From Rhodothermia bacterium (lineage in GTDB: Bacteria > Bacteroidota > Rhodothermia > Rhodothermales > UBA10348), in the NCBI GenBank assembly GCA_036985715.1, contig BTQE01000005.1:1-55521 (forward strand): a stretch of 55,521 nucleotides of DNA, written 5' to 3'. Within the stretch, counting starts at the first letter, position 1; every line of letters begins with the position of its first letter. The notes beneath the pieces are model-generated. The model did no database searches. It was given only the letters and a program-made list of their open reading frames with translations, and had not been told where the DNA came from. The position numbers were made by a program, and so were the translations under genes. This document shows positions 1 through 55,521 of this stretch, one piece after another.

Positions 1-279
1 GATGCCTTCGAAAAGGTATGGGAGGAGATTGAAGGTTGGCTTGATGATACTCCGTATCTGGCAACAACGACTGTTCTTGAGCGCCTTCAGGCTGCATATC
101 CAGGGCGGTATCAAAACAACAAACTTCGCACACTTCAGCGCCGTGTAAAAGCCTGGAGGCTCAGCCAAATTGAGAAGCCCGAACACGAGTTCAGCACGGG
201 AGATTCTCTCCCTGATGCAGACACGATTGAACTCGTTGTACATTGTGAAAGCCGTACTGGAAATGAGAGCCTCTGGTAA
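1..279 (+). CDS. C-terminal part of a DDE transposase (ISNCY/IS21-like C-terminal HTH region); 5' part lies outside the window
   Basis: Frame 1 is open from base 1 to TAA at 277-279: DAFEKVWEEIEGWLDDTP...LERLQAAYPGRY...LRTLQRRVKAWR, a motif typical of these transposases. Absent from the ORF track because it has no start codon. Confidence 0.8.
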   Translation, partial: DAFEKVWEEIEGWLDDTPYLATTTVLERLQAAYPGRYQNNKLRTLQRRVKAWRLSQIEKPEHEFSTGDSLPDADTIELVVHCESRTGNESLW

Positions 280-298
280 CATTTTAAACGAGGCAATG
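1..298 (+). mobile_element. Right end of an IS inserted into IS3 orfB
   Basis: The transposase stop is followed by a terminal-IR-like ggtaacattttaaacgaggcaa (275-296). IS3 orfB similarity on the minus strand stops abruptly at about 299. Confidence 0.7.
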
Positions 299-455
299 CG
301 CGGTGCGGACGCTCGACGTAGAGCTCGTCGAGGGCCCGCATGACGGAGAGGTTCTCTTCGCTCTCGCCTTTCGGCCGGTAGTATGCCGTCGAGCGGTTCA
401 GCGCGAGCAGCCGGCACTGCTTCGTCACAGGCAATCTGTTTTTACGGTCGATCAT
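299..455 (-). pseudogene. IS3 orfB transposase N-terminus, interrupted
   Basis: MIDRKNRLPVTKQCRLLALNRSTAYYRP...ENLSVMRALDELYVERP is a typical IS3 OrfB start. Residues after ERPHR are read from the antisense strand of the invading IS. Confidence 0.85.
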
Positions 456-469
456 TTGGCGGCGCTCAT

Positions 470-757
470 CTAACTGACGCGACCGAGCGCCTTCGATAAA
501 AAATCCTTCTCCATCGCCAACTCACCGATCTTGGCGTGGAGCTCTTTGATCTGAGCTTCCTGATCTCTCGGACCGGAACCGCCCGTCTCGAAGACATCCT
601 CGGCACTCGACAGAAGCTGCTTCTTCCAGGCGCTGATTTGATTCGGATGTACTTCGAACTGCTTGGCTAGCTCAGCCAGCGTGCGATCTCCTTTGATCGC
701 TGCCCGGGCCACCTTTGCCCTGAATGCAGAGCTGTGATTGCGTCTCTTGCGACTCAT
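470..757 (-). CDS. IS3-family transposase OrfA (HTH)
   Basis: MSRKRRNHSSAFRAKVA...TLAELAKQFEVHPNQISAWKKQLL...LHAKIGELAMEKDFL; SD-like aggagg upstream. Confidence 0.92.
   Translation of the reverse strand: MSRKRRNHSSAFRAKVARAAIKGDRTLAELAKQFEVHPNQISAWKKQLLSSAEDVFETGGSGPRDQEAQIKELHAKIGELAMEKDFLSKALGRVS
497..503 (-). promoter_or_regulatory. -1 programmed ribosomal frameshift heptamer T-TTT-TTA
   Basis: AAG GAT TTT TTA near the end of orfA. The -1 frame reads IEGARSRQLDERRQ without a stop directly into orfB MIDRK. Confidence 0.75.
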
Positions 758-943
758 CGTAAACCTCCTTTTTTGGGTTTGATAAGATCGTAAGATTCCA
801 CCTTAATTACGGCTTAACCTGTCCGGCTAACCCAGGCCATCTCTTCCTTTTAATGGGATTACCTCAACAACTTTCATTTTTGCGGCGATTGAATTTTCGG
901 AATTGCTGATACCGGAATAGGGTGGTTTCGGTTTTCATCAGTC

Positions 944-1037
944 ATAGAACGGCTGACAAATCAAGAAAGAGGCGGGCCACTCGCACGCCATAGGATTCTA
1001 CGCCCGCTTGACTTTGGTGGCCATAAGCGTGTTATCC
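944..1037 (-). repeat. attC site (family A)
   Basis: Begins 8 nt after the toxin stop with R'' GGATAAC and ends at R' GTTCTAT. Imperfect hairpin (aaagtcaag/cttgattt, gcgggc/gcccgc). Near-copy of 4494-4589. Confidence 0.88.
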
Positions 1038-1045
1038 GCACGTCT

Positions 1046-1333
1046 TCACTTGGGCTCTCCTGTTAGTTGGGCTGAATGCCAGACCCCAACAATCATCACC
1101 ACATCATCCTCTAATCGATAGAAAAACCGATATGGAGAAACGACGACTTCTCGATAGGGTAGGTCTGGGAATTCAGGAAGCGGTCGCCCGGATTCTGGGA
1201 AGTCAATCAAGCGTCCAAGCGAATTTTCTGCTTTAAGGCGAAAGTTCTTAGCAGCTGATGGCTTGTCACTGGCAATGAATCGAAGCGCCTTCCGGAATTG
1301 AGATCTCGCAGTTCGCGTGAATCTTATTTCCAT
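1046..1333 (-). CDS. RelE/ParE-family toxin
   Basis: 95 aa, IRFTRTARSQF...L.DFPESGRPLPE...YREVVVSPYRFFYRL...IVGVWHS. Overlaps the antitoxin stop (TAATG). Confidence 0.9.
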   Translation of the reverse strand: MEIRFTRTARSQFRKALRFIASDKPSAAKNFRLKAENSLGRLIDFPESGRPLPEFPDLPYREVVVSPYRFFYRLEDDVVMIVGVWHSAQLTGEPK

Positions 1334-1608
1334 TACAGCTCAGAAAGGATTTGATCTGCTTCGACGAAGACTTCGTCCATCGAATACGTTTCCCCGGCTG
1401 CAATTTCCTGTTCCCCTCGCGCAAGGATTTTCAATATTTCGAGTTCGTGCTGCGATCTCTGATATGACTCGGCGCTAACCATTACGACGGCAGCTCTTCC
1501 ACGCTGGGTAATTACGACCGGATCAGGGGAGGACGAGATGTCCTTGACGATACTTGCTATTGCCTGGCGAAGCTCTGAAATAGGAATGATCTTAGGAACA
1601 GCCTTCAT
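1333..1608 (-). CDS. Phd/YefM-family antitoxin
   Basis: IIPISELRQ...PVVITQRGRAAVVMVSAESY, acidic C-terminus, directly upstream of the toxin. Confidence 0.92.
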   Translation of the reverse strand: MKAVPKIIPISELRQAIASIVKDISSSPDPVVITQRGRAAVVMVSAESYQRSQHELEILKILARGEQEIAAGETYSMDEVFVEADQILSEL

Positions 1609-1625
1609 GATTGCCCGCGGTAACT

Positions 1626-1655
1626 AGTACATAATATCGTACAATCAACTGTACG
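1626..1655. promoter_or_regulatory. Putative YefM-type TA autoregulatory operator: three GTAC cores 12 bp apart
   Basis: GTAC at 1627, 1639 and 1651 in the AT-rich leader of the Phd/YefM gene. E. coli YefM-YoeB binds TGTACA-core palindromes spaced 12 bp. Confidence 0.65.
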
Positions 1656-1678
1656 TGTTAAATATTGTTTCAAAGTGC

Positions 1679-1818
1679 GGATAACAGCTGGCGGATCTGC
1701 GGACAGGGTCCGATTGCGTCTTCATTCTACCCCAGAGAGGGCGTAAGGTCAAGAGGAGCAATAGAATGCCGAAGCGCAAAGCGGCCCCATCGGGCAGCAG
1801 GGCGGAGGCGAGTTAGAT
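1679..1818 (-). repeat. attC site (family B) of a mostly deleted cassette
   Basis: R'' ATCTAAC (1812-1818) and R' GTTATCC (1679-1685), with internal pairs cattcta/tagaatg and ttgcg/cgcaa. The R'-proximal 22 bp match attC 3658-3766 at 20/22. Confidence 0.75.
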
Positions 1819-1866
1819 TGCGATGAGCCAACGAAGCCCGAGCCTGCGTGGCCGACCCGCAGAACC

Positions 1867-2055
1867 ATGATACCGTCCGCCGGGAAAGTGGCGCTTCAAA
1901 TAACGAAGCAGGATAACCGGGTCAGGGTCCTGCCGGAAGGTCTTGTGTTCGAGATGTGCTGTGTAGATCGACACCGCGCGCGAAGAGAGGTGGACATCAA
2001 GTCCGACGTAAATATCTTGTCCAGAGAAGTCGAGCTCTGTAGCTTGAGTCTTCAT
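1867..2055 (-). pseudogene. Truncated IS110-family transposase (first 63 codons)
   Basis: MKTQATELDFSGQDIYVGLDVH...HKTFRQ...LRYLKRHFPGGRYH contains the first RuvC-like (DEDD) Asp motif (YVGLDVH). Similarity ends before the expected YEAG motif. Confidence 0.82.
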
Positions 2056-2144
2056 GGTAAGCCTCGTGATATGGCGGGAGTTGGGACTATTCAAACCCAA
2101 GCTACCCACTTTGTCCAAGGCTTACTGCTTTAACATACCGTCTT

Positions 2145-2157
2145 GTTATGAAGCCGT
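2145..2157 (-). repeat. R'' remnant of the attC of the HigBA cassette
   Basis: Minus-strand ACGGCTTCATAAC overlaps the higA stop and is the exact complement of the cassette start GTTATGAAGCCGT (3664-3652). The rest of the attC is replaced by IS110 sequence. Confidence 0.75.
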
Positions 2158-3243
2158 TTTTGGCGACCAACTATATTTGACCTTTAGGTCGTTGCATTGA
2201 TTAAATCTTAGGATTCTGTCGTGTTGAAGTCGGCCTACTACGATTCCGGGAGCTATGCCAAGTTGATCTGCCAATTCATTAATGTCAGCTTTGGCAAAAG
2301 ACTGATTTGCGACAAAGTTTCGATAATTGTCTGGTGGGATTAGAAAATTTGCAGCCCACCGGTTTGCCGCTTGCTCTTCTTCGCCTTCATTTTTCTCATT
2401 GTCTAAAAAAATAGCTCTTTTTCCATGCAAGAGAACGTGTGCCGCTTCGTGAAAGAAGGTGAACCACAGGTGATCATTGGTCTTATATCTCAGAGAAAGT
2501 TGTATGAGTGCATTACTTGGGCTAATCCATCTGGTGGCCCCACTGACGCAAGATTTTGGTAGTTGTGGAACAAACACCACGGCAACACCTGATTCGGCAC
2601 ACATCGTTTCGAGTTCCGCCAGAAAGACGTCAGGTTTACTTCGAGTTAATGACCGAACACTATTAAGCGCATCGACAAATTTAGACTTGCTAAAAGGAGC
2701 AAGCCTAATCTGATTTGCCCCGAGAATTCCGGCACGTAGCCACGCGCCCAACGAATAATCATTCACATCGAATGCGGAGGACCTCCGAAAAGCCACTTCG
2801 TATCGAGTATACAATTTTTCCCACTGCTCGGGCGACGAAACGCCAAGGTATTGAAGTAGATTTTTTACGTTTTCGGAAGGATCTTTCACCTTAGGGAGAA
2901 AACCCGAGGCGGCCATTTCCTTTAACGGAAACTTCGACGCCCAAGACCTTTCTTTTGCCAAAAGATTGTCCTGGTTTTGACGAGCTAAATATTCTCTAAA
3001 GTATTGTTCTCTGGTATTCCAGAATCGCGCAGGGATCCCTAAAACGAGTTCCAATTCCAACGCGGTTTCCTGAGTAATCGCTGCCTTCCCATTAATAATC
3101 TCATTTATCGTCTTTTTTGGCCTACCCATCCGAGTAGCCAACTCTGCCTGGCTCAGGTTTCGTTCATCGAGCAAATCCTTAAGCGTCGAACCCGGTGTCG
3201 ACACATAGTCAGGCTTGTATTGGTTTGTCACTGACTTAACCAT
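2146..3243 (-). CDS. higA: HigA-family antitoxin, Xre HTH fused to an ImmA/IrrE-type Zn metallopeptidase domain
   Basis: Likely start ATG 3243 (MVKSVTNQYKPDYVSTPG), overlapping the higB stop. HTH SQAELATRMGRPKKTINEIINGKAAIT; HExxH in FFHEAAHVLLH...EEQAANRWA. Confidence 0.88.
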   Translation of the reverse strand: MVKSVTNQYKPDYVSTPGSTLKDLLDERNLSQAELATRMGRPKKTINEIINGKAAITQETALELELVLGIPARFWNTREQYFREYLARQNQDNLLAKERSWASKFPLKEMAASGFLPKVKDPSENVKNLLQYLGVSSPEQWEKLYTRYEVAFRRSSAFDVNDYSLGAWLRAGILGANQIRLAPFSKSKFVDALNSVRSLTRSKPDVFLAELETMCAESGVAVVFVPQLPKSCVSGATRWISPSNALIQLSLRYKTNDHLWFTFFHEAAHVLLHGKRAIFLDNEKNEGEEEQAANRWAANFLIPPDNYRNFVANQSFAKADINELADQLGIAPGIVVGRLQHDRILRFNQCNDLKVKYSWSPKTAS

Positions 3244-3571
3244 GAGTGTCCTCGATTGAAATAATTTTGATTGCCTCGACATTCGACCAGTCGAGTCCTC
3301 CATCCATTTTAACCGGAGGCGGGTGCGGTACAGAAACGAACAGTAACCTATAGGGATGTTCTAAATCCAATGACAATGTCTTTGCCTTGTCTCCCTTTAG
3401 TTCATGACATCTGCCTGGAAGAAGTCTCATTTCTTCCAAATTTGAAACTGCCTGTAAGTTGTCTAGCCTACGGCGTAACGTTCTTGCATGATTTTGACCA
3501 AGTTTCTTGACTGCGTTTTTCGAGTCATTACACAGTTTTTCGAGCTTCCTAGAGTTGTATTCGATATCCAA
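3236..3571 (-). CDS. higB: HigB/RelE-family toxin (killer suppression protein type)
   Basis: MDIEYNSRKLEKLC...RRRLDNLQA...GRCHELKGD...SLDLEHPYRLLF...IEDTH; toxin-first gene order typical of higBA. Confidence 0.88.
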   Translation of the reverse strand: MDIEYNSRKLEKLCNDSKNAVKKLGQNHARTLRRRLDNLQAVSNLEEMRLLPGRCHELKGDKAKTLSLDLEHPYRLLFVSVPHPPPVKMDGGLDWSNVEAIKIISIEDTHG

Positions 3572-3586
3572 GACATCGGATGATAT

Positions 3587-3614
3587 GTTAATAAATTAAC
3601 CTGTGGGGTTAATT
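3587..3614. promoter_or_regulatory. Putative HigA operator palindromes
   Basis: AATTAACC-N5-GGTTAATT (3594-3614) with an overlapping GTTAAT-aa-ATTAAC (3587-3600), just upstream of higB in an AT-rich leader. Confidence 0.6.
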
Positions 3615-3657
3615 AAATAAAATATATACTAATTTCAACTTTGTTCCAAAGACGGCT

Positions 3658-3766
3658 TCATAACGGCTGGCGGATTTGCGGCGAGTAATTCGCTCACCGT
3701 CCTGAAAGTAACCGATTCCGACCGGCTCAGTTAGTCGGGCGAGCCCGCAACATGCGCAGGTTATCT
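3658..3766 (-). repeat. attC site (family B)
   Basis: R'' AGATAAC contains the upstream gene's TAA stop; R' is GTTATGA. Inner pairing ttgcgg/ccgcaa. Shares its R'-proximal arm with 1679-1818. Confidence 0.85.
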
Positions 3767-4396
3767 GGCCTTTCGACGGCTGCCTAATTGGTATGCGATT
3801 CCAAATCTCGACATCCATTGCGTACTCTTGTGGCCAGAATTCGTATCGCCCAAGCGCATCCCAATCTGTCCACCACCGACAAATCTTAGTGTCTGACTTA
3901 AATTGAGCTGTACCCTAACACCTGACGTTACGCTTCTAACTATATCGCTGTGATCCTTTCCGGGATTGCCAACAATTCCGAAGCCGCCCACGTACTTGGC
4001 ACGCAAAAACTGCTGCGAGAGTCCGAGATGGATACTAAAGTTGACTGGATTTGCCGTCAACTGTTGTCGTAACCGAAGGCCAAGCATTCCGGCTCGGTAA
4101 GCGTATGCCACACAGTCTGCGCCGCAGCTCACGAACTCGGTAACACCATCGCTCCAGTATGCCGCATAAAGTGCGGCCGAAAGGGTTTTCCCAGTGTTTG
4201 GGTGAAAGTAAATCGGCACGGAGAACTCGACTTCCGGATAAATTGCGCTCTCAGTTGAACCGCGCAACGGTTCGATCGCACCAAGCGACACGCTAATCAT
4301 CGGTGATGGTTGCTGAGCCCATCCGAGTGTTGATTCTTGGAGTCCGGATACAATAATCAGAGCCGTGACAAGCAGGGCCGTAGAATAATTTCGCAT
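3761..4396 (-). CDS. Cassette-borne secreted protein, putative small outer-membrane beta-barrel
   Basis: Likely start MRNYSTALLVTALII with a signal peptide (..GWA-Q). Amphipathic strands end in SRFGIAYQL. Stop lies inside the attC R''. Confidence 0.6.
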   Translation of the reverse strand: MRNYSTALLVTALIIVSGLQESTLGWAQQPSPMISVSLGAIEPLRGSTESAIYPEVEFSVPIYFHPNTGKTLSAALYAAYWSDGVTEFVSCGADCVAYAYRAGMLGLRLRQQLTANPVNFSIHLGLSQQFLRAKYVGGFGIVGNPGKDHSDIVRSVTSGVRVQLNLSQTLRFVGGGQIGMRLGDTNSGHKSTQWMSRFGIAYQLGSRRKAR

Positions 4397-4493
4397 GGCA
4401 AGGAAAGCACTGATTGAACAACTGCGATGCGGCGACAAGAATCGATAGGCATCTTTCGATATGGAGGTGAACAGAAAGGTACGAAAATGGTCC

Positions 4494-4589
4494 AGATAAC
4501 GGCCGACAAATCAAGTAAGAGGCGGGCTATAGACGCCCACCATGGGATTCTATGTCCGTTTGACTTTGGTGGCCATAAGCGTGTTCTAC
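4494..4589 (-). repeat. attC site (family A)
   Basis: R'' GTAGAAC starts 3 nt after the toxin stop; R' is GTTATCT. A 26-bp segment (ttgactttggtggccataagcgtgtt) is identical to 1008-1033. Confidence 0.88.
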
Positions 4590-4592
4590 GGC

Positions 4593-4895
4593 CTACCTCT
4601 CCTTAGATCCACCGAACAACTTTGCAGAATGTGTCAATGTTAATATTTCTACAGATTTAGCGACAGCATCGTAGAAATAGATTATCCTGTACCCTCGGTG
4701 AAGTAGCTCACGAATCTGCGGGTCGTTAATCTCAGGGACTATCCGACCAAGTTCTGGCATCTGAGCCAAAGAATGTACCCTTTCGAAAACCCCCGCCACA
4801 AATATTGACGCATAGCCTGGGGAAACCTCTAGATAATATCCCTCAATCGAATCTAAATCTCGCAATGCTTGCGGCAGCCACTTCAGTTCTGCCAC
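4593..4895 (-). CDS. RelE/ParE-family toxin
   Basis: LKWLPQALRDLDSI...L.QMPELGRIVPE...IRELLHRGYRIIY...ILTLTHS. Confidence 0.9.
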   Translation of the reverse strand: MAELKWLPQALRDLDSIEGYYLEVSPGYASIFVAGVFERVHSLAQMPELGRIVPEINDPQIRELLHRGYRIIYFYDAVAKSVEILTLTHSAKLFGGSKER

Positions 4896-4898
4896 GGA

Positions 4899-5102
4899 TC
4901 AATTCCACTTGCGATCTGCACGTGGCTTTCCAAACTCTCGCATAGCCTCTTCTTGGGAAATACCCTGACCTTTCTGGTCTAGACCGGTACGAACCTTACT
5001 CAAAAGAACAATGCGCTCAATAAAATCGTCGAGATTCATATCATCAGCGGACATCTCACGCATTACTTTCTGAATGTCAGATTTAGAAATAGTGCTTGGC
5101 AT
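4899..5102 (-). CDS. Small putative antitoxin (67 aa)
   Basis: Likely start MPSTISKSDIQKVMREM...LDDFIERIVLLSKVRTGL...GISQEEA, ending 3 nt before the toxin. The longer ORF call would cross the cassette boundary at 5190. Confidence 0.75.
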   Translation of the reverse strand: MPSTISKSDIQKVMREMSADDMNLDDFIERIVLLSKVRTGLDQKGQGISQEEAMREFGKPRADRKWN

Positions 5103-5183
5103 GGACCTACTCAGTATTGGAGACTTCGCTTCGTAATGATACTCAACCGGATACTTTGGGTTCGGCAAGACCGATATTTGGCC

Positions 5184-5250
5184 GTAGAACCGGTATTCTA
5201 CGAAACGGCCTCCCTCAATTATACATAGTGGGTAGAATCCCAAGTTGGAA
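5184..5250 (-). repeat. attC-like (or attI-like) site at the start of the TA cassette
   Basis: R' GTTCTAC(GGCC) is complementary to that cassette's R'' over 11 bp. Minus strand reads TTCCAAC-ttggg-ATTCTAC...GTAGAAT-accg-GTT, a paired L''/L' arrangement with atypical spacing. Confidence 0.6.
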
Positions 5251-5432
5251 CAAGTCTAACGTGCACAACTACTTGAATCAATAATTGGAGGTGACAATTC
5301 GGCTCCAGCCTGGGTACTACCAATCGGCATCTCACCGGTCTGTATATCACGCATGACAACATTTGCGTGGTCGGCTTATCAGGCGGGCCGCATTTCACAA
5401 TTCTAATGAAATCAGATCCAATGACCTGATGC

Positions 5433-5520
5433 TCAGAACAAATCCCTTACGCGGTGGAAGTCAAGTCCTTTCTGTTATCCATGCCTTGCCCCACGCTCAC
5501 GCATCATAGATCTGTTCTAC
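5433..5520 (-). repeat. Possible degenerate attC site
   Basis: Ends GTAGAACagatc ... gatttGTTCTGA pair; inner gtggggcaag/cttgacttccac pair. No clear ORF attached. Confidence 0.45.
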
Positions 5521-5653
5521 TGACTTCGCATCGCCGGGTAGGAGATCCGAGTCCCGACCTCATTATCAGGTTTAAACGGGCCTTTTCTTCTCGGAATTAT
5601 GCAAATCGCTTGACTTCTGCCTAATGATATGGCCTGGTTAGACGGCAACCACG

Positions 5654-6346
5654 CTATAGACGGTCTGCGACAACGACCTCTGATGGAATCGCGAATGGGG
5701 CCACGTGGGCGTGATAACGAAGCCTCCACTCGGAGGAGGAGAGAACGCCTGCGAGCTCGATCGGGCGGCAGCCACCCACAAGCGAGGGACCTAGCTTGTG
5801 TACTGCTGTCCAGAGCCGGGCGACCATGCGAGACGCGAATCCCGACCCTGTGGAAAGACTGGAGAGACATAGAAGACCTCCTGGTTCCAGCATGCGGTGG
5901 GCCTCGCGAAGAACAAGGGCAATGTCCTGATCGGACAGCAGATCCAATACGTAAGTGGAAACGAAGCGATCGTAAAATTCGGATGGCTCCTGCGCCGGAG
6001 GACTTCCGTCGCTCAGGCTGACCTTCGCCCGGGAGCTGAATACGGCAAGCCGATCTTCGGCGAGCCTGACCATCGTCGGGCTAAGATCGACGGCCCGGTA
6101 GACGGCGTCGGAGGGAAGGTGCTCAGACAGAAGGCGGAGCCCAAACCGCCCGGTGCCGCATCCGAACTCGAACATGTTCCGAGCAGAAGCGAATTGCCCA
6201 TTTTGGATGATGAGGTCCAACGCACGATTTTCGTAGAACGACTGGGAGTCCAGGAGTGTGCCGAGGCGGTTGTACACGCGTCGGGCTTTTTCTCGGGAGA
6301 GGGTCTTCACGGCAGACTCATTTTCGAAGGTACGTTCGCTCCGCAT
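5654..6346 (-). CDS. Class I SAM-dependent methyltransferase (possibly cassette-borne)
   Basis: Motif I FEFGCGTG, AVDLSPTM, LREAHRMLEPGG. Start uncertain (ATG 6346 or GTG 6310). GTCTAAC lies 10 nt after the stop. Confidence 0.85.
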   Translation of the reverse strand: MRSERTFENESAVKTLSREKARRVYNRLGTLLDSQSFYENRALDLIIQNGQFASARNMFEFGCGTGRFGLRLLSEHLPSDAVYRAVDLSPTMVRLAEDRLAVFSSRAKVSLSDGSPPAQEPSEFYDRFVSTYVLDLLSDQDIALVLREAHRMLEPGGLLCLSSLSTGSGFASRMVARLWTAVHKLGPSLVGGCRPIELAGVLSSSEWRLRYHAHVAPFAIPSEVVVADRL

Positions 6347-6599
6347 CCGAACTTGCAAACTCAGGCGCAAAAGGTTGAGCGGATACTATTCGTTTCAAGC
6401 AATGTAGACGTAGCGCTCAAAACCGGCAAGACTCGCACGTTCGTTGTCGGACGACGAACTCCGGCACGCAGCGATCGGTGTGGATACGGCTAATCCTGAT
6501 TCCCCTCGACCAAAGGAAGCAATTATTGGAGGTTAGATCGAGGGAAAGTGGACGAAGTAATACTTTAAAGAATTGGTGAAACGCGCCGAATAATGCAAC

Positions 6600-6617
6600 T
6601 GACCGACAGGTCGGTCG
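6600..6617. promoter_or_regulatory. TetR operator 1
   Basis: TGACCGAC-AG-GTCGGTCG palindrome upstream of the TetR gene; matches operator 2. Confidence 0.85.
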
Positions 6618-6644
6618 GTACATCATGCATCTACCCACAAAGTC

Positions 6645-7271
6645 ATGACAACGACCAGAGCAACGTCATCCGGTTCCTCCGCATTCGATCCGGATCTAAA
6701 GAAGGCCCAGATCGCGGAAGCCGCCATCAGGGTGTTCGCAGAGAGTGGCTTGGCGAAGGCCAAAATGATCGAAATAGCCCGTGAGGCAAATGTCGGCAAG
6801 GGAACCATATACGAGTACTTCCGGAGCAAGGATGAGCTGGTTAAATATGCAGTCACTCTGTTTCTTCAAACCCTTAATCAGCAGTTGGATAGCGAATTGG
6901 AGAGGGAAGACGATCCGATGAAGAAACTTGAAGTGATTATCCACACGACACTGGAATCGTTCTGGAAAGTGGGTCACGAAGGGCGCTTCATGATTGACAT
7001 CTGGGCGGATGGTGTTCGCTCAGGAGTAGACTATTTCGATACGCCGGCGATGTATGCCCAGTACCGCGCTCTAATTGGTGCAGTTCTGGACGAAGGAACA
7101 AGGAGGGGAATGTTCCGGAAAACAGATTCACTCATCACCGCTTCTCTCATTATCAGCCTTCTCGACGGAATGATTCTGCAATGGGCGCTGGACCCCGAAG
7201 CGTTGGTGTATAGTGATGCGGAGAAAGGCTTGTTGGAACTCTTAGAACTCGGATTGGCTCCAAATGATTGA
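6645..7271 (+). CDS. TetR/AcrR-family transcriptional regulator
   Basis: IAEAAIRVFAESG...MIEIAREANVGKGTIYEYFRSKDEL HTH. Confidence 0.95.
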   Translation: MTTTRATSSGSSAFDPDLKKAQIAEAAIRVFAESGLAKAKMIEIAREANVGKGTIYEYFRSKDELVKYAVTLFLQTLNQQLDSELEREDDPMKKLEVIIHTTLESFWKVGHEGRFMIDIWADGVRSGVDYFDTPAMYAQYRALIGAVLDEGTRRGMFRKTDSLITASLIISLLDGMILQWALDPEALVYSDAEKGLLELLELGLAPND

Positions 7272-7307
7272 ATCCTGAGCTATGAAAGCTTATTTCATCA
7301 ACCGCTA

Positions 7308-7325
7308 TGACCGACCGGTCGGTCA
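7308..7325. promoter_or_regulatory. TetR operator 2
   Basis: Perfect 18-bp palindrome TGACCGACCGGTCGGTCA, 21 bp upstream of the MMPL start. Confidence 0.88.
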
Positions 7326-7346
7326 CTTAAAAAAACGTACGACACT

Positions 7347-10300
7347 GTGAGAGATCGATTTTTTACAACCCTGGCATCCTGGGCAGAGCACCACACCTGG
7401 CTGATGCTCGGACTGACGCTACTGGTCACCGTGCTGACCGCCGCAATCGCCGGCGGACTTGAGCTAAACATGCAGTTCAAGAGCTTGATGCCCCAGTCGC
7501 ATCCCACAGTTCAGGAGTACGACTTCATCGTAAATAACTACAGTTCAGCAACAAACATCATCGTTGCCGTCAAAGGTGACGAAAATTCGATCAAGTCCTT
7601 TGCCGACGATCTGGTCCCCAAACTCCGGGCGATGACCGAATACGTGAGCCGCGTCGACTACAAGATCAATCGCGAGTTCATGGGCCGGCACGGTTTCATG
7701 CTTTCGAAAGCCCGTGATCTGGATAACAGCAGAAACCTGTTCAGCGATTTGCGTCTGGTACCGTTTCTGACGCGCCTCAACGACAGCTTCGAGCAAACCT
7801 ACATCGCCGACGATGAGGGAATTTCGAACGGTGAAAAAGAGGATAAGGCCGTTCGAGCTCTCGATGGGATCGAAAACTGGCTTCAGACCATGACGCTCTA
7901 TCTGGATGGTGACGGAGACGTCGAAGCCGCTCGCGAAGCCGTCGATCGCATGCTGATCGGTGATCCGTACTTCATTTCGCAGGACAAGGACATTCTGCTT
8001 CTTTTTGCTCAGCCCACGTTCACGCTGAATGAAGTGGATAAATTGATGATGGCTATGAATGCCATCGATTCACAGATCGAAGAACTGGTTTCAAAATATC
8101 CGAATATTGATGCCGGTACGACGGGTCTGATGGCCCTCTCGCGAGACGAATTTAATGCCCTCTCGTCCGACTTGTACGTGACGACGCTCATCGCCTTCAT
8201 ACTCATAATCGGATTGTTCATTGTCAGTTTTCGGATGTGGGCAGCGCCGCTGCTGGCCGGGATCAGTCTTATCGTGGGCCTAATCTGGGCATCCGGTTTC
8301 ATAGCGGTCACAGTGGGCAGCCTTAACATGATGACGTCGATGTTCGCCGTGATTCTCGTCGGTCTTGGCATCGATTACAACATCCACGTGATATCCGGTT
8401 ACACAGAGTTTCGAGCTGAAGGCCACTCGATCTACGACGCCCTCAGAATGGCCCTTGTCAAGACGGGGAATGGAATCGTGATCGGTGCTGTCAGTACCGC
8501 TCTTGCCTTTCTGACCATGCTTATCTCGGAAAACCAGGGTATGAAGGAATTCGCGGTCGTAGTGGGTGGCGGAGTACTCTTCACCATGATCGCGTCTCTG
8601 TTGGTTCTTCCGCCGCTGCTCGTTGCAAGGGACCGTATCAGGGTACGTAGGAAGGGTGAGCCGCGGAGCCTGCGATCGATCTCATACGGACGGGTCGGAA
8701 ACCTGGCCGAGTGGCTTGCTGCCAGGCCCATTCAGGTGCTCGCTACGCTGTTCGTCGTGACAGTGCTCATGGCCTATAGTGCGTTTACTATTTCCTTCGA
8801 TTACAATTACCTGAATCTGGAGCCCGTTGGACTTAAATCCATCGAGTTGCAGGATGAGATCATTGATGAGTTTGATATCACTCCTGATATCCTTCTGGTT
8901 ACGGCTGCGTCCGTGGAGGAGGCACGGTCTATCTCCGACCAGGCTAAAGAACTCAAGTCGGTAGGACTGGTCATGAGCATCTCAGACTACGTTCCTTCCT
9001 CCGAGCAACATGAGAGACGCCTGCCCTATATCCGAAAGATTCGTTCCGATCTCGCGAACGGCACTACTCTCCCTGCCATGACCGAGGACGATGTTGATTT
9101 GCTTCTCAACGAGTTGTATCGCATGGAGGACAACGTCATCGAGCTCGCCCAACTCGCCTTTGCGGGCGGACAGGACAAGGTCGATCGTAAAGCCGAGCGG
9201 ATTGTAGGAGATCTCGAGCAAACCGCCGCCGAGCGATCAGGTCTCTTTCGCCCTCTCGTGGAGCGGCTGGATTCCGATCGGTCCTCAGGTGCAGCCCGTC
9301 TGGCTGCTTTCGAACGAGACTACGAGCCGTTTCTTCGGACGGCAGCTCTTGGGATGACATCTGAAGAGATCATTACGTTACCCGATCTCCCTGCCAGCAT
9401 TCGTAATCAGTTTGTGAGTAACGACGGACGGCAATTTCTTCTGTCGATTTACCCGAGACAACAAGTCTGGGATTTAGAATTTCTCGGGCGGTTGACCAAG
9501 CAAATGCACCGGATTGATCCGCGTGTGACGGGTATGCCACCCATCTTCTTCGTGCTTGTCGAGTATATCGCCAAGGATGGACGCCGTGCCGCTCTCCTTA
9601 CTATGGTTCTCGTTTTTCTGCTACTGTGGATTGATTTTCGAAGCATCAACTCTGCTGTCGCAGCAATGCTGTCGTTGGCCGTCGGAGCCATCTGGATGGT
9701 CGGACTCATGAATGTATTCGGAATGAAATTCAACCTTCTCAACGTAATCGGAATTCCTCTCATTCTGGGGATAGGAATCGACGACGCCGTACATATTCTA
9801 AATCGTTATCGGGTGGAAGGACGAGGTCGTATCAATGTCGTGTACGCAAGCACTGGAAAGGCAATCATATTGACCTCGATCACGACAATGCTTGCGTTCG
9901 GATCCCTGACTTTCGCAACCTATCGCGGGCTGGGCAGTCTCGGCCTGACACTGGCGATCGGCGTAGGTACGGCTCTCTTGACCTCGCTTCTTATGCTTCC
10001 GGCACTGCTTGGTCTGTTGGAGAAGTACACCAGGTATGGAATACAATCGACGGATCGACCGAGAAAAAAGGGTGCAGCGATCATCGCGATAGTTTTCTTG
10101 TTTCCGATTTTGATGTGGTCGAACACAGTACGTGCGCAGGTGCCTACCGTCGACGTGCTCGATATTATCAGACGAGTCGACGCCAACGAACGAACCGAGT
10201 CCAGTCGAATTATCGGTAAACAGATTATTACTACGTCTTCCGGGCGTAAGAGAACTCTGGAGATAGAATCATATGCTAAGGGGGGCAATGAGAAATCTCT

Positions 10301-10832
10301 GATAGTATACACGGGACCTGCCCGTGTTCGGGGTGATAAAATTTTGATGCTGAATGACGGGGACGATATCTGGTTTTATACGCCAAAAACAGACCGCGTT
10401 CGACATCTGGCCTCGCACGCGAGACGGCAGAAAGTGCAAGGAAGCGATTTCTCCTATGAGGATTTGAGTACGGGAAAATTCGAGGAAGACTATACTCACA
10501 CGCTCCTGGGACAGGTTGAAATGGATGGAGTCGACTACTACAAAATTGAAGCAATTCCAGATGAGTCCGGTCCCTCGTATTCTAAAATAATCGTGTGGGT
10601 GGAGACCACTCGATACGTTGTACGCAGAATCGATTACTACGACGACGGGGCGCTTCTCAAACGCCTGACGAACAGCGATATTCGAGAATTGGAAGGGCAT
10701 ATTCTGCCTTTCAAAATGCTCATGGAAAACCTTCGGGACGGATCACGTACGGAATTCGAATTTAGCGAGATGACCCTGAATATCGAGTTGGAGGACCAGC
10801 TTTTTACGACCGAAAACCTGAAAAGGCGGTAG
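7347..10832 (+). CDS. MMPL/RND-family transporter fused to a C-terminal LolA-like (outer-membrane lipoprotein-sorting) domain
   Basis: Two RND repeats with GLGIDYNIH and GIGIDDAVH motifs. After about aa 930 comes a LolA-like domain (SLIVYTGPARVRG...WFYTPKTDRVR...GSDFSYEDL...LFTTENLKR). Confidence 0.9.
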   Translation: MRDRFFTTLASWAEHHTWLMLGLTLLVTVLTAAIAGGLELNMQFKSLMPQSHPTVQEYDFIVNNYSSATNIIVAVKGDENSIKSFADDLVPKLRAMTEYVSRVDYKINREFMGRHGFMLSKARDLDNSRNLFSDLRLVPFLTRLNDSFEQTYIADDEGISNGEKEDKAVRALDGIENWLQTMTLYLDGDGDVEAAREAVDRMLIGDPYFISQDKDILLLFAQPTFTLNEVDKLMMAMNAIDSQIEELVSKYPNIDAGTTGLMALSRDEFNALSSDLYVTTLIAFILIIGLFIVSFRMWAAPLLAGISLIVGLIWASGFIAVTVGSLNMMTSMFAVILVGLGIDYNIHVISGYTEFRAEGHSIYDALRMALVKTGNGIVIGAVSTALAFLTMLISENQGMKEFAVVVGGGVLFTMIASLLVLPPLLVARDRIRVRRKGEPRSLRSISYGRVGNLAEWLAARPIQVLATLFVVTVLMAYSAFTISFDYNYLNLEPVGLKSIELQDEIIDEFDITPDILLVTAASVEEARSISDQAKELKSVGLVMSISDYVPSSEQHERRLPYIRKIRSDLANGTTLPAMTEDDVDLLLNELYRMEDNVIELAQLAFAGGQDKVDRKAERIVGDLEQTAAERSGLFRPLVERLDSDRSSGAARLAAFERDYEPFLRTAALGMTSEEIITLPDLPASIRNQFVSNDGRQFLLSIYPRQQVWDLEFLGRLTKQMHRIDPRVTGMPPIFFVLVEYIAKDGRRAALLTMVLVFLLLWIDFRSINSAVAAMLSLAVGAIWMVGLMNVFGMKFNLLNVIGIPLILGIGIDDAVHILNRYRVEGRGRINVVYASTGKAIILTSITTMLAFGSLTFATYRGLGSLGLTLAIGVGTALLTSLLMLPALLGLLEKYTRYGIQSTDRPRKKGAAIIAIVFLFPILMWSNTVRAQVPTVDVLDIIRRVDANERTESSRIIGKQIITTSSGRKRTLEIESYAKGGNEKSLIVYTGPARVRGDKILMLNDGDDIWFYTPKTDRVRHLASHARRQKVQGSDFSYEDLSTGKFEEDYTHTLLGQVEMDGVDYYKIEAIPDESGPSYSKIIVWVETTRYVVRRIDYYDDGALLKRLTNSDIRELEGHILPFKMLMENLRDGSRTEFEFSEMTLNIELEDQLFTTENLKRR

Positions 10833-10833
10833 A

Positions 10834-12042
10834 GTGACCACCACGGCTACATCCAGCGTGCGGAGTGTCTCTGTTCTCGTTCTTCTGACTCTGGTGCTGG
10901 CGAGCATCAGTCAGGCCCAGGAAATCGAATACGGAGGCTACGTCGAGCATCAGATCTTTCCGCAGGAGCTACGCGGGCGGCTGGTCGTCATGGATTACAG
11001 CAAGGCACGACTCGATCTCTATTCTCAGCTCACGGAGCAGATCAGCGTTACGGGTGACTACATCTTTCGGATTCAACATGGACAGAAGAATTTCAACAGT
11101 CTGGATTTCGTGCCCGATCGGGTCGTGGAAACCTACGCTTTGAGTATCAACACGACGACGGAATCACTCCGAGAGGCGTTCCTCTATCGGCTCAAAGACG
11201 AGAACTATATTGATAATGCATTCGCATCCTTTTATTCGAATTGGGTGAATGTACGGGCCGGGCGGCAACAGATTCCCAGAGGCGCCGGCTACGCCTGGAA
11301 TCCGACGGACATCTTTCACGACAAGAATCAACTCGATCCTACCTACGAAAAACGTGGCGTCGACGCGATAAAGGCGGAAATACCCCTGACTGGCATGAGT
11401 GCGATATCGGGCGTCGTCGGCGTCGGTAACGGGTGGGACGAAGCGACGAAGTCCCTGCAGTTTCGATCGTACGCAAAGGGTTTCGACTTCTCGTTTTCCA
11501 TCATGGAGAAGTACGAGACGAAGTATGACTTCAACAGGCTTTCTACCGGTACCGAGCGTCGTCGACTGCTAGGCGCCGATGCGTCGGGGACGATAAAGGG
11601 GATCGGAGTATGGTTCGAAGGAGCATACAGCGATCCCGAAACCTCCATTTCCTACAGTCAGCTTCTCTTCGGAGCAGATTACACGTTCGAATCCGGGCTT
11701 TATTTGATCACTGAGTATTACCGAAACGGGAAGGGCACTTCGGAGAAAACGGAATACAATCTCCAGCGGTGGATGGATTTTCTCGGCTCTGCCGGGGAGA
11801 ATCTGGGTCAAAATCTTCTGTTTGTCGGACAGACCTATCCGCTTACGGATCTGCTTACAGGTTCCAATTTTACGATAGTAAACGTCGACGACGGCAGCGC
11901 GGTCGTCTACCCGTACTTCGAATTCAGCCTGAGTAATAATGCCGTGCTTACCCTCATCGGCTACGTAACGATCGGAAAGAGCGAGACAGAGTTTGGAGCA
12001 TTCGGCTCTGGGGCGATTGTTCGGGGACGGCTATATTTCTGA
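10834..12042 (+). CDS. Putative outer-membrane beta-barrel protein of the MMPL/LolA operon
   Basis: Signal peptide (SQA-Q), RAGRQQI..G..WNPTD...GVDA motif, C-terminal RGRLYF. Starts 1 nt after the upstream stop. Confidence 0.75.
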   Translation: MTTTATSSVRSVSVLVLLTLVLASISQAQEIEYGGYVEHQIFPQELRGRLVVMDYSKARLDLYSQLTEQISVTGDYIFRIQHGQKNFNSLDFVPDRVVETYALSINTTTESLREAFLYRLKDENYIDNAFASFYSNWVNVRAGRQQIPRGAGYAWNPTDIFHDKNQLDPTYEKRGVDAIKAEIPLTGMSAISGVVGVGNGWDEATKSLQFRSYAKGFDFSFSIMEKYETKYDFNRLSTGTERRRLLGADASGTIKGIGVWFEGAYSDPETSISYSQLLFGADYTFESGLYLITEYYRNGKGTSEKTEYNLQRWMDFLGSAGENLGQNLLFVGQTYPLTDLLTGSNFTIVNVDDGSAVVYPYFEFSLSNNAVLTLIGYVTIGKSETEFGAFGSGAIVRGRLYF

Positions 12043-12068
12043 ATCGGCTACAGTTCGTTCCGGCGCGT

Positions 12069-14417
12069 TCAACCTGCCGGCTGAACAATCGGAATCCGTT
12101 CGCCTCGCTTCCCGAATTCAAACTCTTTTGGTGGATCCACTCCTATCAGATACTGGACAAAGTAGTCCCATCTGCGGCGCATCCAGTATTGACCCAGTCC
12201 GTGTCCACTGTTGGGGAAGATCAAGAGGTCAAAATCCTTGTTGGCATCAATGAGCGCTTTGACCAGCAGGAGCGTGTTGTTTACAGGCACGTTGCTGTCG
12301 AGTGAGCCGTGACCGAGCAGGAGTTTTCCCTTCAGGTTCTCCGCGAGCAGATAATTCGCCTGGTTGTCGTACGTGGTCGTGCCGTCTTCATTTCGGAGAA
12401 GTAGGCCCTGCCATTTCTCTCCCCAGTCATCTTCGTAGGTGGCATTGTCGTGGTTGCCCGAGCCTGAGACTGCCACTTTGTAGAAATCAGGATACCGAAG
12501 GATTCCCCCGGTTGAAGCAAATCCTCCTCCCGAATTTCCGTAAATCCCGACCCGACCCAAATCCATCCAGGAATTCTGCGCACCCAGCTGTTTGATGGCC
12601 TCGATCTGGTCCGGTAGTCCGTTGTCGCCCATATTGCCGTAGTAGGCGTCGTGGAATAACTTGGAACGCCCCGGTGTACCCATGGCGTCGACTTCTACGA
12701 CAATGAATCCGAGTTCGGCGACCGCCTGTTTATCACTACGTGATGGAGAGAAGCTGCGGCTTCCAACGCTGCCCGATTGCGGACCCGGGTAGAGGGGATT
12801 GAGGACCGGATACTTCTTGTCGGGATCAAATTGGGTGGGTTTGTACATCAGGCCATAAATATTCGTCACACCGTCTCGGGCTTTCGTGGTGATTTGAACG
12901 GGCGGCTGCCATCCAGAGGCGATCAACTGAGAAATGTCCGCTTTCTCGAGCGTCATCACAAGATTTCCATCGATATCACGAAGCACGGTCACTGGTGGGT
13001 CGACAGGGGTCGAATAGCTGTCAACGAAATGACTGTAATCTGGGGAGAAGTTGACCACGTGGTTCGCGTCCTCGGGTGTCAAAAGCGTGAGATCGGAACC
13101 GTCCAGGTTGACACTATAGTAGCGTATATAGTAGGGATCTCCGGATTCTCTGCCGCCGGCAGTTAAATAGATTTTCCGATTTTCCCGATCGACATAGCGA
13201 ACCTGCTGGACGGCCCATTCGCCTTCTGTAATTCTGTTCTTGATCTTTCCCGTATTCACGTCATATAAGTACAAGTGTCCCCAGTTGTCGCGCTCGGAAA
13301 ACCAGATCACTTCATCGGTGGCGGACAGATAATGCCAGTTCGAGAAGCCGTCACCTGACTCGAAATAGGTGTCTTGCACCTCCTCCATTATGTCTCGAAC
13401 ATCACCTGTTTCAGGGTCCGCAATGCGGAGTTTCGCTTCTTTGTGGTCACGAGAGCTGGAAACAAAGGCGAGCTGGTTCGAATCCTGGCTCCATCTTACG
13501 TCGAGAAACTCGCCCCCACGGCCAGCTATGTGATCCGTCGTCGTGCTTCGATGCGGATCGGGCGGCATGTTCAGTCGAACCGTGCGGGCACCGTCGAGAT
13601 AAATCACTACTCGGCTGATACGAAAGATCAGACTATCTCCCGGCAGGGGATATTTCCACTGTGATAGTTCCGGGTGGCCGGATTTCGTGGAGACCATATA
13701 CATCTCACCGACTCCACGTGCGTCGTGTTGGAACGTGGCAATCTTCTTGGAGTCCGGTGACCAGAGAACAACGGGTCCTGGGCCCTTCGTCCATCCTGCA
13801 TTGTTCGTGGCATAGCCGAAATCTTCTATGCCATCAAATGTGAGCTGCGTTTCGTCCTCGGTTTCAACGTCTCGTACCCAGAGATTGTAGTCGCGGATAA
13901 ATGCGGCTAACTTTCCGTCTGGTGACAGCACCCGCGTCCTATTTCGTCGGAATCGGGCAAACGGAGAATCCTGCTCGGGGGCACTTATCTCGTTTTCTTC
14001 CCAAAAACACTCGTAGTTCTGAAGGCTACACGTATAGCTTCGGCCGGGGATATCGAACGCAATTGAGTAACCATCATCCGTGTAATCAAAAGACGTAAAT
14101 GGAAGTTCAAGCGCTCCGTATGGGGTTTCATCGGACGAGAGGGCTTCAGCAAGACGATCATGGTCGAAGGCTCTGGCCCTAGTCCCGGTTGAGGGATTAA
14201 CAAGCACGAACTCCGTGCCTTCCGCGGTTGTATTCCGGTACCACATTCGCCCATCGTCGAGCCAGTTCGGGCTGATGGAGGCTTTGAAAACCAGGGGCTG
14301 CGTATAATTACCGAGAAAACCCTCGGCACGCTCGTAGTCTTCGCGGGTTACCGACTCTTGTGCAAGTGTCGGCGCCACCAAAATAAGGACGGCTAATACA
14401 GCCACGGGATAACGCAT
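12069..14417 (-). CDS. S9B dipeptidyl-peptidase IV family peptidase (secreted)
   Basis: Signal peptide, beta-propeller region, YPGP, nucleophile GNSGGG, D(SNV) and GH triad motifs. Confidence 0.92.
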   Translation of the reverse strand: MRYPVAVLAVLILVAPTLAQESVTREDYERAEGFLGNYTQPLVFKASISPNWLDDGRMWYRNTTAEGTEFVLVNPSTGTRARAFDHDRLAEALSSDETPYGALELPFTSFDYTDDGYSIAFDIPGRSYTCSLQNYECFWEENEISAPEQDSPFARFRRNRTRVLSPDGKLAAFIRDYNLWVRDVETEDETQLTFDGIEDFGYATNNAGWTKGPGPVVLWSPDSKKIATFQHDARGVGEMYMVSTKSGHPELSQWKYPLPGDSLIFRISRVVIYLDGARTVRLNMPPDPHRSTTTDHIAGRGGEFLDVRWSQDSNQLAFVSSSRDHKEAKLRIADPETGDVRDIMEEVQDTYFESGDGFSNWHYLSATDEVIWFSERDNWGHLYLYDVNTGKIKNRITEGEWAVQQVRYVDRENRKIYLTAGGRESGDPYYIRYYSVNLDGSDLTLLTPEDANHVVNFSPDYSHFVDSYSTPVDPPVTVLRDIDGNLVMTLEKADISQLIASGWQPPVQITTKARDGVTNIYGLMYKPTQFDPDKKYPVLNPLYPGPQSGSVGSRSFSPSRSDKQAVAELGFIVVEVDAMGTPGRSKLFHDAYYGNMGDNGLPDQIEAIKQLGAQNSWMDLGRVGIYGNSGGGFASTGGILRYPDFYKVAVSGSGNHDNATYEDDWGEKWQGLLLRNEDGTTTYDNQANYLLAENLKGKLLLGHGSLDSNVPVNNTLLLVKALIDANKDFDLLIFPNSGHGLGQYWMRRRWDYFVQYLIGVDPPKEFEFGKRGERIPIVQPAG

Positions 14418-14481
14418 ACTGTTCCTCCGAATCTGTGGGTGGAATAAACAACGTCAATAAATAGTAAAATAATTCCCGGTA

Positions 14482-14889
14482 TCAGAATTCGAAGCTTTCT
14501 CGCTCAGTTGCCATCAATACTCTCAGATTGAGCGCTCGGGCAATGCTGGCGACAGTGGCAAATTGACCGACCGTAGCGTCTTGATCGGCCCTCAGCACGA
14601 GGCTCGTTCGTCCATTAAGTGAACTCTGAATTGCCGTCAAGAGCTGATCTTTGGAGATCTGATTTTGATCGACGTAATAGCTACCCTCGCTCGTAATAAC
14701 TACAGTTATATACAGGGCGTCTGTGGGTGCCGACGTGCTTGTTTTTGGAAGATTTATCTGAATACCAAACTGGGGAATGAAGCTCGACGTCAGCAGAAAG
14801 AACACAAGCAGGAGAAACACGATGTCAGCCAGACCCGCCAGGCTAAATTCTGTCAGAGGCTTTTTATCGGTTGAAAAATCTATAGACAT
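14482..14889 (-). CDS. exbD: Biopolymer transport protein ExbD/TolR
   Basis: LADIVFLLLVFFLLTS TM with conserved Asp; INLP; LVLRAD. Confidence 0.92.
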   Translation of the reverse strand: MSIDFSTDKKPLTEFSLAGLADIVFLLLVFFLLTSSFIPQFGIQINLPKTSTSAPTDALYITVVITSEGSYYVDQNQISKDQLLTAIQSSLNGRTSLVLRADQDATVGQFATVASIARALNLRVLMATERESFEF

Positions 14890-14904
14890 TGTGACGTCCT
14901 CGGG

Positions 14905-15624
14905 TTAAAAGGAATCTTCGTGCGAAGAGCGGGTGGCCGGGGCCGGGGTCTGAAGCATATCAATAAACTCCGTCGCTGATCGCTCCATGTCATTGACGAG
15001 TCGCCTGATCCTGCTAAGGAGGAAATTGTAGAAGAAGTAGGCGACTATGCCGACCGTGAGCCCGGCAGCCGTTGAAACCAGGGCTTCCCAGATGCCGCCC
15101 GCCAACACGCTGGGGTTTACACTTCCCTGAAGGTTTTGGATGGTTTGGAACGCTTTGATCATCCCAGTTACTGTGCCGAGAAAACCAAGCATGGGCGAAA
15201 TTCCGGCGGTGGTGGCCAATAGGTCAGTTCGCGTTTCAAGCACGAACGCTTCATGCTTTCCTGCAGAATTGACCGCGTCCTGAATTTCTGAGATCGGCCT
15301 TCCAAGCCGTTCAAGTCCATGCTGTAGAATTCTTGTGATGGGTTTATCCTGGACTTCGCAATACGCCCCGGCTCCTTCGATATTACCGGCGGAAACAAAC
15401 TCCCGAATCTTCGCCATAATCTCACTTCGATCGGCAGAGGCCCTCTGAATGGTGCGCAGGCGTTCAATAAACAGATAGACAGCAAGAATGGAAAGCAGAA
15501 AAATTGGAACGATGATCCAACCACCCTGCAACAAGATGTCGAGTTGACTTACCGTATCTGGCTCCAGAAAGGTTGTAGTGTCTTGTGTGGCTTCCGCGAT
15601 TTCCTGTAACACGAAGTATGCCAT
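14905..15624 (-). CDS. exbB: MotA/TolQ/ExbB proton-channel protein
   Basis: SPMLGFLGTVTGMIKAF...LAGGIWEALVSTAAGL. Likely start ATG 15624. Confidence 0.93.
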   Translation of the reverse strand: MAYFVLQEIAEATQDTTTFLEPDTVSQLDILLQGGWIIVPIFLLSILAVYLFIERLRTIQRASADRSEIMAKIREFVSAGNIEGAGAYCEVQDKPITRILQHGLERLGRPISEIQDAVNSAGKHEAFVLETRTDLLATTAGISPMLGFLGTVTGMIKAFQTIQNLQGSVNPSVLAGGIWEALVSTAAGLTVGIVAYFFYNFLLSRIRRLVNDMERSATEFIDMLQTPAPATRSSHEDSF

Positions 15625-15667
15625 GATGTGCGTGTGCAATTTGTGAAAGAAATGATGAAAGAAAATG

Positions 15668-16693
15668 TTAGCGTATTCGTCGGACCCAGGTTCCGTTCGG
15701 AAATTGTTCTGCTGCAGCCTGCATCCTCTGCTGTGCGGCCTCTATCGTTTCGAACCTGCCGACGGCCAATCGATACCGAGTCACCCCGTTATCCTCGTAG
15801 TCAAGTATAGCCAGTGGCAACAAGAGATTCGAAAACCGACGTATCTCACTTTCAGCATCTTCCAGGGAGAAGACGGACCCCACGACCAAAGTGTAGCCAG
15901 GTGCTGAGCGAGTAAAATCAGAAACAAACGGGTTCGATGCCGCACGTCCTGTTGAGAGTTGAGTCTGCCCGGTTGGCAGCAGCTCCGTTGGAGCCAGTTC
16001 GGTTTGGGTCAGGCCATCGAATCCCTGTTCGGTTGCAGCGACATCAGGATTTGATCCGGAGTCAGTTTCCAAGTTTGAAACGTCCTCCTCTTCTGCCGGG
16101 TCAACGCTTTCAGCCTCACCGACGGACGATTCAATGGAAGGATCTACTTGCGAGATTGTCTCAGTTGTACTATCGCCGGGCTTAAAAATTATTACAAGAG
16201 CCGCGGCGACTAGAAGAATCGGTACCAACCAAAAAATGGGTCTTTTAGAAAAGCCCTGCTTACCCGACGATCGAGTTTCCGACGATCGTCTATCTGGTTT
16301 CTGTGCCGAAACGGACGCGGCCACTGAGGTTTCGGGAGACGATTCCTCGGGAATGAGCGCATCCGCAATCTCCTCATCTGAAGGGCGTTTTGATGCTGCT
16401 TCCAGGTTCTCTGCCGTCGAAGACGGAACGACCTCTGTCGACGCCGGAACAGGGATAGAAAAAGTGCTGAGCGAGCGATATCGATAGTTAATAGCCTCCA
16501 ATAGCACCGTATCAGGGGTAAAAATCAGATCATCTTCATCGAATTGAAACTCGCCAAAATCAGATATCTGTGCTCGACCGCCTTGTTTGATTTCGTCGAT
16601 CAACGTATCTACAAATCTCTCGATTTGCCTGTCAACCTCAGCTTCATCAAGAGACAGCTTCGAGGCGAGATCTGATGTAAATGCGTCCGACAT
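15668..16693 (-). CDS. HU-like N-terminal domain + TM + SPOR domain protein
   Basis: N-terminal HU-like ISDFGEF, single TM (IFWLVPILLVAAALVIIF), C-terminal SPOR YTLVVGS...YRLAVGRFET...TWV. Confidence 0.75.
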   Translation of the reverse strand: MSDAFTSDLASKLSLDEAEVDRQIERFVDTLIDEIKQGGRAQISDFGEFQFDEDDLIFTPDTVLLEAINYRYRSLSTFSIPVPASTEVVPSSTAENLEAASKRPSDEEIADALIPEESSPETSVAASVSAQKPDRRSSETRSSGKQGFSKRPIFWLVPILLVAAALVIIFKPGDSTTETISQVDPSIESSVGEAESVDPAEEEDVSNLETDSGSNPDVAATEQGFDGLTQTELAPTELLPTGQTQLSTGRAASNPFVSDFTRSAPGYTLVVGSVFSLEDAESEIRRFSNLLLPLAILDYEDNGVTRYRLAVGRFETIEAAQQRMQAAAEQFPNGTWVRRIR

Positions 16694-16715
16694 TAGGAGG
16701 TTTGGATCCAGGTGC

Positions 16716-16973
16716 TCAGTTCGAATCGTTGTTTTCGCGTTCGAAGACGATCAAGTCTCTGGGTGGAGACACTAGAATGCTTCCATAGCGAGAATCGGAA
16801 TCATCCAACACTCCGGCTTTCGGTTTGGCACAGCCCACCTCAATCTGTCCGGATTCGTGGTAAATCGAGAACACACCCAGTCCCGAGACAGCGATAGAAT
16901 CCCCGTTCATCAAGCCATCTCTCAGGCTTTCCCAAAACATCTGCTCAAAGGCGTCCGGTTTTTTGGATGACAT
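16716..16973 (-). CDS. Small HU/IHF-like protein
   Basis: GDSIAVSGLGVF...LVSPPRDLIVFE resembles HU arm motifs; lies within the operon. Confidence 0.6.
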   Translation of the reverse strand: MSSKKPDAFEQMFWESLRDGLMNGDSIAVSGLGVFSIYHESGQIEVGCAKPKAGVLDDSDSRYGSILVSPPRDLIVFERENNDSN

Positions 16974-17008
16974 AGTCGAAACGTGTGCTTAATCGTAGTA
17001 GTGACAAG

Positions 17009-18742
17009 TTACCATCGCCACTTGGCTCCGGTATAGATCACCGAGGACTCGATCTCGTAGTTGTCCCAAAACTCCGTATTTCCACCAAGATTCCGAATTC
17101 CAACGGTGATTCCTGCCTGGGGAGTCAGATACCACGTGCCTTCAGTATCAAATAGAAGAACTGAGTCCAGTTTTTTCGACTCTTCTCTATCCCGATATCG
17201 GGCTGACTCACCTCGCGCCAGCATTTTCAGTGACAGACGACCATCGAACAGCCCGACAGCAACGGACGCGCCGAATGTCACCGGGGAGAAATAGGGTATA
17301 ACGGTATCGGCTTTGTCCAAACGTCCCCTTCTAAACGCGATCTCAGCTTCCGCCTGAATTCCGGGGGAAAGCGTTGCAGTGACAGACCCATCCAGATACG
17401 CGATGGATGCCGATCCATAGTCGACACTCATATATCCTCGGGCGAACCCCTTATAGAGAAAAGAAGGCGACTCGATGACGCGATAATTTTCGATTTCTTT
17501 CAGGCCGATACCTGCACTGGCATGAATAAACTCATTATACAGGCTGACTCTACCGCTCAGATGAACGGGTGTAAGAACGGGCTGGATTGGAGCGTTGTCC
17601 TCGATATACGGCGCCAGGTAGTATACGTCCCGAATTGTACTTCTAGAGATTTCCGGTTTATTAGAAAACACGAGATCGACACCCGGGCGAAGTGAATAAA
17701 TCAGCCGAACATCCGGCGACAAAAACAGGAGCGATCGATCTGTACTGGATCGAGATTGACGTTGAGCATCAAATCCGAGGACACTGAGTCCGGCGTCCAG
17801 CGTGAGTCCGTCGCCTGGGAACAGGCGAAAAGTTCCGGCAATCTGGCCCGAAGAAATTTTGTCGTTCTCTGAGCCATCACTCCCCAAATTCTGAATTAGC
17901 AGATTCCCGCTAATAGAGACACGGCTGTCGTTAATCGGCGCGCGGAGGGAGCCTTTCAGGAGAAACTGTCCCTCACTTCGTTCGACGGGTTGGATAGACT
18001 GTTGCCCAGTGTCAAAGAGGTCCGTTTCCACATCACTACGACCAACACCGATTTCAAGTCTTCCGGTTAACGGCGATCCTTGTTTCGTGCCCACGTAACC
18101 AGACATATCCCAACCCGATACTGTTCGGTCTGGATTTACAGCGAAGACTGATCCTGAGCTGTGCTCAGAGCCAAACAAGGAAAAGGCCGATCGATACAGG
18201 CCGAGTTTTCCTCCAATCTGAACCCTCGCGGCATTGTGATTGATGCCTGCGGACAATCGTGCAGTGTCTGAGCCTGTGGTAATGGACGGCGTGTTTGAAA
18301 ACGGCTCGTGTCCGTCTGAGCCTTGATACAGTCCCGAGAGTACAACATGGGTCTGATCTGCTACCGGTACACTCAAATTCGTTCGCAGATACCGCTCGAA
18401 ATATCGACCTATTCCGGCCTCAATGAGTCCGGCATTTGGAGTTCGATTCGCGAGAGGCGATACTTCGGGTGGCTGCGGCTCGCTAAGTGGACTCGGAGGA
18501 AGCTCCTCTGCTGATTGCTTGTACAGTTCCAAAAAAGGACGTCTAGAAGAAGGAATTTCCGGGACGCGAGGGGGTGGATTGAAGCCGATGAGGGGTTGTC
18601 GCCTCAAGGACGGGAAAGAAATCGACAGATCGCCTGTAATCTCTACGACACGTGGAGCCAAATCCGGAAGCGTAGAATTTTCTTGAGCCAATGAAAGGCC
18701 AGGAATCAGCAGTAGCGTCAAGAATGTCAAGATATTTCTCAT
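17009..18742 (-). CDS. Outer-membrane beta-barrel (TonB-dependent-receptor-like) protein
   Basis: Signal peptide, Pro-rich N-terminal region, amphipathic strands, GIRNL and terminal YTGAKWRW. Overlaps the TPR gene stop (ATGA). Confidence 0.7.
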   Translation of the reverse strand: MRNILTFLTLLLIPGLSLAQENSTLPDLAPRVVEITGDLSISFPSLRRQPLIGFNPPPRVPEIPSSRRPFLELYKQSAEELPPSPLSEPQPPEVSPLANRTPNAGLIEAGIGRYFERYLRTNLSVPVADQTHVVLSGLYQGSDGHEPFSNTPSITTGSDTARLSAGINHNAARVQIGGKLGLYRSAFSLFGSEHSSGSVFAVNPDRTVSGWDMSGYVGTKQGSPLTGRLEIGVGRSDVETDLFDTGQQSIQPVERSEGQFLLKGSLRAPINDSRVSISGNLLIQNLGSDGSENDKISSGQIAGTFRLFPGDGLTLDAGLSVLGFDAQRQSRSSTDRSLLFLSPDVRLIYSLRPGVDLVFSNKPEISRSTIRDVYYLAPYIEDNAPIQPVLTPVHLSGRVSLYNEFIHASAGIGLKEIENYRVIESPSFLYKGFARGYMSVDYGSASIAYLDGSVTATLSPGIQAEAEIAFRRGRLDKADTVIPYFSPVTFGASVAVGLFDGRLSLKMLARGESARYRDREESKKLDSVLLFDTEGTWYLTPQAGITVGIRNLGGNTEFWDNYEIESSVIYTGAKWRW

Positions 18743-21700
18743 CGTCCTCCCAACCTGTTCTTTTCCTGCTCGGCCTGGCTGCTGAACTCGGAATTTGGAT
18801 ACAGTGTGATCACCATCTCGTAGACCCGTACGGCTTCGCCTGCACTGTTCAGAGCTTCAAGCGATTTCGCCTGTTTTAAATAACCACGGGCAATCCAGTC
18901 TGCATATCCCGCGTACAGAACAGGCATACGGCCGAGTGTTTCCACCGCAAGGTCCGGTGAGTTTCTTTCCAACTGCGATGAACCCAAAAGGTAGAGCGCC
19001 TCGGCGCCTATCTCGTCTCTGCTTCGATTGACGACCTGTTCGAACATGTTTTCTGCCTCGGCGACTTCGCCCCTGGAATGGATTATCCGGGCGAGACCGA
19101 GATAAGCCGGCGTGGACTCATCCGAGTCCGGGGCCGCAGCAATAGCGTCTCTGAGTAATTTTTCTGCCTCGTCCGATCGGCCGAGCCGACTTAAAGCCTG
19201 ACTTCTTCCATATCGAGCGGTGGCGACAACTCCGGCCTCATCGTTACGTAAATTTTCCAATCGAAGAAATACATTCTCTGCTTCTGCAAACTCTTCGCTT
19301 TCCAGCAGTAGATTTCCGAGACGCTTTGAGGATTCGATAAATCGATCACTCTCACTGTACCGATCAAAGACCTGGCGAAAATTCGTCATCGCAGTCGTCT
19401 TCTCATCTCGATCGGAATGTATAATTCCGAGATAGTAGAAGGCATCAGGCATTAGGTCCTCCTGAATGGCGTCTTCAATGAATCGATGGAATTCGGCGAG
19501 CGCTTTGTCGACTCGTCCGCTCTGATATTTGACTTCCGCCTGACGAAACAGGAGCTGATCTATGACAGGAGAGTTCGGATTGTTCGCGGCGAAAGCGTTA
19601 ATAATGACGTCGGCTTGATCCTCGTCGCCGCTGGCTATCAACGCAAATTGAATTCCAGCAGCGGCATCTGACGTGAACGGGCTATTTGGATATCGCAGAA
19701 GCACTTCATTGTAGGCGTCGACTGCAGCGCCAAGATTTCCTTCGTTGAAAAACGCATCGCCGATTCCGTATTGAGCTTTCGCGGCAAGCGGGTCCCGCGG
19801 ATACGTCCGGATCAGATGCTTGTATACGTCGACAGCCTGTTCATAATCCTGACTCAGGAAATAGAGGTATCCAAGGGAATACTGGGCCTCCTCACGCCAT
19901 TCACTCACTGGATACTCTTCCAAAAGACGGCCCAGCGTAGAAATCGCTTCGAACGTGTCGCCTACGTTTGAGTACGCCTGACCAATCTGATATAGGGCAT
20001 AATCGTCTCCATCTCCAGCCAGACGGCCATACACGCGTACGGCATCTGCATATTGCTTTAACGCGAAATAAGAGTCTGCCAGGCGGAGCTGCGCGTCCGA
20101 TCGATAGGGCACCGATCCCGTTTCATCCCGATACGCGGAGAGAAACCGTTCAAATTCAGGAATGGCCCGTTGATAAGACTCCTGTTTGAAATAGGTCCAT
20201 CCGAGTGCATAGTGCGCCGCGTCAATATGCCTTCCCGATGGGAAGTCCTTCAGATACTGGCGGAAGAGGCGTTCCGCCCGGGAATAATTATTCAACTGGA
20301 AAAAACTTTCAGCAGCCCAAAAAAGAGATTCCCCGGCCTGGACAGCCTCGGCATTCTGTTCATATAATTTCAAGAACTCGGGTGCCGCCAGTCGGTACTG
20401 ACGGTTTCGGTACAACAGCCACGCTTTCTGAAAGCCAATCTCTTCCTTGAGAGCCACCGGCGCTGCCTGGAGATCAATCGCCTGATCGAACATTTCAAGT
20501 GCTGAATCAAAATCGCCCAGGGCGATAAATGTATTTCCCCGGTGAAGAAGGGCTTCACCCATCACTTCGGAATCACTGTACCGATTAACGACCTCTTCAA
20601 AAGCCTGGTTGGCATCGCGCCACAGGTTCAATTCGTAATAGAGAATTCCCAGCTCAAACCAGGCGTTGTCAGCCAAATCGTGATCGGGCCAGCTGGTCGC
20701 GAAATCTCTGAATAGGACGGCTGCTTCGTCGGTTCTCCGCTCGAGCTTCCGATTCACAGCCTCGTAGTACATGGCTTGAGCGGACAGGCTATCGGCGTTC
20801 GAATCCGCGGCGCGGACCAGACCAAAATTATCCGCTGCCCATTCATAGCTCCCTTCGTGGTGATAATTCCACGCCAATCCGTAGAGGGCCCTACGGTAGT
20901 ATGGATTCTGAGGGTCTCCATCGGTGAACCGACGGTAGTTCAGAATGGCTCTGGGACTCGCTCGTAACTGATTGTAGGACTCGGCCAACAGGAATATAGC
21001 TCTGTCTTCTGCCGTCCCGGACAGGTCGGGCAAGCGCCGTCCGATCTCGTCTACTGCGCGTGTGAAATCATTGATTTCGTAGTAGACCTCAGCCAGGGCC
21101 AGGCCGATATTTTGAGAGAGCGGAGAGGATGGAAATCTGGAGGCCAACTCTTCAAACGATCGCGATGCGTCATCATATCGCCCCATCCGGACTTCATTAA
21201 ATGCCAATGCATATGCCGCCCGTGGAGCAGTATCCGTTTCTTGGTAATCGTCGGCAGCTTGCCGGAAATAATTTAATCCCTCATCGTCTCTTCCGGCACG
21301 AATGGATGATTCACCCATCCAATACAGGGCCTTGGCCGCTTGTTCATCCGTCTGGCTTTTGTCCAGAACAAGAGAAAGGGTCCGAATCGCATTCTCGTGA
21401 TCCCCGTCTTCAAAGTAGTGTTGTCCCAGCGTCAATCGAGCCTGGAAAGAAAAGGGGTGATAGGGGAAGGCTTCTTCAAAATCTGTCAGCAGTCGAATTG
21501 CTTCATCGGTATGCCCAAGGGCGAGCCGAGACTCGGCCTCGTAGTAAAGGGCATCACCGTATCTGAGATGATCCGGGTGTTCATTCCGGAATTCAGCAAA
21601 TTCTTCAGCAGCGACACTGAAAAGACCGGACTGAAAATGATCGAGCGTGGTGGCGAATGTTCGATCGGATCGACGGTCAACCGGTTGAGCGAACCCGGTC

Positions 21701-21804
21701 TGTACCAGAATCGATAACGAGAGGAATACCGTGGTCAGCGAGGCCGCATGGAATCGAGAAGGAAAGAAGAACTCGTTTCTACGACTCGGCTTGAGGAAAC
21801 TCAT
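18739..21804 (-). CDS. Large secreted tetratricopeptide-repeat protein (BamD/CpoB-like repeats)
   Basis: Signal peptide (GFA-Q); many A-x-Y-x-L-G/A...Y-P TPR units. Confidence 0.9.
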   Translation of the reverse strand: MSFLKPSRRNEFFFPSRFHAASLTTVFLSLSILVQTGFAQPVDRRSDRTFATTLDHFQSGLFSVAAEEFAEFRNEHPDHLRYGDALYYEAESRLALGHTDEAIRLLTDFEEAFPYHPFSFQARLTLGQHYFEDGDHENAIRTLSLVLDKSQTDEQAAKALYWMGESSIRAGRDDEGLNYFRQAADDYQETDTAPRAAYALAFNEVRMGRYDDASRSFEELASRFPSSPLSQNIGLALAEVYYEINDFTRAVDEIGRRLPDLSGTAEDRAIFLLAESYNQLRASPRAILNYRRFTDGDPQNPYYRRALYGLAWNYHHEGSYEWAADNFGLVRAADSNADSLSAQAMYYEAVNRKLERRTDEAAVLFRDFATSWPDHDLADNAWFELGILYYELNLWRDANQAFEEVVNRYSDSEVMGEALLHRGNTFIALGDFDSALEMFDQAIDLQAAPVALKEEIGFQKAWLLYRNRQYRLAAPEFLKLYEQNAEAVQAGESLFWAAESFFQLNNYSRAERLFRQYLKDFPSGRHIDAAHYALGWTYFKQESYQRAIPEFERFLSAYRDETGSVPYRSDAQLRLADSYFALKQYADAVRVYGRLAGDGDDYALYQIGQAYSNVGDTFEAISTLGRLLEEYPVSEWREEAQYSLGYLYFLSQDYEQAVDVYKHLIRTYPRDPLAAKAQYGIGDAFFNEGNLGAAVDAYNEVLLRYPNSPFTSDAAAGIQFALIASGDEDQADVIINAFAANNPNSPVIDQLLFRQAEVKYQSGRVDKALAEFHRFIEDAIQEDLMPDAFYYLGIIHSDRDEKTTAMTNFRQVFDRYSESDRFIESSKRLGNLLLESEEFAEAENVFLRLENLRNDEAGVVATARYGRSQALSRLGRSDEAEKLLRDAIAAAPDSDESTPAYLGLARIIHSRGEVAEAENMFEQVVNRSRDEIGAEALYLLGSSQLERNSPDLAVETLGRMPVLYAGYADWIARGYLKQAKSLEALNSAGEAVRVYEMVITLYPNSEFSSQAEQEKNRLGGR

Positions 21805-22082
21805 TCAGATTGCGATCTAGAACGGCGTGTCGAAAAAGAAACTGGCTGATCGAAATGAAGGCTACATACGGCTCGAACGTCCTGACGTTTCCTCCAAGAG
21901 CGGTAATTCCGACGCGATAGAAAAATGACGTATATCAGGTTGGGTTGACGAATAGAAGCGCTGAATATTGTGCTCCGTCCCGAATATTCCAGATGAGATG
22001 TTGAATCACGGACATGCCGTTTTGGCGAGAAGCGTTGTATCTTCCGCCGGTTTTGAAATCCTTAACACCACTGGGAATTGAC

Positions 22083-23012
22083 ATGAGTGTGCTGGCCGTT
22101 GGAACTGTCGCGCTCGACTCCGTTGAGACGCCGTTCGGAAAAGCCAAGAACATTCTCGGTGGCAGTGCCACGTATATTACCCTCGCGGCCCGGTTTTTCT
22201 CATCGGACGTTCGGTTGATTGCTGTCATCGGCTACGATTTCCCGGAAGAATTCGTTGACCAGTTAAAGGACGCGAAAATTGACTTAACTGGGCTCGAAGT
22301 GGACAGATCGTCGAAGACGTTCGCCTGGGAGGGAAAATACGAATACGACCTGAATCAACGCGACACCATCGCGACACACCTGAATGCGCTGGAAACATTT
22401 CGGCCTCAAATTCCAGAGCGATTCCGAAAGTCTAAAATCGTCTGCCTCGGCAATCTAGATCCGCTTATTCAGTGCTCGGTTCTAGACCAGATGATCGATC
22501 CAGATTTCGTTATCTGTGATACAATGAACTTCTGGATCAACCAGACGCCCGATAAGCTTTGTGAAACGGTAGGACGAATTGATTGTCTGGTCGTGAACGA
22601 CTCGGAGTGTCGACAGTTGGCTGATGAACCCAATCTGATTCGTGCCGCAAGAATCATTCAGCAGATGGGTCCAAAAATTCTCGTCATTAAGAAAGGAGAA
22701 CACGGTGCCCTGCTGTTCAACGACGAAAGCGTCTTTTCAGTGCCTGCCTATCCGTTGGAAGATATCCAGGACCCCACGGGTGCGGGCGATGCCTTCATGG
22801 GTGGATTTGCCGGCTATCTTGCGGCTCAGAAAGACTTTTCGTCAGACGCACTGAAGCAGGCTGTCGTGTTTGGAAGTGCCGTGGCATCGTTTACGGTCGA
22901 AGCCTTTGGACCCGATCGCCTCTTCGAAATCGATGGTCCGGCGATTTCGAAACGAATTGAAGCATTCAGGGAACTCACTACGATTCCGACTCTGGAAACC
23001 GTCGACTCGTAG
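22083..23012 (+). CDS. PfkB-family carbohydrate kinase
   Basis: MSVLAVGTVALDSVETPFG..LGGSA; IKKGEHG; DPTGAGDAFMGG signature. Start moved to ATG 22083. Confidence 0.93.
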   Translation: MSVLAVGTVALDSVETPFGKAKNILGGSATYITLAARFFSSDVRLIAVIGYDFPEEFVDQLKDAKIDLTGLEVDRSSKTFAWEGKYEYDLNQRDTIATHLNALETFRPQIPERFRKSKIVCLGNLDPLIQCSVLDQMIDPDFVICDTMNFWINQTPDKLCETVGRIDCLVVNDSECRQLADEPNLIRAARIIQQMGPKILVIKKGEHGALLFNDESVFSVPAYPLEDIQDPTGAGDAFMGGFAGYLAAQKDFSSDALKQAVVFGSAVASFTVEAFGPDRLFEIDGPAISKRIEAFRELTTIPTLETVDS

Positions 23013-23013
23013 A

Positions 23014-24153
23014 TCAGCTGCCCTCGTAGAGCCGGAGCTGAGCTCCAGAAATCCAGATCTGTTCGATTCGAGACGCGGGTATTTCAAATTTTTCCGACAG
23101 ACTCGAAATATCGGATGAAGACAGTTGTGCAATGCTCTCGTAAGAAGCCAAACCCAATTCGCGGAGATCTCTGAATTCGCCGTCCGTAAGGCCGAGGAGA
23201 ATCTGCAGGCCGACCGCTTTAGTCTCCGAGCTGGATTCATCCGGGTCCAACGTTTCGGAATCGCCCTCGTCCAGATTTAGGAGAGGGAATAAATCGGTGA
23301 GAGATTTGAATTGAGGAAACTCGGGGATCGTGATATCGCCGGTTTCAATCTGCCGTTCACCATGTTTTTGATCCGAAGAAGGCTCGGCTTCTGGAGGGGT
23401 GGGCCCTTTCGCGGCTGATTCTACCTCGCTTGTGCCGATAGTTGAGCTGATTTCACCAAATATGTAGGAAATGATGTTCGTAGCCCAATCAGTAACTGAT
23501 TCCACTTTTTCGGACGGTTCGCGCGCGGGCTCCGCTTTTTCGTACGGTTCGCGCTCGGGCTCTGCTTTTTCGGACGGTTCGCTTCCGGGTGCCTTGCTTT
23601 CGCCCTTTTCGCTCTCGGATGAAGCAGGGGTTATCGGGGAATCGTCTGACTCATTATCGGGTGCGTCCGGCGCCACATTTTCAGACGCGTCCATTTCTTC
23701 GGAAATTGTTTCGGAAGATGCTTCGGAAAACGATTCGGTACTGAATTCAACGTCCTCAATTTCATAGACAAACCCGGCAGCCTCGCCCGGTCCACGTTTC
23801 AACGACTCGATCTCATCTTGAAGAATCCGGAGGTCGAGATCGTGCTCCTCTTTCGTGATGCTGATCTCAAGAGATTTCTGCTCGAGTTCTTCGCGGAGCA
23901 GAGTGATGGTGGCCTCAAGCGTATCAGAATTATCAGTTCGTTTCTGCGCTTTCATAGCCGCTCGAATGCGGGCAAATTCTTTCTCTCTATTCCCGAGCGC
24001 CGTTTCTCTGGCTTCGAACAATCCAAGCTCTTTTTTGTGACGGACGCGATACAGGAAAAAGCCGCCGGCTATTCCAGCTGCCAACCAGATGATCGTCAGA
24101 ATGATGATCTCAATAGAATCGGGGATAGCGTCTATGAGAAGTACGGGACTCAA
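23014..24153 (-). CDS. Membrane-anchored coiled-coil/acidic protein with a C-terminal HhH-like domain
   Basis: N-terminal TM, coiled coil, disordered acidic linker with repeats, C-terminal LRELGLASYESIAQLS...RIEQIWISGA. Confidence 0.6.
   Translation of the reverse strand: MSPVLLIDAIPDSIEIIILTIIWLAAGIAGGFFLYRVRHKKELGLFEARETALGNREKEFARIRAAMKAQKRTDNSDTLEATITLLREELEQKSLEISITKEEHDLDLRILQDEIESLKRGPGEAAGFVYEIEDVEFSTESFSEASSETISEEMDASENVAPDAPDNESDDSPITPASSESEKGESKAPGSEPSEKAEPEREPYEKAEPAREPSEKVESVTDWATNIISYIFGEISSTIGTSEVESAAKGPTPPEAEPSSDQKHGERQIETGDITIPEFPQFKSLTDLFPLLNLDEGDSETLDPDESSSETKAVGLQILLGLTDGEFRDLRELGLASYESIAQLSSSDISSLSEKFEIPASRIEQIWISGAQLRLYEGS
23501..23590. repeat. In-frame 30-bp tandem repeat, about 3 copies
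   Basis: tcc(a/g)ctttttcg(g/t)acggttcgcg..cgggc units encoding EPSEKAEPER/EPYEKAEPAR/EPSEKVES. Confidence 0.9.
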
Positions 24154-24468
24154 CTCAGAACCAATCCAATCTAGAGGGCGTTTTGTCGCGAAGACGGGAG
24201 TCCAATGTACCGCTTCCTCCGGAGGATCTCGATACTTAACATGAATAGATTTTTTCTGGACGCCAGTTTGTCAGCTCTTTGTCTTACCGGGATGCTCACC
24301 GGAGTATCGTGCACGGATGCAAAAGACCAGCGCCGTGATACATTCAGCTTCGGAGTTCGGACCGATGGCTTTTAGCTCGCAAACCGGGGCGTCCTTTCTA
24401 TTCAACACAGATCTATTCCAGACTGAGTTTCATTATTTTCTTCACCCAAGAATAAGCAGACACACAGC

Positions 24469-24852
24469 ATGCCCTTCGGAACGGTCAGAATTAAGAACGC
24501 TGTTTTTTACGCCCATCATGGCGTATTGAAAGAAGAACATCGAATCGGCGGTCGCTACGAGGTCGACGTCGAGATGAAATTGGATTTCGAGGCGGCTGCT
24601 GCCGACGATGACCTGAACCACACGGTCGACTATGAACACGTTTACACGCTGATTCGGGATATTGTCACAACCAACAAGTTTTATCTGATTGAGAGACTCG
24701 CATATCTGATAGCTCAGGATATTCTTGAGGCAAGTCCGATTGTTACAGAGATCGAGGTCAGTGTAAGAAAAGCGAATCCGCCAGTGGGCGGACCATGCGA
24801 TTGTGCAGAAGCAACGTATCGGACCAGCCGGGCGCGGACCGACAGTCAGTAG
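24469..24852 (+). CDS. folB: Dihydroneopterin aldolase
   Basis: FYAHHGVLKEE...DDLNHTVDY...LIERLA...VRKANPP. Confidence 0.95.
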   Translation: MPFGTVRIKNAVFYAHHGVLKEEHRIGGRYEVDVEMKLDFEAAAADDDLNHTVDYEHVYTLIRDIVTTNKFYLIERLAYLIAQDILEASPIVTEIEVSVRKANPPVGGPCDCAEATYRTSRARTDSQ

Positions 24853-27800
24853 AAAAGTCCCACGCCGATAATGATCGTGGTCTCCTCCTCGGAGAAATTG
24901 ATCGTTGCGGTGAATACGGAGAGATTGTACAGATTGGCCCAAAATCCGACTCCATAGCCCTGGTGCCATACCGACGAATTTTCTCCATCGGTCCACACGC
25001 GACCGTTGTCTACGAATGCAAGGGCTCCGGCTGAGCCCACGGCCAACAGCGTTGAGTATCGAAAAGTTGTGTTCGAATCTCGAAGCTCTGATAAAACGCA
25101 GTTCGGCCGGCAAAGCGAGTGCTGCGCCAGCCTCTCAGATTATTTCTCCCACCGAGTGTACTTGATCTGTAAAATGGAAATTCTCCGATATTGTGACGAA
25201 CACCCACTCTGGCAGCGAAGGTGTGCTGTGTCAGCGAGACCGGAGTCAGGTACAAGGAGAAATCGGACGATATCTCAGTGAAATCGGGCGTTGACTCATG
25301 CAAACCAAATCTGAGATGCAGCCGGTTTTCCCAGAAAAATCCCTGTCTCGGAAAGACCGCAGAGTCGCGAACATCAACCTTGATTCCCGATTCAAATCCG
25401 AGAAAGGATTCGTCTCCGAACGATGTCGGAGCGATACCCGCCTGTGGAAGACCCACAAACCGAAGCGAGTCTTTCTTGATATCGGTGCCCTCCAATCTTG
25501 GCCCGACATAGAATTCCAGAAACCCACCCACAGGCTTAATAAATCGAATCCCAACCACGGTCTCAGAAAATCGGGCTTGATAAAATCTGGCATCCTTAGC
25601 AGTATTGGGACTTTCGTTTCCGAGTCCATAATAGTTGCGGATATTATTGGGCGTCCGAATGGAGGCTTCAACACCAATATCCCAGCCATTCAAGCGATTG
25701 GTAAAGCGCCCCTCATAGGCCACATTAAACGCCTGCGTTCTGGCAGCGAGATTGGCTCGAAAGGAGTGCCTGTTGTCGAACGGCGGGCGCCTGAAGCTGT
25801 AACGTGTGAACGTGGTACCGCCACCGATGAAGAGTCCATCATCCTGATTCCGACCGAAGAATAGAGACGGCATGAATTCCGGGTATCCGTACTCGCGGGG
25901 ATCATAGCGGTTAACCAGTGGATCATCAGACACTTGCACGGAGATGGCCGGCCCCAGTTGAATCTGAGTCTCGAATGGCACATCGTAGACAACGAAGCTA
26001 TTCCTGCGGGCCAATGGGCCGGATTTATCTATGAATTGATCTGCGCCGGTCCCACCGATGGCTCGAATGCGAATGCCTCCTTTTGCATTTCCGCTTACGA
26101 TAAAAACATCATTCCCACCGAGTCCGTACAGTCGTACTTCCTTTGTTTCAGAACCGAGAAAGATTCTCCGAAAAAGCTCTTTTCGAATTTCTCCTTCCTT
26201 GGATGTCTTGTACATGACAACTTCAGTCCGATCGCCACTGAGCTTTTGAATCTCGAATCGCTCATGCTTATTGGATCCCACTACGTCCGGAAATCGACTG
26301 ATGATTTCATAGTACTCTTCGGCTGCATCTGGCAATTTTTCCCTCCGAACCCTGAGGAGGTGACGAAATTCGTCTGCATATAATTTCAGGATCGGTTCAG
26401 GAAAATCGCTTACAGCCGAATCGATGACTTCATCGGTGACTCGGTCTTGAATATCACGTGCAATTTCCAACCAGTCGCTCCTGGTGAGAGACGTCGTGAA
26501 CCTTCTATCCTGAGGTCGTCCGTTCCGGGTCAAGCCCCTGATATACCCGTAGCTCTCTCGAAAATCTTGATTCTTGGCGAGAACAAATCGAGATTTAGCA
26601 ATGCTTGGAAAAATTCCATTCATACGACTCATGGCCCAATCTCGATCTCGAGGGATCGCGCGATAGCGTTTTCCTTTGCTGCCCTCAGCAGGAAATTCAG
26701 CCCAGCGCCACTGATCTGAATGTCGATCCCAGTCGGAGATGTACATGTCAAAGAGGCGAGCTCGGGCGAAGAAACGCTCATCGACGCGATAATCATTGTC
26801 GCTCGCAATTTTTTTCGTCATAGACACGCTGCCGATAACTTTTTTGGATCTTCCAAATGTCGGCGCGTGAGACATGTCGTCGTCCGGTCGCTCCTCAAAC
26901 AGCATTATCTGGTCGGCAACCACATCCCTGAAAGGTCCAAAACGATCGTCTTTTGGGACAAGGAAGATCTTCGGATTGGTGTGGTAGACACCCGCACCAT
27001 GAGCAAGTTTAGGTACAACAATAGGTGCGTACGGGTGCAAGATGGCATACTGGTCAACCACAATATTAGCCGCGAGGGTCTCTTCCAGTCCCGGCGGCAA
27101 ACTTTTCGTAGGATCTTTTGATACGGATCGTAGAACAAATTGCTTTCCCTGCGAATCGCGCAACCGGAGGGAGGTGGTCTGAAGTCCGCCGCCCCTTTTA
27201 ATGGGTGTCAGGCCTCCAGACTCGCTGCCTATGTCAAACACTGGAAAGTCGACTTCAGCCGTCCAGGCTTTCCTGTTTTCAGAGCCGAAGAAGAAATTGT
27301 GGAGACCGCCAGCGGCAAGCGAAGGATTCGCGGCACGCCGAACGGTTGAATCCGGTGGGATCAACAGTTGCTGCTCGTCTTCAACGATGATGGGTTCGGT
27401 AACTACTTCGGGAGCGGGACCTTCGATCTGAGCATGATAAAGAAGACGTCCTTCCGGGGTGTTTTCGTCGCTTCCCCAAGCCTCAAGCCACATCTCACCG
27501 TTTGCATAAAATCGAATTCGGATGAAACCTTTTCCGCCGTACGTAAAACGAGCATTTCTACCTGCAGCTACATAGTCAGATTTTGATCCAGCTCCACTGA
27601 CGACATGATGGACATGATCCTCGTAGAAGTATTGCAGGTTGTGTTCATGTCCTGCTGCGTAGATCAATCTGGATTCATGGGTTTTGAAGATGGCGTCCAA
27701 AGCGCTTATCAAAGAGCGATATTTGGGGTGAGAAAAGTCTTGCGGTCCTCCCATGGCGCGCCGAAGAATAGGGTAGAGGGAGCCGATGATCGGTAGCGGC

Positions 27801-28603
27801 ACGTACCATCCATCCTTCAGGGCGGTAAGCGGAAACAAATGGTCCTTAATCGAGAAATGTCCACCGTGTCTACCGTTAGATCTAATGGGGTGGTGAGCGA
27901 CCACGACCAGGTCGTCTTTTCGACGCTTGGTTACGATTTCCTGAAGCTCTAGAATCAGATCGGCATCTTCTTTGATATCGGCTGAACCCGAATCCCCGTA
28001 CGGTTTCACGGCACCCGTCATCCACCACTCGGTATCGAGCACGATCAGATATAAATTATCTTCCAGTTTTACTTCAACGGGACCCGGTAATCCATTGTCT
28101 GGTAGAAACGCATTCCTGTTATTCAAGTATGATTCGACAAATTCTTCCTGTCGGTTGACGAGATCCACTCTTTTTGTTGAGCCCCTGCCCCAATCGTGAT
28201 TTCCCGGTACGAATACGACTCGACCTTTGTAATTCTTGACGGCATCCAACTGGGCACGCAGTCGCATCTCGGCGAATGCCCGGCTTGAAGATGAGGAATC
28301 GGGAAGGCCGCAACAGTACACGTTGTCACCAAGGAAGACGACGGTACCGTTAGAGTCGGCTTCCTGTGTCATCCGTTGAAGCAATCGCAGCGTCGGCTCG
28401 GATGAGGAAGAGGCGGACCCTCCTGCATCACCGATGAGATATACCTCGTGCTTCAGCTCTTCAATCGAAGGAGGTGCAGCGGGTAGGCTCGTCCGATCAA
28501 ATGGAGAGATATAGACAGACGACGCGGTGCATCCGGCCAGAATGAGCAGAACGATCGGCACAAGCTTGTAGCGATGCTTTCCAGCCGTGTAGAACCAGCT
28601 CAT
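24846..28603 (-). CDS. Lipoprotein with calcineurin-like metallophosphoesterase + kinase-like domain + Omp85/BamA-TamA barrel; 1-nt frameshift at about 25058-25065
   Basis: LAGC lipobox; GDAG, GDNVY, GNHDW and GHEH motifs; DWDRHSDQW; barrel motif LGGRNNLRGW. The true C-terminus (FVDNGRVW...IIGVGLFY) is in ORF 24846-25046 in another frame. Confidence 0.85.
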
Positions 28604-28607
28604 ACGA

Positions 28608-29498
28608 TCAAGGCCCTTTCTCTGAGATTTGTGGGGAATATTTCACCAGGACTGCTCGGCTGCCGGCGCCCTCCGAAGCAAGAATCAAGGATCCGTCTGG
28701 CATAAAAGCAATGCCTTCGGGCTGCCGTACAATACTCTTATTCAACTTTTGTACCGCCAGTATTTTGCCCGTCATATTCGTAACAATCAGCAGTCGATTC
28801 GGCGAAGATAACAGAAATAGATGGCCGCTTTCAGGATGCACTGCGATGGCTGATGGTTTGAATCGCGAATGCCGGATACGCTTGCCAGCGAAGGCGGCCG
28901 ACAAGCTATCACTTGAAAGTACAAAGAGAGGCTGCTCGCTTACACGCTTGGTGTGAACATCGAAGCTGTAGACGGCCCTGGAGCGGCGAATTTTCTTACC
29001 TGCGTAGTCCTTGCAAACAACAAACAGGGTGCCGGACCTCGGGTCGGACGCTAGTCCTTCAGAATTGCAACGTCTCGACAAACGTGTTCGGATACGCTCG
29101 GACTGTATTCGTTTGCCCCACGTTCTGCGATCGGAACTGAACGTGAACAGGTCCCCGTCGCTCCGGAGGACAAAGAGTTGGCTCCCGAGTAATTCAACGC
29201 CCTCAAAGTCTCCCCGCCCACCAAACTTTACTGAATCCACGATTTTTCCGGTTTCCACATTGAGCACGAATAAGGTTCCATTTTCATCCTGAACCGCGGC
29301 CACATGGATAGAATCCAGGGGCGCGAGTCCGGAGATTTCATCCAGTTCGTGAGGGAGTTTGAAGATGGCATCGGGCTTTTCCAGGCGAAACGGAATTATG
29401 TCGACACTCGAAAGACCAGTCGAGGCGTTGGCCAGGAATGAAAGTGAAACGAGAGACCGTATCAGAAAAAGAAACAGATGGTATCCAGGAATCAGCAT
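28608..29498 (-). CDS. SdiA-regulated/YjiK-like secreted beta-propeller (phytase-like)
   Basis: Signal peptide; LDEISGL, AVQDE, GDFEGV, NSEGLA, FKPSAIAVHP, QPEGIAF, ASEG repeats. Confidence 0.82.
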   Translation of the reverse strand: MLIPGYHLFLFLIRSLVSLSFLANASTGLSSVDIIPFRLEKPDAIFKLPHELDEISGLAPLDSIHVAAVQDENGTLFVLNVETGKIVDSVKFGGRGDFEGVELLGSQLFVLRSDGDLFTFSSDRRTWGKRIQSERIRTRLSRRCNSEGLASDPRSGTLFVVCKDYAGKKIRRSRAVYSFDVHTKRVSEQPLFVLSSDSLSAAFAGKRIRHSRFKPSAIAVHPESGHLFLLSSPNRLLIVTNMTGKILAVQKLNKSIVRQPEGIAFMPDGSLILASEGAGSRAVLVKYSPQISEKGP

Positions 29499-29665
29499 AT
29501 TGGTTTTCGCTCGCGAGGGCTAACATTGCTAAGAGCTGTAATAATTAAGACTCAAGAATACCTGAGTATCAGCGCATGCCCATAATGACCTAGGAGGAGA
29601 GGCCTGTGGATTCGTACATTTGTCTCTCTAAATGATACACCATCAGCAAGGGGAATTCCGTTTTA

Positions 29666-30451
29666 ATGGAGCCTAACGAGAAGTTGAATCGAGATCAGTC
29701 CGAGCCAGAAGCGGGTTCAAACGAGGAGTCAGAATCATCCGCTGCGGATGTGTCGAAGGATTCGACTGCTTTTTCGGCGGCATCCGACTCACTGGAATCG
29801 TCCGTTTCCACGAAGAAGCAGAAAAAGAAAAAAGACGGTCTCGGCACATCTCGGGGAATCGAAACCATATTCAGGACTTCTTATAGAGTCCACATGAATC
29901 TGAGTTCGCTAGCAGATGCCAAGGCAAATATCATGATCAGTATCAATGGGCTCATCATTTCTATCATAATCGCTGCGATTTCTCCAAAGATCGATACGAA
30001 CCCCTGGTTGCTTCTTCCCACGACCATTATGCTTTTGGGTTCACTGATTTCGATCGTCTACGCGGTTCGTGCGGCCAGGCCAAGAGTAAGCAGCCAAATA
30101 GTGTCACTCGACGATGCGGGAAGTAAGCGAACGAACATTCTCTTTTTCGGACACTTCACGAATATGACTGAAGATGAGTTCGTTTTAGGTATGTCCAATC
30201 TGCTCTCAGATCAGACCTCGCTTTATCAGAATATGATCAGGGACATATATGGTCTAGGTCAGGTTCTGAAACGAAAATTTTCGTTACTAAGAATTTCCTA
30301 TACCGTATTCATGGTAGGCCTGATCCTTGGCATTCTGGCGTTCATATCAACGTATACATGGATCGTTATTAGTCTCGGTCCGGAAGAGTTATCGTCGATT
30401 TTACCATCCGAAGGCCCAACACTTCTCGCTAGCATGGGATTCGCAATATGA
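29666..30451 (+). CDS. Pycsar-effector-like (DUF5706/PycTM) membrane protein without an HD domain
   Basis: RGIETIFRTSYRVH..LSSLADAKANIMISIN, two TMs, ARPR, NILFFGHF, LGQVLKRKFSLLRISY, then a third TM. Confidence 0.82.
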   Translation: MEPNEKLNRDQSEPEAGSNEESESSAADVSKDSTAFSAASDSLESSVSTKKQKKKKDGLGTSRGIETIFRTSYRVHMNLSSLADAKANIMISINGLIISIIIAAISPKIDTNPWLLLPTTIMLLGSLISIVYAVRAARPRVSSQIVSLDDAGSKRTNILFFGHFTNMTEDEFVLGMSNLLSDQTSLYQNMIRDIYGLGQVLKRKFSLLRISYTVFMVGLILGILAFISTYTWIVISLGPEELSSILPSEGPTLLASMGFAI

Positions 30452-30969
30452 AAACGGTCATCCTGCTTCGGCATGGAAAATCAGATTGGGATGCCGATTA
30501 CGTTGGCGATCACCGGAGGCCCCTCGCCGGGCGTGGACAGAAAGCTTCGATTAAAGTCGGTAAATTCCTTGCGAGAACGAACCAGTTGCCCGGACTCGTG
30601 CTCTGCTCAACGGCCTTGAGAACGCGGGAAACTCTGGAGTTGGCCATGGATGCAGGAGAATGGACGGATGTAGATGTCAAATACGACAATACTATCTACC
30701 ACGCAGGCTACGATCAGATGCTCAGGTGTTTGGCGGCTCTGCCGGATGAGGTGGATCGGGTCATGGTTGTAGGACACGAACCGACAGCCTCACTTCTGGC
30801 CGGTCAGTTGATCGGCGGCGCTTCTCTCAATTTTCCAACTGCGGCAGTCGCTCGAATTGATCTAAACCTCGAACATTGGAAAAGCTGTCGCTCGGGCGTA
30901 GGCACACTCATATGGCTCATTAGTCCGCGTCTCCTAAAGAAAGGGATCAAGATATCTAAGAAGATTTGA
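30448..30969 (+). CDS. sixA: SixA-like histidine phosphatase
   Basis: LLRHGKSDW...D..RPL..RG, STALRTRET, VGHEP, FPTA. ATGA-coupled to the effector gene. Confidence 0.9.
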   Translation: MKTVILLRHGKSDWDADYVGDHRRPLAGRGQKASIKVGKFLARTNQLPGLVLCSTALRTRETLELAMDAGEWTDVDVKYDNTIYHAGYDQMLRCLAALPDEVDRVMVVGHEPTASLLAGQLIGGASLNFPTAAVARIDLNLEHWKSCRSGVGTLIWLISPRLLKKGIKISKKI

Positions 30970-33394
30970 TTTCTTCCGATTGGAAAGAACTGGATTCCAT
31001 AACCAGTTCCATGTCTTCACGTTCTTTCAGGTCCAGATCTGCAACCGGTTTGTTTTCAGCGACCTTGACCCGAAGTGCTTTCAGTCCGTGAACTCCCTGA
31101 AGCTGTTCAAGCTGAAGGTATTCGACTCCGGCTTCAACATACCCGGCAGCCTGCAAGTAATCCAGAAATCGGACGTACTCGTCTGCCTCTGCCTCCTGGG
31201 AATAGACGATGGCGATCATCCCAGGCTGCGTTAGACGCTCATTGGTGCTGGCAATCCGTACTTTGTCAATTCGTTTTTTGACGATTTCATACCGGATATT
31301 GTAGGCGCCGTCTACGTCAAACTTCTTCTCATCAATTCGAAAGCGAATCGAAAGAGGAGCTGACTGGACAAGTACGAGATGGGCCGTTTCCAGTGGCACC
31401 TCCAAGTGCGGTTTGAGCTTATTCATTTCCCAAACGACTCCAGCCATCGAAGTGAGCTGCCAGAGTTTGAGGTTTTTCAAATCCAGCTCATCAAATTCTC
31501 CACTTTCCTGTAAGGCAGAGCCAGCATAGATATTATACTCGACTCCGTCTGTTTTATACTTTTCGAAGTAATGAGGTACCATTGCCTGAGCTTCTTCCTC
31601 TCGCTGATCCAGGAAACTTGAGATGGTGTCATTCACGGCGGTCACACTGTCTTCAAACGCTTTTCGCTTCTTATAGACAACCCCGAGTTTTTCATCCAGC
31701 GCCTCTCGGTAAACGTCAACCTTGTCAGCGACAGTCTGAGAATACGCTCGTAGCCGATCAAACAATGGCTCGACTTCAGTCTGAAGAAGTAGAATGAGTG
31801 CGCGTTCGTCACCCGCTCTCGTCCCGGCGACCAATTCCTCGATATGCCTGCTCAGTCGATACCCTATCTCGTCGAGAGAAGGTCTCGGTTTGGAAACGCT
31901 GGCTTCGATAATCACAGACAACGCTAAACCCAGTTGTTCTACGAGATCATCTCTAATGGCGGTACTACGAAGATCAGACGATCCACGTATGTCGGTCATC
32001 CCGTAAAGCGGGTGTACATTTTCAAAAACAATGCCCGCGACTTCTCCCTGTTCACTTGAATTCTCTGAGAGAAGACGCGAGAGCGCCGCTTCTCTAAACT
32101 TCCACTCGACGACCGGGTGGATGGCCGTATACTGTTTTTTAATAATGGCCTGGACGCGATCTTCCTGTTCCTCCAGACTCCGATTGACGGACGTGGACAG
32201 GAGAGAAGTTATTTCATGGAGTTGTCGTGATTGCATCGGACCAATGTCGCAGCAGTTCGTCGATGCAAGCTCAAGAACCCCTACCACGTCATCCTTATTG
32301 ATCAAAGAGGCGAGGTAAATATTGCGAAAGCCCAACTCTTGAAGACGTCGTTCAAACGCTGTGTTTTTTTCCCGTTTGTTCAGGTCTTCGACATAAATAT
32401 GCCCGCCTGATCGAATGACTTCAGCATAGTAGGACTCTTGCCAGTTCTCACATTTCGGCAAGTCGGATTGAAGAAGTAGACTTCGTCCAATCGCTCTGGC
32501 CCCCGACACGCTTCCACAGCGACAACGGTCCAAAGCTATGAGGCCCAGGCGTAAATCTGGCAGCGCGAGGAGTTCCCGGATATGAGACTGCAGTCGATTC
32601 AGGTTTTCGTCTCCCGACAACGCGTCTTTCAGAAGCAGTGCATTCTTGAGTCTTGAAAGAACCTCTTGCTGAGTCACGTTAATGGCAGTCATCACGACGA
32701 ATCCATGAAACTCGAAATGCTCGGGTGGCAAAATTTCCATCCACAATTCGAGATTCAACGGTTCTGCCAAGAGACGGCGACGGTCCTCTTCTGACAAGTC
32801 AGGAATCGAATTCGGCGTACTAATCGAGACGAATTCCGGGTCGATAATTATTTTGTAGTACTCATTCAGACCCGTTTCTACGTCGACGAGTTCGATCACA
32901 AAATCAATGGGTTGCTCGACCTTCAAATCGTAGATGGATGAAGCAATCTTGTGATACGCGTTCATGGTCTTTCCGCGCATCATCTCATCCACGCCTACCT
33001 TGGCGCCATGAATGTGAACATGGAGCAGAAATTTTTCGAGAATTCCCAACTCGTCGAACAGACTTGTCGAATAAAACGAGTGAACGGCGAACGGCACGAA
33101 GGCCGATGCAATAATATTGTCCTGAAGAGCCGGGGGAAAAACGGCGGTCATCATCAATTCAAGAAGCTCTGGATGCCGTCTCAGATCTTCGAGTGAAACC
33201 TGAGACGTTTTTAGCTCCGGAGCGTTTTCCAGTTGGGTTAACACCTCCATTGCGATTGCGGCGTTGGTCGTCGACTCGGATGAAGCGCGTTGCTCCCAGA
33301 AATCGATCAGCTTTTGCAGCGAGGCAAAGCGTCGAAATGGAAATAAATCATCGAATGCTTGTACGTCAGCCGTACCGCGTATTGGGGGTGTCAT
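30956..33394 (-). CDS. GAF-domain protein with a putative class III nucleotide-cyclase-like C-terminus
   Basis: GAF region (VEDL...GFRNIYLASL...VVGVLELAS), then YGMTDIRGSS, EKYKTDGVEY, KFDVDGAYNIR, PGMIAIVYSQ, LQGVHGLKALRV. The cyclase call is inference. Confidence 0.75.
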   Translation of the reverse strand: MTPPIRGTADVQAFDDLFPFRRFASLQKLIDFWEQRASSESTTNAAIAMEVLTQLENAPELKTSQVSLEDLRRHPELLELMMTAVFPPALQDNIIASAFVPFAVHSFYSTSLFDELGILEKFLLHVHIHGAKVGVDEMMRGKTMNAYHKIASSIYDLKVEQPIDFVIELVDVETGLNEYYKIIIDPEFVSISTPNSIPDLSEEDRRRLLAEPLNLELWMEILPPEHFEFHGFVVMTAINVTQQEVLSRLKNALLLKDALSGDENLNRLQSHIRELLALPDLRLGLIALDRCRCGSVSGARAIGRSLLLQSDLPKCENWQESYYAEVIRSGGHIYVEDLNKREKNTAFERRLQELGFRNIYLASLINKDDVVGVLELASTNCCDIGPMQSRQLHEITSLLSTSVNRSLEEQEDRVQAIIKKQYTAIHPVVEWKFREAALSRLLSENSSEQGEVAGIVFENVHPLYGMTDIRGSSDLRSTAIRDDLVEQLGLALSVIIEASVSKPRPSLDEIGYRLSRHIEELVAGTRAGDERALILLLQTEVEPLFDRLRAYSQTVADKVDVYREALDEKLGVVYKKRKAFEDSVTAVNDTISSFLDQREEEAQAMVPHYFEKYKTDGVEYNIYAGSALQESGEFDELDLKNLKLWQLTSMAGVVWEMNKLKPHLEVPLETAHLVLVQSAPLSIRFRIDEKKFDVDGAYNIRYEIVKKRIDKVRIASTNERLTQPGMIAIVYSQEAEADEYVRFLDYLQAAGYVEAGVEYLQLEQLQGVHGLKALRVKVAENKPVADLDLKEREDMELVMESSSFQSEEIKSS

Positions 33395-33501
33395 TGATGA
33401 ATATGCAGATCGTGATGATTGGGTGATTCAATTAAACGAGTCGGTATGTGTTGTGTTGCGTAAATCCTGCTCTATGCGGTTATGGCAACGAAGCCAACTC
33501 T

Positions 33502-33540
33502 GTGGTACGTTACATACTGCCCGTGGTACGTTATATACTG
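33502..33540. promoter_or_regulatory. 18-bp direct repeat pair with a 21-bp period
   Basis: GTGGTACGTTACATACTG (33502-33519) and GTGGTACGTTATATACTG (33523-33540) in the divergent intergenic region. Confidence 0.7.
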
Positions 33541-33645
33541 GAGGTGTAGTTCGAATACAGATGGGATTGTTACACGAATAGTCAATCAAAGCGTTATTCC
33601 GATCAACTTTCTGAACCGTTTTCTGAACCTTACCGTCACCGAAGT

Positions 33646-35109
33646 TTGGACCCGAACACCTCAACCCCTTTCAACGCCAGTCGCGTACATCTAATCGGTC
33701 TTTTCGCAGGTCCGGCCGGCTTTCTACTCACGTTGGTCCTGGCTCCGCCCGAAGGCCTCAGCCTGGAGGGTTGGAGGGTTGCCGGAGTTGGTCTATTGAT
33801 GGCGGTCTGGTGGATGACGGAAGCCGTGCCTATCCCGGCAACTTCTCTGTTGCCACTCGTCTTGTTCCCACTTTTGGGAATTGAAGACATTCGCTCGACC
33901 GCTGCGCCTTATGCGAATCCCCTGATATACCTCTTTCTGGGAGGATTCTTAATTGCGGAAGCGGTGCAGCGTTCAGGCCTTCACAAGAGGCTCGCGCTCC
34001 TGATCCTCGGCAAGACGGGGAATTCGCCTAAGATGATCGTTGCCGGCTTCATGGTCGCTACGGCGTTTCTGAGCATGTGGGTGTCCAATACGGCGACGAC
34101 TCTGATGATGCTGCCGATTGGCATCTCCGTGGTCCATCTTGCATCGTCTTCTGTAGCAGTCGGGAAGGAGTCGATCCGCCGATTTGGAACGTTGCTCATG
34201 CTTTCGATTGCATATTCCGCGAGCGTCGGCGGTGTGGGTACATTGGTCGGCACGCCGCCCAATGCACTGATGGCTGGATTTCTCGAAGATACCTATGGAA
34301 TAGCCATTGGGTTCGCAGAATGGCTGTGGGTGGGAATTCCATTGGTAATTATCGGTCTCCCGGTCGTCTATGTGATATTGGTCTATGGTGTTTATCAGCC
34401 CGAATTCGACTCGATCCCTGGAGGACGCCGCATGTTCGAGAGGAAGTACACGGAGTTGGGTCCGTTTTCCAAGCGTGAATTCCGGGTCTCTCTTGTTTTT
34501 TTCGGTGTTGCCCTTCTATGGATAACGCGGCCGCTGCTCACGGGGGTCGTTTCCGGCCTTTCTGATCCTGGGATTGCCATGGCTGGAACCGTCATTTTGT
34601 TCGTTTTGCCGGCCGATTCACTTCGGGGCGATCGACTTCTTGCGTGGTCTGACGCTACCAAGATTCCATGGGGAGTGCTCATCCTATTCGGGGGCGGCCT
34701 TAGCCTGGCCGGGGCAATTGACAGTAGCGGATTGGCGGCGTGGATCGGAGATGGTCTTTCTCAATTATCTGTTCTCCCAACACCCGTCGTTATCCTTATT
34801 ATTACAACTACCGTTATTTTTCTCACAGAACTCACCAGTAACACAGCCACGGCTGCAGCATTTTTACCCGTTGTTGGAACTGTTGCGGTTGTATTGACGG
34901 GCGAGCCTCTGGTATTCGTGATTCCAGCGACGATTGCAGCGAGTTGTGCGTTCATGCTCCCTGTTGCCACCCCTCCGAATGCGGTAGTTTACGGGAGTGG
35001 ATTCATCACTCTTCCAGAGATGGCACGAGTCGGAATTTACTTGAATCTTGCCTTTATCGTGATCATTACCATTTTCTCGATCATTCTCCCAGCTAATTTG
35101 TTGAATTGA
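33646..35109 (+). CDS. SLC13/DASS family sodium:dicarboxylate/sulfate symporter
   Basis: WWMTEAVP, LSMWVSNTAT, GTPPN, TELTSNTATA, AFMLPVATPPNA. Confidence 0.95.
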   Translation: MDPNTSTPFNASRVHLIGLFAGPAGFLLTLVLAPPEGLSLEGWRVAGVGLLMAVWWMTEAVPIPATSLLPLVLFPLLGIEDIRSTAAPYANPLIYLFLGGFLIAEAVQRSGLHKRLALLILGKTGNSPKMIVAGFMVATAFLSMWVSNTATTLMMLPIGISVVHLASSSVAVGKESIRRFGTLLMLSIAYSASVGGVGTLVGTPPNALMAGFLEDTYGIAIGFAEWLWVGIPLVIIGLPVVYVILVYGVYQPEFDSIPGGRRMFERKYTELGPFSKREFRVSLVFFGVALLWITRPLLTGVVSGLSDPGIAMAGTVILFVLPADSLRGDRLLAWSDATKIPWGVLILFGGGLSLAGAIDSSGLAAWIGDGLSQLSVLPTPVVILIITTTVIFLTELTSNTATAAAFLPVVGTVAVVLTGEPLVFVIPATIAASCAFMLPVATPPNAVVYGSGFITLPEMARVGIYLNLAFIVIITIFSIILPANLLN

Positions 35110-35125
35110 TGCCGGCCTCTACATC

Positions 35126-36532
35126 ATGACGCAAACACAATTAGCCATACCCGCCGCCCACGGAAGGCCTCTCCGGTCGATCTCGACGGTGATACTCGGT
35201 ACGGACGACACGCGACTCGAGAAAATCTCAGCGCTTATTCGAGATGTCTCGGAGAGCGTGCGTGTTTTTCAGGTGTTGGAAGCCGAAATCGAGTCCCTGG
35301 ATCTGGAATCTGTTGGGCTCATCCTACTTGCGGATGCTGCTGAAGAAACACTCGCCAAGTTGGACGAGATTTTGGACTATACGGATCGAACGGTTCTTAC
35401 GTTCGCCTGTTTACCGGTTTCTGAAGTCGATACAATTCAGGATAAACTGCTTGATCATGTCGACGATATCCTGCTACATCCTGAGGAGCTTGCACTCCGG
35501 CTGCCTTTTGTCGAGCAAAGACTCCACAAGCGAGAGGAATCGCAGCGTCAAAATCGAGCTATTCTCGAAACAATTGTGGATGGGATTCTCACTATAGATT
35601 CGAGAGGTATCATCAACACGTTTAATCCGTCGGCGGAGAAGATCTTTGGCTATTCAGCACACGAAGTCATCGGAAAAGCCGTCGCAATCCTGATGCCACA
35701 ACCATGGAGTTCAAAGCATCAGTCCTATATACAGGAATACGAACGAACCGGGCAGGCACGAATTATAGGAATTGGACGCGAGGTCGTTGGTCTTAGAAAG
35801 AATGGAGAACAGTTCCCAATGGATTTGGCAGTGAGTGAAGTAAACTCGGAAGGCCAAAAGTTCTATACGGGGGTAGTACGCGATATTACCGATCGTCGTC
35901 AGCTTGAGCACGAGATTTTGAGAATTACCGACCAAGAGAGAAGGCGCATTGGACAAGACCTTCACGACGGTTTGGGTCAAATGCTCACGGGAATCGGACT
36001 CATCGCAAGAAGTCTCGTCACCAGAATGGAGCAGGAAGGCTCCAGTCATATCGAGGAAATGCGTGAGGTGACTGAGCTGATGAAAGAAGCCGACCGTAAT
36101 GCCCGAACGATTGCCCGGGGACTCGTTCCGGTGGAGCTCGACGTTAATGGTCTGGAGCATGCGTTGAGGATGCTTGTTACCGATGTCGAACAGTTGTTTG
36201 GAAGCCGGTGTACGTTTCATCAATCGGGTACGGTACCCGTACTTGAGATGAGTGCAATGACAAATCTATATCGCATAGCACAGGAGTCGCTGAGTAATGC
36301 CATCAAACACGGCAATGCGGATAGTGTGCGGATCGAACTCCAATCGAAATCTGGGAAACTCACGTTGTCTATCATCGACGACGGAATTGGTTTTTCCGAA
36401 GACTTACCGAAAAATCAAGGAATGGGTATTCCGATCATGAACTATCGCGCCCGGGCCATAGGTGCAACATTGGAAATAGGAGCCAGCGGAACCAAAGGAA
36501 CGACGGTGACGTGTTCACTGCCCGTCGAATGA
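35126..36532 (+). CDS. PAS-domain sensor histidine kinase (HisKA_3) with a FixL-like PAS
   Basis: FNPSAEKIFGY...LMPQP...HQSYI...TGQARIIGIGREV; ERRRIGQDLHDGLGQ; QESLSNAIKH; DDGIGF. Confidence 0.93.
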   Translation: MTQTQLAIPAAHGRPLRSISTVILGTDDTRLEKISALIRDVSESVRVFQVLEAEIESLDLESVGLILLADAAEETLAKLDEILDYTDRTVLTFACLPVSEVDTIQDKLLDHVDDILLHPEELALRLPFVEQRLHKREESQRQNRAILETIVDGILTIDSRGIINTFNPSAEKIFGYSAHEVIGKAVAILMPQPWSSKHQSYIQEYERTGQARIIGIGREVVGLRKNGEQFPMDLAVSEVNSEGQKFYTGVVRDITDRRQLEHEILRITDQERRRIGQDLHDGLGQMLTGIGLIARSLVTRMEQEGSSHIEEMREVTELMKEADRNARTIARGLVPVELDVNGLEHALRMLVTDVEQLFGSRCTFHQSGTVPVLEMSAMTNLYRIAQESLSNAIKHGNADSVRIELQSKSGKLTLSIIDDGIGFSEDLPKNQGMGIPIMNYRARAIGATLEIGASGTKGTTVTCSLPVE

Positions 36533-36560
36533 ACCTGTTTGATAACCGAAAGCGCCTGAT

Positions 36561-37211
36561 ATGACACGCATTCTGGTCGTCGACGATCATCCACTCATGC
36601 GAAAGGGACTCATCATGTCTCTTTCTGACGATCCGGACGTTGAGGTTTGTGCGCAGGCCTCTAACGCAGAGGAGGCCATGAGCCTGGTTGAATTGGAAAG
36701 CCCCGACCTCGTAATCGTGGACATCTCACTTCCAGGGATGAGTGGTCTCGAGCTTATAAAGCAACTGCATGCGATACGCCCCGAACTCTATACGCTCGTG
36801 GTCTCCCGGCACGACGAATCCCTCTATGCCGAGCGTGCAATCCGAGCTGGAGCACGGGGGTATGTCATGAAACTCGAAGCCGGGAACGTGATGACAAAAG
36901 CTGTCCACCGCGTTCTCTCTGGCGGTATTTATGTCAGTGAGGAGATTAACGAAAAGCTCCTGATGGGTATGGCAGCCGGACACACCTTGTCGAGTCACTC
37001 GCCGCTGGATGTATTGAGCGATCGAGAATTGGAAGTGTTCGAGTTGACCGGTAAAGGGTCTGGCACTCGAGAAATATCGGAGCGCCTGCATCTATCCGTA
37101 AAGACCGTAGAATCCTATCGTGCTCGAATCAAGACAAAACTGAACCTTTCTACTACTTCCGAGCTGATGCAGCATGCCGTTCATTGGGTGGAGGGCGAAG
37201 GTGCCCGCTAA
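36561..37211 (+). CDS. NarL/LuxR-family response regulator
   Basis: VDDHPL, VDISLPGMSG, LSDRELEV...LSVKTVESYR. Confidence 0.95.
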   Translation: MTRILVVDDHPLMRKGLIMSLSDDPDVEVCAQASNAEEAMSLVELESPDLVIVDISLPGMSGLELIKQLHAIRPELYTLVVSRHDESLYAERAIRAGARGYVMKLEAGNVMTKAVHRVLSGGIYVSEEINEKLLMGMAAGHTLSSHSPLDVLSDRELEVFELTGKGSGTREISERLHLSVKTVESYRARIKTKLNLSTTSELMQHAVHWVEGEGAR

Positions 37212-37219
37212 GTAGTTTT

Positions 37220-37963
37220 TTACTCAGAGACAACAAATTTCAGCAGGAAATCGTGCATCAGGTGGTCAACTTCGGTGGTTTCTGCAAGAGAGCACATTAC
37301 GTTTTGATACACTTCTTCGGTTGGTAATGCAGATCTGTAGAGGGGCCTGTACCGAATGAGTCGCTCCCGTTCCCGATGGGCGTCCAGCTCGCTGTGAAAT
37401 TGGGTTCCATACATCGGAGAGTCCTGCATCCTGAACGCTTCGTTGGGTTGGGATTCGCTGACAGCGAGTTGAATCGCATCCTTCGGCAATTCGGTGACCC
37501 GGTCATGGTGTCCCATATTAGCCAGGAAGGATGTCGGAAAATCAGTGAACAATCGATCGATTTTGCCGGCCTCCGTCAAAGAAATGAGAAGACAACCCAT
37601 CTCCGATAGGTCAGGATCATGGATTACAGTGCCACCAAGTGCGCGCGCGATCACTTGATGCCCCCAGCACGAACCGAATGTCGGGAATTTGTTGTCATGT
37701 GCCTTTTGAATCAGTTCGAGGAGATCGTTCATCCACGGATAGTCGGCTGTCGCCGAGTACTCACCGGCGCCACCGACGAAAAGCACATCGTAGTCATTCA
37801 GACTGAGCTCAGAAAGATCTGAGTAGGCAACATTCAAACTGACCATCTGGGACCATTCCAAGCGCGTTCGCTCCACGAAGCACTCCTGCTCCTGGAATTC
37901 CATATCAGGTGTGTTTCGGGCCTGAATGAGAAGTGCTCGAATGTCACTGAAGGAGATGGTCAC
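37220..37963 (-). CDS. Class I glutamine amidotransferase (GuaA-like)
   Basis: FGSCWGHQ nucleophile; YGTQFHSE. Confidence 0.9.
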   Translation of the reverse strand: MTISFSDIRALLIQARNTPDMEFQEQECFVERTRLEWSQMVSLNVAYSDLSELSLNDYDVLFVGGAGEYSATADYPWMNDLLELIQKAHDNKFPTFGSCWGHQVIARALGGTVIHDPDLSEMGCLLISLTEAGKIDRLFTDFPTSFLANMGHHDRVTELPKDAIQLAVSESQPNEAFRMQDSPMYGTQFHSELDAHRERERLIRYRPLYRSALPTEEVYQNVMCSLAETTEVDHLMHDFLLKFVVSE

Positions 37964-38006
37964 GGGATTAGATTTATTTAGAATTTCCTACGGCTCGCTT
38001 CTCAAC

Positions 38007-38606
38007 TTAACCTTTGCGGACGATTAAATCGCCAAAATCGGTCTTCAAGAGTCGATACAGTCGATTGAGCGGAAGTCCCATCACGTTAAAAAAATCGCCC
38101 TCTATCCGCGATATGAAAAGCGCACCACGATCATCTTGGATGCCATATGATCCTGCTTTGTCGAGTGTTGTACCCGTATCGACATAGTCTACGATCTCAT
38201 CTTCGCCTATATCGTCAAACGTAACGAGCGTGGATTCGAATGCGGTCGATGCCCGCATAGACTCGTTGTGCAACAGGGCAATCCCCGTCAGGACGGTATG
38301 GGATCTTCCACTAAGTCGTTGGAGCATTTGGATCGAATCAGCTTTGTCCGCAGGTTTACCGAGCAATTCTTCGTCGAGTTGAACCGTCGTGTCGGCGGCC
38401 AATACGAGCGCACTCTTTCGCATCGATGATACGGCCTGAGCTTTCATTTGGGCCAGGCGTACGACCATTTCCGCAGGATGCTCACCGGGTAGGTGGGCCT
38501 CTTCGATATTCGCCATCTGAACATCAAATGGAATATGGAGGGCTTCCAGAATTTGTTTTCTTCTCGGAGAACCCGATGCTAGAATAAGTGGGATTTTCAG
38601 TTTCAC
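38007..38606 (-). CDS. maf: Maf-family nucleoside triphosphate pyrophosphatase
   Basis: LILASGSPRR, AADTTV, LGKP, DKAGSYGIQ, NVMGLPL. Confidence 0.95.
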   Translation of the reverse strand: MKLKIPLILASGSPRRKQILEALHIPFDVQMANIEEAHLPGEHPAEMVVRLAQMKAQAVSSMRKSALVLAADTTVQLDEELLGKPADKADSIQMLQRLSGRSHTVLTGIALLHNESMRASTAFESTLVTFDDIGEDEIVDYVDTGTTLDKAGSYGIQDDRGALFISRIEGDFFNVMGLPLNRLYRLLKTDFGDLIVRKG

Positions 38607-40183
38607 GGTGGGGAGAGGCTTACCGCTCCACGCTTATGGTGGACGCCGTAGAACAACAAAAGCGCAAACCAGATCCCTAATGTGATCCAATTCCATAGAT
38701 CTCCAAATCTTGCGTAGAACGTAACGCTGGAATAAAGAGGTACGTCGTAGACAGGAGTTGCTTTCGTCTTGATCGACGTAAGGTCGTGGGTGATTCCGTC
38801 GGGTGTAATCATTCCGGAAATCCCATCAACACTGGCTTGGACAAGAGCGACTCCTTGTTCGACTGCTCGAAATCGATCATACATTATATGTTGCCTGTAT
38901 CCGGCGGACCCGCGCCACCATCCGTTCTGGGTCAGGACGATGAATAGGTCGCTGCCACCGTTTTTCAGTGCAGCCGCATATTTAGGAAATACACTTTCAA
39001 AGCAAATGAAAACGCCCACCTGAAAATCCGTGAGCGGTAGCACGGATGGAACTTTTCCGGGAAGGTATCGAGAGACACCCCCTGCGGGTACGGCGAACCG
39101 TTCCAGAAACGAAAACTTATTCGAAAAGGGGACGAACTCGGCAAATGGAACCAGAATGTTTTTTGAACCCAAAGCGGGACGGGCTCCCGGCTCAAACAAG
39201 AGTGCACTATTGCGATAGGGTGGGCCGTAGCTCATCGATTCACCCTCCACGGTGATACCGCCTGTGAGAAGAGACACAGAGTGTGTTTCAGTCCAGTTTG
39301 TGAGCCTTGCGATTAACGCCTTATTTCCTGACCTGGAATCTGGAACAGGAAGCGTCGTTTCCGGCCATACGACAAGATCGAATGGCCTGGATGACGACCG
39401 GATTACGGAGTCAGAGAGAACGATCATCCTATCGACGCGACCCTCATCACGAATATCGGACCACTCGTAGGGTGAAAATCCAGGCTGTATGACCGCGATA
39501 TTCCTTTGCTCGACGATTTTATTTTCGGGTTTGGTTAAACCCAGAGCAACAAGCAGAACAGGAATAGAAATACTTACGACGAAAACACGATGTCTTAGTC
39601 CCTTTTCCTGGAGAAGTCCATACGCGACGCAGGCATTCGTCAATACCAGAGCTGTGGAGATCCCCGTGGAACCTATCCAAAAAGAGGCCCTGACAACGAC
39701 GCCCGAGGATGCCTGAGAATATCCAAGGGATGTCCACGGCATAGGAACAGGGCCGGATCTGAAGATAAACTCCAGAAGAAGGATCAGGAGACCCGCTGAC
39801 CACACAGCTGAGATGCCCCGGTATCGCCTGGTCATCCATGACGCGCAGCCGGTGGGAACTGCAAAGACCATCGTGAAGGCAAGCCATGCTGCGGCAGAGA
39901 CGATTGCCGTATCCACACGAACGTGAAGGAGGGGCCAGTAGAACGCAACCGAAAACACGCCGAGATAGAAGATCCAGGCATTGAGAAAGGCAGACCTTGG
40001 GGATAAATAACGGGCAGAAAGAAAAAGTGGCACCAGACTGATCCAGGCCAGGATCGTGACCCCATAAGGAGGATAACTGAATCCGAGAGAAAGACCTCCT
40101 GCGAGCGACCACCAGCGCAGGTTGCGGGCGCTTAACCATGAAAGGCTGCTTGCATGTAAGGTATATTCCTGCAGTTGACTCAC
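38603..40183 (-). CDS. lnt: Apolipoprotein N-acyltransferase
   Basis: Multiple TMs; PW..LGY, VVWPET, K.ILVPFAE, ICFES. Confidence 0.93.
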   Translation of the reverse strand: MSQLQEYTLHASSLSWLSARNLRWWSLAGGLSLGFSYPPYGVTILAWISLVPLFLSARYLSPRSAFLNAWIFYLGVFSVAFYWPLLHVRVDTAIVSAAAWLAFTMVFAVPTGCASWMTRRYRGISAVWSAGLLILLLEFIFRSGPVPMPWTSLGYSQASSGVVVRASFWIGSTGISTALVLTNACVAYGLLQEKGLRHRVFVVSISIPVLLVALGLTKPENKIVEQRNIAVIQPGFSPYEWSDIRDEGRVDRMIVLSDSVIRSSSRPFDLVVWPETTLPVPDSRSGNKALIARLTNWTETHSVSLLTGGITVEGESMSYGPPYRNSALLFEPGARPALGSKNILVPFAEFVPFSNKFSFLERFAVPAGGVSRYLPGKVPSVLPLTDFQVGVFICFESVFPKYAAALKNGGSDLFIVLTQNGWWRGSAGYRQHIMYDRFRAVEQGVALVQASVDGISGMITPDGITHDLTSIKTKATPVYDVPLYSSVTFYARFGDLWNWITLGIWFALLLFYGVHHKRGAVSLSPP

Positions 40184-40239
40184 CGAGCTTGTGAAAGCTA
40201 CTTTAACTCAATCTGAAGTCGGCTCTATCGGCCTTTCGA

Positions 40240-41076
40240 ATGATCACGCTGTCGATTTGCAATCACAAGGGCGGAACAGGGAAGACGACTACCTCCATGA
40301 ACCTTGCTGCTGCGTTCGGAATGACCGGACGAGATGTTCTTGTCGTTGACCTTGACCCGCAAGCCTTCCTGACCAGAATGATGGGGGAATCCGAGGCGGC
40401 CCCGAAACAATCATCGCTCGTCTTGTTCGAAGAGGACCTTGAGCCGGAGAAGGTACCCATAACTAAGCTGAAAACATTTGACTTGATTCCTTCTTCAGCT
40501 GCACTATCGTCGGCAATTCGCCGTCTAACCAAACCAACGGATGTTCTCTGGTTAAGAGAATTCGTCGATCGCATGGATAATCGATACGACGCAATCGTTT
40601 TTGACACCGCTGCTGCCGTCACGGTTTTCAGCCTGAATGCACTTGTTGCCAGTAATTTTGTTGTGATACCGGTCCTTCCAGAGTACCAGCCCATTATAGG
40701 CGGAGAACAGACTTATCAAACATCGCAGGTCGTGCGTAAAAGATTGAATCCTGATCTGGCTCCGCCTCAGTTTCTTCTGACCATGGTCGACGGTCGAAAG
40801 AAAAATCATCTCGGATATCGGAAGTATTTAAGAGAGCGATATGGAGATCGCGTAATGCGAACCGTCATTCGCACCTGTACTACACTGTCGCTCACCAGGC
40901 AGAACGGGCAAACGGTTTTCGAATCCGATCCGCATGCCCGCGGCTCAATCGATTACGCCAGCGCTGCCGATGAACTGGGGCAGCTTTTCGATGTTGTTGA
41001 GAGAAAAGATGACGGATTCCAGCGTCTGGAAGAGATGAAAACTCGATCGTCAGACGAACAATACTCATCTGTATGA
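40240..41076 (+). CDS. ParA/Soj-family ATPase
   Basis: NHKGGTGKTT, VDLDPQ, FDT, NALVAS. No parB adjacent. Confidence 0.92.
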   Translation: MITLSICNHKGGTGKTTTSMNLAAAFGMTGRDVLVVDLDPQAFLTRMMGESEAAPKQSSLVLFEEDLEPEKVPITKLKTFDLIPSSAALSSAIRRLTKPTDVLWLREFVDRMDNRYDAIVFDTAAAVTVFSLNALVASNFVVIPVLPEYQPIIGGEQTYQTSQVVRKRLNPDLAPPQFLLTMVDGRKKNHLGYRKYLRERYGDRVMRTVIRTCTTLSLTRQNGQTVFESDPHARGSIDYASAADELGQLFDVVERKDDGFQRLEEMKTRSSDEQYSSV

Positions 41077-43544
41077 CGGGAAAAGTTGTTCGTCTTATCG
41101 CTTCGATTCTTGGTCTCTCGGCATTCCTGGTGGTGCTCAATGTACCGATTGAAGGACGTTTTGCGATCGGTCCAATACTGGAACCGGTCGATGGATTGTA
41201 CAAGACAGCAAGAAACGCCGATAATCTGGGGTCGAACGTCCTTGAGCTTCCGACTCTGGGTGCTGACGTTCGAATAATCAGGGATGAACGTGGAGTCCCC
41301 CACATCTTCGCATCGAGTGATCGTGACGCGGTGATCGCTTTTGGTTATGTCGTCGCTCAAGACCGGCTCTTTCAAATCGACTTTCTGTCCCGGGCTGCCT
41401 CCGGAGAACTCTCGGCTGCACTGGGACGAAGTGCTCTTGAGACCGATCAATTTTTTCGACGGATTGGAATGCGCTGGACCACGGAGAGGGATGCCGAATG
41501 GTTGGCGGAAAAGGGAGACGAACATTTCGACCTTATTACGTGGTATCAGGCCGGCGCAAACGCATATATCGACTCGCTGGAGCCATCGGACGACCCTTTC
41601 GAATTCAGGATACTGGGTTATCGCCCCAGGAGACTAACGACGGCGGATGCCATTTCCGTTCTGCTGTACATGAGTTACGATTTGAGTTTTACCTCAAAGG
41701 ATCAGAGCTATCAGCGTCTCCGAAATGCCTTTTCAGAAGATGACTACGAGCGACTCTTTCCCAGATTTTCAAAGTACGTGGTACCCATCATTCCTGAGGA
41801 CGAGTCCGCTGCCGGATCCGTTTCATCCGTTTTAGATGATCGCCGGACTCCCCCCGTAGCTGATTCCGCAACTGTTTCCAGAACAGATATCGGGGCCGAT
41901 GATTTTGAATCTCCTTCCTCCGACTTCGCAGAAGGCCTCATTCCGGGAAAGGGGTCGAATAACTGGGCGGTGAGTGGATCCCGGTCCACGACAGGCTATC
42001 CGATTCTGGCCGGGGATATGCATTTGAATTTGTCGGTGCCTGCGATCTGGTATGAAGCACATTTGGTAACGCCGGAGATGAACGTTTATGGAGTTACCAT
42101 TCCCGGGGCACCCGTGATCATCGAGGGCATAACCGAGCAAACGGCCTGGGCCTTCACGAATACCGGTTCCGATCAAATCGACTACTATGATCTCGAGTTA
42201 TCCGATGATCGCGCCGGATACATAATCGATGGTGAGTTTGAACCCTTCGAAACGATCGTCGAGGATATCATCGTTGCCGGAGACGAGCCGGTTGCGGACA
42301 CGCTGTACATATCCCGATTTGGACCGACCACTTTACGCGCCGGACGTGCGAGGGCGATTCGCTGGGCGGCACATGATACGTCGCGCACCTTGTATGCCGT
42401 TTGGGAAATGGGTCGCGCCGGGAATTACAGTGAATTTCAAGATGCCACTCGGTCATGGGATTCACCCATGCAAAATATCCTGTATGCCGATCGCAGTGGT
42501 ACGATCGCCATTCGTTCGACCGGGTTCATGCCGACACGAAAGGGAGATCATGGGGCCGAAACCCTGGACGGCACCACTCTTGATCATACCTGGAATGGCC
42601 GAATCCCTTTTGACGAACTCCCAAGTTCGAAGAATCCAAGCCAGGGATATCTCACGTCCACAAATCAACAGCCGACCGCGGAGGGCTATCCGTATTACCT
42701 TGGACGAGATTGGCGAGACGCGTATCGGTCCATTCGAATCAACGAATTACTTCAGTCATCCGAACAACATTCGGTCCAGGATTTCCAAGACTACCAGGCT
42801 GACGTGCACGCGGTACAAGCGGATCTTTTTGTACCGTTACTCTCGGAAGTGTTAGAGCTATCGGCAGGTGCTACGGAGATCCGGGATTTGTTACTGTCTT
42901 GGAATGGAGAAACCTCGGTCGACCAGATTGAGCCGATCCTCTTCCATGAATACCTGACTCAACTTGAGCAACTCGCGTGGGATGAAGCTGCGTTTCAGAC
43001 AATTCGTATGCCATCCACTACGCGCCTTTTCAGGCTGCTAACAGAAGAACCGGAGTCTATCTGGTTGGATATCGTATCGACAACAGAGCGGGAGAATGCG
43101 ACGATACTCATGGGCGAGGCCCTAGAAAGGGCCGCGAATAAATACGGGGAAGCACTTGAGGGCGACCGAACCTCGCTGCTGTGGGGCTCCAACCACCAAT
43201 TAACGATTCGTCATATTACACGGTCGCGATTCCTCCGACCCATTTGGAGAGGTCCATATCCGTATCCCGGGTACCGCGAAACCCTTTCGCCCGCTGCAAG
43301 CATGTCCTCGACAAGCAGTGCATCCTGGAGGGTCGTGGTCGATTTCTCCACTGAGCCACCGACAGCATTTGGCGTCTATCCGGGCGGTCAAAGCGGGAAT
43401 CCGTTTTCGGAGCGATACGACAACTTTATTGACACATATTTGAAGTTCGAGTACTATTCGCTCTTTCTTCCGGATTCTCCTGAAGACTTCAAGGAAAACA
43501 CCGTACTTCACGAGTTACGACTCGTTTCGCCTGCATCAGGCTAG
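41073..43544 (+). CDS. Penicillin acylase family (S45) Ntn-hydrolase
   Basis: RDERGVPHIFA, QDRLFQ, GSNNWAV (Ser nucleophile), DMHL, PGGQSGNP. Confidence 0.93.
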   Translation: MTGKVVRLIASILGLSAFLVVLNVPIEGRFAIGPILEPVDGLYKTARNADNLGSNVLELPTLGADVRIIRDERGVPHIFASSDRDAVIAFGYVVAQDRLFQIDFLSRAASGELSAALGRSALETDQFFRRIGMRWTTERDAEWLAEKGDEHFDLITWYQAGANAYIDSLEPSDDPFEFRILGYRPRRLTTADAISVLLYMSYDLSFTSKDQSYQRLRNAFSEDDYERLFPRFSKYVVPIIPEDESAAGSVSSVLDDRRTPPVADSATVSRTDIGADDFESPSSDFAEGLIPGKGSNNWAVSGSRSTTGYPILAGDMHLNLSVPAIWYEAHLVTPEMNVYGVTIPGAPVIIEGITEQTAWAFTNTGSDQIDYYDLELSDDRAGYIIDGEFEPFETIVEDIIVAGDEPVADTLYISRFGPTTLRAGRARAIRWAAHDTSRTLYAVWEMGRAGNYSEFQDATRSWDSPMQNILYADRSGTIAIRSTGFMPTRKGDHGAETLDGTTLDHTWNGRIPFDELPSSKNPSQGYLTSTNQQPTAEGYPYYLGRDWRDAYRSIRINELLQSSEQHSVQDFQDYQADVHAVQADLFVPLLSEVLELSAGATEIRDLLLSWNGETSVDQIEPILFHEYLTQLEQLAWDEAAFQTIRMPSTTRLFRLLTEEPESIWLDIVSTTERENATILMGEALERAANKYGEALEGDRTSLLWGSNHQLTIRHITRSRFLRPIWRGPYPYPGYRETLSPAASMSSTSSASWRVVVDFSTEPPTAFGVYPGGQSGNPFSERYDNFIDTYLKFEYYSLFLPDSPEDFKENTVLHELRLVSPASG

Positions 43545-43573
43545 CCCCCAATCAATCATCAGCTCCATCTACG

Positions 43574-45067
43574 ATGTCATCGTCTGACCAACATTTTTCA
43601 AGTCGACTTGGTCTTATTCTCAGCGTACTGGGGATCGCCGTCGGAACCGGAAATATTTGGCGATTTCCCAGAATCGCTGCTCAAAACAGTGGTGAAGCCG
43701 GTGCCGGTGCCTTCCTGGTAGCCTGGTTCATTTTCCTGCTTGCCTGGTCGGTACCGTTGATCATTGCAGAATATGCTCTAGGTCGGAAGGGAAGGATGGG
43801 TGTTGTAGGAACGATCTCCAAGATCGCGGGCGAAAAATTCGCCTGGATGGGGGCATTCATTGCTTTTGTTTCCACGGCGATCATGTTTTACTACTCCGTG
43901 GTAACGGGCTGGTCTATTTATTACTTCACCCGGATGATTTCCAATCCACTGCCGCTGTCAACCGAGTCGTCTCAGGCGATTTGGGACGCATTTCAGGGAG
44001 GAGGAGGTCCGGTAATCTTCCATGCCGTTGCGATGGGTATTGGTGCGTTCGTCGTCCTGAAAGGTGTGAGCTCCATCGAACGGGTCAATAAAATCCTGAT
44101 TCCTACCCTTTTCGTGATTGTTCTGATATCGGTTGTACGGGCGATCACTTTGGATGGGGCCTCTGATGGAATCTCATTTCTGTTTACACCGGATTGGGCC
44201 ACGCTGAAATCGCCGAAAGTCTGGATTGAAGCCCTCACGCAGAATGCGTGGGATACCGGTGCCGGCTTTGGTCTTATCCTGACATACGGCGCCTACATGA
44301 AGTCAAAACACGGTGTGGTCAAAAATTCGTTCATTACGGGATTCGGGAACAATACCGTATCACTGTTGGCCGCGCTTATGATCTTCGGGACCGTTTTTGC
44401 CACTCTCGGTGCTGAAATGAGCAAGCCGGAAATATTGGAAGTGATGCGCACGAGCGGGCCGGCGGCAACGGGCCTCACGTTTATATGGATGCCTCAACTC
44501 TTTGCGAAAATGCAATTCGGCGGGACCCTGGCGACACTTTTCTTTTTGGGTCTGTCGTTCGCAGCGTTCAGCTCGCTCATAGCTATGATCGAGCTCGCGT
44601 CCCGCACGTTTGTTGATCTGGGCCTTTCCAGGAAAACCGCTGTAACGTCTGTCGGCATTCTCGGATTTTCCCTGGGCGTTCCGTCGGCAGTCAATCTAAC
44701 AATATTCGAGAATCAAGACTTCGTGTGGGGTGTCGCGCTAATAATTTCGGGCGCATTTGCTGCGTATTCGATCATTCGTTATGGAGCGTCCGCGTTCAGG
44801 AAAGAAGCGATCGATTCTATCGAAGATGACTGGAATGCAGGCAAGACGTGGGATGTGATTATCAAATATGTCGTACCCATCGAAGCTGCAATCCTTCTCG
44901 TCTGGTTCATGTGGGTTTCGGCGACGGAATACGCTCCGGACTCATGGTTCAATCCTCTCGAGCCGTTGAGTGTTATGACAGCTCTTGTGCAGTGGTCGAT
45001 CGTGGCGGTTGCCTTCATGCTTTTGAACAAGAAACTCAATCAACGAATGTTTTCGCCGCTGAGCTGA
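43574..45067 (+). CDS. Sodium-dependent transporter (NSS/SNF family)
   Basis: FSSRLGLILS..GIAVGTGNIWRFP; FYYSVV; GP..GLTF. Confidence 0.93.
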   Translation: MSSSDQHFSSRLGLILSVLGIAVGTGNIWRFPRIAAQNSGEAGAGAFLVAWFIFLLAWSVPLIIAEYALGRKGRMGVVGTISKIAGEKFAWMGAFIAFVSTAIMFYYSVVTGWSIYYFTRMISNPLPLSTESSQAIWDAFQGGGGPVIFHAVAMGIGAFVVLKGVSSIERVNKILIPTLFVIVLISVVRAITLDGASDGISFLFTPDWATLKSPKVWIEALTQNAWDTGAGFGLILTYGAYMKSKHGVVKNSFITGFGNNTVSLLAALMIFGTVFATLGAEMSKPEILEVMRTSGPAATGLTFIWMPQLFAKMQFGGTLATLFFLGLSFAAFSSLIAMIELASRTFVDLGLSRKTAVTSVGILGFSLGVPSAVNLTIFENQDFVWGVALIISGAFAAYSIIRYGASAFRKEAIDSIEDDWNAGKTWDVIIKYVVPIEAAILLVWFMWVSATEYAPDSWFNPLEPLSVMTALVQWSIVAVAFMLLNKKLNQRMFSPLS

Positions 45068-45085
45068 GCAAGTGACGAGAGTGCA

Positions 45086-45592
45086 ATGGAAGGAAAATCT
45101 ACTCGGCCCATACGGATTCTGTTTGTGTGTATGGGAAACATTTGCAGAAGTCCACTTGCAGAAGGTGTTTTTCGTTCGCTGGTTTCTGTACGGCAGCTTT
45201 TAGACCGGTTCGAAATAGATTCAGCCGGAACTGGATCCTGGCATGTGGGCCAGCCACCGAACCCCCGTATGCAAGCAGTCGCCGGGGAAAACGGAGTTTC
45301 TCTCACAGATCAAAGGGCCCGCCAGTTCGTAGAGGATGATCTCGCGTATTTCGATCACATCTTTGCGATGGATCGGGACAATCTGCACGACGTGCTCTAT
45401 TTCGATCAGAAAAATGAGTATGGGCAGAAGGTGCGCCTTTTTAGGGAATTGGATCCGGATCCCGAAAATTTCCAGGTCCCGGATCCGTACTACGGCGGCG
45501 ATGACGGATTTGTCCGCGTGTACGAAATTGTAGAACGCACTGCTACGTCACTACTCCAAAAAATGGTGTTGGAATACGATTTGAAACAATAA
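45086..45592 (+). CDS. Low-molecular-weight protein-tyrosine phosphatase
   Basis: FVCMGNICRSP; DSAGT; VPDPYYG. Confidence 0.95.
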   Translation: MEGKSTRPIRILFVCMGNICRSPLAEGVFRSLVSVRQLLDRFEIDSAGTGSWHVGQPPNPRMQAVAGENGVSLTDQRARQFVEDDLAYFDHIFAMDRDNLHDVLYFDQKNEYGQKVRLFRELDPDPENFQVPDPYYGGDDGFVRVYEIVERTATSLLQKMVLEYDLKQ

Positions 45593-45601
45593 GGGGAAGC
45601 G

Positions 45602-46474
45602 ATGCTACCGCTTGATATTCGCTTGCTTCTGGAAGACGAACTCGGTGAAAAAGTACTGGACGTATTTCCGGTTTCCGGTGGTTGCATAGGCACAGCTGCA
45701 AAACTGCAAACGGGATCCGGATTCTATTTTGCCAAGTGGGGAGATCCCGAAGTGGCCCGTACGTTTTTGGCTGAACGGCTGGGGCTACAGAGTCTTGCCT
45801 CTGTCGCACACGTTATTCGGGTTCCAGAGGTTGTGACTGAGTGTTACACTGATTCAGGTGATGGTATTCTAGTCTTGGAGTGGATTGAACAGGGCAGACA
45901 CACACCGGAGTCGTGGTCGCTATTTGGCCGGGGCCTGGCTGAAATACACAAGACTGAAGAGGTTCGCTACGGATTCTCGTCCGACAATTTTATTGGAGCG
46001 AGCGCGCAGAGCAACGAACGGAAATCAAACTGGATAGTTTTCTTCCGAGATCGTCGACTGTTACCGCAGGTGGAGATGGCGCGCAGTGGAGGGATGTGGA
46101 GATCTGCCTGGGATTCTGATTTCAGTCGGTTGCTGGACGGACTCGATACGGTTCTACCCCAAAACCCTGGAGCGTCTCTCGTGCACGGCGATCTCTGGAG
46201 GGGTAATGCTCTAGCAGATTCGGATGGAACACCTGTGCTGATCGATCCGGCTGTCTACTACGGACATCGCGAAGTGGATATTGCGATGAGCTTACTGTTT
46301 GGAGAATTTGGGCAATCGTTCTACGAGGCCTACGCCGAGAGTTGGCCGCTGGAGGTAGGGTTTAATCAGCGAAGGGATGTCTACAATCTGTACCATCTTT
46401 TGAATCACCTGAATCTGTTCGGATCGTCATATGCGTCGGCTGTCGGACGTACCCTGCAGTCCCTCAGGCACTAA
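45602..46474 (+). CDS. Fructosamine kinase family protein
   Basis: VSGGCI; LVHGDLWRGN; IDPAVYYGHREVD; YNLYHLLNH. Confidence 0.93.
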   Translation: MLPLDIRLLLEDELGEKVLDVFPVSGGCIGTAAKLQTGSGFYFAKWGDPEVARTFLAERLGLQSLASVAHVIRVPEVVTECYTDSGDGILVLEWIEQGRHTPESWSLFGRGLAEIHKTEEVRYGFSSDNFIGASAQSNERKSNWIVFFRDRRLLPQVEMARSGGMWRSAWDSDFSRLLDGLDTVLPQNPGASLVHGDLWRGNALADSDGTPVLIDPAVYYGHREVDIAMSLLFGEFGQSFYEAYAESWPLEVGFNQRRDVYNLYHLLNHLNLFGSSYASAVGRTLQSLRH

Positions 46475-47157
46475 AGGTGATCAAGCAGGTCGAACAACGG
46501 ACCGGGATCGATAAAATCATTGACCAGCAGATCAGCGTTGCAAGCATCCAGTTCAGATCTGGAGAAGTAGCCGGTACAGACGGCTACGCTATGTGCCCCG
46601 TAGCGGGTGGCGCACTCGATGTCGTTCGGGGTATCCCCCACAATAACGGTCTTTTCAACGGCTACACGGCTTCCGAGTGTGAGGGCGGCGCGGTCAGCGG
46701 CGATGGGGGGCAGTTCATTTCTATCCTCACGATCGCTTCCGAATGCACCGAACGAGAAATACGAGCCCAATCCTGCCGCGTGCAATTTCAAAAATGCTGT
46801 GTCCTGGAGATTCCCCGTTAGCAACCCCAGCGCTACATCACTCCGCTTATGTAAAGCATAAATCAGTGATTGAATTCCAGGAAGAATCGTAACCATACCG
46901 GGAGTCAGCGTGCGCATGAGAACTGCCACGTAGCTATCTAGACACTCTATGAACACATCATCGATTTCACTCTCTGAAAAACGGGCGACTCGGAGCAGGT
47001 CGCGCATGATCTGAGGATCGGTTCTTCCGGCAAAGGAAACGCCGTCAGAATTGATCGATCTTCCGGAAACCTGCTGCAGGGCCGATGCCACAGCTTTCCG
47101 TCCGGCTCCCCGCGATGTGAGAATTGTTCCGTCTATGTCAAAAAGGACGAGTTTCAT
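46471..47157 (-). CDS. HAD-superfamily hydrolase
   Basis: LFDIDGT; LLTGN; VGDTPND. Confidence 0.92.
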   Translation of the reverse strand: MKLVLFDIDGTILTSRGAGRKAVASALQQVSGRSINSDGVSFAGRTDPQIMRDLLRVARFSESEIDDVFIECLDSYVAVLMRTLTPGMVTILPGIQSLIYALHKRSDVALGLLTGNLQDTAFLKLHAAGLGSYFSFGAFGSDREDRNELPPIAADRAALTLGSRVAVEKTVIVGDTPNDIECATRYGAHSVAVCTGYFSRSELDACNADLLVNDFIDPGPLFDLLDHL

Positions 47158-47192
47158 TGCAGTCGGTCGGGTCGGGAAGAAGCCGGATCGTA

Positions 47193-47666
47193 CTACACTA
47201 GCTTAAACGCGGACGTGTCGGAGTCCTCGTGTCGAATTTCATCGACCGGTTCGCTTTTCCCACGTCCAGCGTAGAGACGGTTCGGGCAATTGAGGATGAG
47301 AGCAGGTACGGTGCCATCATTTCTGTACGCATGGACGACGCCTGGAGGGACGGTAACGATACAGGGATTCGCCTCGCCGACGAGTCGAACCGTGCGGACT
47401 CCGTATGTGGCAGAATCTGCTCGGGCGTCCCACATGAAGAGCCGAACAGACCCTGAGAAAAAGGCGAAAAGATCAGTCTGATCTGTGTGCTCGTGGGGTC
47501 CTCTTGCCTGCCCCGGATTGGTCTCGGAGATATAGGCCATGACCGGATGATGAGACGGGTTCAGCTCATCGGTTCGAAATATTTCTACCAGCCATCCACG
47601 TCCATCGTTATGAAATGAGAGGGGAACGAGTTCGCAGCCTTCGATATTACCGTCTTTCCAATCCAT
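47193..47666 (-). CDS. rfbC: dTDP-4-dehydrorhamnose 3,5-epimerase family (RmlC-like cupin)
   Basis: DGRGWLVE; RGPHEH; VPPGVVHAY. Confidence 0.82.
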   Translation of the reverse strand: MDWKDGNIEGCELVPLSFHNDGRGWLVEIFRTDELNPSHHPVMAYISETNPGQARGPHEHTDQTDLFAFFSGSVRLFMWDARADSATYGVRTVRLVGEANPCIVTVPPGVVHAYRNDGTVPALILNCPNRLYAGRGKSEPVDEIRHEDSDTSAFKLV

Positions 47667-48416
47667 TTACTCACTGATCGGGATTTCTTCGTATACGAGT
47701 TCTTTCGCCAGGCTGTTTGCTTCCTGATACCCGTCGAGCGTTCCGGCATCACCCCACCATCCATGGATAAATCCGTGTGAAAGTGATTTCGCTCGTGCGT
47801 AGTAACTGATCACATCGCTGATCTCAAGCTCGCCGCGATCGGAAGGCTCGAGGGTCCGAATGATATCGTAGACCTTCCGGTCGAAGAGATATACCCCGAT
47901 AACCGAGTAGTCACTGGGCGGATCCGCCGGCTTCTCAATGACCTCGACGATGGCATCGTCTTCCAACACCGGTACACCGTACCTCTCCGGGTCCGGGACC
48001 TCCTTGAGCAGCACATGTGCTTTTCCTCCTGATGTCGTGAAACCCGATATGAACTCTGCTACGTCCTCCGGGAAATCTGTCGCGAGAATATTGTCGCCAA
48101 GCATTACGATGAAGGGGTCGCTACCCGTAAAATTTTCGCATAGGCCCATGGCCTGGGCTATCCCACCTGGTTGGTCCTGAACGCGGTAGGTGAAGTCTAC
48201 TCCGAATCGAAACCCGCTCCCAAGTAGATTGACCACGTCACCCATATGCTCAGGGCTTGTGACAATAGCAATTTCAGTGCACCCGGCCCGTTTTAAGCGC
48301 ATGATGGGATGATAAATCATGGGATATCTCCCGACTGGCAGCAAGTGCTTATTCGTCACTCTCGTGAGAGGAAAAAGCCTGCTGCCCGTGCCGCCCGCAA
48401 GTACAATACCCTTCAT
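47667..48416 (-). CDS. rfbA: Glucose-1-phosphate thymidylyltransferase
   Basis: MKGIVLAGGTGSRLFPLT..NKHLLPV; LGDNI; RGELEI; WGDAGT. Confidence 0.9.
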   Translation of the reverse strand: MKGIVLAGGTGSRLFPLTRVTNKHLLPVGRYPMIYHPIMRLKRAGCTEIAIVTSPEHMGDVVNLLGSGFRFGVDFTYRVQDQPGGIAQAMGLCENFTGSDPFIVMLGDNILATDFPEDVAEFISGFTTSGGKAHVLLKEVPDPERYGVPVLEDDAIVEVIEKPADPPSDYSVIGVYLFDRKVYDIIRTLEPSDRGELEISDVISYYARAKSLSHGFIHGWWGDAGTLDGYQEANSLAKELVYEEIPISE

Positions 48417-48447
48417 ATTGGCCCTTTATCTGTCAGTAACTCTTCCT

Positions 48448-49593
48448 TCAGCCGTTTCGGCTCGACGTCCGATCTCCGTACATCCGATCATAATAGCGCA
48501 TGTATGATTCATCTTTTACGCTTTCGATCCAGGCCTGATTTCCCAGATACCAGTCTACCGTGAGCCCCAGGGCGTCATCGAGTGAATGCGAGGGGCGCCA
48601 GTCGAGTTCGGTCTGAATCCGGTCCGTGTTGACCGAATATCGGAAGTCGTGTCCCGGACGGTCGCCAACGAACGAGACGAGTGCTCTACCCGTACCGCTT
48701 GGACGAGACATCGACTTATCGACCAGATCAAGAATCTTGTAGACTAAATCCAGATTGGACCACTCATTTCCTCCACCAATCAGGTAGGTCTGCCCCGGTG
48801 CCCCGCGCACAAGCGCGAGTTCCAAAGCTTCGCAGTGATCGAGTACAAAAAGCCAATCACGGACGTTGTCACCGCGGCCATAAACTGGAATGGACTGTTC
48901 GGATACCGCATTCACAATGGTGAGCGGAATCAGCTTTTCCGGGAATTGAAATGGTCCAAAATTGTTTGAACAATTGGTGACCAGAATAGGAAGCCCATAC
49001 GTTTCCGAAAATGCCCGGACGAAGTGATCACTGGAAGCTTTCGAGGCAGCATAAGGAGAACGAGGAGCATACGGAGTCGATTCAAAAAACTGACCCGTTG
49101 CCCCTAACGATCCGTAGACCTCGTCCGTCGAGACGTGATGAAATCGATACGTGTTCGGAGACTCGGAGTAATTCCAAAAAGAACGTGCTGCTTCGAGGAG
49201 GATCGTTGTTCCAATTACATTCGTGCGTACAAATGACAACGGGTCCTCAATGGAGCGGTCAACGTGACTTTCTGCAGCGAAGTGTACGACCGTATTAAAG
49301 TCATGTGTCTTAAAAAGTGTCTCGACCAGTGCGGAGTCGGAAATATCGCCTTGAACAAACTCGTAATTCGCTGCACCTGATATCGATTCCAGATTTGACA
49401 GGTTGCCGGCATACGTGAGCAAATCCAGGTTCACGAACCGGATTTCTGGATGGCGTTTGACCATCCAATGCAGATAATTGGAGCCAATAAAGCCAGCTCC
49501 ACCAGTCACGAGCACCGATTGCGGGAGAAATGCCAAGTTCTTTTGGATGAGGTTACAGGCGCTCTTCCGGGGATCGGTTCGATGTAAGGACAA
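48448..49593 (-). CDS. rfbB: dTDP-glucose 4,6-dehydratase (start uncertain)
   Basis: VTGGAGFIG, FAAESHVDRSI, HVSTDEVYG, PYAASK, FPEKLIP, DRPGHD. Confidence 0.95.
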   Translation of the reverse strand: MSLHRTDPRKSACNLIQKNLAFLPQSVLVTGGAGFIGSNYLHWMVKRHPEIRFVNLDLLTYAGNLSNLESISGAANYEFVQGDISDSALVETLFKTHDFNTVVHFAAESHVDRSIEDPLSFVRTNVIGTTILLEAARSFWNYSESPNTYRFHHVSTDEVYGSLGATGQFFESTPYAPRSPYAASKASSDHFVRAFSETYGLPILVTNCSNNFGPFQFPEKLIPLTIVNAVSEQSIPVYGRGDNVRDWLFVLDHCEALELALVRGAPGQTYLIGGGNEWSNLDLVYKILDLVDKSMSRPSGTGRALVSFVGDRPGHDFRYSVNTDRIQTELDWRPSHSLDDALGLTVDWYLGNQAWIESVKDESYMRYYDRMYGDRTSSRNG

Positions 49594-49665
49594 GCAGAGG
49601 TTTGGTTCCTCTCTGTCTTGTCATCGGGTCTTTTCATAGCTTGAACGCCCAGTTCAATTCTAGAT

Positions 49666-52506
49666 ATGCCCGAGTCACCACGTACACTTTACCTGCTCGA
49701 TGCCATGGCGTTGGCGTATCGAGCACACTTCATCTTTATCAGTCGACCTCTGATCAATTCGAAGGGACAAAATACGTCCGCTACGTACGGATTCGTGTCT
49801 GCGCTTCTCAAACTAATCGAAGATCACAGTATCGAACACATGGTTGTTGTGTTTGACGCTCCCGGAGAAGGAGGGACCTTCAGAGATGATCTATATCCTG
49901 AATATAAAGCCCATCGGGATCCTCCTCCGGAGGACCTGCTCTCGAACTTGCCTCGCATAAAGGAAGTCGTACAAGCGCTCGATATCCCGGTGTCCGAGGT
50001 CGAGGGGGTTGAAGCCGATGACGTTATCGGAACGCTGGCCCGGCAGGCGGAAGCCGATGGATCAAACGTGGTTATCGTATCGCCGGACAAAGATTTTTTT
50101 CAGCTTCTGAGCGATCGCATCCGCCAGTTTCGACCTGCCTACCGGGGCGAGTCGTTCGATCCCATCACGGAGTCGTCATTCGAGGAAAAGTATGGGCTAA
50201 AACCGATTCAGTTTATTGACGTTCTCGCGCTGATGGGTGACGCTGCCGATAACGTTCCCGGTGTACCCGGGGTTGGTGAAAAGACGGCCATCAAGCTCCT
50301 GCTTGAATACGGATCCGTTGAACGTACAATTGAGCACGCTGAAGACGTTAAAGGAAAGAGGGCTCGCGAAGGACTACTGAATCATGCAGATGATGCCATC
50401 CTGAGCAAGGAGTTGGTCACGATTCTAACCGATGTACCGTTGGACCTTACATGGACGGACTTTCAGCGCCACGCACCGGATCTCCCGCGGATTAAGAGCT
50501 TATTTCAGGAATACGAATTCACCTCCCTCCTGCAGCGGATTCTCCGTCTTTTTGAGCAGAATGGGGAAAGTATTCCGCCGCTACCGGACGATACGATCCA
50601 AAAAGACCTGTTTTCACCCCAGGAATTGATAGAGTCGGCTAAAATCGAACCGGCTCTGATCAAGGATACCCGGATTGATGAGTCTTCCGTCGATGACGAG
50701 TACGACCGGTATTCGGAGGACGATTCGACTTACAAACTCATCAGCAATGAAGCTGAACTTTCAGGTGTAGTTGAAAAATTGAGTGACGCCGATCGACTCT
50801 CTTTCGATACAGAGACCACATCCACCGACCCGATGATGGCCTCGCTCGTGGGTGTATCCCTATCGGTCAATGAATCCGAAGCTTGGTACATCCCGACACC
50901 CATGCCCGACGGAACAAGCACAGAAGCGGTTCTCCATGCCCTGGAGCCAATCCTCTGCAATGCATCCGTAAAGATCGGACAAAACATTAAGTACGATTAT
51001 GTAGTGCTTGCTAGACACGGACTTAGGGTGGGTGGAAACTTCTTCGACACCATGATCTCCCACTATCTGGTATCGCCGGAAGATTCACACGGAATGGATG
51101 TGCTCGCGCGTCGTTATCTTAAGTACGAGCCCATTCCCATCTCCAGTTTGATTGGTAAGGGAAAACCGCAACGCTCCATGCGGGATGTCCCGATTCAAGA
51201 CGTCACTCCCTATGCCTGCGAGGACGCAGACATCACACTCAAACTGTCGAAAATTCTGTCAGAAGAGCTGGAGCGGGGTGGGGTCACCCGGATAGCCGAG
51301 GAGATCGAGTTTCCGTTGATCCGCGTGCTGGCTGACATGGAGATGGCCGGTATCCGGGTGGATCAGAGAGTCCTATCGGATCTATCCCGGCAGATGGCGA
51401 CAGAGATCAAATCATTTGAGGAGAAGATTTACGAAGCCGCCGGAGAATCATTCAACATCGCGTCGACCCAGCAACTCGGAACAATATTGTTTGAGAAGCT
51501 GGGAATGCCGGTCGTGTCAAAAACGGCCAAAGGAAAGCCGTCCACAAGGGAAAGCGTATTAAAGGAACTGGCTACGGAGCACGAACTGCCCGGTTTGATT
51601 CTCGACTGGAGAGAGCTGGCCAAACTGAAGAGTACCTATGTAGATAGTCTCGGGGAACTGATTCACCCGGAAACAGGCCGAGTCCACACGTCTTACGGCC
51701 AGACAATTGCTGCGACCGGAAGATTGTCGAGCACGAATCCCAACCTTCAGAATATCCCCATTCGAACCGCAAGAGGGCGGGAAATCCGAAAAGCTTTTGT
51801 AGCAAGCGAAGGCTTTGTTCTGATGTCCGCTGACTATGCCCAGATTGAACTCAGGATTCTTGCTGCTTTGAGCGACGACGAGGCTTTGAAGAAAGCATTT
51901 TCAGAGGGCGCGGATATTCATGCTAACACCGCTGCACTTGTTTTTGGAGTCCCGATTGAGGACGTTACGCGCGAACAACGATCGCGCGCAAAGGAAGTGA
52001 ATTTCGGGATACCCTATGGGATCTCTCCGTTTGGTTTGGCTCAACGGCTTCGATGTCCGGTGGACGAAGCCCGTGACCTGATCACCGGATATCAAAAATC
52101 CTATTCAAACGTGACGAAGTTTTTGTCGCTTCAGGTGGCGAAGGCCCAGGAGATGGGGTATGTAGAAACCATTCTGGGGAGAAGACGCTACGTGCCTGAT
52201 ATCAATGCCCGGAACCGGAATGTTCGTTCGTTCGCAGAGCGAGTCGCGGTAAATATGCCCATCCAGGGGACTCAGGCAGATATGATTAAGTTGGCGATGA
52301 TTCGTATTCATACCGCGATCGGTGATCGGAAACTGAAATCGAAGATGCTGTTACAGGTTCATGACGAGTTGGTGTTTGAAGTTCCAGTGGATGAAGTCGT
52401 TGTCCTGCAAGATCTCGTGCGAACAGAAATGGTCGAAGCGCTACATCTCGACGTGCCTATCGAAGTTGAAATTGATACGGGTCCGAACTGGTTGGAAGCC
52501 CACTAA
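49666..52506 (+). CDS. polA: DNA polymerase I
   Basis: 5' nuclease (EADDVIGT), 3'-5' exonuclease FDTET, TGRLSS..PNLQNIP, DYAQIELR, QVHDELV. Confidence 0.98.
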   Translation: MPESPRTLYLLDAMALAYRAHFIFISRPLINSKGQNTSATYGFVSALLKLIEDHSIEHMVVVFDAPGEGGTFRDDLYPEYKAHRDPPPEDLLSNLPRIKEVVQALDIPVSEVEGVEADDVIGTLARQAEADGSNVVIVSPDKDFFQLLSDRIRQFRPAYRGESFDPITESSFEEKYGLKPIQFIDVLALMGDAADNVPGVPGVGEKTAIKLLLEYGSVERTIEHAEDVKGKRAREGLLNHADDAILSKELVTILTDVPLDLTWTDFQRHAPDLPRIKSLFQEYEFTSLLQRILRLFEQNGESIPPLPDDTIQKDLFSPQELIESAKIEPALIKDTRIDESSVDDEYDRYSEDDSTYKLISNEAELSGVVEKLSDADRLSFDTETTSTDPMMASLVGVSLSVNESEAWYIPTPMPDGTSTEAVLHALEPILCNASVKIGQNIKYDYVVLARHGLRVGGNFFDTMISHYLVSPEDSHGMDVLARRYLKYEPIPISSLIGKGKPQRSMRDVPIQDVTPYACEDADITLKLSKILSEELERGGVTRIAEEIEFPLIRVLADMEMAGIRVDQRVLSDLSRQMATEIKSFEEKIYEAAGESFNIASTQQLGTILFEKLGMPVVSKTAKGKPSTRESVLKELATEHELPGLILDWRELAKLKSTYVDSLGELIHPETGRVHTSYGQTIAATGRLSSTNPNLQNIPIRTARGREIRKAFVASEGFVLMSADYAQIELRILAALSDDEALKKAFSEGADIHANTAALVFGVPIEDVTREQRSRAKEVNFGIPYGISPFGLAQRLRCPVDEARDLITGYQKSYSNVTKFLSLQVAKAQEMGYVETILGRRRYVPDINARNRNVRSFAERVAVNMPIQGTQADMIKLAMIRIHTAIGDRKLKSKMLLQVHDELVFEVPVDEVVVLQDLVRTEMVEALHLDVPIEVEIDTGPNWLEAH

Positions 52507-53795
52507 TGGAGAAGAAGAACTACGAAGGATATACACGGATCGAGAGTCAACAGGGCATCTCGCAGTTTCGTCTGGATGCAAATGGACTGGATGTTCTACT
52601 GGCCCCCATGACACTTGCCCCCGTCGTCACGTTCATGATCACGTATCGTGTGGGATCCAGGAATGAATCAATGGGAGAGACGGGCGCTACCCATTTTCTC
52701 GAACACCTCATGTTCAAAGGGACTGAACGCTTCAGTCGTGAGTCGGGAAATTCGATATTCAATACGCTTCAACGTGAGGGCGCGCGAGTGAACGCAACGA
52801 CGTGGTTGGATCGAACGAACTACTATGAGCTTCTCCCGGACGACAAGTTGGAGAAAGCCATAGAAATTGAAGCCGACCGCATGCGCGGTGCCAAACTGGA
52901 TCCGGAGGATATCGAAAGCGAACGAACGGTCATTCTTAATGAGTTGGATCGAGGTGAAAACGAGCCCTTACGCAAACTCTACCAGACCGTGTGGAGTACG
53001 GCCTTTCTTGCTCATCCGTACAGGCATCCAACGATTGGCTGGCGTTCAGATGTCGAAAATCTGTCGCCTGATCAGTTGCGCCACTTCTACGACACATTTT
53101 ATTGGCCCGACAATGCCACCGTGTCTGTTATTGGTTCTTTCGATGATGAAAAGACTATGCAGCTGCTTTCTGAGAATTTCGGGAGTATTCCATGTGCGCC
53201 GACTCCGACTCCTCAGATTCGTACGGTTGAGCCGCAGCAAATCGGAAGTCGACACGTCACGGTTCGCATGGCCGGGGAGCCGGGCGCTGTGATGGTGGCA
53301 TTCAAAGCTCCGCCGGCGTCTGACGACCTGTGCCCCGCACTGTCTGTCTTATCCGTTGTGCTGGGAGACGGTAAGGCCGGGAGACTTTATACCGGTCTTG
53401 TCGACAGCGGGTTGGCGATTGGTGTTTCGGCCGTGCACTCGCTCCTTAGGGATCCCGGATTGTTCTATGCATATGCGATGCTGGCGCCGGGAATCGTACA
53501 CGTCGACGTAGAAAAGAAATTAATTGACGAGCTCAATCGATTGACATCTTCGCCCGTCGATGAAACGGAATTGAATCGGGCAAAGGCTATTGTCCGGGCC
53601 GACACATCATTTGATCGGGACGGTCCGTTCTCAATGGCGTCAAGTTTGAACGAAGCTATCGCCTCAGGAGATTGGAAACTGTATCTAAGCATCCCAGAAG
53701 CCGTTGCCGCCGTCACGACAGATGATCTCTTGCAGGCTGCCAAGAGTATTTTTGATCCTGACAGTCGAACCATTGGATATTTTGTACCACGGTAG
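52506..53795 (+). CDS. M16-family zinc peptidase (catalytic subunit)
   Basis: GATHFLEHLMFKG (HxxEH); NATTWLDRTNY. TAATG coupling with polA. Confidence 0.93.
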   Translation: MEKKNYEGYTRIESQQGISQFRLDANGLDVLLAPMTLAPVVTFMITYRVGSRNESMGETGATHFLEHLMFKGTERFSRESGNSIFNTLQREGARVNATTWLDRTNYYELLPDDKLEKAIEIEADRMRGAKLDPEDIESERTVILNELDRGENEPLRKLYQTVWSTAFLAHPYRHPTIGWRSDVENLSPDQLRHFYDTFYWPDNATVSVIGSFDDEKTMQLLSENFGSIPCAPTPTPQIRTVEPQQIGSRHVTVRMAGEPGAVMVAFKAPPASDDLCPALSVLSVVLGDGKAGRLYTGLVDSGLAIGVSAVHSLLRDPGLFYAYAMLAPGIVHVDVEKKLIDELNRLTSSPVDETELNRAKAIVRADTSFDRDGPFSMASSLNEAIASGDWKLYLSIPEAVAAVTTDDLLQAAKSIFDPDSRTIGYFVPR

Positions 53796-53807
53796 TGTCC
53801 GCGACTG

Positions 53808-54419
53808 TCAACTGGCTTCTGCTTTTTCCAAAAGCTCGTTCATGTATCCGCGCATTTCCTCAAACGGGAACAGACCGATGAACCGATAAACAATCGTACC
53901 GTTTTCATCAACCAGGAACGTCGTGGGAAGAGCATAGACCCCTCCAAAAGCGTCAGCTAGATCACCCTCATCAAGAATGATCGGATAGTTAATCTGGAAA
54001 TCTGTTGCGAAGGGCTCCACAATTTCGAAGCCCTCCAGGTCCATGGATATACCCACTATTTCAAACGGTTGATCGGACCATTCGTCCCGCAATGCGACCA
54101 GGTCGGGAATTTCAATGACACAGGGTCCGCACCACGTCGCCCAGAAGTTCACAAGAGTGACGCGTCCTTTGAAAGACTCCGATGTGAGTATCTCTCCAGA
54201 CATGGTGGATTCGGCGAACTCTGGAATCGGTAGATTCAGTTCAATTCTTTTCCCTTCTGCTGCAATCGATTCAAAATCTGTGGACGCGGTCGGGGTTTCG
54301 CGGTCGGACGTTGCGCAACCGGTCAGAATCACCGGGACGAGGAATAAGAAGACGAAATAAAATTTGATTGAGTTCACTGGAAGCCTAAATCGGAGATGTT
54401 CGTAGGATTGCGGATTCAA
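53808..54419 (-). CDS. TlpA/ResA-like thioredoxin lipoprotein (start uncertain)
   Basis: ILTGC lipobox; VNFWATWCGPC; LPTTFLVD. Confidence 0.9.
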   Translation of the reverse strand: MNPQSYEHLRFRLPVNSIKFYFVFLFLVPVILTGCATSDRETPTASTDFESIAAEGKRIELNLPIPEFAESTMSGEILTSESFKGRVTLVNFWATWCGPCVIEIPDLVALRDEWSDQPFEIVGISMDLEGFEIVEPFATDFQINYPIILDEGDLADAFGGVYALPTTFLVDENGTIVYRFIGLFPFEEMRGYMNELLEKAEAS

Positions 54420-54501
54420 CTCGCGCGTTCGGGTTATTCGACCTGCAAACGGACTGTTGCTCGTATTGGTTCTATATCACTCAACTATCGTTACTGCATT
54501 T

Positions 54502-55521
54502 ATGGAGAAGACACAATTTGTCTCGGGCGCTGAAGATATTCACTGGAATTTGGACGATTTGTATGGAGACGTGGACTATTTGAGGGCGGATCTCGGCTCG
54601 TGCTCACAGCTTGCGGACGACTTTGCAAAATCATATCGAACGAAAGTCGCCCAATTCGCTGCGGCGGATCTGGCCATAGCCATGAATCAACTCGGCAATA
54701 TTCAGGATAAGGCAGGTCGAGCTTTTACATACGCGTATTTGGACTGGTCGACGGATACCGCGGATCCTCAGCGAGGAGCTCTTCTTCAGGAAGTCCGAGA
54801 ACGTTATACGCAGATATCGTCCGACCTGATCTTTTTCGAACTGGAGTGGGTGGCCCTGGATGAGGCCGAAGCCCAGCACCTTCTTGAATCTTCAGAGCTG
54901 AATGACGTCAGACATTTTCTAGAGGTTCAATGGGCTCAGCGAAAGCATTTGCTCTCCGAAGCCGAGGAGATAATTCTGGTCGAGAAATCGGTGACCGGGC
55001 GTGCAGCCTGGAATCGGTTCTTCGATGAATCGCTCTCTGATGCCAGGTACGACTATGAGGGAAATCTTCTCACCCAACAAGAGATTTTGTCCAAACTCCA
55101 TGGATCGGACCGAACGCAGAGACAGAAAGCCGCCGAAGCATTTACTGCGGGACTGACTCAGCAGGCCAGGCCCTTGGCTTTCATTTTCAATACGATTCTA
55201 GCAGACAAAGCCACGGACGATCGTCTGAGAGCATACCCGACCTGGATTTCGTCCAGGAATTTATCCAATGAAGTTGACGACGAAACCGTCGAATCGCTTG
55301 TAGAGGCGGTGACGAACGGATACCATATCGTAGAAAAGTACTACGGCATCAAAAAGCGGATACTTGGATACGACGAACTCTTCGACTACGATCGGTACGC
55401 TCCTATTGGCGAATCAGATAAGAAAGTACCCTGGTCGGAGGCGACGGAGATTGTTACGGAAGCATACGCCGGGTTTCACCACCGCTTAGGTGAAATCGTT
55501 TCTCTGTTTATATCAGAGAAC
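54502..55521 (+). CDS. M3B oligoendopeptidase F, partial (runs off the window end)
   Basis: MEKTQFVSGAEDIHWNLDDLY...HLLSEAEE...AWNRFFDE...YYGIKKRILG...YDRYAP, open to the window end. Absent from the ORF track. Confidence 0.9.
   Translation, partial: MEKTQFVSGAEDIHWNLDDLYGDVDYLRADLGSCSQLADDFAKSYRTKVAQFAAADLAIAMNQLGNIQDKAGRAFTYAYLDWSTDTADPQRGALLQEVRERYTQISSDLIFFELEWVALDEAEAQHLLESSELNDVRHFLEVQWAQRKHLLSEAEEIILVEKSVTGRAAWNRFFDESLSDARYDYEGNLLTQQEILSKLHGSDRTQRQKAAEAFTAGLTQQARPLAFIFNTILADKATDDRLRAYPTWISSRNLSNEVDDETVESLVEAVTNGYHIVEKYYGIKKRILGYDELFDYDRYAPIGESDKKVPWSEATEIVTEAYAGFHHRLGEIVSLFISEN

Follow-up and report, generated by a model that had tools for sequence, protein, structure and literature searches.

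A probable chromosomal cassette array without its own integrase in an uncultured relative of Rhodothermales

Near the start of the 55.5 kb stretch of DNA analysed here (the window) lies a run of minus-strand genes, which raises the question of whether they were assembled as integron cassettes, and by which enzyme. We find that positions 877-5190, and likely the sequence onward to 6370, probably form a chromosomal integron-type cassette array without its own integrase (CALIN), an element of an ordinary type that shows some local peculiarities. Direct support comes from the footprint of insertion and its recurrence, the rules of orientation, selection on the structure of one site type, the gene contents and the lack of any integrase gene in the 55.5 kb. 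The original prediction of integron cassettes is partly borne out, by boundaries made of own pairs, by sites placed 3' of co-oriented genes and by the contents, but the array is decayed and its sites have a non-canonical register. The predicted non-proteobacterial host agrees with PolA, which is closest to Bacteroidota/Rhodothermales; by this measure the host appears to be an uncultured relative of Rhodothermales.

Under the cassette reading, each cassette would once have been a circle, and an IntI-type tyrosine recombinase would have cut the site hairpin at a conserved AAC and joined the cassette to a resident site. Insertion of a circle at a hairpin would yield a linear cassette whose first bases can pair with the far arm of the site it carries. 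The cassettes and their genes, all on the minus strand, are as follows.

877..950, minus strand: first ~70 nt of a putative further cassette, beginning GTTCTATGAC on the minus strand, just past the AAC that closes site A
1031..1685, minus strand: cassette 4, with a Phd/YefM antitoxin (1333-1608) and a ParE toxin (1046-1333)
2145..3664, minus strand: cassette 3, with a HigB-like toxin (3236-3571) and an HTH-XRE/M78 peptidase, HigA-like antitoxin (2146-3303)
3760..4500, minus strand: cassette 2, with a 211-aa secreted small beta-barrel protein (3761-4396)
4583..5190, minus strand: cassette 1, with a 67-aa putative antitoxin (4899-5102) and a ParE toxin (4593-4895)

Four GTT-led inverted pairs had been predicted, and all are present at the places given. 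Cassette 4 is bounded by GTTATCCGCAC from 1031 and GTGCGGATAAC up to 1685 (11 nt, not the 10 first reported), cassette 3 by GTTATGAAGCCGT from 2145 and its complement up to 3664 (13 nt, or 19 nt at 95% when aligned further), cassette 2 by GTTATCTGG from 3760 and CCAGATAAC up to 4500 (9 nt), and cassette 1 by GTTCTACGGCC from 4583 and GGCCGTAGAAC up to 5190 (11 nt). When 944-5250 was shuffled 1000 times with dinucleotides preserved, a shuffle contained on average 0.33 GTT-led inverted pairs (length 9 nt or more, spacing 300-1700 nt) and never more than 3; four were seen in 0/1000. Outside this region, the remaining ~50 kb of the window yields 10 such pairs (partly redundant), just one of them of at least 11 nt. 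A single 9-nt pair is therefore unremarkable, since both the shuffles and the rest of the window yield such pairs; what stands out is the tiling of the region by four pairs, with every GTT arm at the 3' edge of a repeated element. We also compared the 12-mer from the GTT at each site end with its reverse-complement partner (at least 10/12 matches; 200 shuffled-arm controls). Four of the five site ends in the window pass this partner test, cassette 4 scoring 11/12 (reached by 0/200 controls) and the GTT of cassette 3 at 2145 pairing 12/12 with 3653-3664, while the end at 5637 scores 8/12, which is chance level.

The repeated elements include three attC-like sites.

948..1033, plus strand (presumed bottom strand): site A, 86 nt, 83-89% identity to site D
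3662..3762, plus strand: site C, 101 nt, with homologous sites in the related loci L001, L004 and L005
4498..4585, plus strand: site D, of the A type, 88 nt

On the plus strand the sites read from AAC to GTT. They are placed 3' of co-oriented genes on the minus strand, whose stop codons fall in or beside GTTA; genes opposite to the bottom strand are the canonical orientation rule of attC, and the lengths found here, 86-113 nt, fall inside the published range of 57-141 nt (PMC5027507). Similarity between sites A and D is confined to the AAC-to-GTT interval. An invariant 26-mer is kept in nine sites though its pairing partner varies, and the GTTRRRY consensus is matched at only two of its four variable positions in each of the four window sites.

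The expectation that these sites form attC-type bottom-strand hairpins holds in part. In the C type, the consensus stem of 15 pairs is 93.3% paired, with compensatory changes on both sides in 5/15, and its covariation score of 0.393 compares with 0.197 for shuffles (0/500 reach it) and at most 0.113 with the partners slid; the C-type hairpin is under structural selection. No covariation support was found for the A-type sites, and no hairpin is predicted for sites of the E3 type, introduced below. Folded as DNA, site A gives a stem interrupted by an A/G mismatch, a single bulged C in the 3' arm and a one-sided bulge of 8 nt, at -12.6 kcal/mol on the plus strand against -9.8 on the minus strand (z=-0.59); the corresponding values for site D are -16.6 and -11.3 kcal/mol (z=-3.07; 0/200 shuffles as good). 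On the plus strand, several pairs are G-T and the true bulge is in the 3' arm, and the plus strand folds better in 7/10 sites with DNA parameters but is more stable in just 6/10 with RNA parameters. With z below -2 in only one of the ten sites, thermodynamic support for the hairpins is weak. The geometry also departs from the canonical attC register, in which extrahelical G16 and T23/24 stand six base pairs apart and each arm carries a 5-6 nt spacer (PMC5027507): in the A/D sites the spacer behind AAC is missing and GTT is preceded by a one-sided bulge of 8 nt, and the bulged base is a C with purine-purine mismatches 2-4 bp off, not a G and a T six base pairs apart.

A 20-nt stretch shared by sites A and D retrieved seven loci (L001-L007), each comprising a site and 2 kb on either side, from three other uncultured metagenome-assembled genomes (MAGs) labelled Bacteroidetes or bacterium. 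Seven of the 12 site ends in these loci score 10-12/12 in the partner test, three of them 12/12 (L002, L005 and L007), and for 4/12 ends none of the 200 shuffled-arm controls was as high as observed. In all seven partnered ends, the partner stops exactly at the start of the next site or of a conserved element termed E, described below. The other five ends fail.

L003: 9/12
L004_A: 9/12, partner ending in AAT
L004_C: just 258 nt of sequence to the right
L005_C: partner ending in AAG
L005_A: IS110 element downstream

The gene contents of these loci include HigBA, RelB and DUF4411 with HTH-M78, C-type sites recur in L001, L004 and L005 beside unrelated genes, and one MAG has sites spread over three contigs. 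These observations bear on the suggestion that there are no mobile cassettes at all, and that the repeats are terminators or REP-like hairpins between toxin-antitoxin operons whose pairs are chance or ordinary palindromes. A lone 9-nt GTT-led pair is indeed expected ~0.3 times in such a region, others occur in the window, and most fold z-scores are unremarkable. The suggestion is nonetheless contradicted by the shuffle and partner tests: four pairs arose in 0/1000 shuffles, partners differ from unit to unit while AAC and GTT stay fixed, partner ends coincide with site boundaries in four genomes, and the same site types stand beside unrelated genes in different genomes. We consider it highly improbable.

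The cassette reading is further supported by the genes themselves. Toxin-antitoxin cassettes are frequent in sedentary chromosomal integron arrays. Cassette 4 matches PhdYeFM_antitox (E=4e-17) and ParE_toxin (E=6.4e-17) in Pfam; cassette 3 matches HigB-like_toxin, HTH_3 and Peptidase_M78 in Pfam and antidote_HigA in NCBIfam (E=7.7e-13), its HTH-XRE/M78 gene likely starting at 3243; and cassette 1 matches ParE_toxin (E=2.7e-13, Pfam). The 67-aa ORF of cassette 1 has no significant family, and its position suggests an antitoxin. The cassette 2 protein matches no Pfam or NCBIfam family and is almost an ORFan, with one homologue at 31% identity in a word-indexed search of 5.8 billion proteins; its structure neighbours in the Atlas are OmpA_membrane/OMP_b-brl barrels (TM 0.65-0.74), and the product is predicted to be a small outer-membrane barrel. 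Three toxin-antitoxin cassettes and one ORFan are contents typical of chromosomal arrays, and the toxin-antitoxin cassettes may have helped the array to persist.

The array is decayed and partly dead. The interval 1685-2145 is no single clean site but consists of two unmatched half-sites around an IS110-family transposase fragment, the three together spanning 1683-2147, and the distal end of the array is cut off by an IS3-family remnant.

1..876, minus strand: IS3-family remnant, cutting off the distal array end
1683..1704, plus strand: half-site B, a C-type site reduced to its 5' (R'-L') arm
1864..2055, minus strand: N-terminal fragment of an IS110-family transposase, residues 1-64 of ~360
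2125..2147, plus strand: half-site X, only the 3' arm and GTT of the site of cassette 3

The 22 nt of half-site B match both L001 3435-3457 and the 5' arm of site C at 91% identity, and neither inspection by eye nor sequence comparison in the window found a matching 3' arm. Half-site X, whose arm by eye resembles C-type 3' arms, does not appear to pair with it. The transposase fragment is 95% identical to a 363-aa protein (P0001) carrying PF01548 and PF02371; all 14 of its matches are full-length proteins with both domains, one named IS110 family transposase, and tblastn in the window recovers residues 1-64 and nothing beyond. An IS110-family element inserted in a site and was later mostly deleted with adjoining DNA. 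A second IS110-family element lies beside the L005 array. In the IS3-family remnant, the ORF at 470-757 matches HTH_Tnp_1 (E=4e-10, Pfam), and the ORF at 135-455, which has no Pfam match, resembles the start of IS3 OrfB by eye. A ...CA terminus suggests a right end near 876, and the IS3-type element would have truncated the distal end of the array, so that 877-950 may be the start of a further cassette cut short by it.

These remnants, and the inverted repeat that bounds every unit, could suggest that the units are small transposons or MITE-like elements with terminal inverted repeats. The repeats of one such family would be alike, however, whereas the 9-14 nt repeats found here differ from unit to unit and have only GTT/AAC in common; moreover, the units have no accompanying transposase, and conservation is seen in the sequences that separate them rather than at their termini. 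There is very little likelihood of this origin, and we retain the cassette reading.

The original prediction placed a TetR operon to the right of the array, where attI and intI would be expected. The operon does not directly abut the array, as three features come first.

5191..5484, no strand assigned: E element, a conserved non-coding sequence of ~300 nt directly beside the AAC of the first cassette
5504..5639, plus strand: E3 site, degenerate and attC-like, with ATC for AAC, ending GTTAGACGG 15 nt from the methyltransferase stop codon
5654..6370, minus strand: SAM-dependent methyltransferase (Pfam Methyltransf_25/12/11)

E has 64-70% identity to L001 1417-1577 and L006 1969-2132, a further stretch to 1814 in L001 aligns at 80%, and L007 has a divergent copy; four loci, each in a different genome, thus have E at the head of an array or adjoining it (the window, L001, L006 and L007). 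In the window, L006 and L007, the conservation of E starts 0-4 nt from the first cassette's crossover AAC. Two core-like motifs occur in E, ATTCTAC at four bases from the crossover and GTCTAAC at ~70 nt. A profile search of the translated frames of E found no integrase remnant. We suggest E as a candidate attI-like landing site. It is possible, if somewhat doubtful, that E is another conserved non-coding unit (a small RNA gene, a regulatory region or a relic of a site-preferring mobile element), which would leave the array without a recognisable attI. Further same-orientation cassette-like units lie right of E in the window and L001, where an integrase gene would be expected; E in L001 has terminator-like hairpins at 1627-1644, scored on both strands; and E in L007 is ~420 nt from a tRNA-Arg gene. 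The conservation beginning at the crossover and the core-like motifs argue against this, as do the absence of a covarying RNA fold, the absence of an Rfam match and the lack of similarity to the flanks of the L005 IS110 element.

The E3 site has 64% identity to L005 1037-1176, a copy whose own pair is perfect (12/12) and encloses a RelB cassette. Its own GTT arm has no partner in the window (the 8/12 score is equalled by 179/200 controls). The methyltransferase, with a GC content of 0.60 against 0.44-0.52 in the array, is possibly a fixed former cassette, as the adjoining E3 site suggests.

Which enzyme, then, moved the cassettes? As predicted, no integrase lies near the array: a tyrosine recombinase is encoded by 0/52 large ORFs of the window and 0/10 stop-to-stop frames within 5222-6018, and an integrase by 0/34 ORFs within 2 kb of the sites in the seven related loci. 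The enzyme was presumably IntI, with its gene either lost or acting in trans from elsewhere in the genome. A recombinase other than classical IntI could instead have moved real cassettes, as part of a system of the lineage's own with E as landing pad, its own site geometry and one distant gene serving several arrays. The off-register geometry would fit, as would E at arrays in four loci of four genomes with no integrase beside it where at least 400 nt are visible (the window, L001 and L007), sites on three contigs of one MAG and the invariant 26-mer. The crossover triplet AAC/GTT is that of integrons, however, and own-arm complementarity, the 3'-arm bulge on the strand opposite the genes and the contents are also integron-like. 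A divergent IntI is the more economical explanation compared with a separate invention, and integrase-less arrays are common: CALINs, clusters with attC sites but no integron integrase, are regarded as degraded integrons and number 2961 in RefSeq against 2760 complete integrons (PMC9024848). We regard a separate system as unlikely and keep to IntI-type cassettes.

Several known systems can be set beside this array. Members of the IS1111 family, related to IS110, are known to target attC sites, and in the window, as with ISKpn4 and ISPst6, a transposase gene of the DEDD type (IS110 family) is located within a recombination site of a cassette (PMC11187229). Its position suggests that the window element also targeted cassette sites; unlike in those elements, only 64 codons are left, from which neither the subgroup (IS110 or IS1111) nor the exact insertion point can be read. 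Complete integrons are reported in the Bacteroidetes/Chlorobi group, including Salinibacter ruber M1 (PMC9024848), and those of Chlorobi, Ignavibacteriae and S. ruber M1 come from the same broad lineage as the host inferred for the window. Sedentary arrays such as the Vibrio cholerae superintegron have sites highly similar within array and lineage and long branched terminal structures (PMC5027507); similar sites and branched terminal structures are found here too, but with only ~5-6 cassettes, no adjacent intI, at least three interleaved site types and an extrahelical-base register that differs from the G16/T23-24 pattern. The closest match is the CALIN as defined by IntegronFinder. Here the footprint and covariation, rather than the IntegronFinder model, identified the sites, and a candidate attI-like element is still attached and recurs without an integrase in other genomes; shared with CALINs are the lack of a nearby integrase, promoterless-looking cassettes and at least two attC-type sites in the same orientation.

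Every long open reading frame between 1046 and 5243 lies on the minus strand, as predicted, and the genes fall into groups separated by three intact attC-like sites, designated A, C and D:

948-1033, reading AAC...GTT on the plus strand: site A, between gene groups
1046-1608, minus strand: ParE and Phd/YefM (Pfam/NCBIfam matches)
2146-3571, minus strand: HigB-like toxin and HTH-XRE/M78 peptidase, the latter also matching HigA (Pfam/NCBIfam)
3662-3762, reading AAC...GTT on the plus strand: site C, between gene groups
3761-4396, minus strand: 211-aa protein (protein search and Atlas model)
4498-4585, reading AAC...GTT on the plus strand: site D, between gene groups
4593-5102, minus strand: second ParE (Pfam/NCBIfam) with a 67-aa upstream partner

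The cargo is ordinary, consisting of toxin-antitoxin pairs, a small outer-membrane barrel and a methyltransferase, and no resistance genes are seen. The ParE/Phd and HigB/HigA-like pairs belong to type II toxin-antitoxin systems, with small toxin and antitoxin genes lying adjacent and matching the respective families; neither Pfam nor NCBIfam assigns a family to the 67-aa protein upstream of the second ParE. A word-indexed protein search found a single homologue of the 211-aa protein, at 31% identity, and the Atlas model of the protein is like those of small OmpA-type outer-membrane barrels. Sites A and D are 83-89% identical, their likeness stops at AAC and GTT, and the stop codons of the cassette genes fall in GTTA or just past it. 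Both sites also carry the same promoter-like pair on the minus strand (TGGCCA-17-TAGAAT, 9/12 matches; 995-1023 in site A and 4547-4575 in site D), which faces the next downstream cassette and might drive its expression.

Four GTT-led inverted pairs had been proposed to delimit the cassettes, and all of them are found in place: GTTATCCGCAC at 1031 with its complement ending at 1685 (11 nt, where 10 bp had been proposed), GTTATGAAGCCGT at 2145 with 3664 (13 nt, extending to 19 nt at 95%), GTTATCTGG at 3760 with 4500 (9 nt) and GTTCTACGGCC at 4583 with 5190 (11 nt). In published attC sites, R' pairs with R'' in the circle, so that the cassette start complements its own R'' (PMC5027507). The same complementarity, also part of the original prediction, is present in all four complete cassettes of the window over 9-13 nt, and the GTT arm of every pair sits at the edge of a repeated element. 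When 944-5250 was subjected to 1000 dinucleotide-preserving shuffles, counting pairs of at least 9 nt spaced 300-1700 nt apart, the mean number of GTT-led pairs was 0.33 and four pairs arose in 0/1000 shuffles. The rest of the real window (~50 kb) contains ten such pairs, just one of which reaches at least 11 nt. A lone inverted pair has little meaning; the signal is the four pairs tiling the region.

A search of the genome contigs collection with 20 nt of the 3' arm of sites A and D returned seven loci on seven contigs (L001-L007) from three metagenome-assembled genomes (MAGs) labelled Bacteroidetes bacterium or bacterium, the window's own genome not being among the matches. The MAG assemblies are JADFHF01, JABMOI01 and CALFHN01, with L001 on contig JADFHF010000002.1, L006 on JADFHF010000017.1 and L007 on CALFHN010000155.1. 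All seven loci contain the 26-mer TTGACWTTGGTGGCCATAAGCGTGTT, and the sequence after the GTT differs from locus to locus. An annotatable gene in the orientation seen in the window ends just beyond the GTT in six loci, encoding HigBA, DUF4411 with HTH-M78, a protein kinase, or a creatininase or esterase; in L003 the first such reading frame encodes a zinc-ribbon protein and ends ~100 nt off the GTT. L001, L004 and L005 also contain sites resembling site C (C-type), and L002 shows a weaker resemblance. Of the 12 site ends examined in these loci, 7 have a reverse-complement partner scoring 10/12 or better and 3 reach 12/12; in the seven partnered ends the partner stops exactly at the start of the next site or of the conserved element E. 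Against 200 shuffled-arm controls per site end, the observed score was unreached in 4/12. The misses are L003, L004_A (partner ends AAT), L005_C (partner ends AAG), L004_C (258 nt to the right only) and L005_A (IS110 element downstream). The partners recur in these loci, so the GTT/AAC footprint belongs to a site family that spans at least four genomes.

We note several local features of this family. Four sites resembling A (A-type) in two MAGs have AAG for AAC (L002 1-48, L004 1883-1930, L005 1883-1930 and L007 on the reverse strand) and have in common a conserved extension to the left, at least 47 nt long. The L005 copy of the extension is bounded by GTTCATG / CATGAAG and therefore resembles a tiny non-coding cassette; it looks like one whose junction was frozen by the AAC-to-AAG change. 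A 15-nt unit (GGCTCACGTGTCGAT) stands in three tandem copies just left of the extension at L004 1820-1865, and ~160 nt at L005 1724-1882, missing at the equivalent place in L004 and flanked on both sides by GCTGCTG (7 nt), may be a small insertion with target duplication. The rightmost site of the L001 array (3433-3547) has a normal C-type 5' arm, but ATC replaces its closing GTT; reading frames on the other strand come next, and that end of the array is without an E element. Short AAC-N8-10-GTT units at site edges (window 2133-2147, L005 1039-1052 and window 5504-5516, the last with ATC replacing AAC) could be sites that have collapsed, or else simple double-stranded core sites. A near-identical palindrome just upstream of the HigB genes of L001 and L005, which come from different MAGs, lies at 2640-2665 in both and is probably a HigA operator.

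In published attC sites the bottom, recombining strand has AAC at the R' end and GTT at the R'' end (PMC5027507). These ends are present in sites A, C and D and, in the related loci, in L001s2, L005C, L006t and L005E3; AAC is replaced by AAT in L003h and L004C, by AAG in the four L002-type sites, and by ATC in the degenerate site of the window, E3. The extended consensus is RYYYAAC / GTTRRRY, with the AAC triplet alone common to all sites (PMC5027507), and each of the window R'' boxes (GTTATCC, GTTATGA, GTTATCT and GTTCTAC) fits 2/4 of the variable GTTRRRY positions. Site lengths of 86 (A), 88 (D), 101 (C), 100 (L001s2), 100 (L004C), 107 (L005C), 113 (L006t) and 136-137 (E3) fall within the published range of 57-141 bp (PMC5027507).

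The attC bottom strand is described as an imperfect hairpin with an R box, an L box, a stem and a variable terminal structure (PMC5027507), and such bottom-strand hairpins had been predicted here. The prediction holds for the C type: five sites share a consensus stem of 15 pairs with 93.3% of cells paired and both-sided (compensatory) changes in 5/15 pairs, and their covariation score of 0.393 compares with 0.197 in shuffles (0/500 reach it), and sliding the partners gave no more than 0.113. For the A/D type it is free energy only that speaks for a hairpin (D z=-3.07, A z=-0.59, DNA parameters). Over all the sites folded, the z-scores are weak, site D alone falling below -2. Six A-type sites folded to a consensus showed no covariation. 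That fold misses the stem of A and D, since the 5' arm diverges in the four L002-type copies, which also carry AAG for AAC. Folding of the E3-type sites gave no hairpin.

In published sites, folding and cleavage within the AAC take place on the strand opposite the cassette genes (PMC5027507). The sole true bulge of the C-type consensus is on the 3' arm of the plus strand, several pairs are G-T on the plus strand, and the plus strand is the more stable in 7/10 sites with DNA parameters, all of which fits the published bottom-strand rule. On the other side of the balance, RNA energy parameters favour the plus strand in just 6/10. The extrahelical bases on the L'' side are usually a G at position 16 and a T at 23/24, six base pairs apart, the six-pair spacing having been set up for IntI1 (PMC5027507). 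This register is not reproduced here: the unpaired base of the 3' arm on the plus strand is a C, a purine-purine mismatch lies 2 bp (C type) or 4 bp (A/D type) from it, and the two positions are about 13/16 or 21/26 from the site end. The published unpaired central spacer has five to six bases per arm (PMC5027507). On the R' side a conserved 5-nt GGCYG follows AAC in sites A, C and D (AGCTG in half-site B, 1683-1704), and on the R'' side the spacing runs from ~2 nt (site C) to 8-14 nt (A/D, L005C), with an 8-nt one-sided bulge before GTT in A/D and with GGCYG able to pair with the R'' side. Rfam returned nothing relevant for the whole window at the gathering threshold, nor at E<=1 for 700-5700, L001, L004 and L005, where two sub-threshold chance matches alone appeared. 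Canonical attC membership is not fully established: the AAC/GTT ends, own-arm complementarity, hairpin, orientation and length agree with it, but the extrahelical register does not.

The gap in the footprint at 1685-2145 is damage rather than a single site. Its left edge holds 22 nt of a C-type 5' arm; on its right edge stand a 3' arm and the GTT partnered with 3664. The intervening reading frame, 1813-2055, encodes the 64 N-terminal residues of an IS110-family transposase, which share 95% identity with a 363-aa protein with PF01548 and PF02371. This N-terminus had 14 matches, all of them to full-length proteins in which the two domains are both present; one bears the name IS110 family transposase. 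The window locus itself has a gene fragment in place of the complete DEDD_Tnp_IS110 and Transposase_20 domains: residues 1-64 alone survive, the remainder of the gene is absent from the window, and the fragment has no Pfam match of its own. BLASTP of the same frame against the IS110 transposase of L005 gave nothing, the identity having come from the search among longer proteins. Half-sites B and X (2125-2147) were considered as two halves of one site split by IS110, and their arms are not complementary by eye; from this we infer an IS110-family insertion that would have been followed by a later deletion. Members of the IS1111 family, related to IS110, target attC sites (PMC11187229). At the left end of the window, an IS3-type remnant (HTH_Tnp_1) breaks into a further cassette beginning at 950.

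On the right, a TetR operon had been noted where attI/intI should lie. It does not abut the array: the E element, the degenerate site and the methyltransferase come between. The window sequence 5191-5484 (E) aligns at 64-70% with L001 1417-1577 (on to 1814 at 80%) and L006 1969-2132, and a divergent copy is present in L007. E begins directly after the closing AAC of the first cassette in the window, L006 and L007, and the L001 copy adjoins the start of a PQQ-dehydrogenase gene. E carries core-like motifs, and between 900 and 5700 there are 8 occurrences of RTTCTAC, where the rest of the window has ~1.5 per 4.8 kb. In the window E is followed by the degenerate site (5504-5639), the higher-GC methyltransferase, TetR and an MMPL-type transporter, and in L001 by another array; no integrase-like sequence follows it in the window, L001 or L007. 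The stretch 6645-10832 holds the TetR regulator and then a 1161-aa MMPL/RND-type transporter fused to a C-terminal LolA-like domain. In L007, a tRNA-Arg (ACG) at 122-196 lies past the E-like element at a distance of ~420 nt, its 3' end pointing toward the array, and this array and platform may occupy a tRNA-associated integration spot.

Other accounts of E were considered. A coding sequence is rejected, all six frames having stops in at least 2/3 copies and lacking three-base periodicity. A structured RNA is not supported with the three copies compared: consensus folds on both strands have positive covariation terms, and E has no Rfam match. A cassette with its own short site (5188-5245) is rejected, since the expected partner of the GTT arm is missing and L001 and L006 do not preserve the hairpin. 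A second copy of E between the methyltransferase and TetR (6366-6650) was also rejected, its alignment score of 40 lying between the mean (31) and the maximum (55) of shuffles. An attI is a double-stranded site beside the first cassette that is recognised by the cognate integrase, and the best reading of E, from its position and conservation only, is a candidate attI-like platform.

A complete integron has an intI gene next to attI and the array. The window has no such arrangement: a tyrosine recombinase domain is found in 0/52 of its reading frames, in agreement with the absence of an integrase in the original prediction, and in 0/34 of those of the seven loci, which take in 2 kb to either side of the sites, and ten stop-to-stop frames in 5222-6018 hold no integrase remnants in Pfam or NCBIfam at E<=1. 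The tRNA scan of the window found none, and a distant-mode search of the plasmid collection with 900-5700 gave one irrelevant 71-nt match in a peptidase gene. The proposed non-proteobacterial host is borne out by PolA, which shares 87% identity with a partial protein labelled Bacteroidetes bacterium and 62-64% with Rhodocaloribacter and Rhodothermales proteins. Elsewhere in the window, a 261-aa protein (29666-30451) has a match to PycTM, a Pycsar effector family (E=3.4e-29), and a histidine phosphatase-like gene comes next; the domain scan shows no adjoining cyclase.

The window and the seven loci together give a cassette-site family from uncultured Rhodothermales-like bacteria, direct evidence of cassette exchange at AAC/GTT, and a candidate attI. 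Integron research has been almost wholly on Proteobacteria. The family can be used to hunt the cognate integrase of these sites in those genomes, to probe whether attC models trained mainly on proteobacterial sites overlook this register, and to ask if the platform can function without an adjacent integrase. A bolder reading, which we consider improbable, is that Rhodothermales-related Bacteroidota would normally carry several integrase-less arrays per genome, each headed by a conserved ~300-nt non-coding platform of the E type and with sites of non-canonical register, one distant, divergent integrase serving many platforms in trans, or a non-IntI recombinase taking that part.

Clusters of at least two attC sites with no integron integrase are termed CALINs (PMC9024848). 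With three intact, two half and one degenerate site in 4.7 kb and no integrase in the window, the CALIN-like nature originally proposed is upheld, conditional on accepting the sites as attC, and we think it likely that the locus is a CALIN-type array, a kind already known. Such clusters are described as common, and 93% of complete integrons as lying in Gammaproteobacteria (PMC9024848). Complete integrons are known in the Bacteroidetes/Chlorobi group; the same survey names one in Bacteroidetes proper, that of Salinibacter ruber M1, and others in Chlorobi and Ignavibacteriae (PMC9024848). In its workings, the window locus is like a sedentary integron array.

Follow-up and report, generated by a model that had tools for sequence, protein, structure and literature searches.

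To our knowledge, the sole role described for three-helix membrane proteins of the PycTM type is that of suicide effector in anti-phage cyclase systems, and we know of no Pycsar system that includes an outer-membrane protein, the polyphosphate kinase PPK1 or phosphatases. Several further families offer points of comparison for the locus described here. The cyanobacterial CyaB1 and CyaB2 are GAF-regulated class III adenylate cyclases, Apyc1-type MBL-fold enzymes are cyclic-nucleotide phosphodiesterases, and the patatin-Omp85 protein PlpD (type Vd secretion) is an Omp85-family protein with an enzymatic N-terminal passenger. PPK1 acts through a phosphohistidine intermediate. In this study we describe five clustered genes that combine a PycTM-family protein with proteins comparable to several of these families. 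In our reading, to which we give an even chance, they represent a single copy of an ancient nucleotide-signalling module, chromosomal and inherited vertically, of Bacteroidota and Gemmatimonadota, with a large GAF protein (GAF812) as the putative signal generator. No publication on the module came up in our literature searches, and supplements such as Table S1 of the Pucsar preprint may list "physiological" cyclases.

The window, that is the whole stretch of 55,521 nucleotides that was analysed, comes from the contig BTQE01000005.1 of a Rhodothermia bacterium. Its ORF map contains five neighbouring open reading frames and, together with Pfam, places all five clustered genes of a first-pass annotation at the coordinates given there. 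The genes flanking the locus in the window are housekeeping genes, and no mobile or defence genes were seen around it. A divergent intergenic region (29499..29665, no strand assigned; ORF map) separates an arm with a propeller protein and an Omp85-metallophosphoesterase (OmpMPE) from an arm with a three-helix membrane protein (3TM) and a SixA-like phosphatase, and both promoters are presumably sited within it. Sequence inspection and a palindrome search of this region yielded one weak palindrome and no regulator-like site. Among the five proteins no cyclase domain is recognisable by Pfam, NCBIfam or PADLOC. The genome itself, which is 94.9% complete, is without PF00211, CYTH and GGDEF domains; it does encode a pair made up of a cNMP-binding protein and an AI-2E transporter.

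The 3TM gene (29666..30451, plus strand) encodes an inner-membrane protein of 261 amino acids in the PycTM/pJV1-SpdB3 family. The effector component of a Pycsar system is thus present, since 3TM matches Pfam PycTM (PF18967) with an E-value of 3.4e-29 and 101.8 bits against a cut-off of 27.2, and the PADLOC PycTM model PDLC02364 with an E-value of 9.7e-22; it also matches the PADLOC models for CBASS 2TM effectors, and its homologues are named "Pycsar system effector family protein" at NCBI. Three hydrophobic segments (residues 85-109, 113-137 and 205-239) follow a disordered N-terminus with an acidic and then a lysine-rich stretch, and 47 columns are invariant in an alignment of 13 orthologues. 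The window protein has no HD domain, whereas in most other Bacteroidota an HD domain is fused to 3TM. A PDB sequence search with 3TM returned spurious membrane matches only. A preprint describes PucTM, of the pJV1-SpdB3 3TM family, as a cylindrical hexamer (bioRxiv 10.64898/2026.08.12.744502).

On the other arm, OmpMPE (24846..28603, minus strand) was characterised as an outer-membrane lipoprotein by Pfam, by its lipobox (LAGC, residues 21-24) and through its orthologues. Its open frame (25010-28603, minus strand; 1197 amino acids) encodes, in this order, an N-terminal calcineurin-like metallophosphoesterase (Pfam Metallophos, residues 54-254, 32.6 bits against a cut-off of 21.5), a middle region that is conserved and, at the C-terminus, an Omp85 barrel (Pfam Omp85, residues 915-1180, 36.6 bits against a cut-off of 24), so that an Omp85 and a calcineurin-like phosphoesterase domain, both above cut-off, are united in one protein. 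In comparison with orthologues the barrel is shortened because a run of T at about 25061-25066 carries a frameshift of one base; the last 72 codons lie in another frame, which ends at 24846 with GLFY like the orthologues, and this frameshift accounts for the start coordinate of 24846 in the first-pass annotation. Like PlpD, OmpMPE joins a hydrolase domain at the N-terminus to an Omp85 barrel within a single polypeptide, but its hydrolase is a metallophosphoesterase, a lipoprotein signal is present, and a middle region of about 650 residues carries no domain assignment and no POTRA match in Pfam. Searches of the literature for an Omp85-metallophosphoesterase fusion returned no paper. The propeller gene (28608..29498, minus strand) lies upstream of OmpMPE and is transcribed in the same direction. 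It encodes 296 amino acids of the SdiA-regulated family (PF06977, Pfam E-value 4.1e-12), a predicted exported beta-propeller whose N-terminal hydrophobic signal is its sole hydrophobic segment.

The start of the SixA-like gene (30448..30969, plus strand; 173 amino acids) overlaps the 3TM stop codon in an ATGA. The encoded histidine phosphatase scores 34.9 bits against Pfam His_Phos_1 (cut-off 21.7) and 55.3 bits against TIGR00249 SixA, below the cut-off of 74.5; it can therefore be called SixA-like, but not a certified TIGR00249 equivalog. It shares with SixA the His_Phos_1 fold, a fitting size of 173 amino acids, an invariant histidine in RHG and one further histidine, and differs in scoring under the TIGR00249 cut-off; R8, H9, R58 and H110 are invariant among 15 orthologues, so the catalytic histidine is kept. 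The SixA-like gene adjoins PPK1 in three related loci (L269, L272 and L255), and since PPK1 uses a phosphohistidine intermediate and the genes are adjacent, PPK1 is one possible target of the phosphatase. In 20 of 80 related loci the gene directly 3' of 3TM instead encodes an MBL-fold protein. Like Apyc1-type enzymes, this partner has a cyclic nucleotide-degrading phosphodiesterase as its best NCBIfam name (NF041851, E-value 3e-15), although its 56 bits are far below the cut-off of 400; the window itself has no MBL gene and has SixA in that position. The phosphatase-rich neighbourhood proposed earlier is borne out by the metallophosphoesterase and His_Phos_1 proteins, but not by the propeller, whose Phytase-like match falls below the Pfam cut-off.

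The gene set recurs well beyond the window, and its clustering is far above chance. Of 80 loci with a 3TM orthologue, 61 have OmpMPE nearby, 53 the propeller, 35 SixA (within 7 kb), 24 PPK1 (within 7 kb) and 12 GAF812, and in a second survey full-length OmpMPE orthologues adjoined the 3TM gene in 34 of 52 loci. Two gene orders occur among these loci, one divergent and one with all genes on one strand. In 61 Rhodothermales genomes 3TM is present in 38, OmpMPE in 36 and GAF812 in 35, in nearly identical sets of genomes: 3TM and GAF812 occur together in 34, 3TM alone in four, GAF812 alone in one (a weak match) and neither in 22. This co-occurrence persists where the two genes lie far apart (G055 and G060). 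In a sample of 151 genomes of the phylum, 59 have 3TM; GAF812 occurs in 23, every one of which also has 3TM. In 13 of 14 loci from Flavobacterium and its relatives, GAF812 stands tail to tail with HD-3TM and OmpMPE follows, the proteins being about 30% identical to those of the window; cultured Flavobacterium species possess this triad, which makes genetics and biochemistry feasible. In L222 every gene lies on a single strand. All these counts are taken over related genomes and are not independent observations. The genes do co-occur in other genomes, so the first-pass annotation is not refuted by its own test on this point, and its view of a chromosomal, conserved locus that is not a two-gene defence operon is supported. 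The partnership it had proposed between the GAF protein and the membrane protein finds support in phyletic pattern and neighbourhood. Among the 80 best GAF812 loci a 3TM gene is near in only five, no conserved neighbour of GAF812 was found across other phyla, where the best cluster occurs in 8 of 80 loci, and four of the five GAF812 genomes outside Bacteroidota have no PF18967 gene, so that the GAF812-3TM pair is not obligate.

GAF812 (30956..33394, minus strand) is a cytoplasmic protein of 812 amino acids whose gene converges on the SixA-like gene, with 3' ends overlapping by 14 bases. It consists of an N-terminal domain of no recognised kind, a GAF domain (residues 277-404; 32183..32566, minus strand; GAF_2 and family profile) and a conserved C-terminal module (residues 450-785; 31040..32047, minus strand; defined by conservation and structure neighbours) containing a helical insert some 110 residues long. 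The GAF domain claimed for it previously is weak in the window protein (GAF_2, E-value 0.01, 16.4 bits where the cut-off is 28.6) and clear at the family level: the family profile matches solved GAF domains in the PDB with an E-value of 2.3e-4, and many homologues carry precomputed GAF matches (PF13185/PF01590). No other solved relative was found in a PDB sequence search. The C-terminal module always occurs in the same architecture of about 800 amino acids, in 1130 representative clusters. Among 61 sequences D468, R476, D483, D616, G617, G625, R686, E689, D693, G696, R701, K706, D710, K711 and R720 are invariant, and the acidic and basic residues among them fall into three blocks that resemble motifs and are collinear with those of cyclases. 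A candidate catalytic set of two metal-binding Asp, one Asn and one Arg would comprise D468, D616 and R701, all invariant, and N699, which is Asn in 50 of the 61 sequences.

On these grounds and from predicted structures, residues 450-785 are a candidate divergent class III cyclase-like domain. In ESM Atlas searches with residues 406-812 and 450-785, all neighbours outside the family were PF00211 (Guanylate_cyc) clusters (three of three rows per search), with TM-scores by query of 0.40-0.47 over 186-242 aligned residues and predicted models on both sides. The apparent likeness to class III cyclases is seen in predicted-structure comparisons only. GAF812 has no PF00211 match even at an E-value of 10 and no match to PADLOC models; a local cyclase HMM gave at most 2.3 bits over 250 GAF812-family proteins, against 4.7 for reversed sequences. 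An hhalign comparison with a cyclase alignment reached an E-value of 0.042 with one motif only, pairing the D468 motif alone with the first cyclase Asp motif. Dropping the insert columns gave 0.012, compared with 0.015-0.35 for block-shuffled controls in a comparison that also included reversed sequences, and segment-wise hhalign detected no cyclase signal beyond controls. The cyclase role proposed earlier for the GAF protein finds no footing in sequence and profile comparisons above controls, and a cyclase fold is suggested only by Atlas neighbours at TM-scores below 0.5. As in CyaB1 and CyaB2, a GAF domain stands upstream of a module, whose sole extra-family structure neighbours here are class III cyclases; unlike them, GAF812 has no PF00211 match and no similarity detectable by profiles against controls, and it has the helical insert and an additional N-terminal domain of about 260 residues. 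Its motifs, S/T-D-I-R-G-S-S and K-T-D-G-V-D/E-Y, also differ from those of class III cyclases.

A second line of evidence comes from the genes beside 3TM in other genomes. In 144 Bacteroidota 3TM loci, a set biased by 25 loci fetched because GAF812 lay near, GAF812 lies within 7 kb in 36, a class III cyclase in 26, both in none and neither in 82. Similarly, in the 52 surveyed loci a Pfam-confirmed class III cyclase adjoins the 3TM gene in 17, GAF812 in 12, and both in none. The two share the same convergent position, and a FastTree phylogeny of the 3TM domain requires at least seven switches between them. Because the placement is either/or and never both in one locus, GAF812 appears to take the cyclase's place. 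In one locus (L246) Guanylate_cyc and PycTM are fused in a single frame of 382 amino acids. Two others (L117 and L209) cluster 3TM, MBL and a REC-cyclase, and L117 continues with a kinase, a cNMP-binding protein, an AI-2E transporter and SixA. Fulvitalea pFA2 is annotated with a metallophosphoesterase, a hypothetical protein, a Pycsar effector family protein and an adenylate/guanylate cyclase.

Taken together, the module may be pictured as a constant 3TM core with three kinds of partner: a phosphohydrolase (an HD domain in the same protein, or a SixA-like or MBL-fold enzyme from a neighbouring gene), a signal generator (either a class III nucleotide cyclase of canonical type or, putatively, GAF812) and the outer-membrane Omp85-phosphoesterase, often with the periplasmic propeller and in many lineages with PPK1. 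The N-terminal and GAF domains of GAF812 would sense a small ligand, and its cyclase-like module would then produce a nucleotide second messenger. This messenger may gate 3TM, which by analogy with PucTM would form an oligomeric pore in the membrane, while the SixA-like, HD or MBL hydrolase would reset the circuit. The output would probably be tuned to envelope or phosphate physiology, through the surface phosphoesterase and polyphosphate, rather than to phage-triggered cell killing. The phosphate circuit suggested in the first-pass annotation is plausible in this respect on account of PPK1, which 24 of the 80 loci have within 7 kb.

How firmly GAF812 can be placed in such a circuit depends on whether it is a cyclase at all. 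It is possible, though we think it doubtful, that the module is real and GAF812 is a ligand-sensing regulator, an enzyme of other chemistry or a palm-like receptor domain with an envelope or polyphosphate role, the cyclases of other loci being interchangeable inputs. The missing sequence-level signal, the low Atlas scores and the many GAF812 proteins in genomes devoid of PycTM-family genes would fit such a protein, and the HD, SixA, MBL, metallophosphoesterase and PPK1 neighbours suggest phosphate chemistry; yet GAF812 occupies the same convergent slot as class III cyclases with repeated switches and no shared locus, every structure neighbour outside the family is a cyclase, and its invariant charged residues are collinear with the cyclase motifs. 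A bolder form of the cyclase reading, tentative and on the whole unlikely, is that GAF812 is the first member of a new class of nucleotide cyclases, widespread across many phyla, with an insert-split class III palm so diverged that profiles miss it, and that in Bacteroidota its product gates a housekeeping PycTM-family pore wired to the outer-membrane phosphoesterase and polyphosphate kinase, the 3TM proteins of Pycsar and Pucsar being defence offshoots of this older physiological pair.

That the locus is instead a Pycsar-like abortive-infection system, in which a phage-triggered cyclase acts on a PycTM effector to collapse the membrane, seems improbable to us. The Pfam, PADLOC and NCBI names of 3TM point in this direction, as do the module cyclases, which match PADLOC PycC models with E-values of 1e-7 to 1e-23, although any class III cyclase may match these. 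Against it, orthologues are 50-76% identical within the order and 40-46% across classes with their neighbours kept, matches were found in none of 50,697 phage records and in three of 72,556 plasmid records, all large non-mobilizable replicons, and the partners are foreign to Pycsar. A simple Pycsar defence operon was rejected on this conservation, the housekeeping flanks, the absence from phages and the missing PADLOC match of GAF812, and the PPK1 links likewise argue against phage defence. It is more improbable still that the adjacency reflects inherited gene order with no common function. Close relatives do share order by descent and the counts overstate independence, but the genes stay together at about 30% identity in several orders and orientations, are gained or lost jointly where unlinked, and two of the parts are joined by domain fusions.

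In the reading of the locus as a nucleotide-signalling module, the PycTM family appears here as a slowly evolving chromosomal gene coupled to phosphohydrolases, physiological-looking cyclases, an outer-membrane phosphoesterase and PPK1. A non-defence role for cyclase-3TM signalling thereby becomes testable, a possible origin for cyclase-3TM defence systems is suggested, and the large uncharacterised GAF protein family and the Omp85-metallophosphoesterase fusion gain a candidate function. With Pycsar and Pucsar the locus shares a three-helix membrane family, the same by Pfam and PADLOC, encoded beside a cyclase or, in the window, a cyclase-like protein, and in related loci the 3TM partner is a true class III cyclase, as in Pycsar. 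In the window this partner is GAF812, with no recognisable PycC or PF00211 domain, and none of the five proteins matches PF00211 or a PADLOC PycC model. In place of the patchy, mobile or defence-island distribution typical of defence genes, orthologues and neighbours are kept across order, class and phylum. Unlike Pycsar and Pucsar, the module is vertically conserved in a housekeeping context without phage matches, its 3TM is fused to an HD domain or stands next to a SixA or MBL hydrolase, and there are ties to an outer-membrane Omp85-phosphoesterase and to PPK1.

The region from 24846 to 33540, which the first-pass annotation had taken to be a cluster of five genes, does contain all five open reading frames in the ORF map of the window, arranged as two divergent arms. 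On the minus strand, an exported propeller of 296 aa (28608-29498; PF06977, E 4e-12) precedes a lipoprotein with an open frame of 1197 aa (25010-28603) that joins an N-terminal calcineurin-like metallophosphoesterase to a C-terminal Omp85 barrel, hereafter OmpMPE. On the plus strand lies a 261-aa protein of the PycTM family with three hydrophobic helices, hereafter 3TM (29666-30451; PF18967, E 3.4e-29; PADLOC PycTM, E 1e-21), and its stop is overlapped by the start of a SixA-like histidine phosphatase of 173 aa (30448-30969). The GAF protein of 812 aa, GAF812 (30956-33394, minus strand), is convergent with SixA, and their 3' ends share 14 bases (30956-30969). Its GAF match is sub-threshold for the sequence alone, and its family profile matches solved GAF domains at E 2.3e-4. 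Neither GAF812 nor SixA has a hydrophobic segment, and thus both are presumably cytoplasmic. GAF812 is also convergent in Flavobacterium terrae, with a 3TM gene carrying a fused N-terminal HD domain (HD-3TM) and a 4-base 3' overlap (L225:8268-8271); in both organisms the overlap leaves no space for a terminator between the two genes.

The OmpMPE gene carries a one-base frameshift in a run of T at about 25061-25066, and the Omp85 barrel is truncated. The other frame continues for 72 further codons to 24846 and ends in GLFY as in the orthologues, which explains the start coordinate of the first-pass annotation; the frameshift could have arisen in assembly or could mark a genuine pseudogene. In its displaced frame, the tail shares 7 bases with the end of FolB (24469-24852). 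A paralogue without the phosphoesterase part is found in the same genome (G000:C4:36020-38293, minus strand; 31% identity to OmpMPE residues 417-1180), and a short form of this kind also occurs with 3TM in Gemmatimonadota and small-genome Bacteroidia. On either side of the five genes lie ordinary chromosomal genes: FolB, PfkB kinase, DASS transporter, PAS kinase with LuxR regulator, Lnt, ParA, DPP IV, and ExbB. Those after GAF812 (33646-37211) encode a DASS-type Na/sulfate-family symporter, a PAS-HisKA_3 kinase, and a LuxR-type response regulator, and the kinase is near GAF812 in only 7 of 80 loci. Two long minus-strand ORFs of the window, of 379 aa (23014-24153) and 577 aa (17009-18742), gave no Pfam match above the thresholds applied.

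Among 61 Rhodothermales genomes, 3TM is present in 38, GAF812 in 35, and OmpMPE in 36, in nearly identical sets of genomes: 34 have 3TM and GAF812, four 3TM only, one a weak GAF812 match only, and 22 neither. The pattern holds even when the genes are separated by tens of kilobases or lie on different contigs. In 29 loci of relatives with 1.5-kb flanks, the propeller (22), SixA (13), and GAF812 (14) are adjoining. Within 7 kb of 3TM in 80 public loci of its orthologues from Rhodothermales and Gemmatimonadota (55–63% identity), we counted OmpMPE in 61, the propeller in 53, SixA in 35, the polyphosphate kinase gene PPK1 in 24, an MBL-fold hydrolase in 20, and GAF812 in 12. These loci show two layouts, either divergent as in the window or with propeller, OmpMPE, 3TM, and SixA on one strand. 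Clustering of the five genes thus exceeds chance. In an even draw of 151 genomes across the phylum, the 3TM-domain profile is present in 59, and outside Rhodothermia the protein is mostly 400–480 aa with an N-terminal HD phosphohydrolase domain. The C-terminal half of GAF812 is present in 23 of the 151, all 23 of which possess 3TM. In Flavobacterium and its relatives, 13 of 14 loci have GAF812 tail to tail with HD-3TM, followed by OmpMPE (the contig of the fourteenth is too short to judge order), with proteins only approximately 30% identical to those of the window. Other arrangements are also seen, such as locus L222 with all four genes on one strand. Being kept through rearrangement at about 30% identity marks the module as a functional unit. 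The conserved gene neighbourhood expected by the first-pass annotation was therefore recovered in the Rhodothermales genomes, the 80 loci, and the phylum sample.

The place of GAF812 beside 3TM is elsewhere taken by a class III cyclase. We surveyed 52 loci (±8 kb around the 3TM gene) from 51 of the 58 other 3TM-positive genomes of the 151-genome sample, excluding seven genomes of one well-sampled family, with one genome giving two loci. OmpMPE occurs in 34, GAF812 in 12, and a class III cyclase in 17 (six confirmed by Pfam), and GAF812 and cyclase together in none. Across 144 3TM loci, 25 of which were chosen because GAF812 was near, the 7-kb neighbourhood contains GAF812 at 36 and a cyclase at 26, never the two together, and neither of them at 82. 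A quick FastTree tree of the 3TM domain would need at least seven changes between the two partner states. Small-genome Bacteroidia have, in this order, the propeller, an OmpMPE lacking the phosphoesterase part, and a cyclase tail to tail with HD-3TM, the cyclase occupying exactly the position of GAF812. In the class to which the window belongs, one strand carries OmpMPE, a cyclase-TPR protein, and 3TM, and a single 382-aa frame (L246:7371-8516, plus strand) fuses Guanylate_cyc (residues 25-168) to PycTM (residues 258-367). Locus L117 of Rhodothermales contains 3TM, MBL hydrolase, REC-cyclase, histidine kinase, cNMP-binding protein, AI-2E transporter, and SixA; its MBL, REC-cyclase, cNMP-binding, and AI-2E genes are found again in three further loci, L209 has 3TM, MBL, and REC-cyclase, and Fulvitalea has a plain cyclase after HD-3TM. 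The top NCBIfam name of the MBL protein, far below cut-off, is cyclic nucleotide-degrading phosphodiesterase.

Whether GAF812 is itself a cyclase, as the first-pass annotation proposed in making it the partner of the membrane effector, appears to us about evenly balanced. Its position beside 3TM agrees with the proposal, and its sequence gives no match beyond controls. Pfam, NCBIfam, and PADLOC report no cyclase domain. In the ESM Atlas, all structure neighbours outside the family are Guanylate_cyc clusters, both for residues 406-812 (TM by query 0.44, 0.40, and 0.44; 216–242 residues aligned) and for residues 450-785 (0.44, 0.47, and 0.46; 186–200 of 336 residues), every score being below 0.5 and comparing one predicted model with another. 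The best-conserved part is the C-terminal module, with invariant residues in three blocks, S/T-D468-I-R-G-S-S, K-T-D616-G-V-D/E-Y...G625, and R686..E689..D693-V-D-G-x-Y-N699-I-R701. hhalign aligns the first of these blocks with the metal-Asp motif that comes first in cyclases, and the remaining blocks fall collinearly; the E values of these comparisons (0.042; 9.5e-4 for a piece of 61 residues; 0.012 with the insert removed) are matched by block-shuffled controls (E 0.015–0.35), and a cyclase HMM gave 250 members of the family scores no higher than those of their reversed sequences. On contig C47 of the same genome, the gene for a cNMP-binding protein of 179 aa precedes one for an AI-2E family transporter (L211:1333-2924), and the assembly (94.9% complete) yielded no PF00211, CYTH, or GGDEF gene, which we count in favor of a candidate cyclase. 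The same pair lies inside the extended L117 cluster.

The GAF812 family, with 1130 representative clusters for the C-terminal half, almost all of about 800 aa, spans many phyla, with more than 571 genome loci. Among the 80 best-scoring loci, 3TM is nearby in only five and no other neighbour is conserved, and PF18967 is wholly absent from four of five genomes that carry GAF812 in other phyla. GAF812 is therefore a general signalling protein, wired to the 3TM module in Bacteroidota and probably in Gemmatimonadota, and is not the obligate half of a pair. Some homologues carry the precomputed Pfam 38.1 family PF27174, labelled 'YeeD' in the Atlas.

It is very unlikely that the locus is an abortive-infection defence switch. 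The 3TM orthologues are 50–76% identical across the order with 47 invariant columns, stand in housekeeping context beside the outer-membrane phosphoesterase, phosphatases, and PPK1, and matched no phage record and only three of 72,556 plasmids, all large non-mobilizable Cytophagales replicons. In Gemmatimonadota (Longimicrobiales) the PPK1 stop overlaps the 3TM start (L141:4689-7546), several Bacteroidia have HD-3TM, SixA, and PPK1 in that order, and the Reichenbachiella 3TM and GAF812 genes have PPK1 between them. These data fit a physiological circuit that involves phosphate, polyphosphate, and the envelope rather than an abortive-infection switch, and the first-pass view of a chromosomal circuit related to Pycsar, rather than a simple two-gene defence operon, agrees with the conservation, the housekeeping flanks, and the lack of a phage match. 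Linkage of PPK1 to the 3TM gene recurs in L141, L269, L272, L255, L083, and L105; in the window's genome PPK1 is on another contig, C39.

Our literature search, limited to main texts, found no paper on the housekeeping 3TM module or the GAF812 family, and none on either fusion, HD-3TM or Omp85-metallophosphoesterase. Among described systems, Pycsar and Pucsar come closest. Passages of PMC11224242 and bioRxiv 10.64898/2026.08.12.744502 describe a cyclase that makes cCMP/cUMP or cGMP, effectors that are CNBD-TIR proteins or pJV1-SpdB3-family 3TM proteins, and PucTM as a hexameric cylinder. The observation of the first-pass annotation is thus confirmed and its interpretation partly supported, with the cyclase identity of GAF812 at roughly even odds: the locus is a genuine and conserved relative, of non-defence type, of these signalling systems built on a cyclase and a 3TM protein, and GAF812 stands where they have the cyclase. 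Like Pycsar and Pucsar, it has a putative cyclase-type partner beside the 3TM protein; unlike Pycsar, it has neither an adjacent PycC nor a defence-like distribution.

Follow-up and report, generated by a model that had tools for sequence, protein, structure and literature searches.

The class III catalytic domains (PF00211), such as those of Cya2 of Synechocystis (2w01), CyaC of Spirulina (1wc1) and CyaB of Pseudomonas aeruginosa (3r5g), are the nearest described kind to the protein considered here, and in class III cyclases the first Asp is followed by a turn of the form D-[IV]-x-G-[FS]-[TS]. Sensors joined through helices to such a domain are found in the phytochrome-linked adenylate/guanylate cyclase 6fht, and the soluble guanylate cyclase 6jt0 is of the same kind. 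In Pycsar the pyrimidine cyclase PycC is paired with a PycTM or PycTIR effector. Here we describe an 812-residue protein, labelled GAF812, from a contig of a Rhodothermia bacterium (BTQE01000005.1), of which a stretch of 55,521 nucleotides (the window) was analysed; it is probably a sensor-coupled nucleotide cyclase belonging to a divergent, unannotated branch of the class III fold. It departs from the PF00211 cyclases in having no detectable sequence similarity to them, roughly 104 additional helical residues separating alpha1 from beta2, a Glu where canonical enzymes have Arg, a single fixed domain architecture, and the family-specific invariants R476, D483, W645, R708, D710, K711 and R720. 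Its order of sensor, helix and cyclase is like that of 6fht, but this does not imply a bilin or haem site, and because the global TM-score against the sensor-helix-cyclase proteins is low (0.17), the domains are arranged differently in the models.

The GAF812 gene lies at 30956..33394 on the reverse strand according to the list of open reading frames and the translation, with the first base of codon i at 33394-3(i-1), and all coordinates within it are on that strand. The protein consists, in order, of an N-terminal domain, a GAF domain, linker helices, a cyclase-fold domain and a C-terminal helix. Residues 1–238 (32681..33394) form an alpha/beta region, as seen from the secondary structure of the full-length model, and we note that the structure-search matches barely reach it. 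Residues ~239–416 (32147..32680) adopt a GAF fold, and residues ~417–454 (32033..32146) connect this to the catalytic-type domain, with AlphaFold helices at 386–421 and 427–445; since 6fht_B, 8jsz_B and 7yzi_A align from residue 1 of the C-terminal model, the helix preceding beta1 is included in these matches. The domain with the class III cyclase-homology fold spans residues ~455–781 (31052..32032), including a helical insertion at approximately residues 502–605 (31580..31891; the boundaries are approximate) that is placed between alpha1 and beta2 and is made up, in the full-length AlphaFold model, of helices 505–523, 529–548, 553–565 and 576–605.

A scan of genome contigs yielded at least 588 confirmed loci of the GAF812 family in many phyla, with Pontibacter and Hymenobacter among the carriers, and the representative library contains 1074 family clusters at 50% identity. 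Every source name that we have seen for a relative is either "GAF domain-containing" or "hypothetical". PF27174 ("YeeD", Pfam 38.1) is assigned to some homologues and, in the Atlas clusters of this family, to 17–33% of members; the Pfam copy used for the GAF812 searches was one without PF27174, and a literature search for YeeD together with Bacillus subtilis returned nothing relevant.

The predicted structure of the C-terminal region is that of a class III cyclase. The full-length AlphaFold model has a mean pLDDT of 93.9 and a pTM of 0.82, and two AlphaFold models made from different inputs agree (mean pLDDT 93.9), both placing residues ~455–781 in the cyclase-homology fold, with its beta-alpha-beta-beta-alpha-beta palm and C-terminal beta7-alpha5-beta8 element. 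Foldseek returned 17 matches to the C-terminal model at E<=1e-3, and all matches listed are class III cyclases, the best being 2w01_B (Cya2; E 1.1e-5, TM 0.56 by target); the top match to the full-length model is 6fht (E 3.8e-8). A second structure aligner also recovers the cyclase fold, and nearly whole cyclase domains are covered (163 of 167 residues of 1ybt_A and 178 of 183 of 3et6_B), at 3–4 Z units above unrelated helical matches. The ESM Atlas model gives TM values of 0.42–0.44 over 200–216 residues against PF00211 proteins. GGDEF diguanylate cyclases, which share the palm core, are absent among the matches listed by either structure search, though a relationship to them may exist. The initial annotation had proposed a cyclase fold for this region, and this is borne out by the models and by both aligners. 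PycC is structurally no closer to GAF812 than are ordinary adenylyl and guanylyl cyclases.

Five cyclase-like motifs had been named from the letters, and in the translation all of them lie in the canonical order and where they had been placed. YGMTDIRGSS corresponds to residues 464–473 (32005..31976), with the DIRGSS part at 31993..31976 (initially put at about 31976–31993); EKYKTDGVEY to residues 611–620 (31564..31535), with the D616 codon at 31549..31547 (the second Asp having been put at about 31545); KFDVDGAYN to residues 691–699 (31324..31298; initially about 31298–31325); PGMIAIVYSQ to residues 724–733; and LQGVHGLKALRV to residues 765–776. Alignment of 94 homologues, clustered at 50% identity, shows that D468, S472, R476, D483, D616, G617, G696, R708, D710, K711, R720 and R775 are invariant in all 94, and another 22 homologues, drawn from other classes and phyla, keep the same 12 residues without exception.

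The motif S-D468-I-R-G-S472-S473 (31976..31996) is at the end of beta1, with a strand at 456–469 followed by a helix at 472–501 (AlphaFold), and is a candidate for both the first metal Asp and the turn that binds phosphate. D468-I-R-G-S-S conforms to the D-[IV]-x-G-[FS]-[TS] pattern, which is also visible in 34 aligned class III domains; in the homologues position 469 is I in 78 of 94 and V in 15, S473 is present in 88, and position 471 is G in 41, N in 23 and S in 13. The candidate second metal Asp is in E-K-Y-K-T-D616-G617 (31544..31564), on a beta2-beta3 hairpin whose strands, 609–614 and 617–624 in the AlphaFold model, flank the D616 turn; T615 is conserved in 86 of 94. With one invariant Asp closing beta1 and another in the turn that joins beta2 to beta3, the models support the assignment of D468 and D616 to the topological places of the class III metal aspartates, from which shared topology we infer that the two would be juxtaposed in space. 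In the alignment with 1cs4_A (model 21..348 against chain 377..565) model D39, which is D468, is offset by at most one residue from D396, one of the metal aspartates in the C1 domain of adenylyl cyclase V (PMC9223806, section 5.3), where D396 and D440 are 44 residues apart. The corresponding spacing in GAF812 is 148 residues, the stretch being predicted as all-helical, and the long helical insertion that had been suspected of splitting the domain between the two Asp motifs is present, with its approximately 104 extra residues.

The third conserved segment, F-D-V-D-G696-A-Y-N699-I-R701-Y-E703-I-x-K-K-R708-I-D710-K711 (31262..31321), covers a short strand (691–694) and helix alpha4 (700–711) in the AlphaFold model, with N699 at the helix start; N699 is present in 87 of 94 homologues (D in seven), and R701 and E703 in 91 each. 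The canonical Arg four residues beyond the catalytic Asn is a Glu in GAF812 (E703), and R701 and R708 are nearby; the transition-state Arg of helix alpha4 is Arg1029 in the cyclase II C2 domain (PMC9223806, section 5.3). The final motif, L-Q-G767-V-x-G770-L-K-A-L-R775 (31070..31102), is in the last beta-hairpin (AlphaFold strands 758–762 and 772–778), in the place of the cyclase KGKG loop, and G767 and G770 are conserved in 90 and 93 of the 94 homologues, respectively.

At the level of sequence comparison the cyclase domain is invisible, as had been anticipated for standard profiles. Pfam reports only a weak GAF domain, NCBIfam gives no match, PADLOC has no model matching GAF812, and PF00211 does not match GAF812 at E<=1 or E<=10, including when the two halves are searched alone; phmmer and a 94-sequence profile searched against PDB sequences find GAF domains only and no cyclase. 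When the family profile was compared by hhalign with 34 class III domains (a narrow set from fetched loci, 30 of the 34 being of one class), the E values were 0.42 for the whole domain and 0.27 and 0.35 for the segments on either side of the insertion, each aligned separately. Taken by letters alone in hhalign and Pfam, the motif resemblance is not significant. A loose regular expression for the ordered motifs matches 1 of the genome's 2523 open frames of at least 200 aa, shuffles giving 0.0, a result that counts for little because the expression was written after GAF812 had been seen; a second match, on contig C143, is an unrelated repeat-like protein. It is the conservation in 94 homologues and the predicted fold that raise the resemblance above chance. 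A PF00211 search of the whole genome, which is 94.87% complete, found none.

GAF812 is convergent to a gene (29666..30451, forward strand) for a 261-aa PycTM-like membrane protein that matches PF18967 (PycTM) above cut-off (E 3.4e-29) and the PADLOC PycTM model PDLC02364 (E 9.7e-22, positions 22–154 of 160), as well as CBASS 2TM effector models in PADLOC. Between them is a gene for a 173-aa SixA-like histidine phosphatase (30448..30969, forward strand; His_Phos_1 E 1.6e-8, and TIGR00249 sixA E 6.3e-15, below cut-off), which shares 4 nt at its start with the PycTM stop and 14 nt at its 3′ end with that of GAF812; in the order, 11 of 20 loci have it between the other two or beside GAF812. The conserved neighbourhood also includes a 296-aa SdiA-regulated-family protein (28608..29498, reverse strand; PF06977 E 4.1e-12), whose gene is syntenic and also present at locus L161, and a 1197-aa metallophosphoesterase-Omp85 fusion (25010..28603, reverse strand; Pfam Metallophos and Omp85). 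In other Bacteroidota a protein of 1223–1305 aa flanks HD-PycTM or GAF812 at 9 of 12 loci, with Metallophos in eight of the nine and an Omp85-type barrel (ShlB) in L163 only, while L161 has GAF812 flanked by Metallophos and Omp85 as individual genes.

The association with PycTM extends well beyond this genome, as counted by family-profile searches. Across 41 genomes of the order, both genes occur in 26, PycTM without GAF812 in two, GAF812 without PycTM in none and neither gene in 13; among 301 genomes of the phylum, PF18967 is present in all 47 GAF812 carriers and in 77 of 254 non-carriers. In the three families of mixed state it is found in 7 of 7 carriers, with 19 of 39 genomes PycTM-positive (hypergeometric p 0.003). 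The two domains are no more than 5 kb apart in 25 of the 47 carriers. Because the whole neighbourhood is syntenic within the order, adjacency there may be simple inheritance; at loci of other families, where the other flanking genes differ, an HD-PycTM fusion adjoins GAF812 in 11 of 12, and most Bacteroidota families have PycTM and an HD phosphohydrolase in a single fused protein. Of 10 GAF812-carrying genomes of other phyla, four gave no PF18967 match. The profile counts replace a tblastn count with the window's own PycTM, which placed it within the locus at 6 of the 80 best loci and missed most HD-PycTM fusions. A literature search, covering sources other than subscription journals and supplements, returned nothing on the GAF812 family, HD-PycTM or the GAF pairing.

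The locus resembles Pycsar in having a PycTM-family effector, but differs from it in several respects. The cyclase-fold protein is 812 aa long, carries sensor domains and is not of PF00211; a PF00211 PycC in the same operon is lacking, as none was found in the genome and GAF812 and PycTM are convergent rather than in one operon; and the PycTM partner carries a phosphohydrolase or is followed by one downstream. The locus is syntenic across the order and recurs in other classes, unlike a patchy defence island, and this conserved chromosomal context argues, indirectly, for a housekeeping role over defence.

Several other explanations need to be weighed. That the motifs resemble those of cyclases by chance, the domain being unrelated and the structure predictions and matches misleading, would agree with sequence comparisons that give no cyclase support and with structural evidence that comes entirely from predicted models; we regard it as very improbable, given that two AlphaFold models agree with the ESM Atlas model as a third, that two aligners concur on matches to nearly whole cyclase domains standing well clear of the helical background, and that motifs named from letters alone land on the expected strands and turns. 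It is unlikely, by our estimate, that GAF812 is a pseudo-cyclase, in which a class III fold binds nucleotide and metal without cyclising and serves as a regulatory or ligand-binding module. There is a precedent in 6yii, the class III adenylyl cyclase-like ATP-binding protein of P. aeruginosa; this scores below true cyclases in comparison with GAF812, and GAF812 keeps both candidate metal aspartates invariant.

In another reading GAF812 is a palm-domain nucleotidyltransferase of different chemistry, whose two-metal site, the same as in the cyclases, would yield not a 3′,5′-cyclic mononucleotide but a linear or cyclic di- or oligonucleotide, or would pass a nucleotide on to some other molecule, with the large conserved helical insertion shaping a different acceptor site. 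We consider this distinctly unlikely, since the whole domain, including beta7-alpha5-beta8, aligns to mononucleotide cyclases (1ybt_A and 3et6_B as above) and the linked hydrolase in most Bacteroidota is an HD domain, of a superfamily that includes cyclic-nucleotide phosphodiesterases. We favor a cyclase: the GAF812 family is real, unannotated, divergent and class III-like, and its cyclase activity is what we infer from these observations.

If GAF812 is such a cyclase, D468 and D616 would coordinate a pair of divalent metals, the triphosphate may be held by the S472/S473 turn together with the conserved basic residues R476, R708, K711, R720 and R775, and the ribose by N699. The enzyme, most likely a dimer like other class III enzymes, would convert an NTP to a cyclic nucleotide when the N-terminal/GAF sensor is occupied, and the linkage of the genes suggests that in Bacteroidota and relatives the signal may act on, or be removed by, the neighbouring PycTM-like protein. 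The locus would then be the housekeeping, chromosomal equivalent of the Pycsar cyclase-effector pair. A more speculative reading, which is unlikely, is that the Bacteroidota-Rhodothermota-Gemmatimonadota group possesses a conserved chromosomal Pycsar-like axis, in which a GAF-gated cyclase would make a cyclic nucleotide, possibly a pyrimidine one; this nucleotide would gate the PycTM-like membrane protein; termination of the signal would fall to the fused HD domain or to the adjacent SixA-like phosphatase; the output would be tied to the surface metallophosphoesterase-Omp85 protein; and anti-phage Pycsar would either derive by mobilisation from this housekeeping envelope-signalling module or be its sister.

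The GAF812 family shows how a long insertion together with divergence can conceal a well-known catalytic fold from profile methods, and a widespread bacterial family may thus be an overlooked maker of signalling nucleotides. If active, it would constitute an uncounted class of second-messenger synthases, and in genomes like this one, in which no PF00211 was found, GAF812 would be the sole cyclase-fold enzyme. Because GAF812 is recurrently paired with PycTM-like proteins joined to phosphohydrolases, a function outside defence can be tested for a protein family so far known from abortive infection.

GAF812 is the 812-residue product of a single open reading frame at 30956–33394 on the minus strand, and its cyclase-like part corresponds to the 3′ 44% of that frame. 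The five class III cyclase motifs claimed for this part in the initial annotation are all present, in the order and at the coordinates proposed, and the suggestion that the domain is hidden from standard profiles holds for Pfam (local copy), NCBIfam and a PDB sequence search, none of which gives a C-terminal match. In Pfam, three GAF families match residues 277–404 below their own cut-offs (E values of 0.01–0.05) and the C-terminal part matches nothing; NCBIfam has no match to GAF812, which by the profile of PF00211 is not a member of that family; and a PDB sequence search, even with a profile of 94 family representatives (clustered at 50% identity), finds GAF domains only and no cyclase. Alignment of the family profile with 34 cyclase domains by hhalign yields no signal, either as one block (E = 0.42) or for the segments on the N-terminal (0.27) and C-terminal (0.35) sides of the helical insertion, and the kinship with cyclases is visible in structure only.

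The AlphaFold2 model of full-length GAF812, built from the 94-sequence alignment, has a mean pLDDT of 93.9 and a pTM of 0.82, and a separate model of residues 430–812 has values of 93.9 and 0.88. The modelled C-terminal part comprises a strand (456–469), five helices (472–501, 505–523, 529–548, 553–565 and 576–605), a hairpin (609–614/617–624), a helix (636–663), three strands (670–675, 681–686 and 691–694), a helix (700–711), a strand (726–731), a helix (734–749), a second hairpin (758–762/772–778) and a final helix (784–811). Class III cyclases are alone among the matches listed when this model is compared with the PDB using Foldseek, and 17 matches have E≤1e-3. They comprise the Cya2 guanylyl cyclase (2w01_B, E = 1.1e-5) and, among others, 6fht, AC9, CyaC, soluble guanylate cyclase, Rv1625c, Rv1900c, CyaB and a uridylate cyclase; the ESM Atlas model of GAF812 also aligns to PF00211 proteins, with TM scores of 0.42–0.44. 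The predicted fold is therefore the ferredoxin-like palm on which the cyclase proposal depended, and we consider it very likely that the C-terminal part has a class III cyclase fold.

Canonical cyclase motifs are placed here on the secondary-structure elements that usually carry them in the class III family. In the model, D468 lies at the end of strand β1 and begins the D-I-R-G-S-S turn preceding the first helix, the β2-β3 hairpin turns at D616-G617, and P-G-x-I-A-I-V-Y-S forms strand β7. F-D-V-D-G696-A-Y-N699 runs into helix α4, where the 34 aligned cyclase domains have W-G-D-x-V-N-x-A-S-R, and the last hairpin carries G767, G770 and R775 where cyclases have K-G-K-G. The class III metal aspartates are D396 and D440 in the cyclase V C1 domain, according to PMC9223806 (section 5.3); alignment with 1cs4_A pairs model residues 21–348 with chain residues 377–565, and places model residue 39 (D468) no more than one residue from D396 if β1 is ungapped. 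By the model, D468 and D616 stand where class III enzymes have their two metal aspartates and are candidate metal ligands. They are 148 residues apart rather than the 44 of cyclase V C1, so that GAF812 has about 104 extra residues, all helical, in agreement with the long insertion described between the two Asp motifs. The fourth residue after the Asn is an Arg in canonical cyclases but a Glu in the GAF812 family (E703, in 91 of 94 representatives); R701 (91/94) and R708 (94/94) are candidates for the role of the missing Arg, and no base-specifying pair can be named in GAF812.

The C-terminal part is also the best conserved region across the 94 representatives, with D468, S472, R476, D483, P607, D616, G617, Y623, G625, W645, V694, G696, R708, D710, K711, R720 and R775 invariant; excepting P607, Y623, G625, W645 and V694, the remaining 12 are kept in all 22 further homologues from other classes and phyla (a 23rd, L124, is left out, the frame compared there being the wrong one). 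GAF812 has a GAF domain joined through linker helices to a cyclase-fold domain, in which invariant residues of acidic, basic and Ser/Gly type occupy the places expected of an active site. The family is large: a word-indexed search gave 3989 proteins at E≤0.001 among 8000 candidates scored, and the 120 matches listed are 649–869 residues long and named either "GAF domain-containing protein" or "hypothetical protein". An exhaustive search of 50%-identity representatives with the C-terminal 383 residues gave 1074 matches at E≤1e-3 (599 at E≤1e-30); among the 150 listed, 137 are 737–877 residues long and match at the C-terminus, and 13 of 330–698 residues may be fragments. A scan of one genome per species found at least 600 stretches, at least 588 of them confirmed family loci, the best 80 of which come from Rhodothermales, Gemmatimonadota, Ignavibacteria, Cytophagales (Pontibacter, Hymenobacter, Adhaeribacter and Rufibacter), Methylomirabilota/Rokubacteria, several Desulfobacterota, Gammaproteobacteria, Verrucomicrobiia, Eremiobacterota, Poribacteria and Entotheonella. 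Some genomes contain a second, divergent copy (a sister species, G001:C111:6165–8456, at 38% identity; also G028, G030 and G179), and in one Rhodothermales genome (G048:C1:3519663–3520736) the domain lies within a 1383-residue open frame, possibly a longer fused form. The domain is not marked by any source name or by any model of Pfam (local copy), NCBIfam or PADLOC, and a search of openly accessible article texts gave no description of the family; the Pfam 38.1 family PF27174 ("YeeD") is found on 17–33% of members of the family's Atlas clusters, and part of the region may therefore already bear a family name without an assigned function.

Downstream of GAF812 and convergent to it is a 261-residue PycTM-family membrane protein (29666–30451, plus strand; PF18967, E = 3.4e-29), which matches the PADLOC PycTM model (E = 9.7e-22) as well as CBASS 2TM effector models. 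A SixA-like histidine phosphatase gene (30448–30969, plus strand) overlaps the PycTM stop by 4 nt and the 3′ end of GAF812 by 14 nt, and beyond these, in the same conserved neighbourhood, lie an SdiA-regulated-family gene and a 1197-residue metallophosphoesterase-Omp85 fusion (25010–28603, minus strand), the layout of which we take to resemble passenger-plus-Omp85 secretion proteins. The window's PycTM has a disordered Ser/Glu-rich N-terminus, with the phosphatase as a separate gene and no HD fusion. Two genes upstream of GAF812 is a PAS/HisKA_3 histidine kinase and LuxR-type response regulator pair (35126–37211, plus strand), which directly adjoins the homologue in several Rhodothermales genomes (L029, L031, L032, L034 and L035). 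No PF00211 cyclase was found in the window's genome (94.87% complete).

Among 41 Rhodothermales genomes, both GAF812 and PycTM are found in 26 and PycTM without GAF812 in two (one of them a genome of 87% completeness); GAF812 never occurs without PycTM, and the remaining 13 genomes lack both (Fisher p = 6e-9, kinship ignored). The two genes are within 2.5 kb in 14 of 20 loci of the order and 8–14 kb apart in three; since the whole region (Lnt, Maf, GATase through to Omp85) is syntenic there, their adjacency carries little weight by itself. Across 301 sampled Bacteroidota genomes the C-terminal domain is present in 47 and PF18967 in 124, the latter in all 47 carriers versus 77 of the 254 non-carriers; in three families of mixed state PycTM is in 7/7 carriers and 19/39 genomes overall (p = 0.003). 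Comparison of coordinates shows the two domains no more than 5 kb apart in 25 of the 47 carriers, a number that rises to 32 at a limit of 15 kb. We looked at 12 such loci from other families (G+C 0.29–0.39), which differ in their outer flanks. PycTM is in many Bacteroidota the C-terminal part of a protein of about 390–420 residues with an N-terminal HD phosphohydrolase (L155–L166, for example L155:4347–5528 and L161:4625–5782; also L097:4396–5616 and L114:10131–11288). Such a fusion (386–423 residues) adjoins GAF812 in 11 of the 12 loci, convergently in 8 of the 11 as in the window. A protein of 1223–1305 residues is beside HD-PycTM or GAF812 in nine, with Metallophos detected in eight of these and an Omp85-type barrel (ShlB) in L163 only. 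Locus L161 carries genes for HD-PycTM, SdiA-regulated, Metallophos, GAF812 and Omp85 proteins in that order and on a single strand, with the metallophosphoesterase (6651–7727) and Omp85 (10096–12663) as separate genes and the GAF812 homologue between them. The conserved theme seems to be a hydrolase joined to a PycTM membrane module.

Further afield the linkage is mixed. Of the 80 best loci, only 6 gave a match to the window's PycTM by tblastn, and when two neighbours per side were compared with Pfam in 35 of these loci, 2 had PycTM. A search of ten GAF812-carrying genomes from other phyla for PF18967 gave no match in four (Rokubacteria, a complete delta-proteobacterial chromosome, a gammaproteobacterium and a verrucomicrobium); Hymenobacter and Nibribacter encode both genes, at a large distance from each other. 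This makes the pairing a strong one in the Bacteroidota-Rhodothermota-Gemmatimonadota group, but not one that is required in other lineages. A functional tie of GAF812 to the PycTM-like protein is a tentative proposal, for which we would put the chances at a little under even.

Several other gene arrangements were seen. In family f26, which belongs to the same class, 38/49 genomes have short PycTM genes (frames of about 190–230 residues), 50/51 have canonical class III cyclases (up to 12 matches each) and 0/49 have GAF812, the reverse of the window's genome. Of 35 distant loci scanned for two upstream neighbours, 4 have a canonical PF00211 cyclase as one of the two, three delta-proteobacterial and one Eremiobacterota (L085:3867–7511, L089:6143–7702, L112:6125–7744 and L118:3509–6355). 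Polyphosphate kinase 1 is directly upstream of and divergent from the homologue in Cyclobacteriaceae/Reichenbachiella loci (L083:5731–7821, L097:5718–7811, and L121 by position), in L097 lying between HD-PycTM and GAF812. Hymenobacteraceae-type loci have, in PycTM's place downstream, a Macro-domain protein or convergent PAP2 phosphatase (L070:10409–10939, L088:10485–11012; L081, L102 and L117), both of them, once more, enzymes with phosphate or nucleotide derivatives as substrates.

We conclude that GAF812 is class III-like in its modelled fold and probably also in its predicted mechanism. We judge a catalytic function using NTP to be likely, and a cyclic mononucleotide is the product we would predict, with rather less assurance. 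Two other readings stay in play because the Asn/Arg pair is altered, the insertion is conserved and a SixA-type enzyme is encoded next door: that the domain is a non-catalytic, nucleotide-binding pseudo-cyclase similar to 6yii, which appears unlikely, or that it is a palm enzyme with other chemistry, which appears slightly more so. On the preferred reading, GAF812 would be a two-metal NTP-cyclising enzyme controlled by its own sensor domains, and linkage suggests that the PycTM-like/phosphohydrolase module may sense its product or remove it. The PycTM of Pycsar, as described in PMC11224242 (Introduction), is activated by cCMP or cUMP from a class III-type cyclase; GAF812 instead sits in a conserved chromosomal setting, which favours a housekeeping role in signalling over one in defence.
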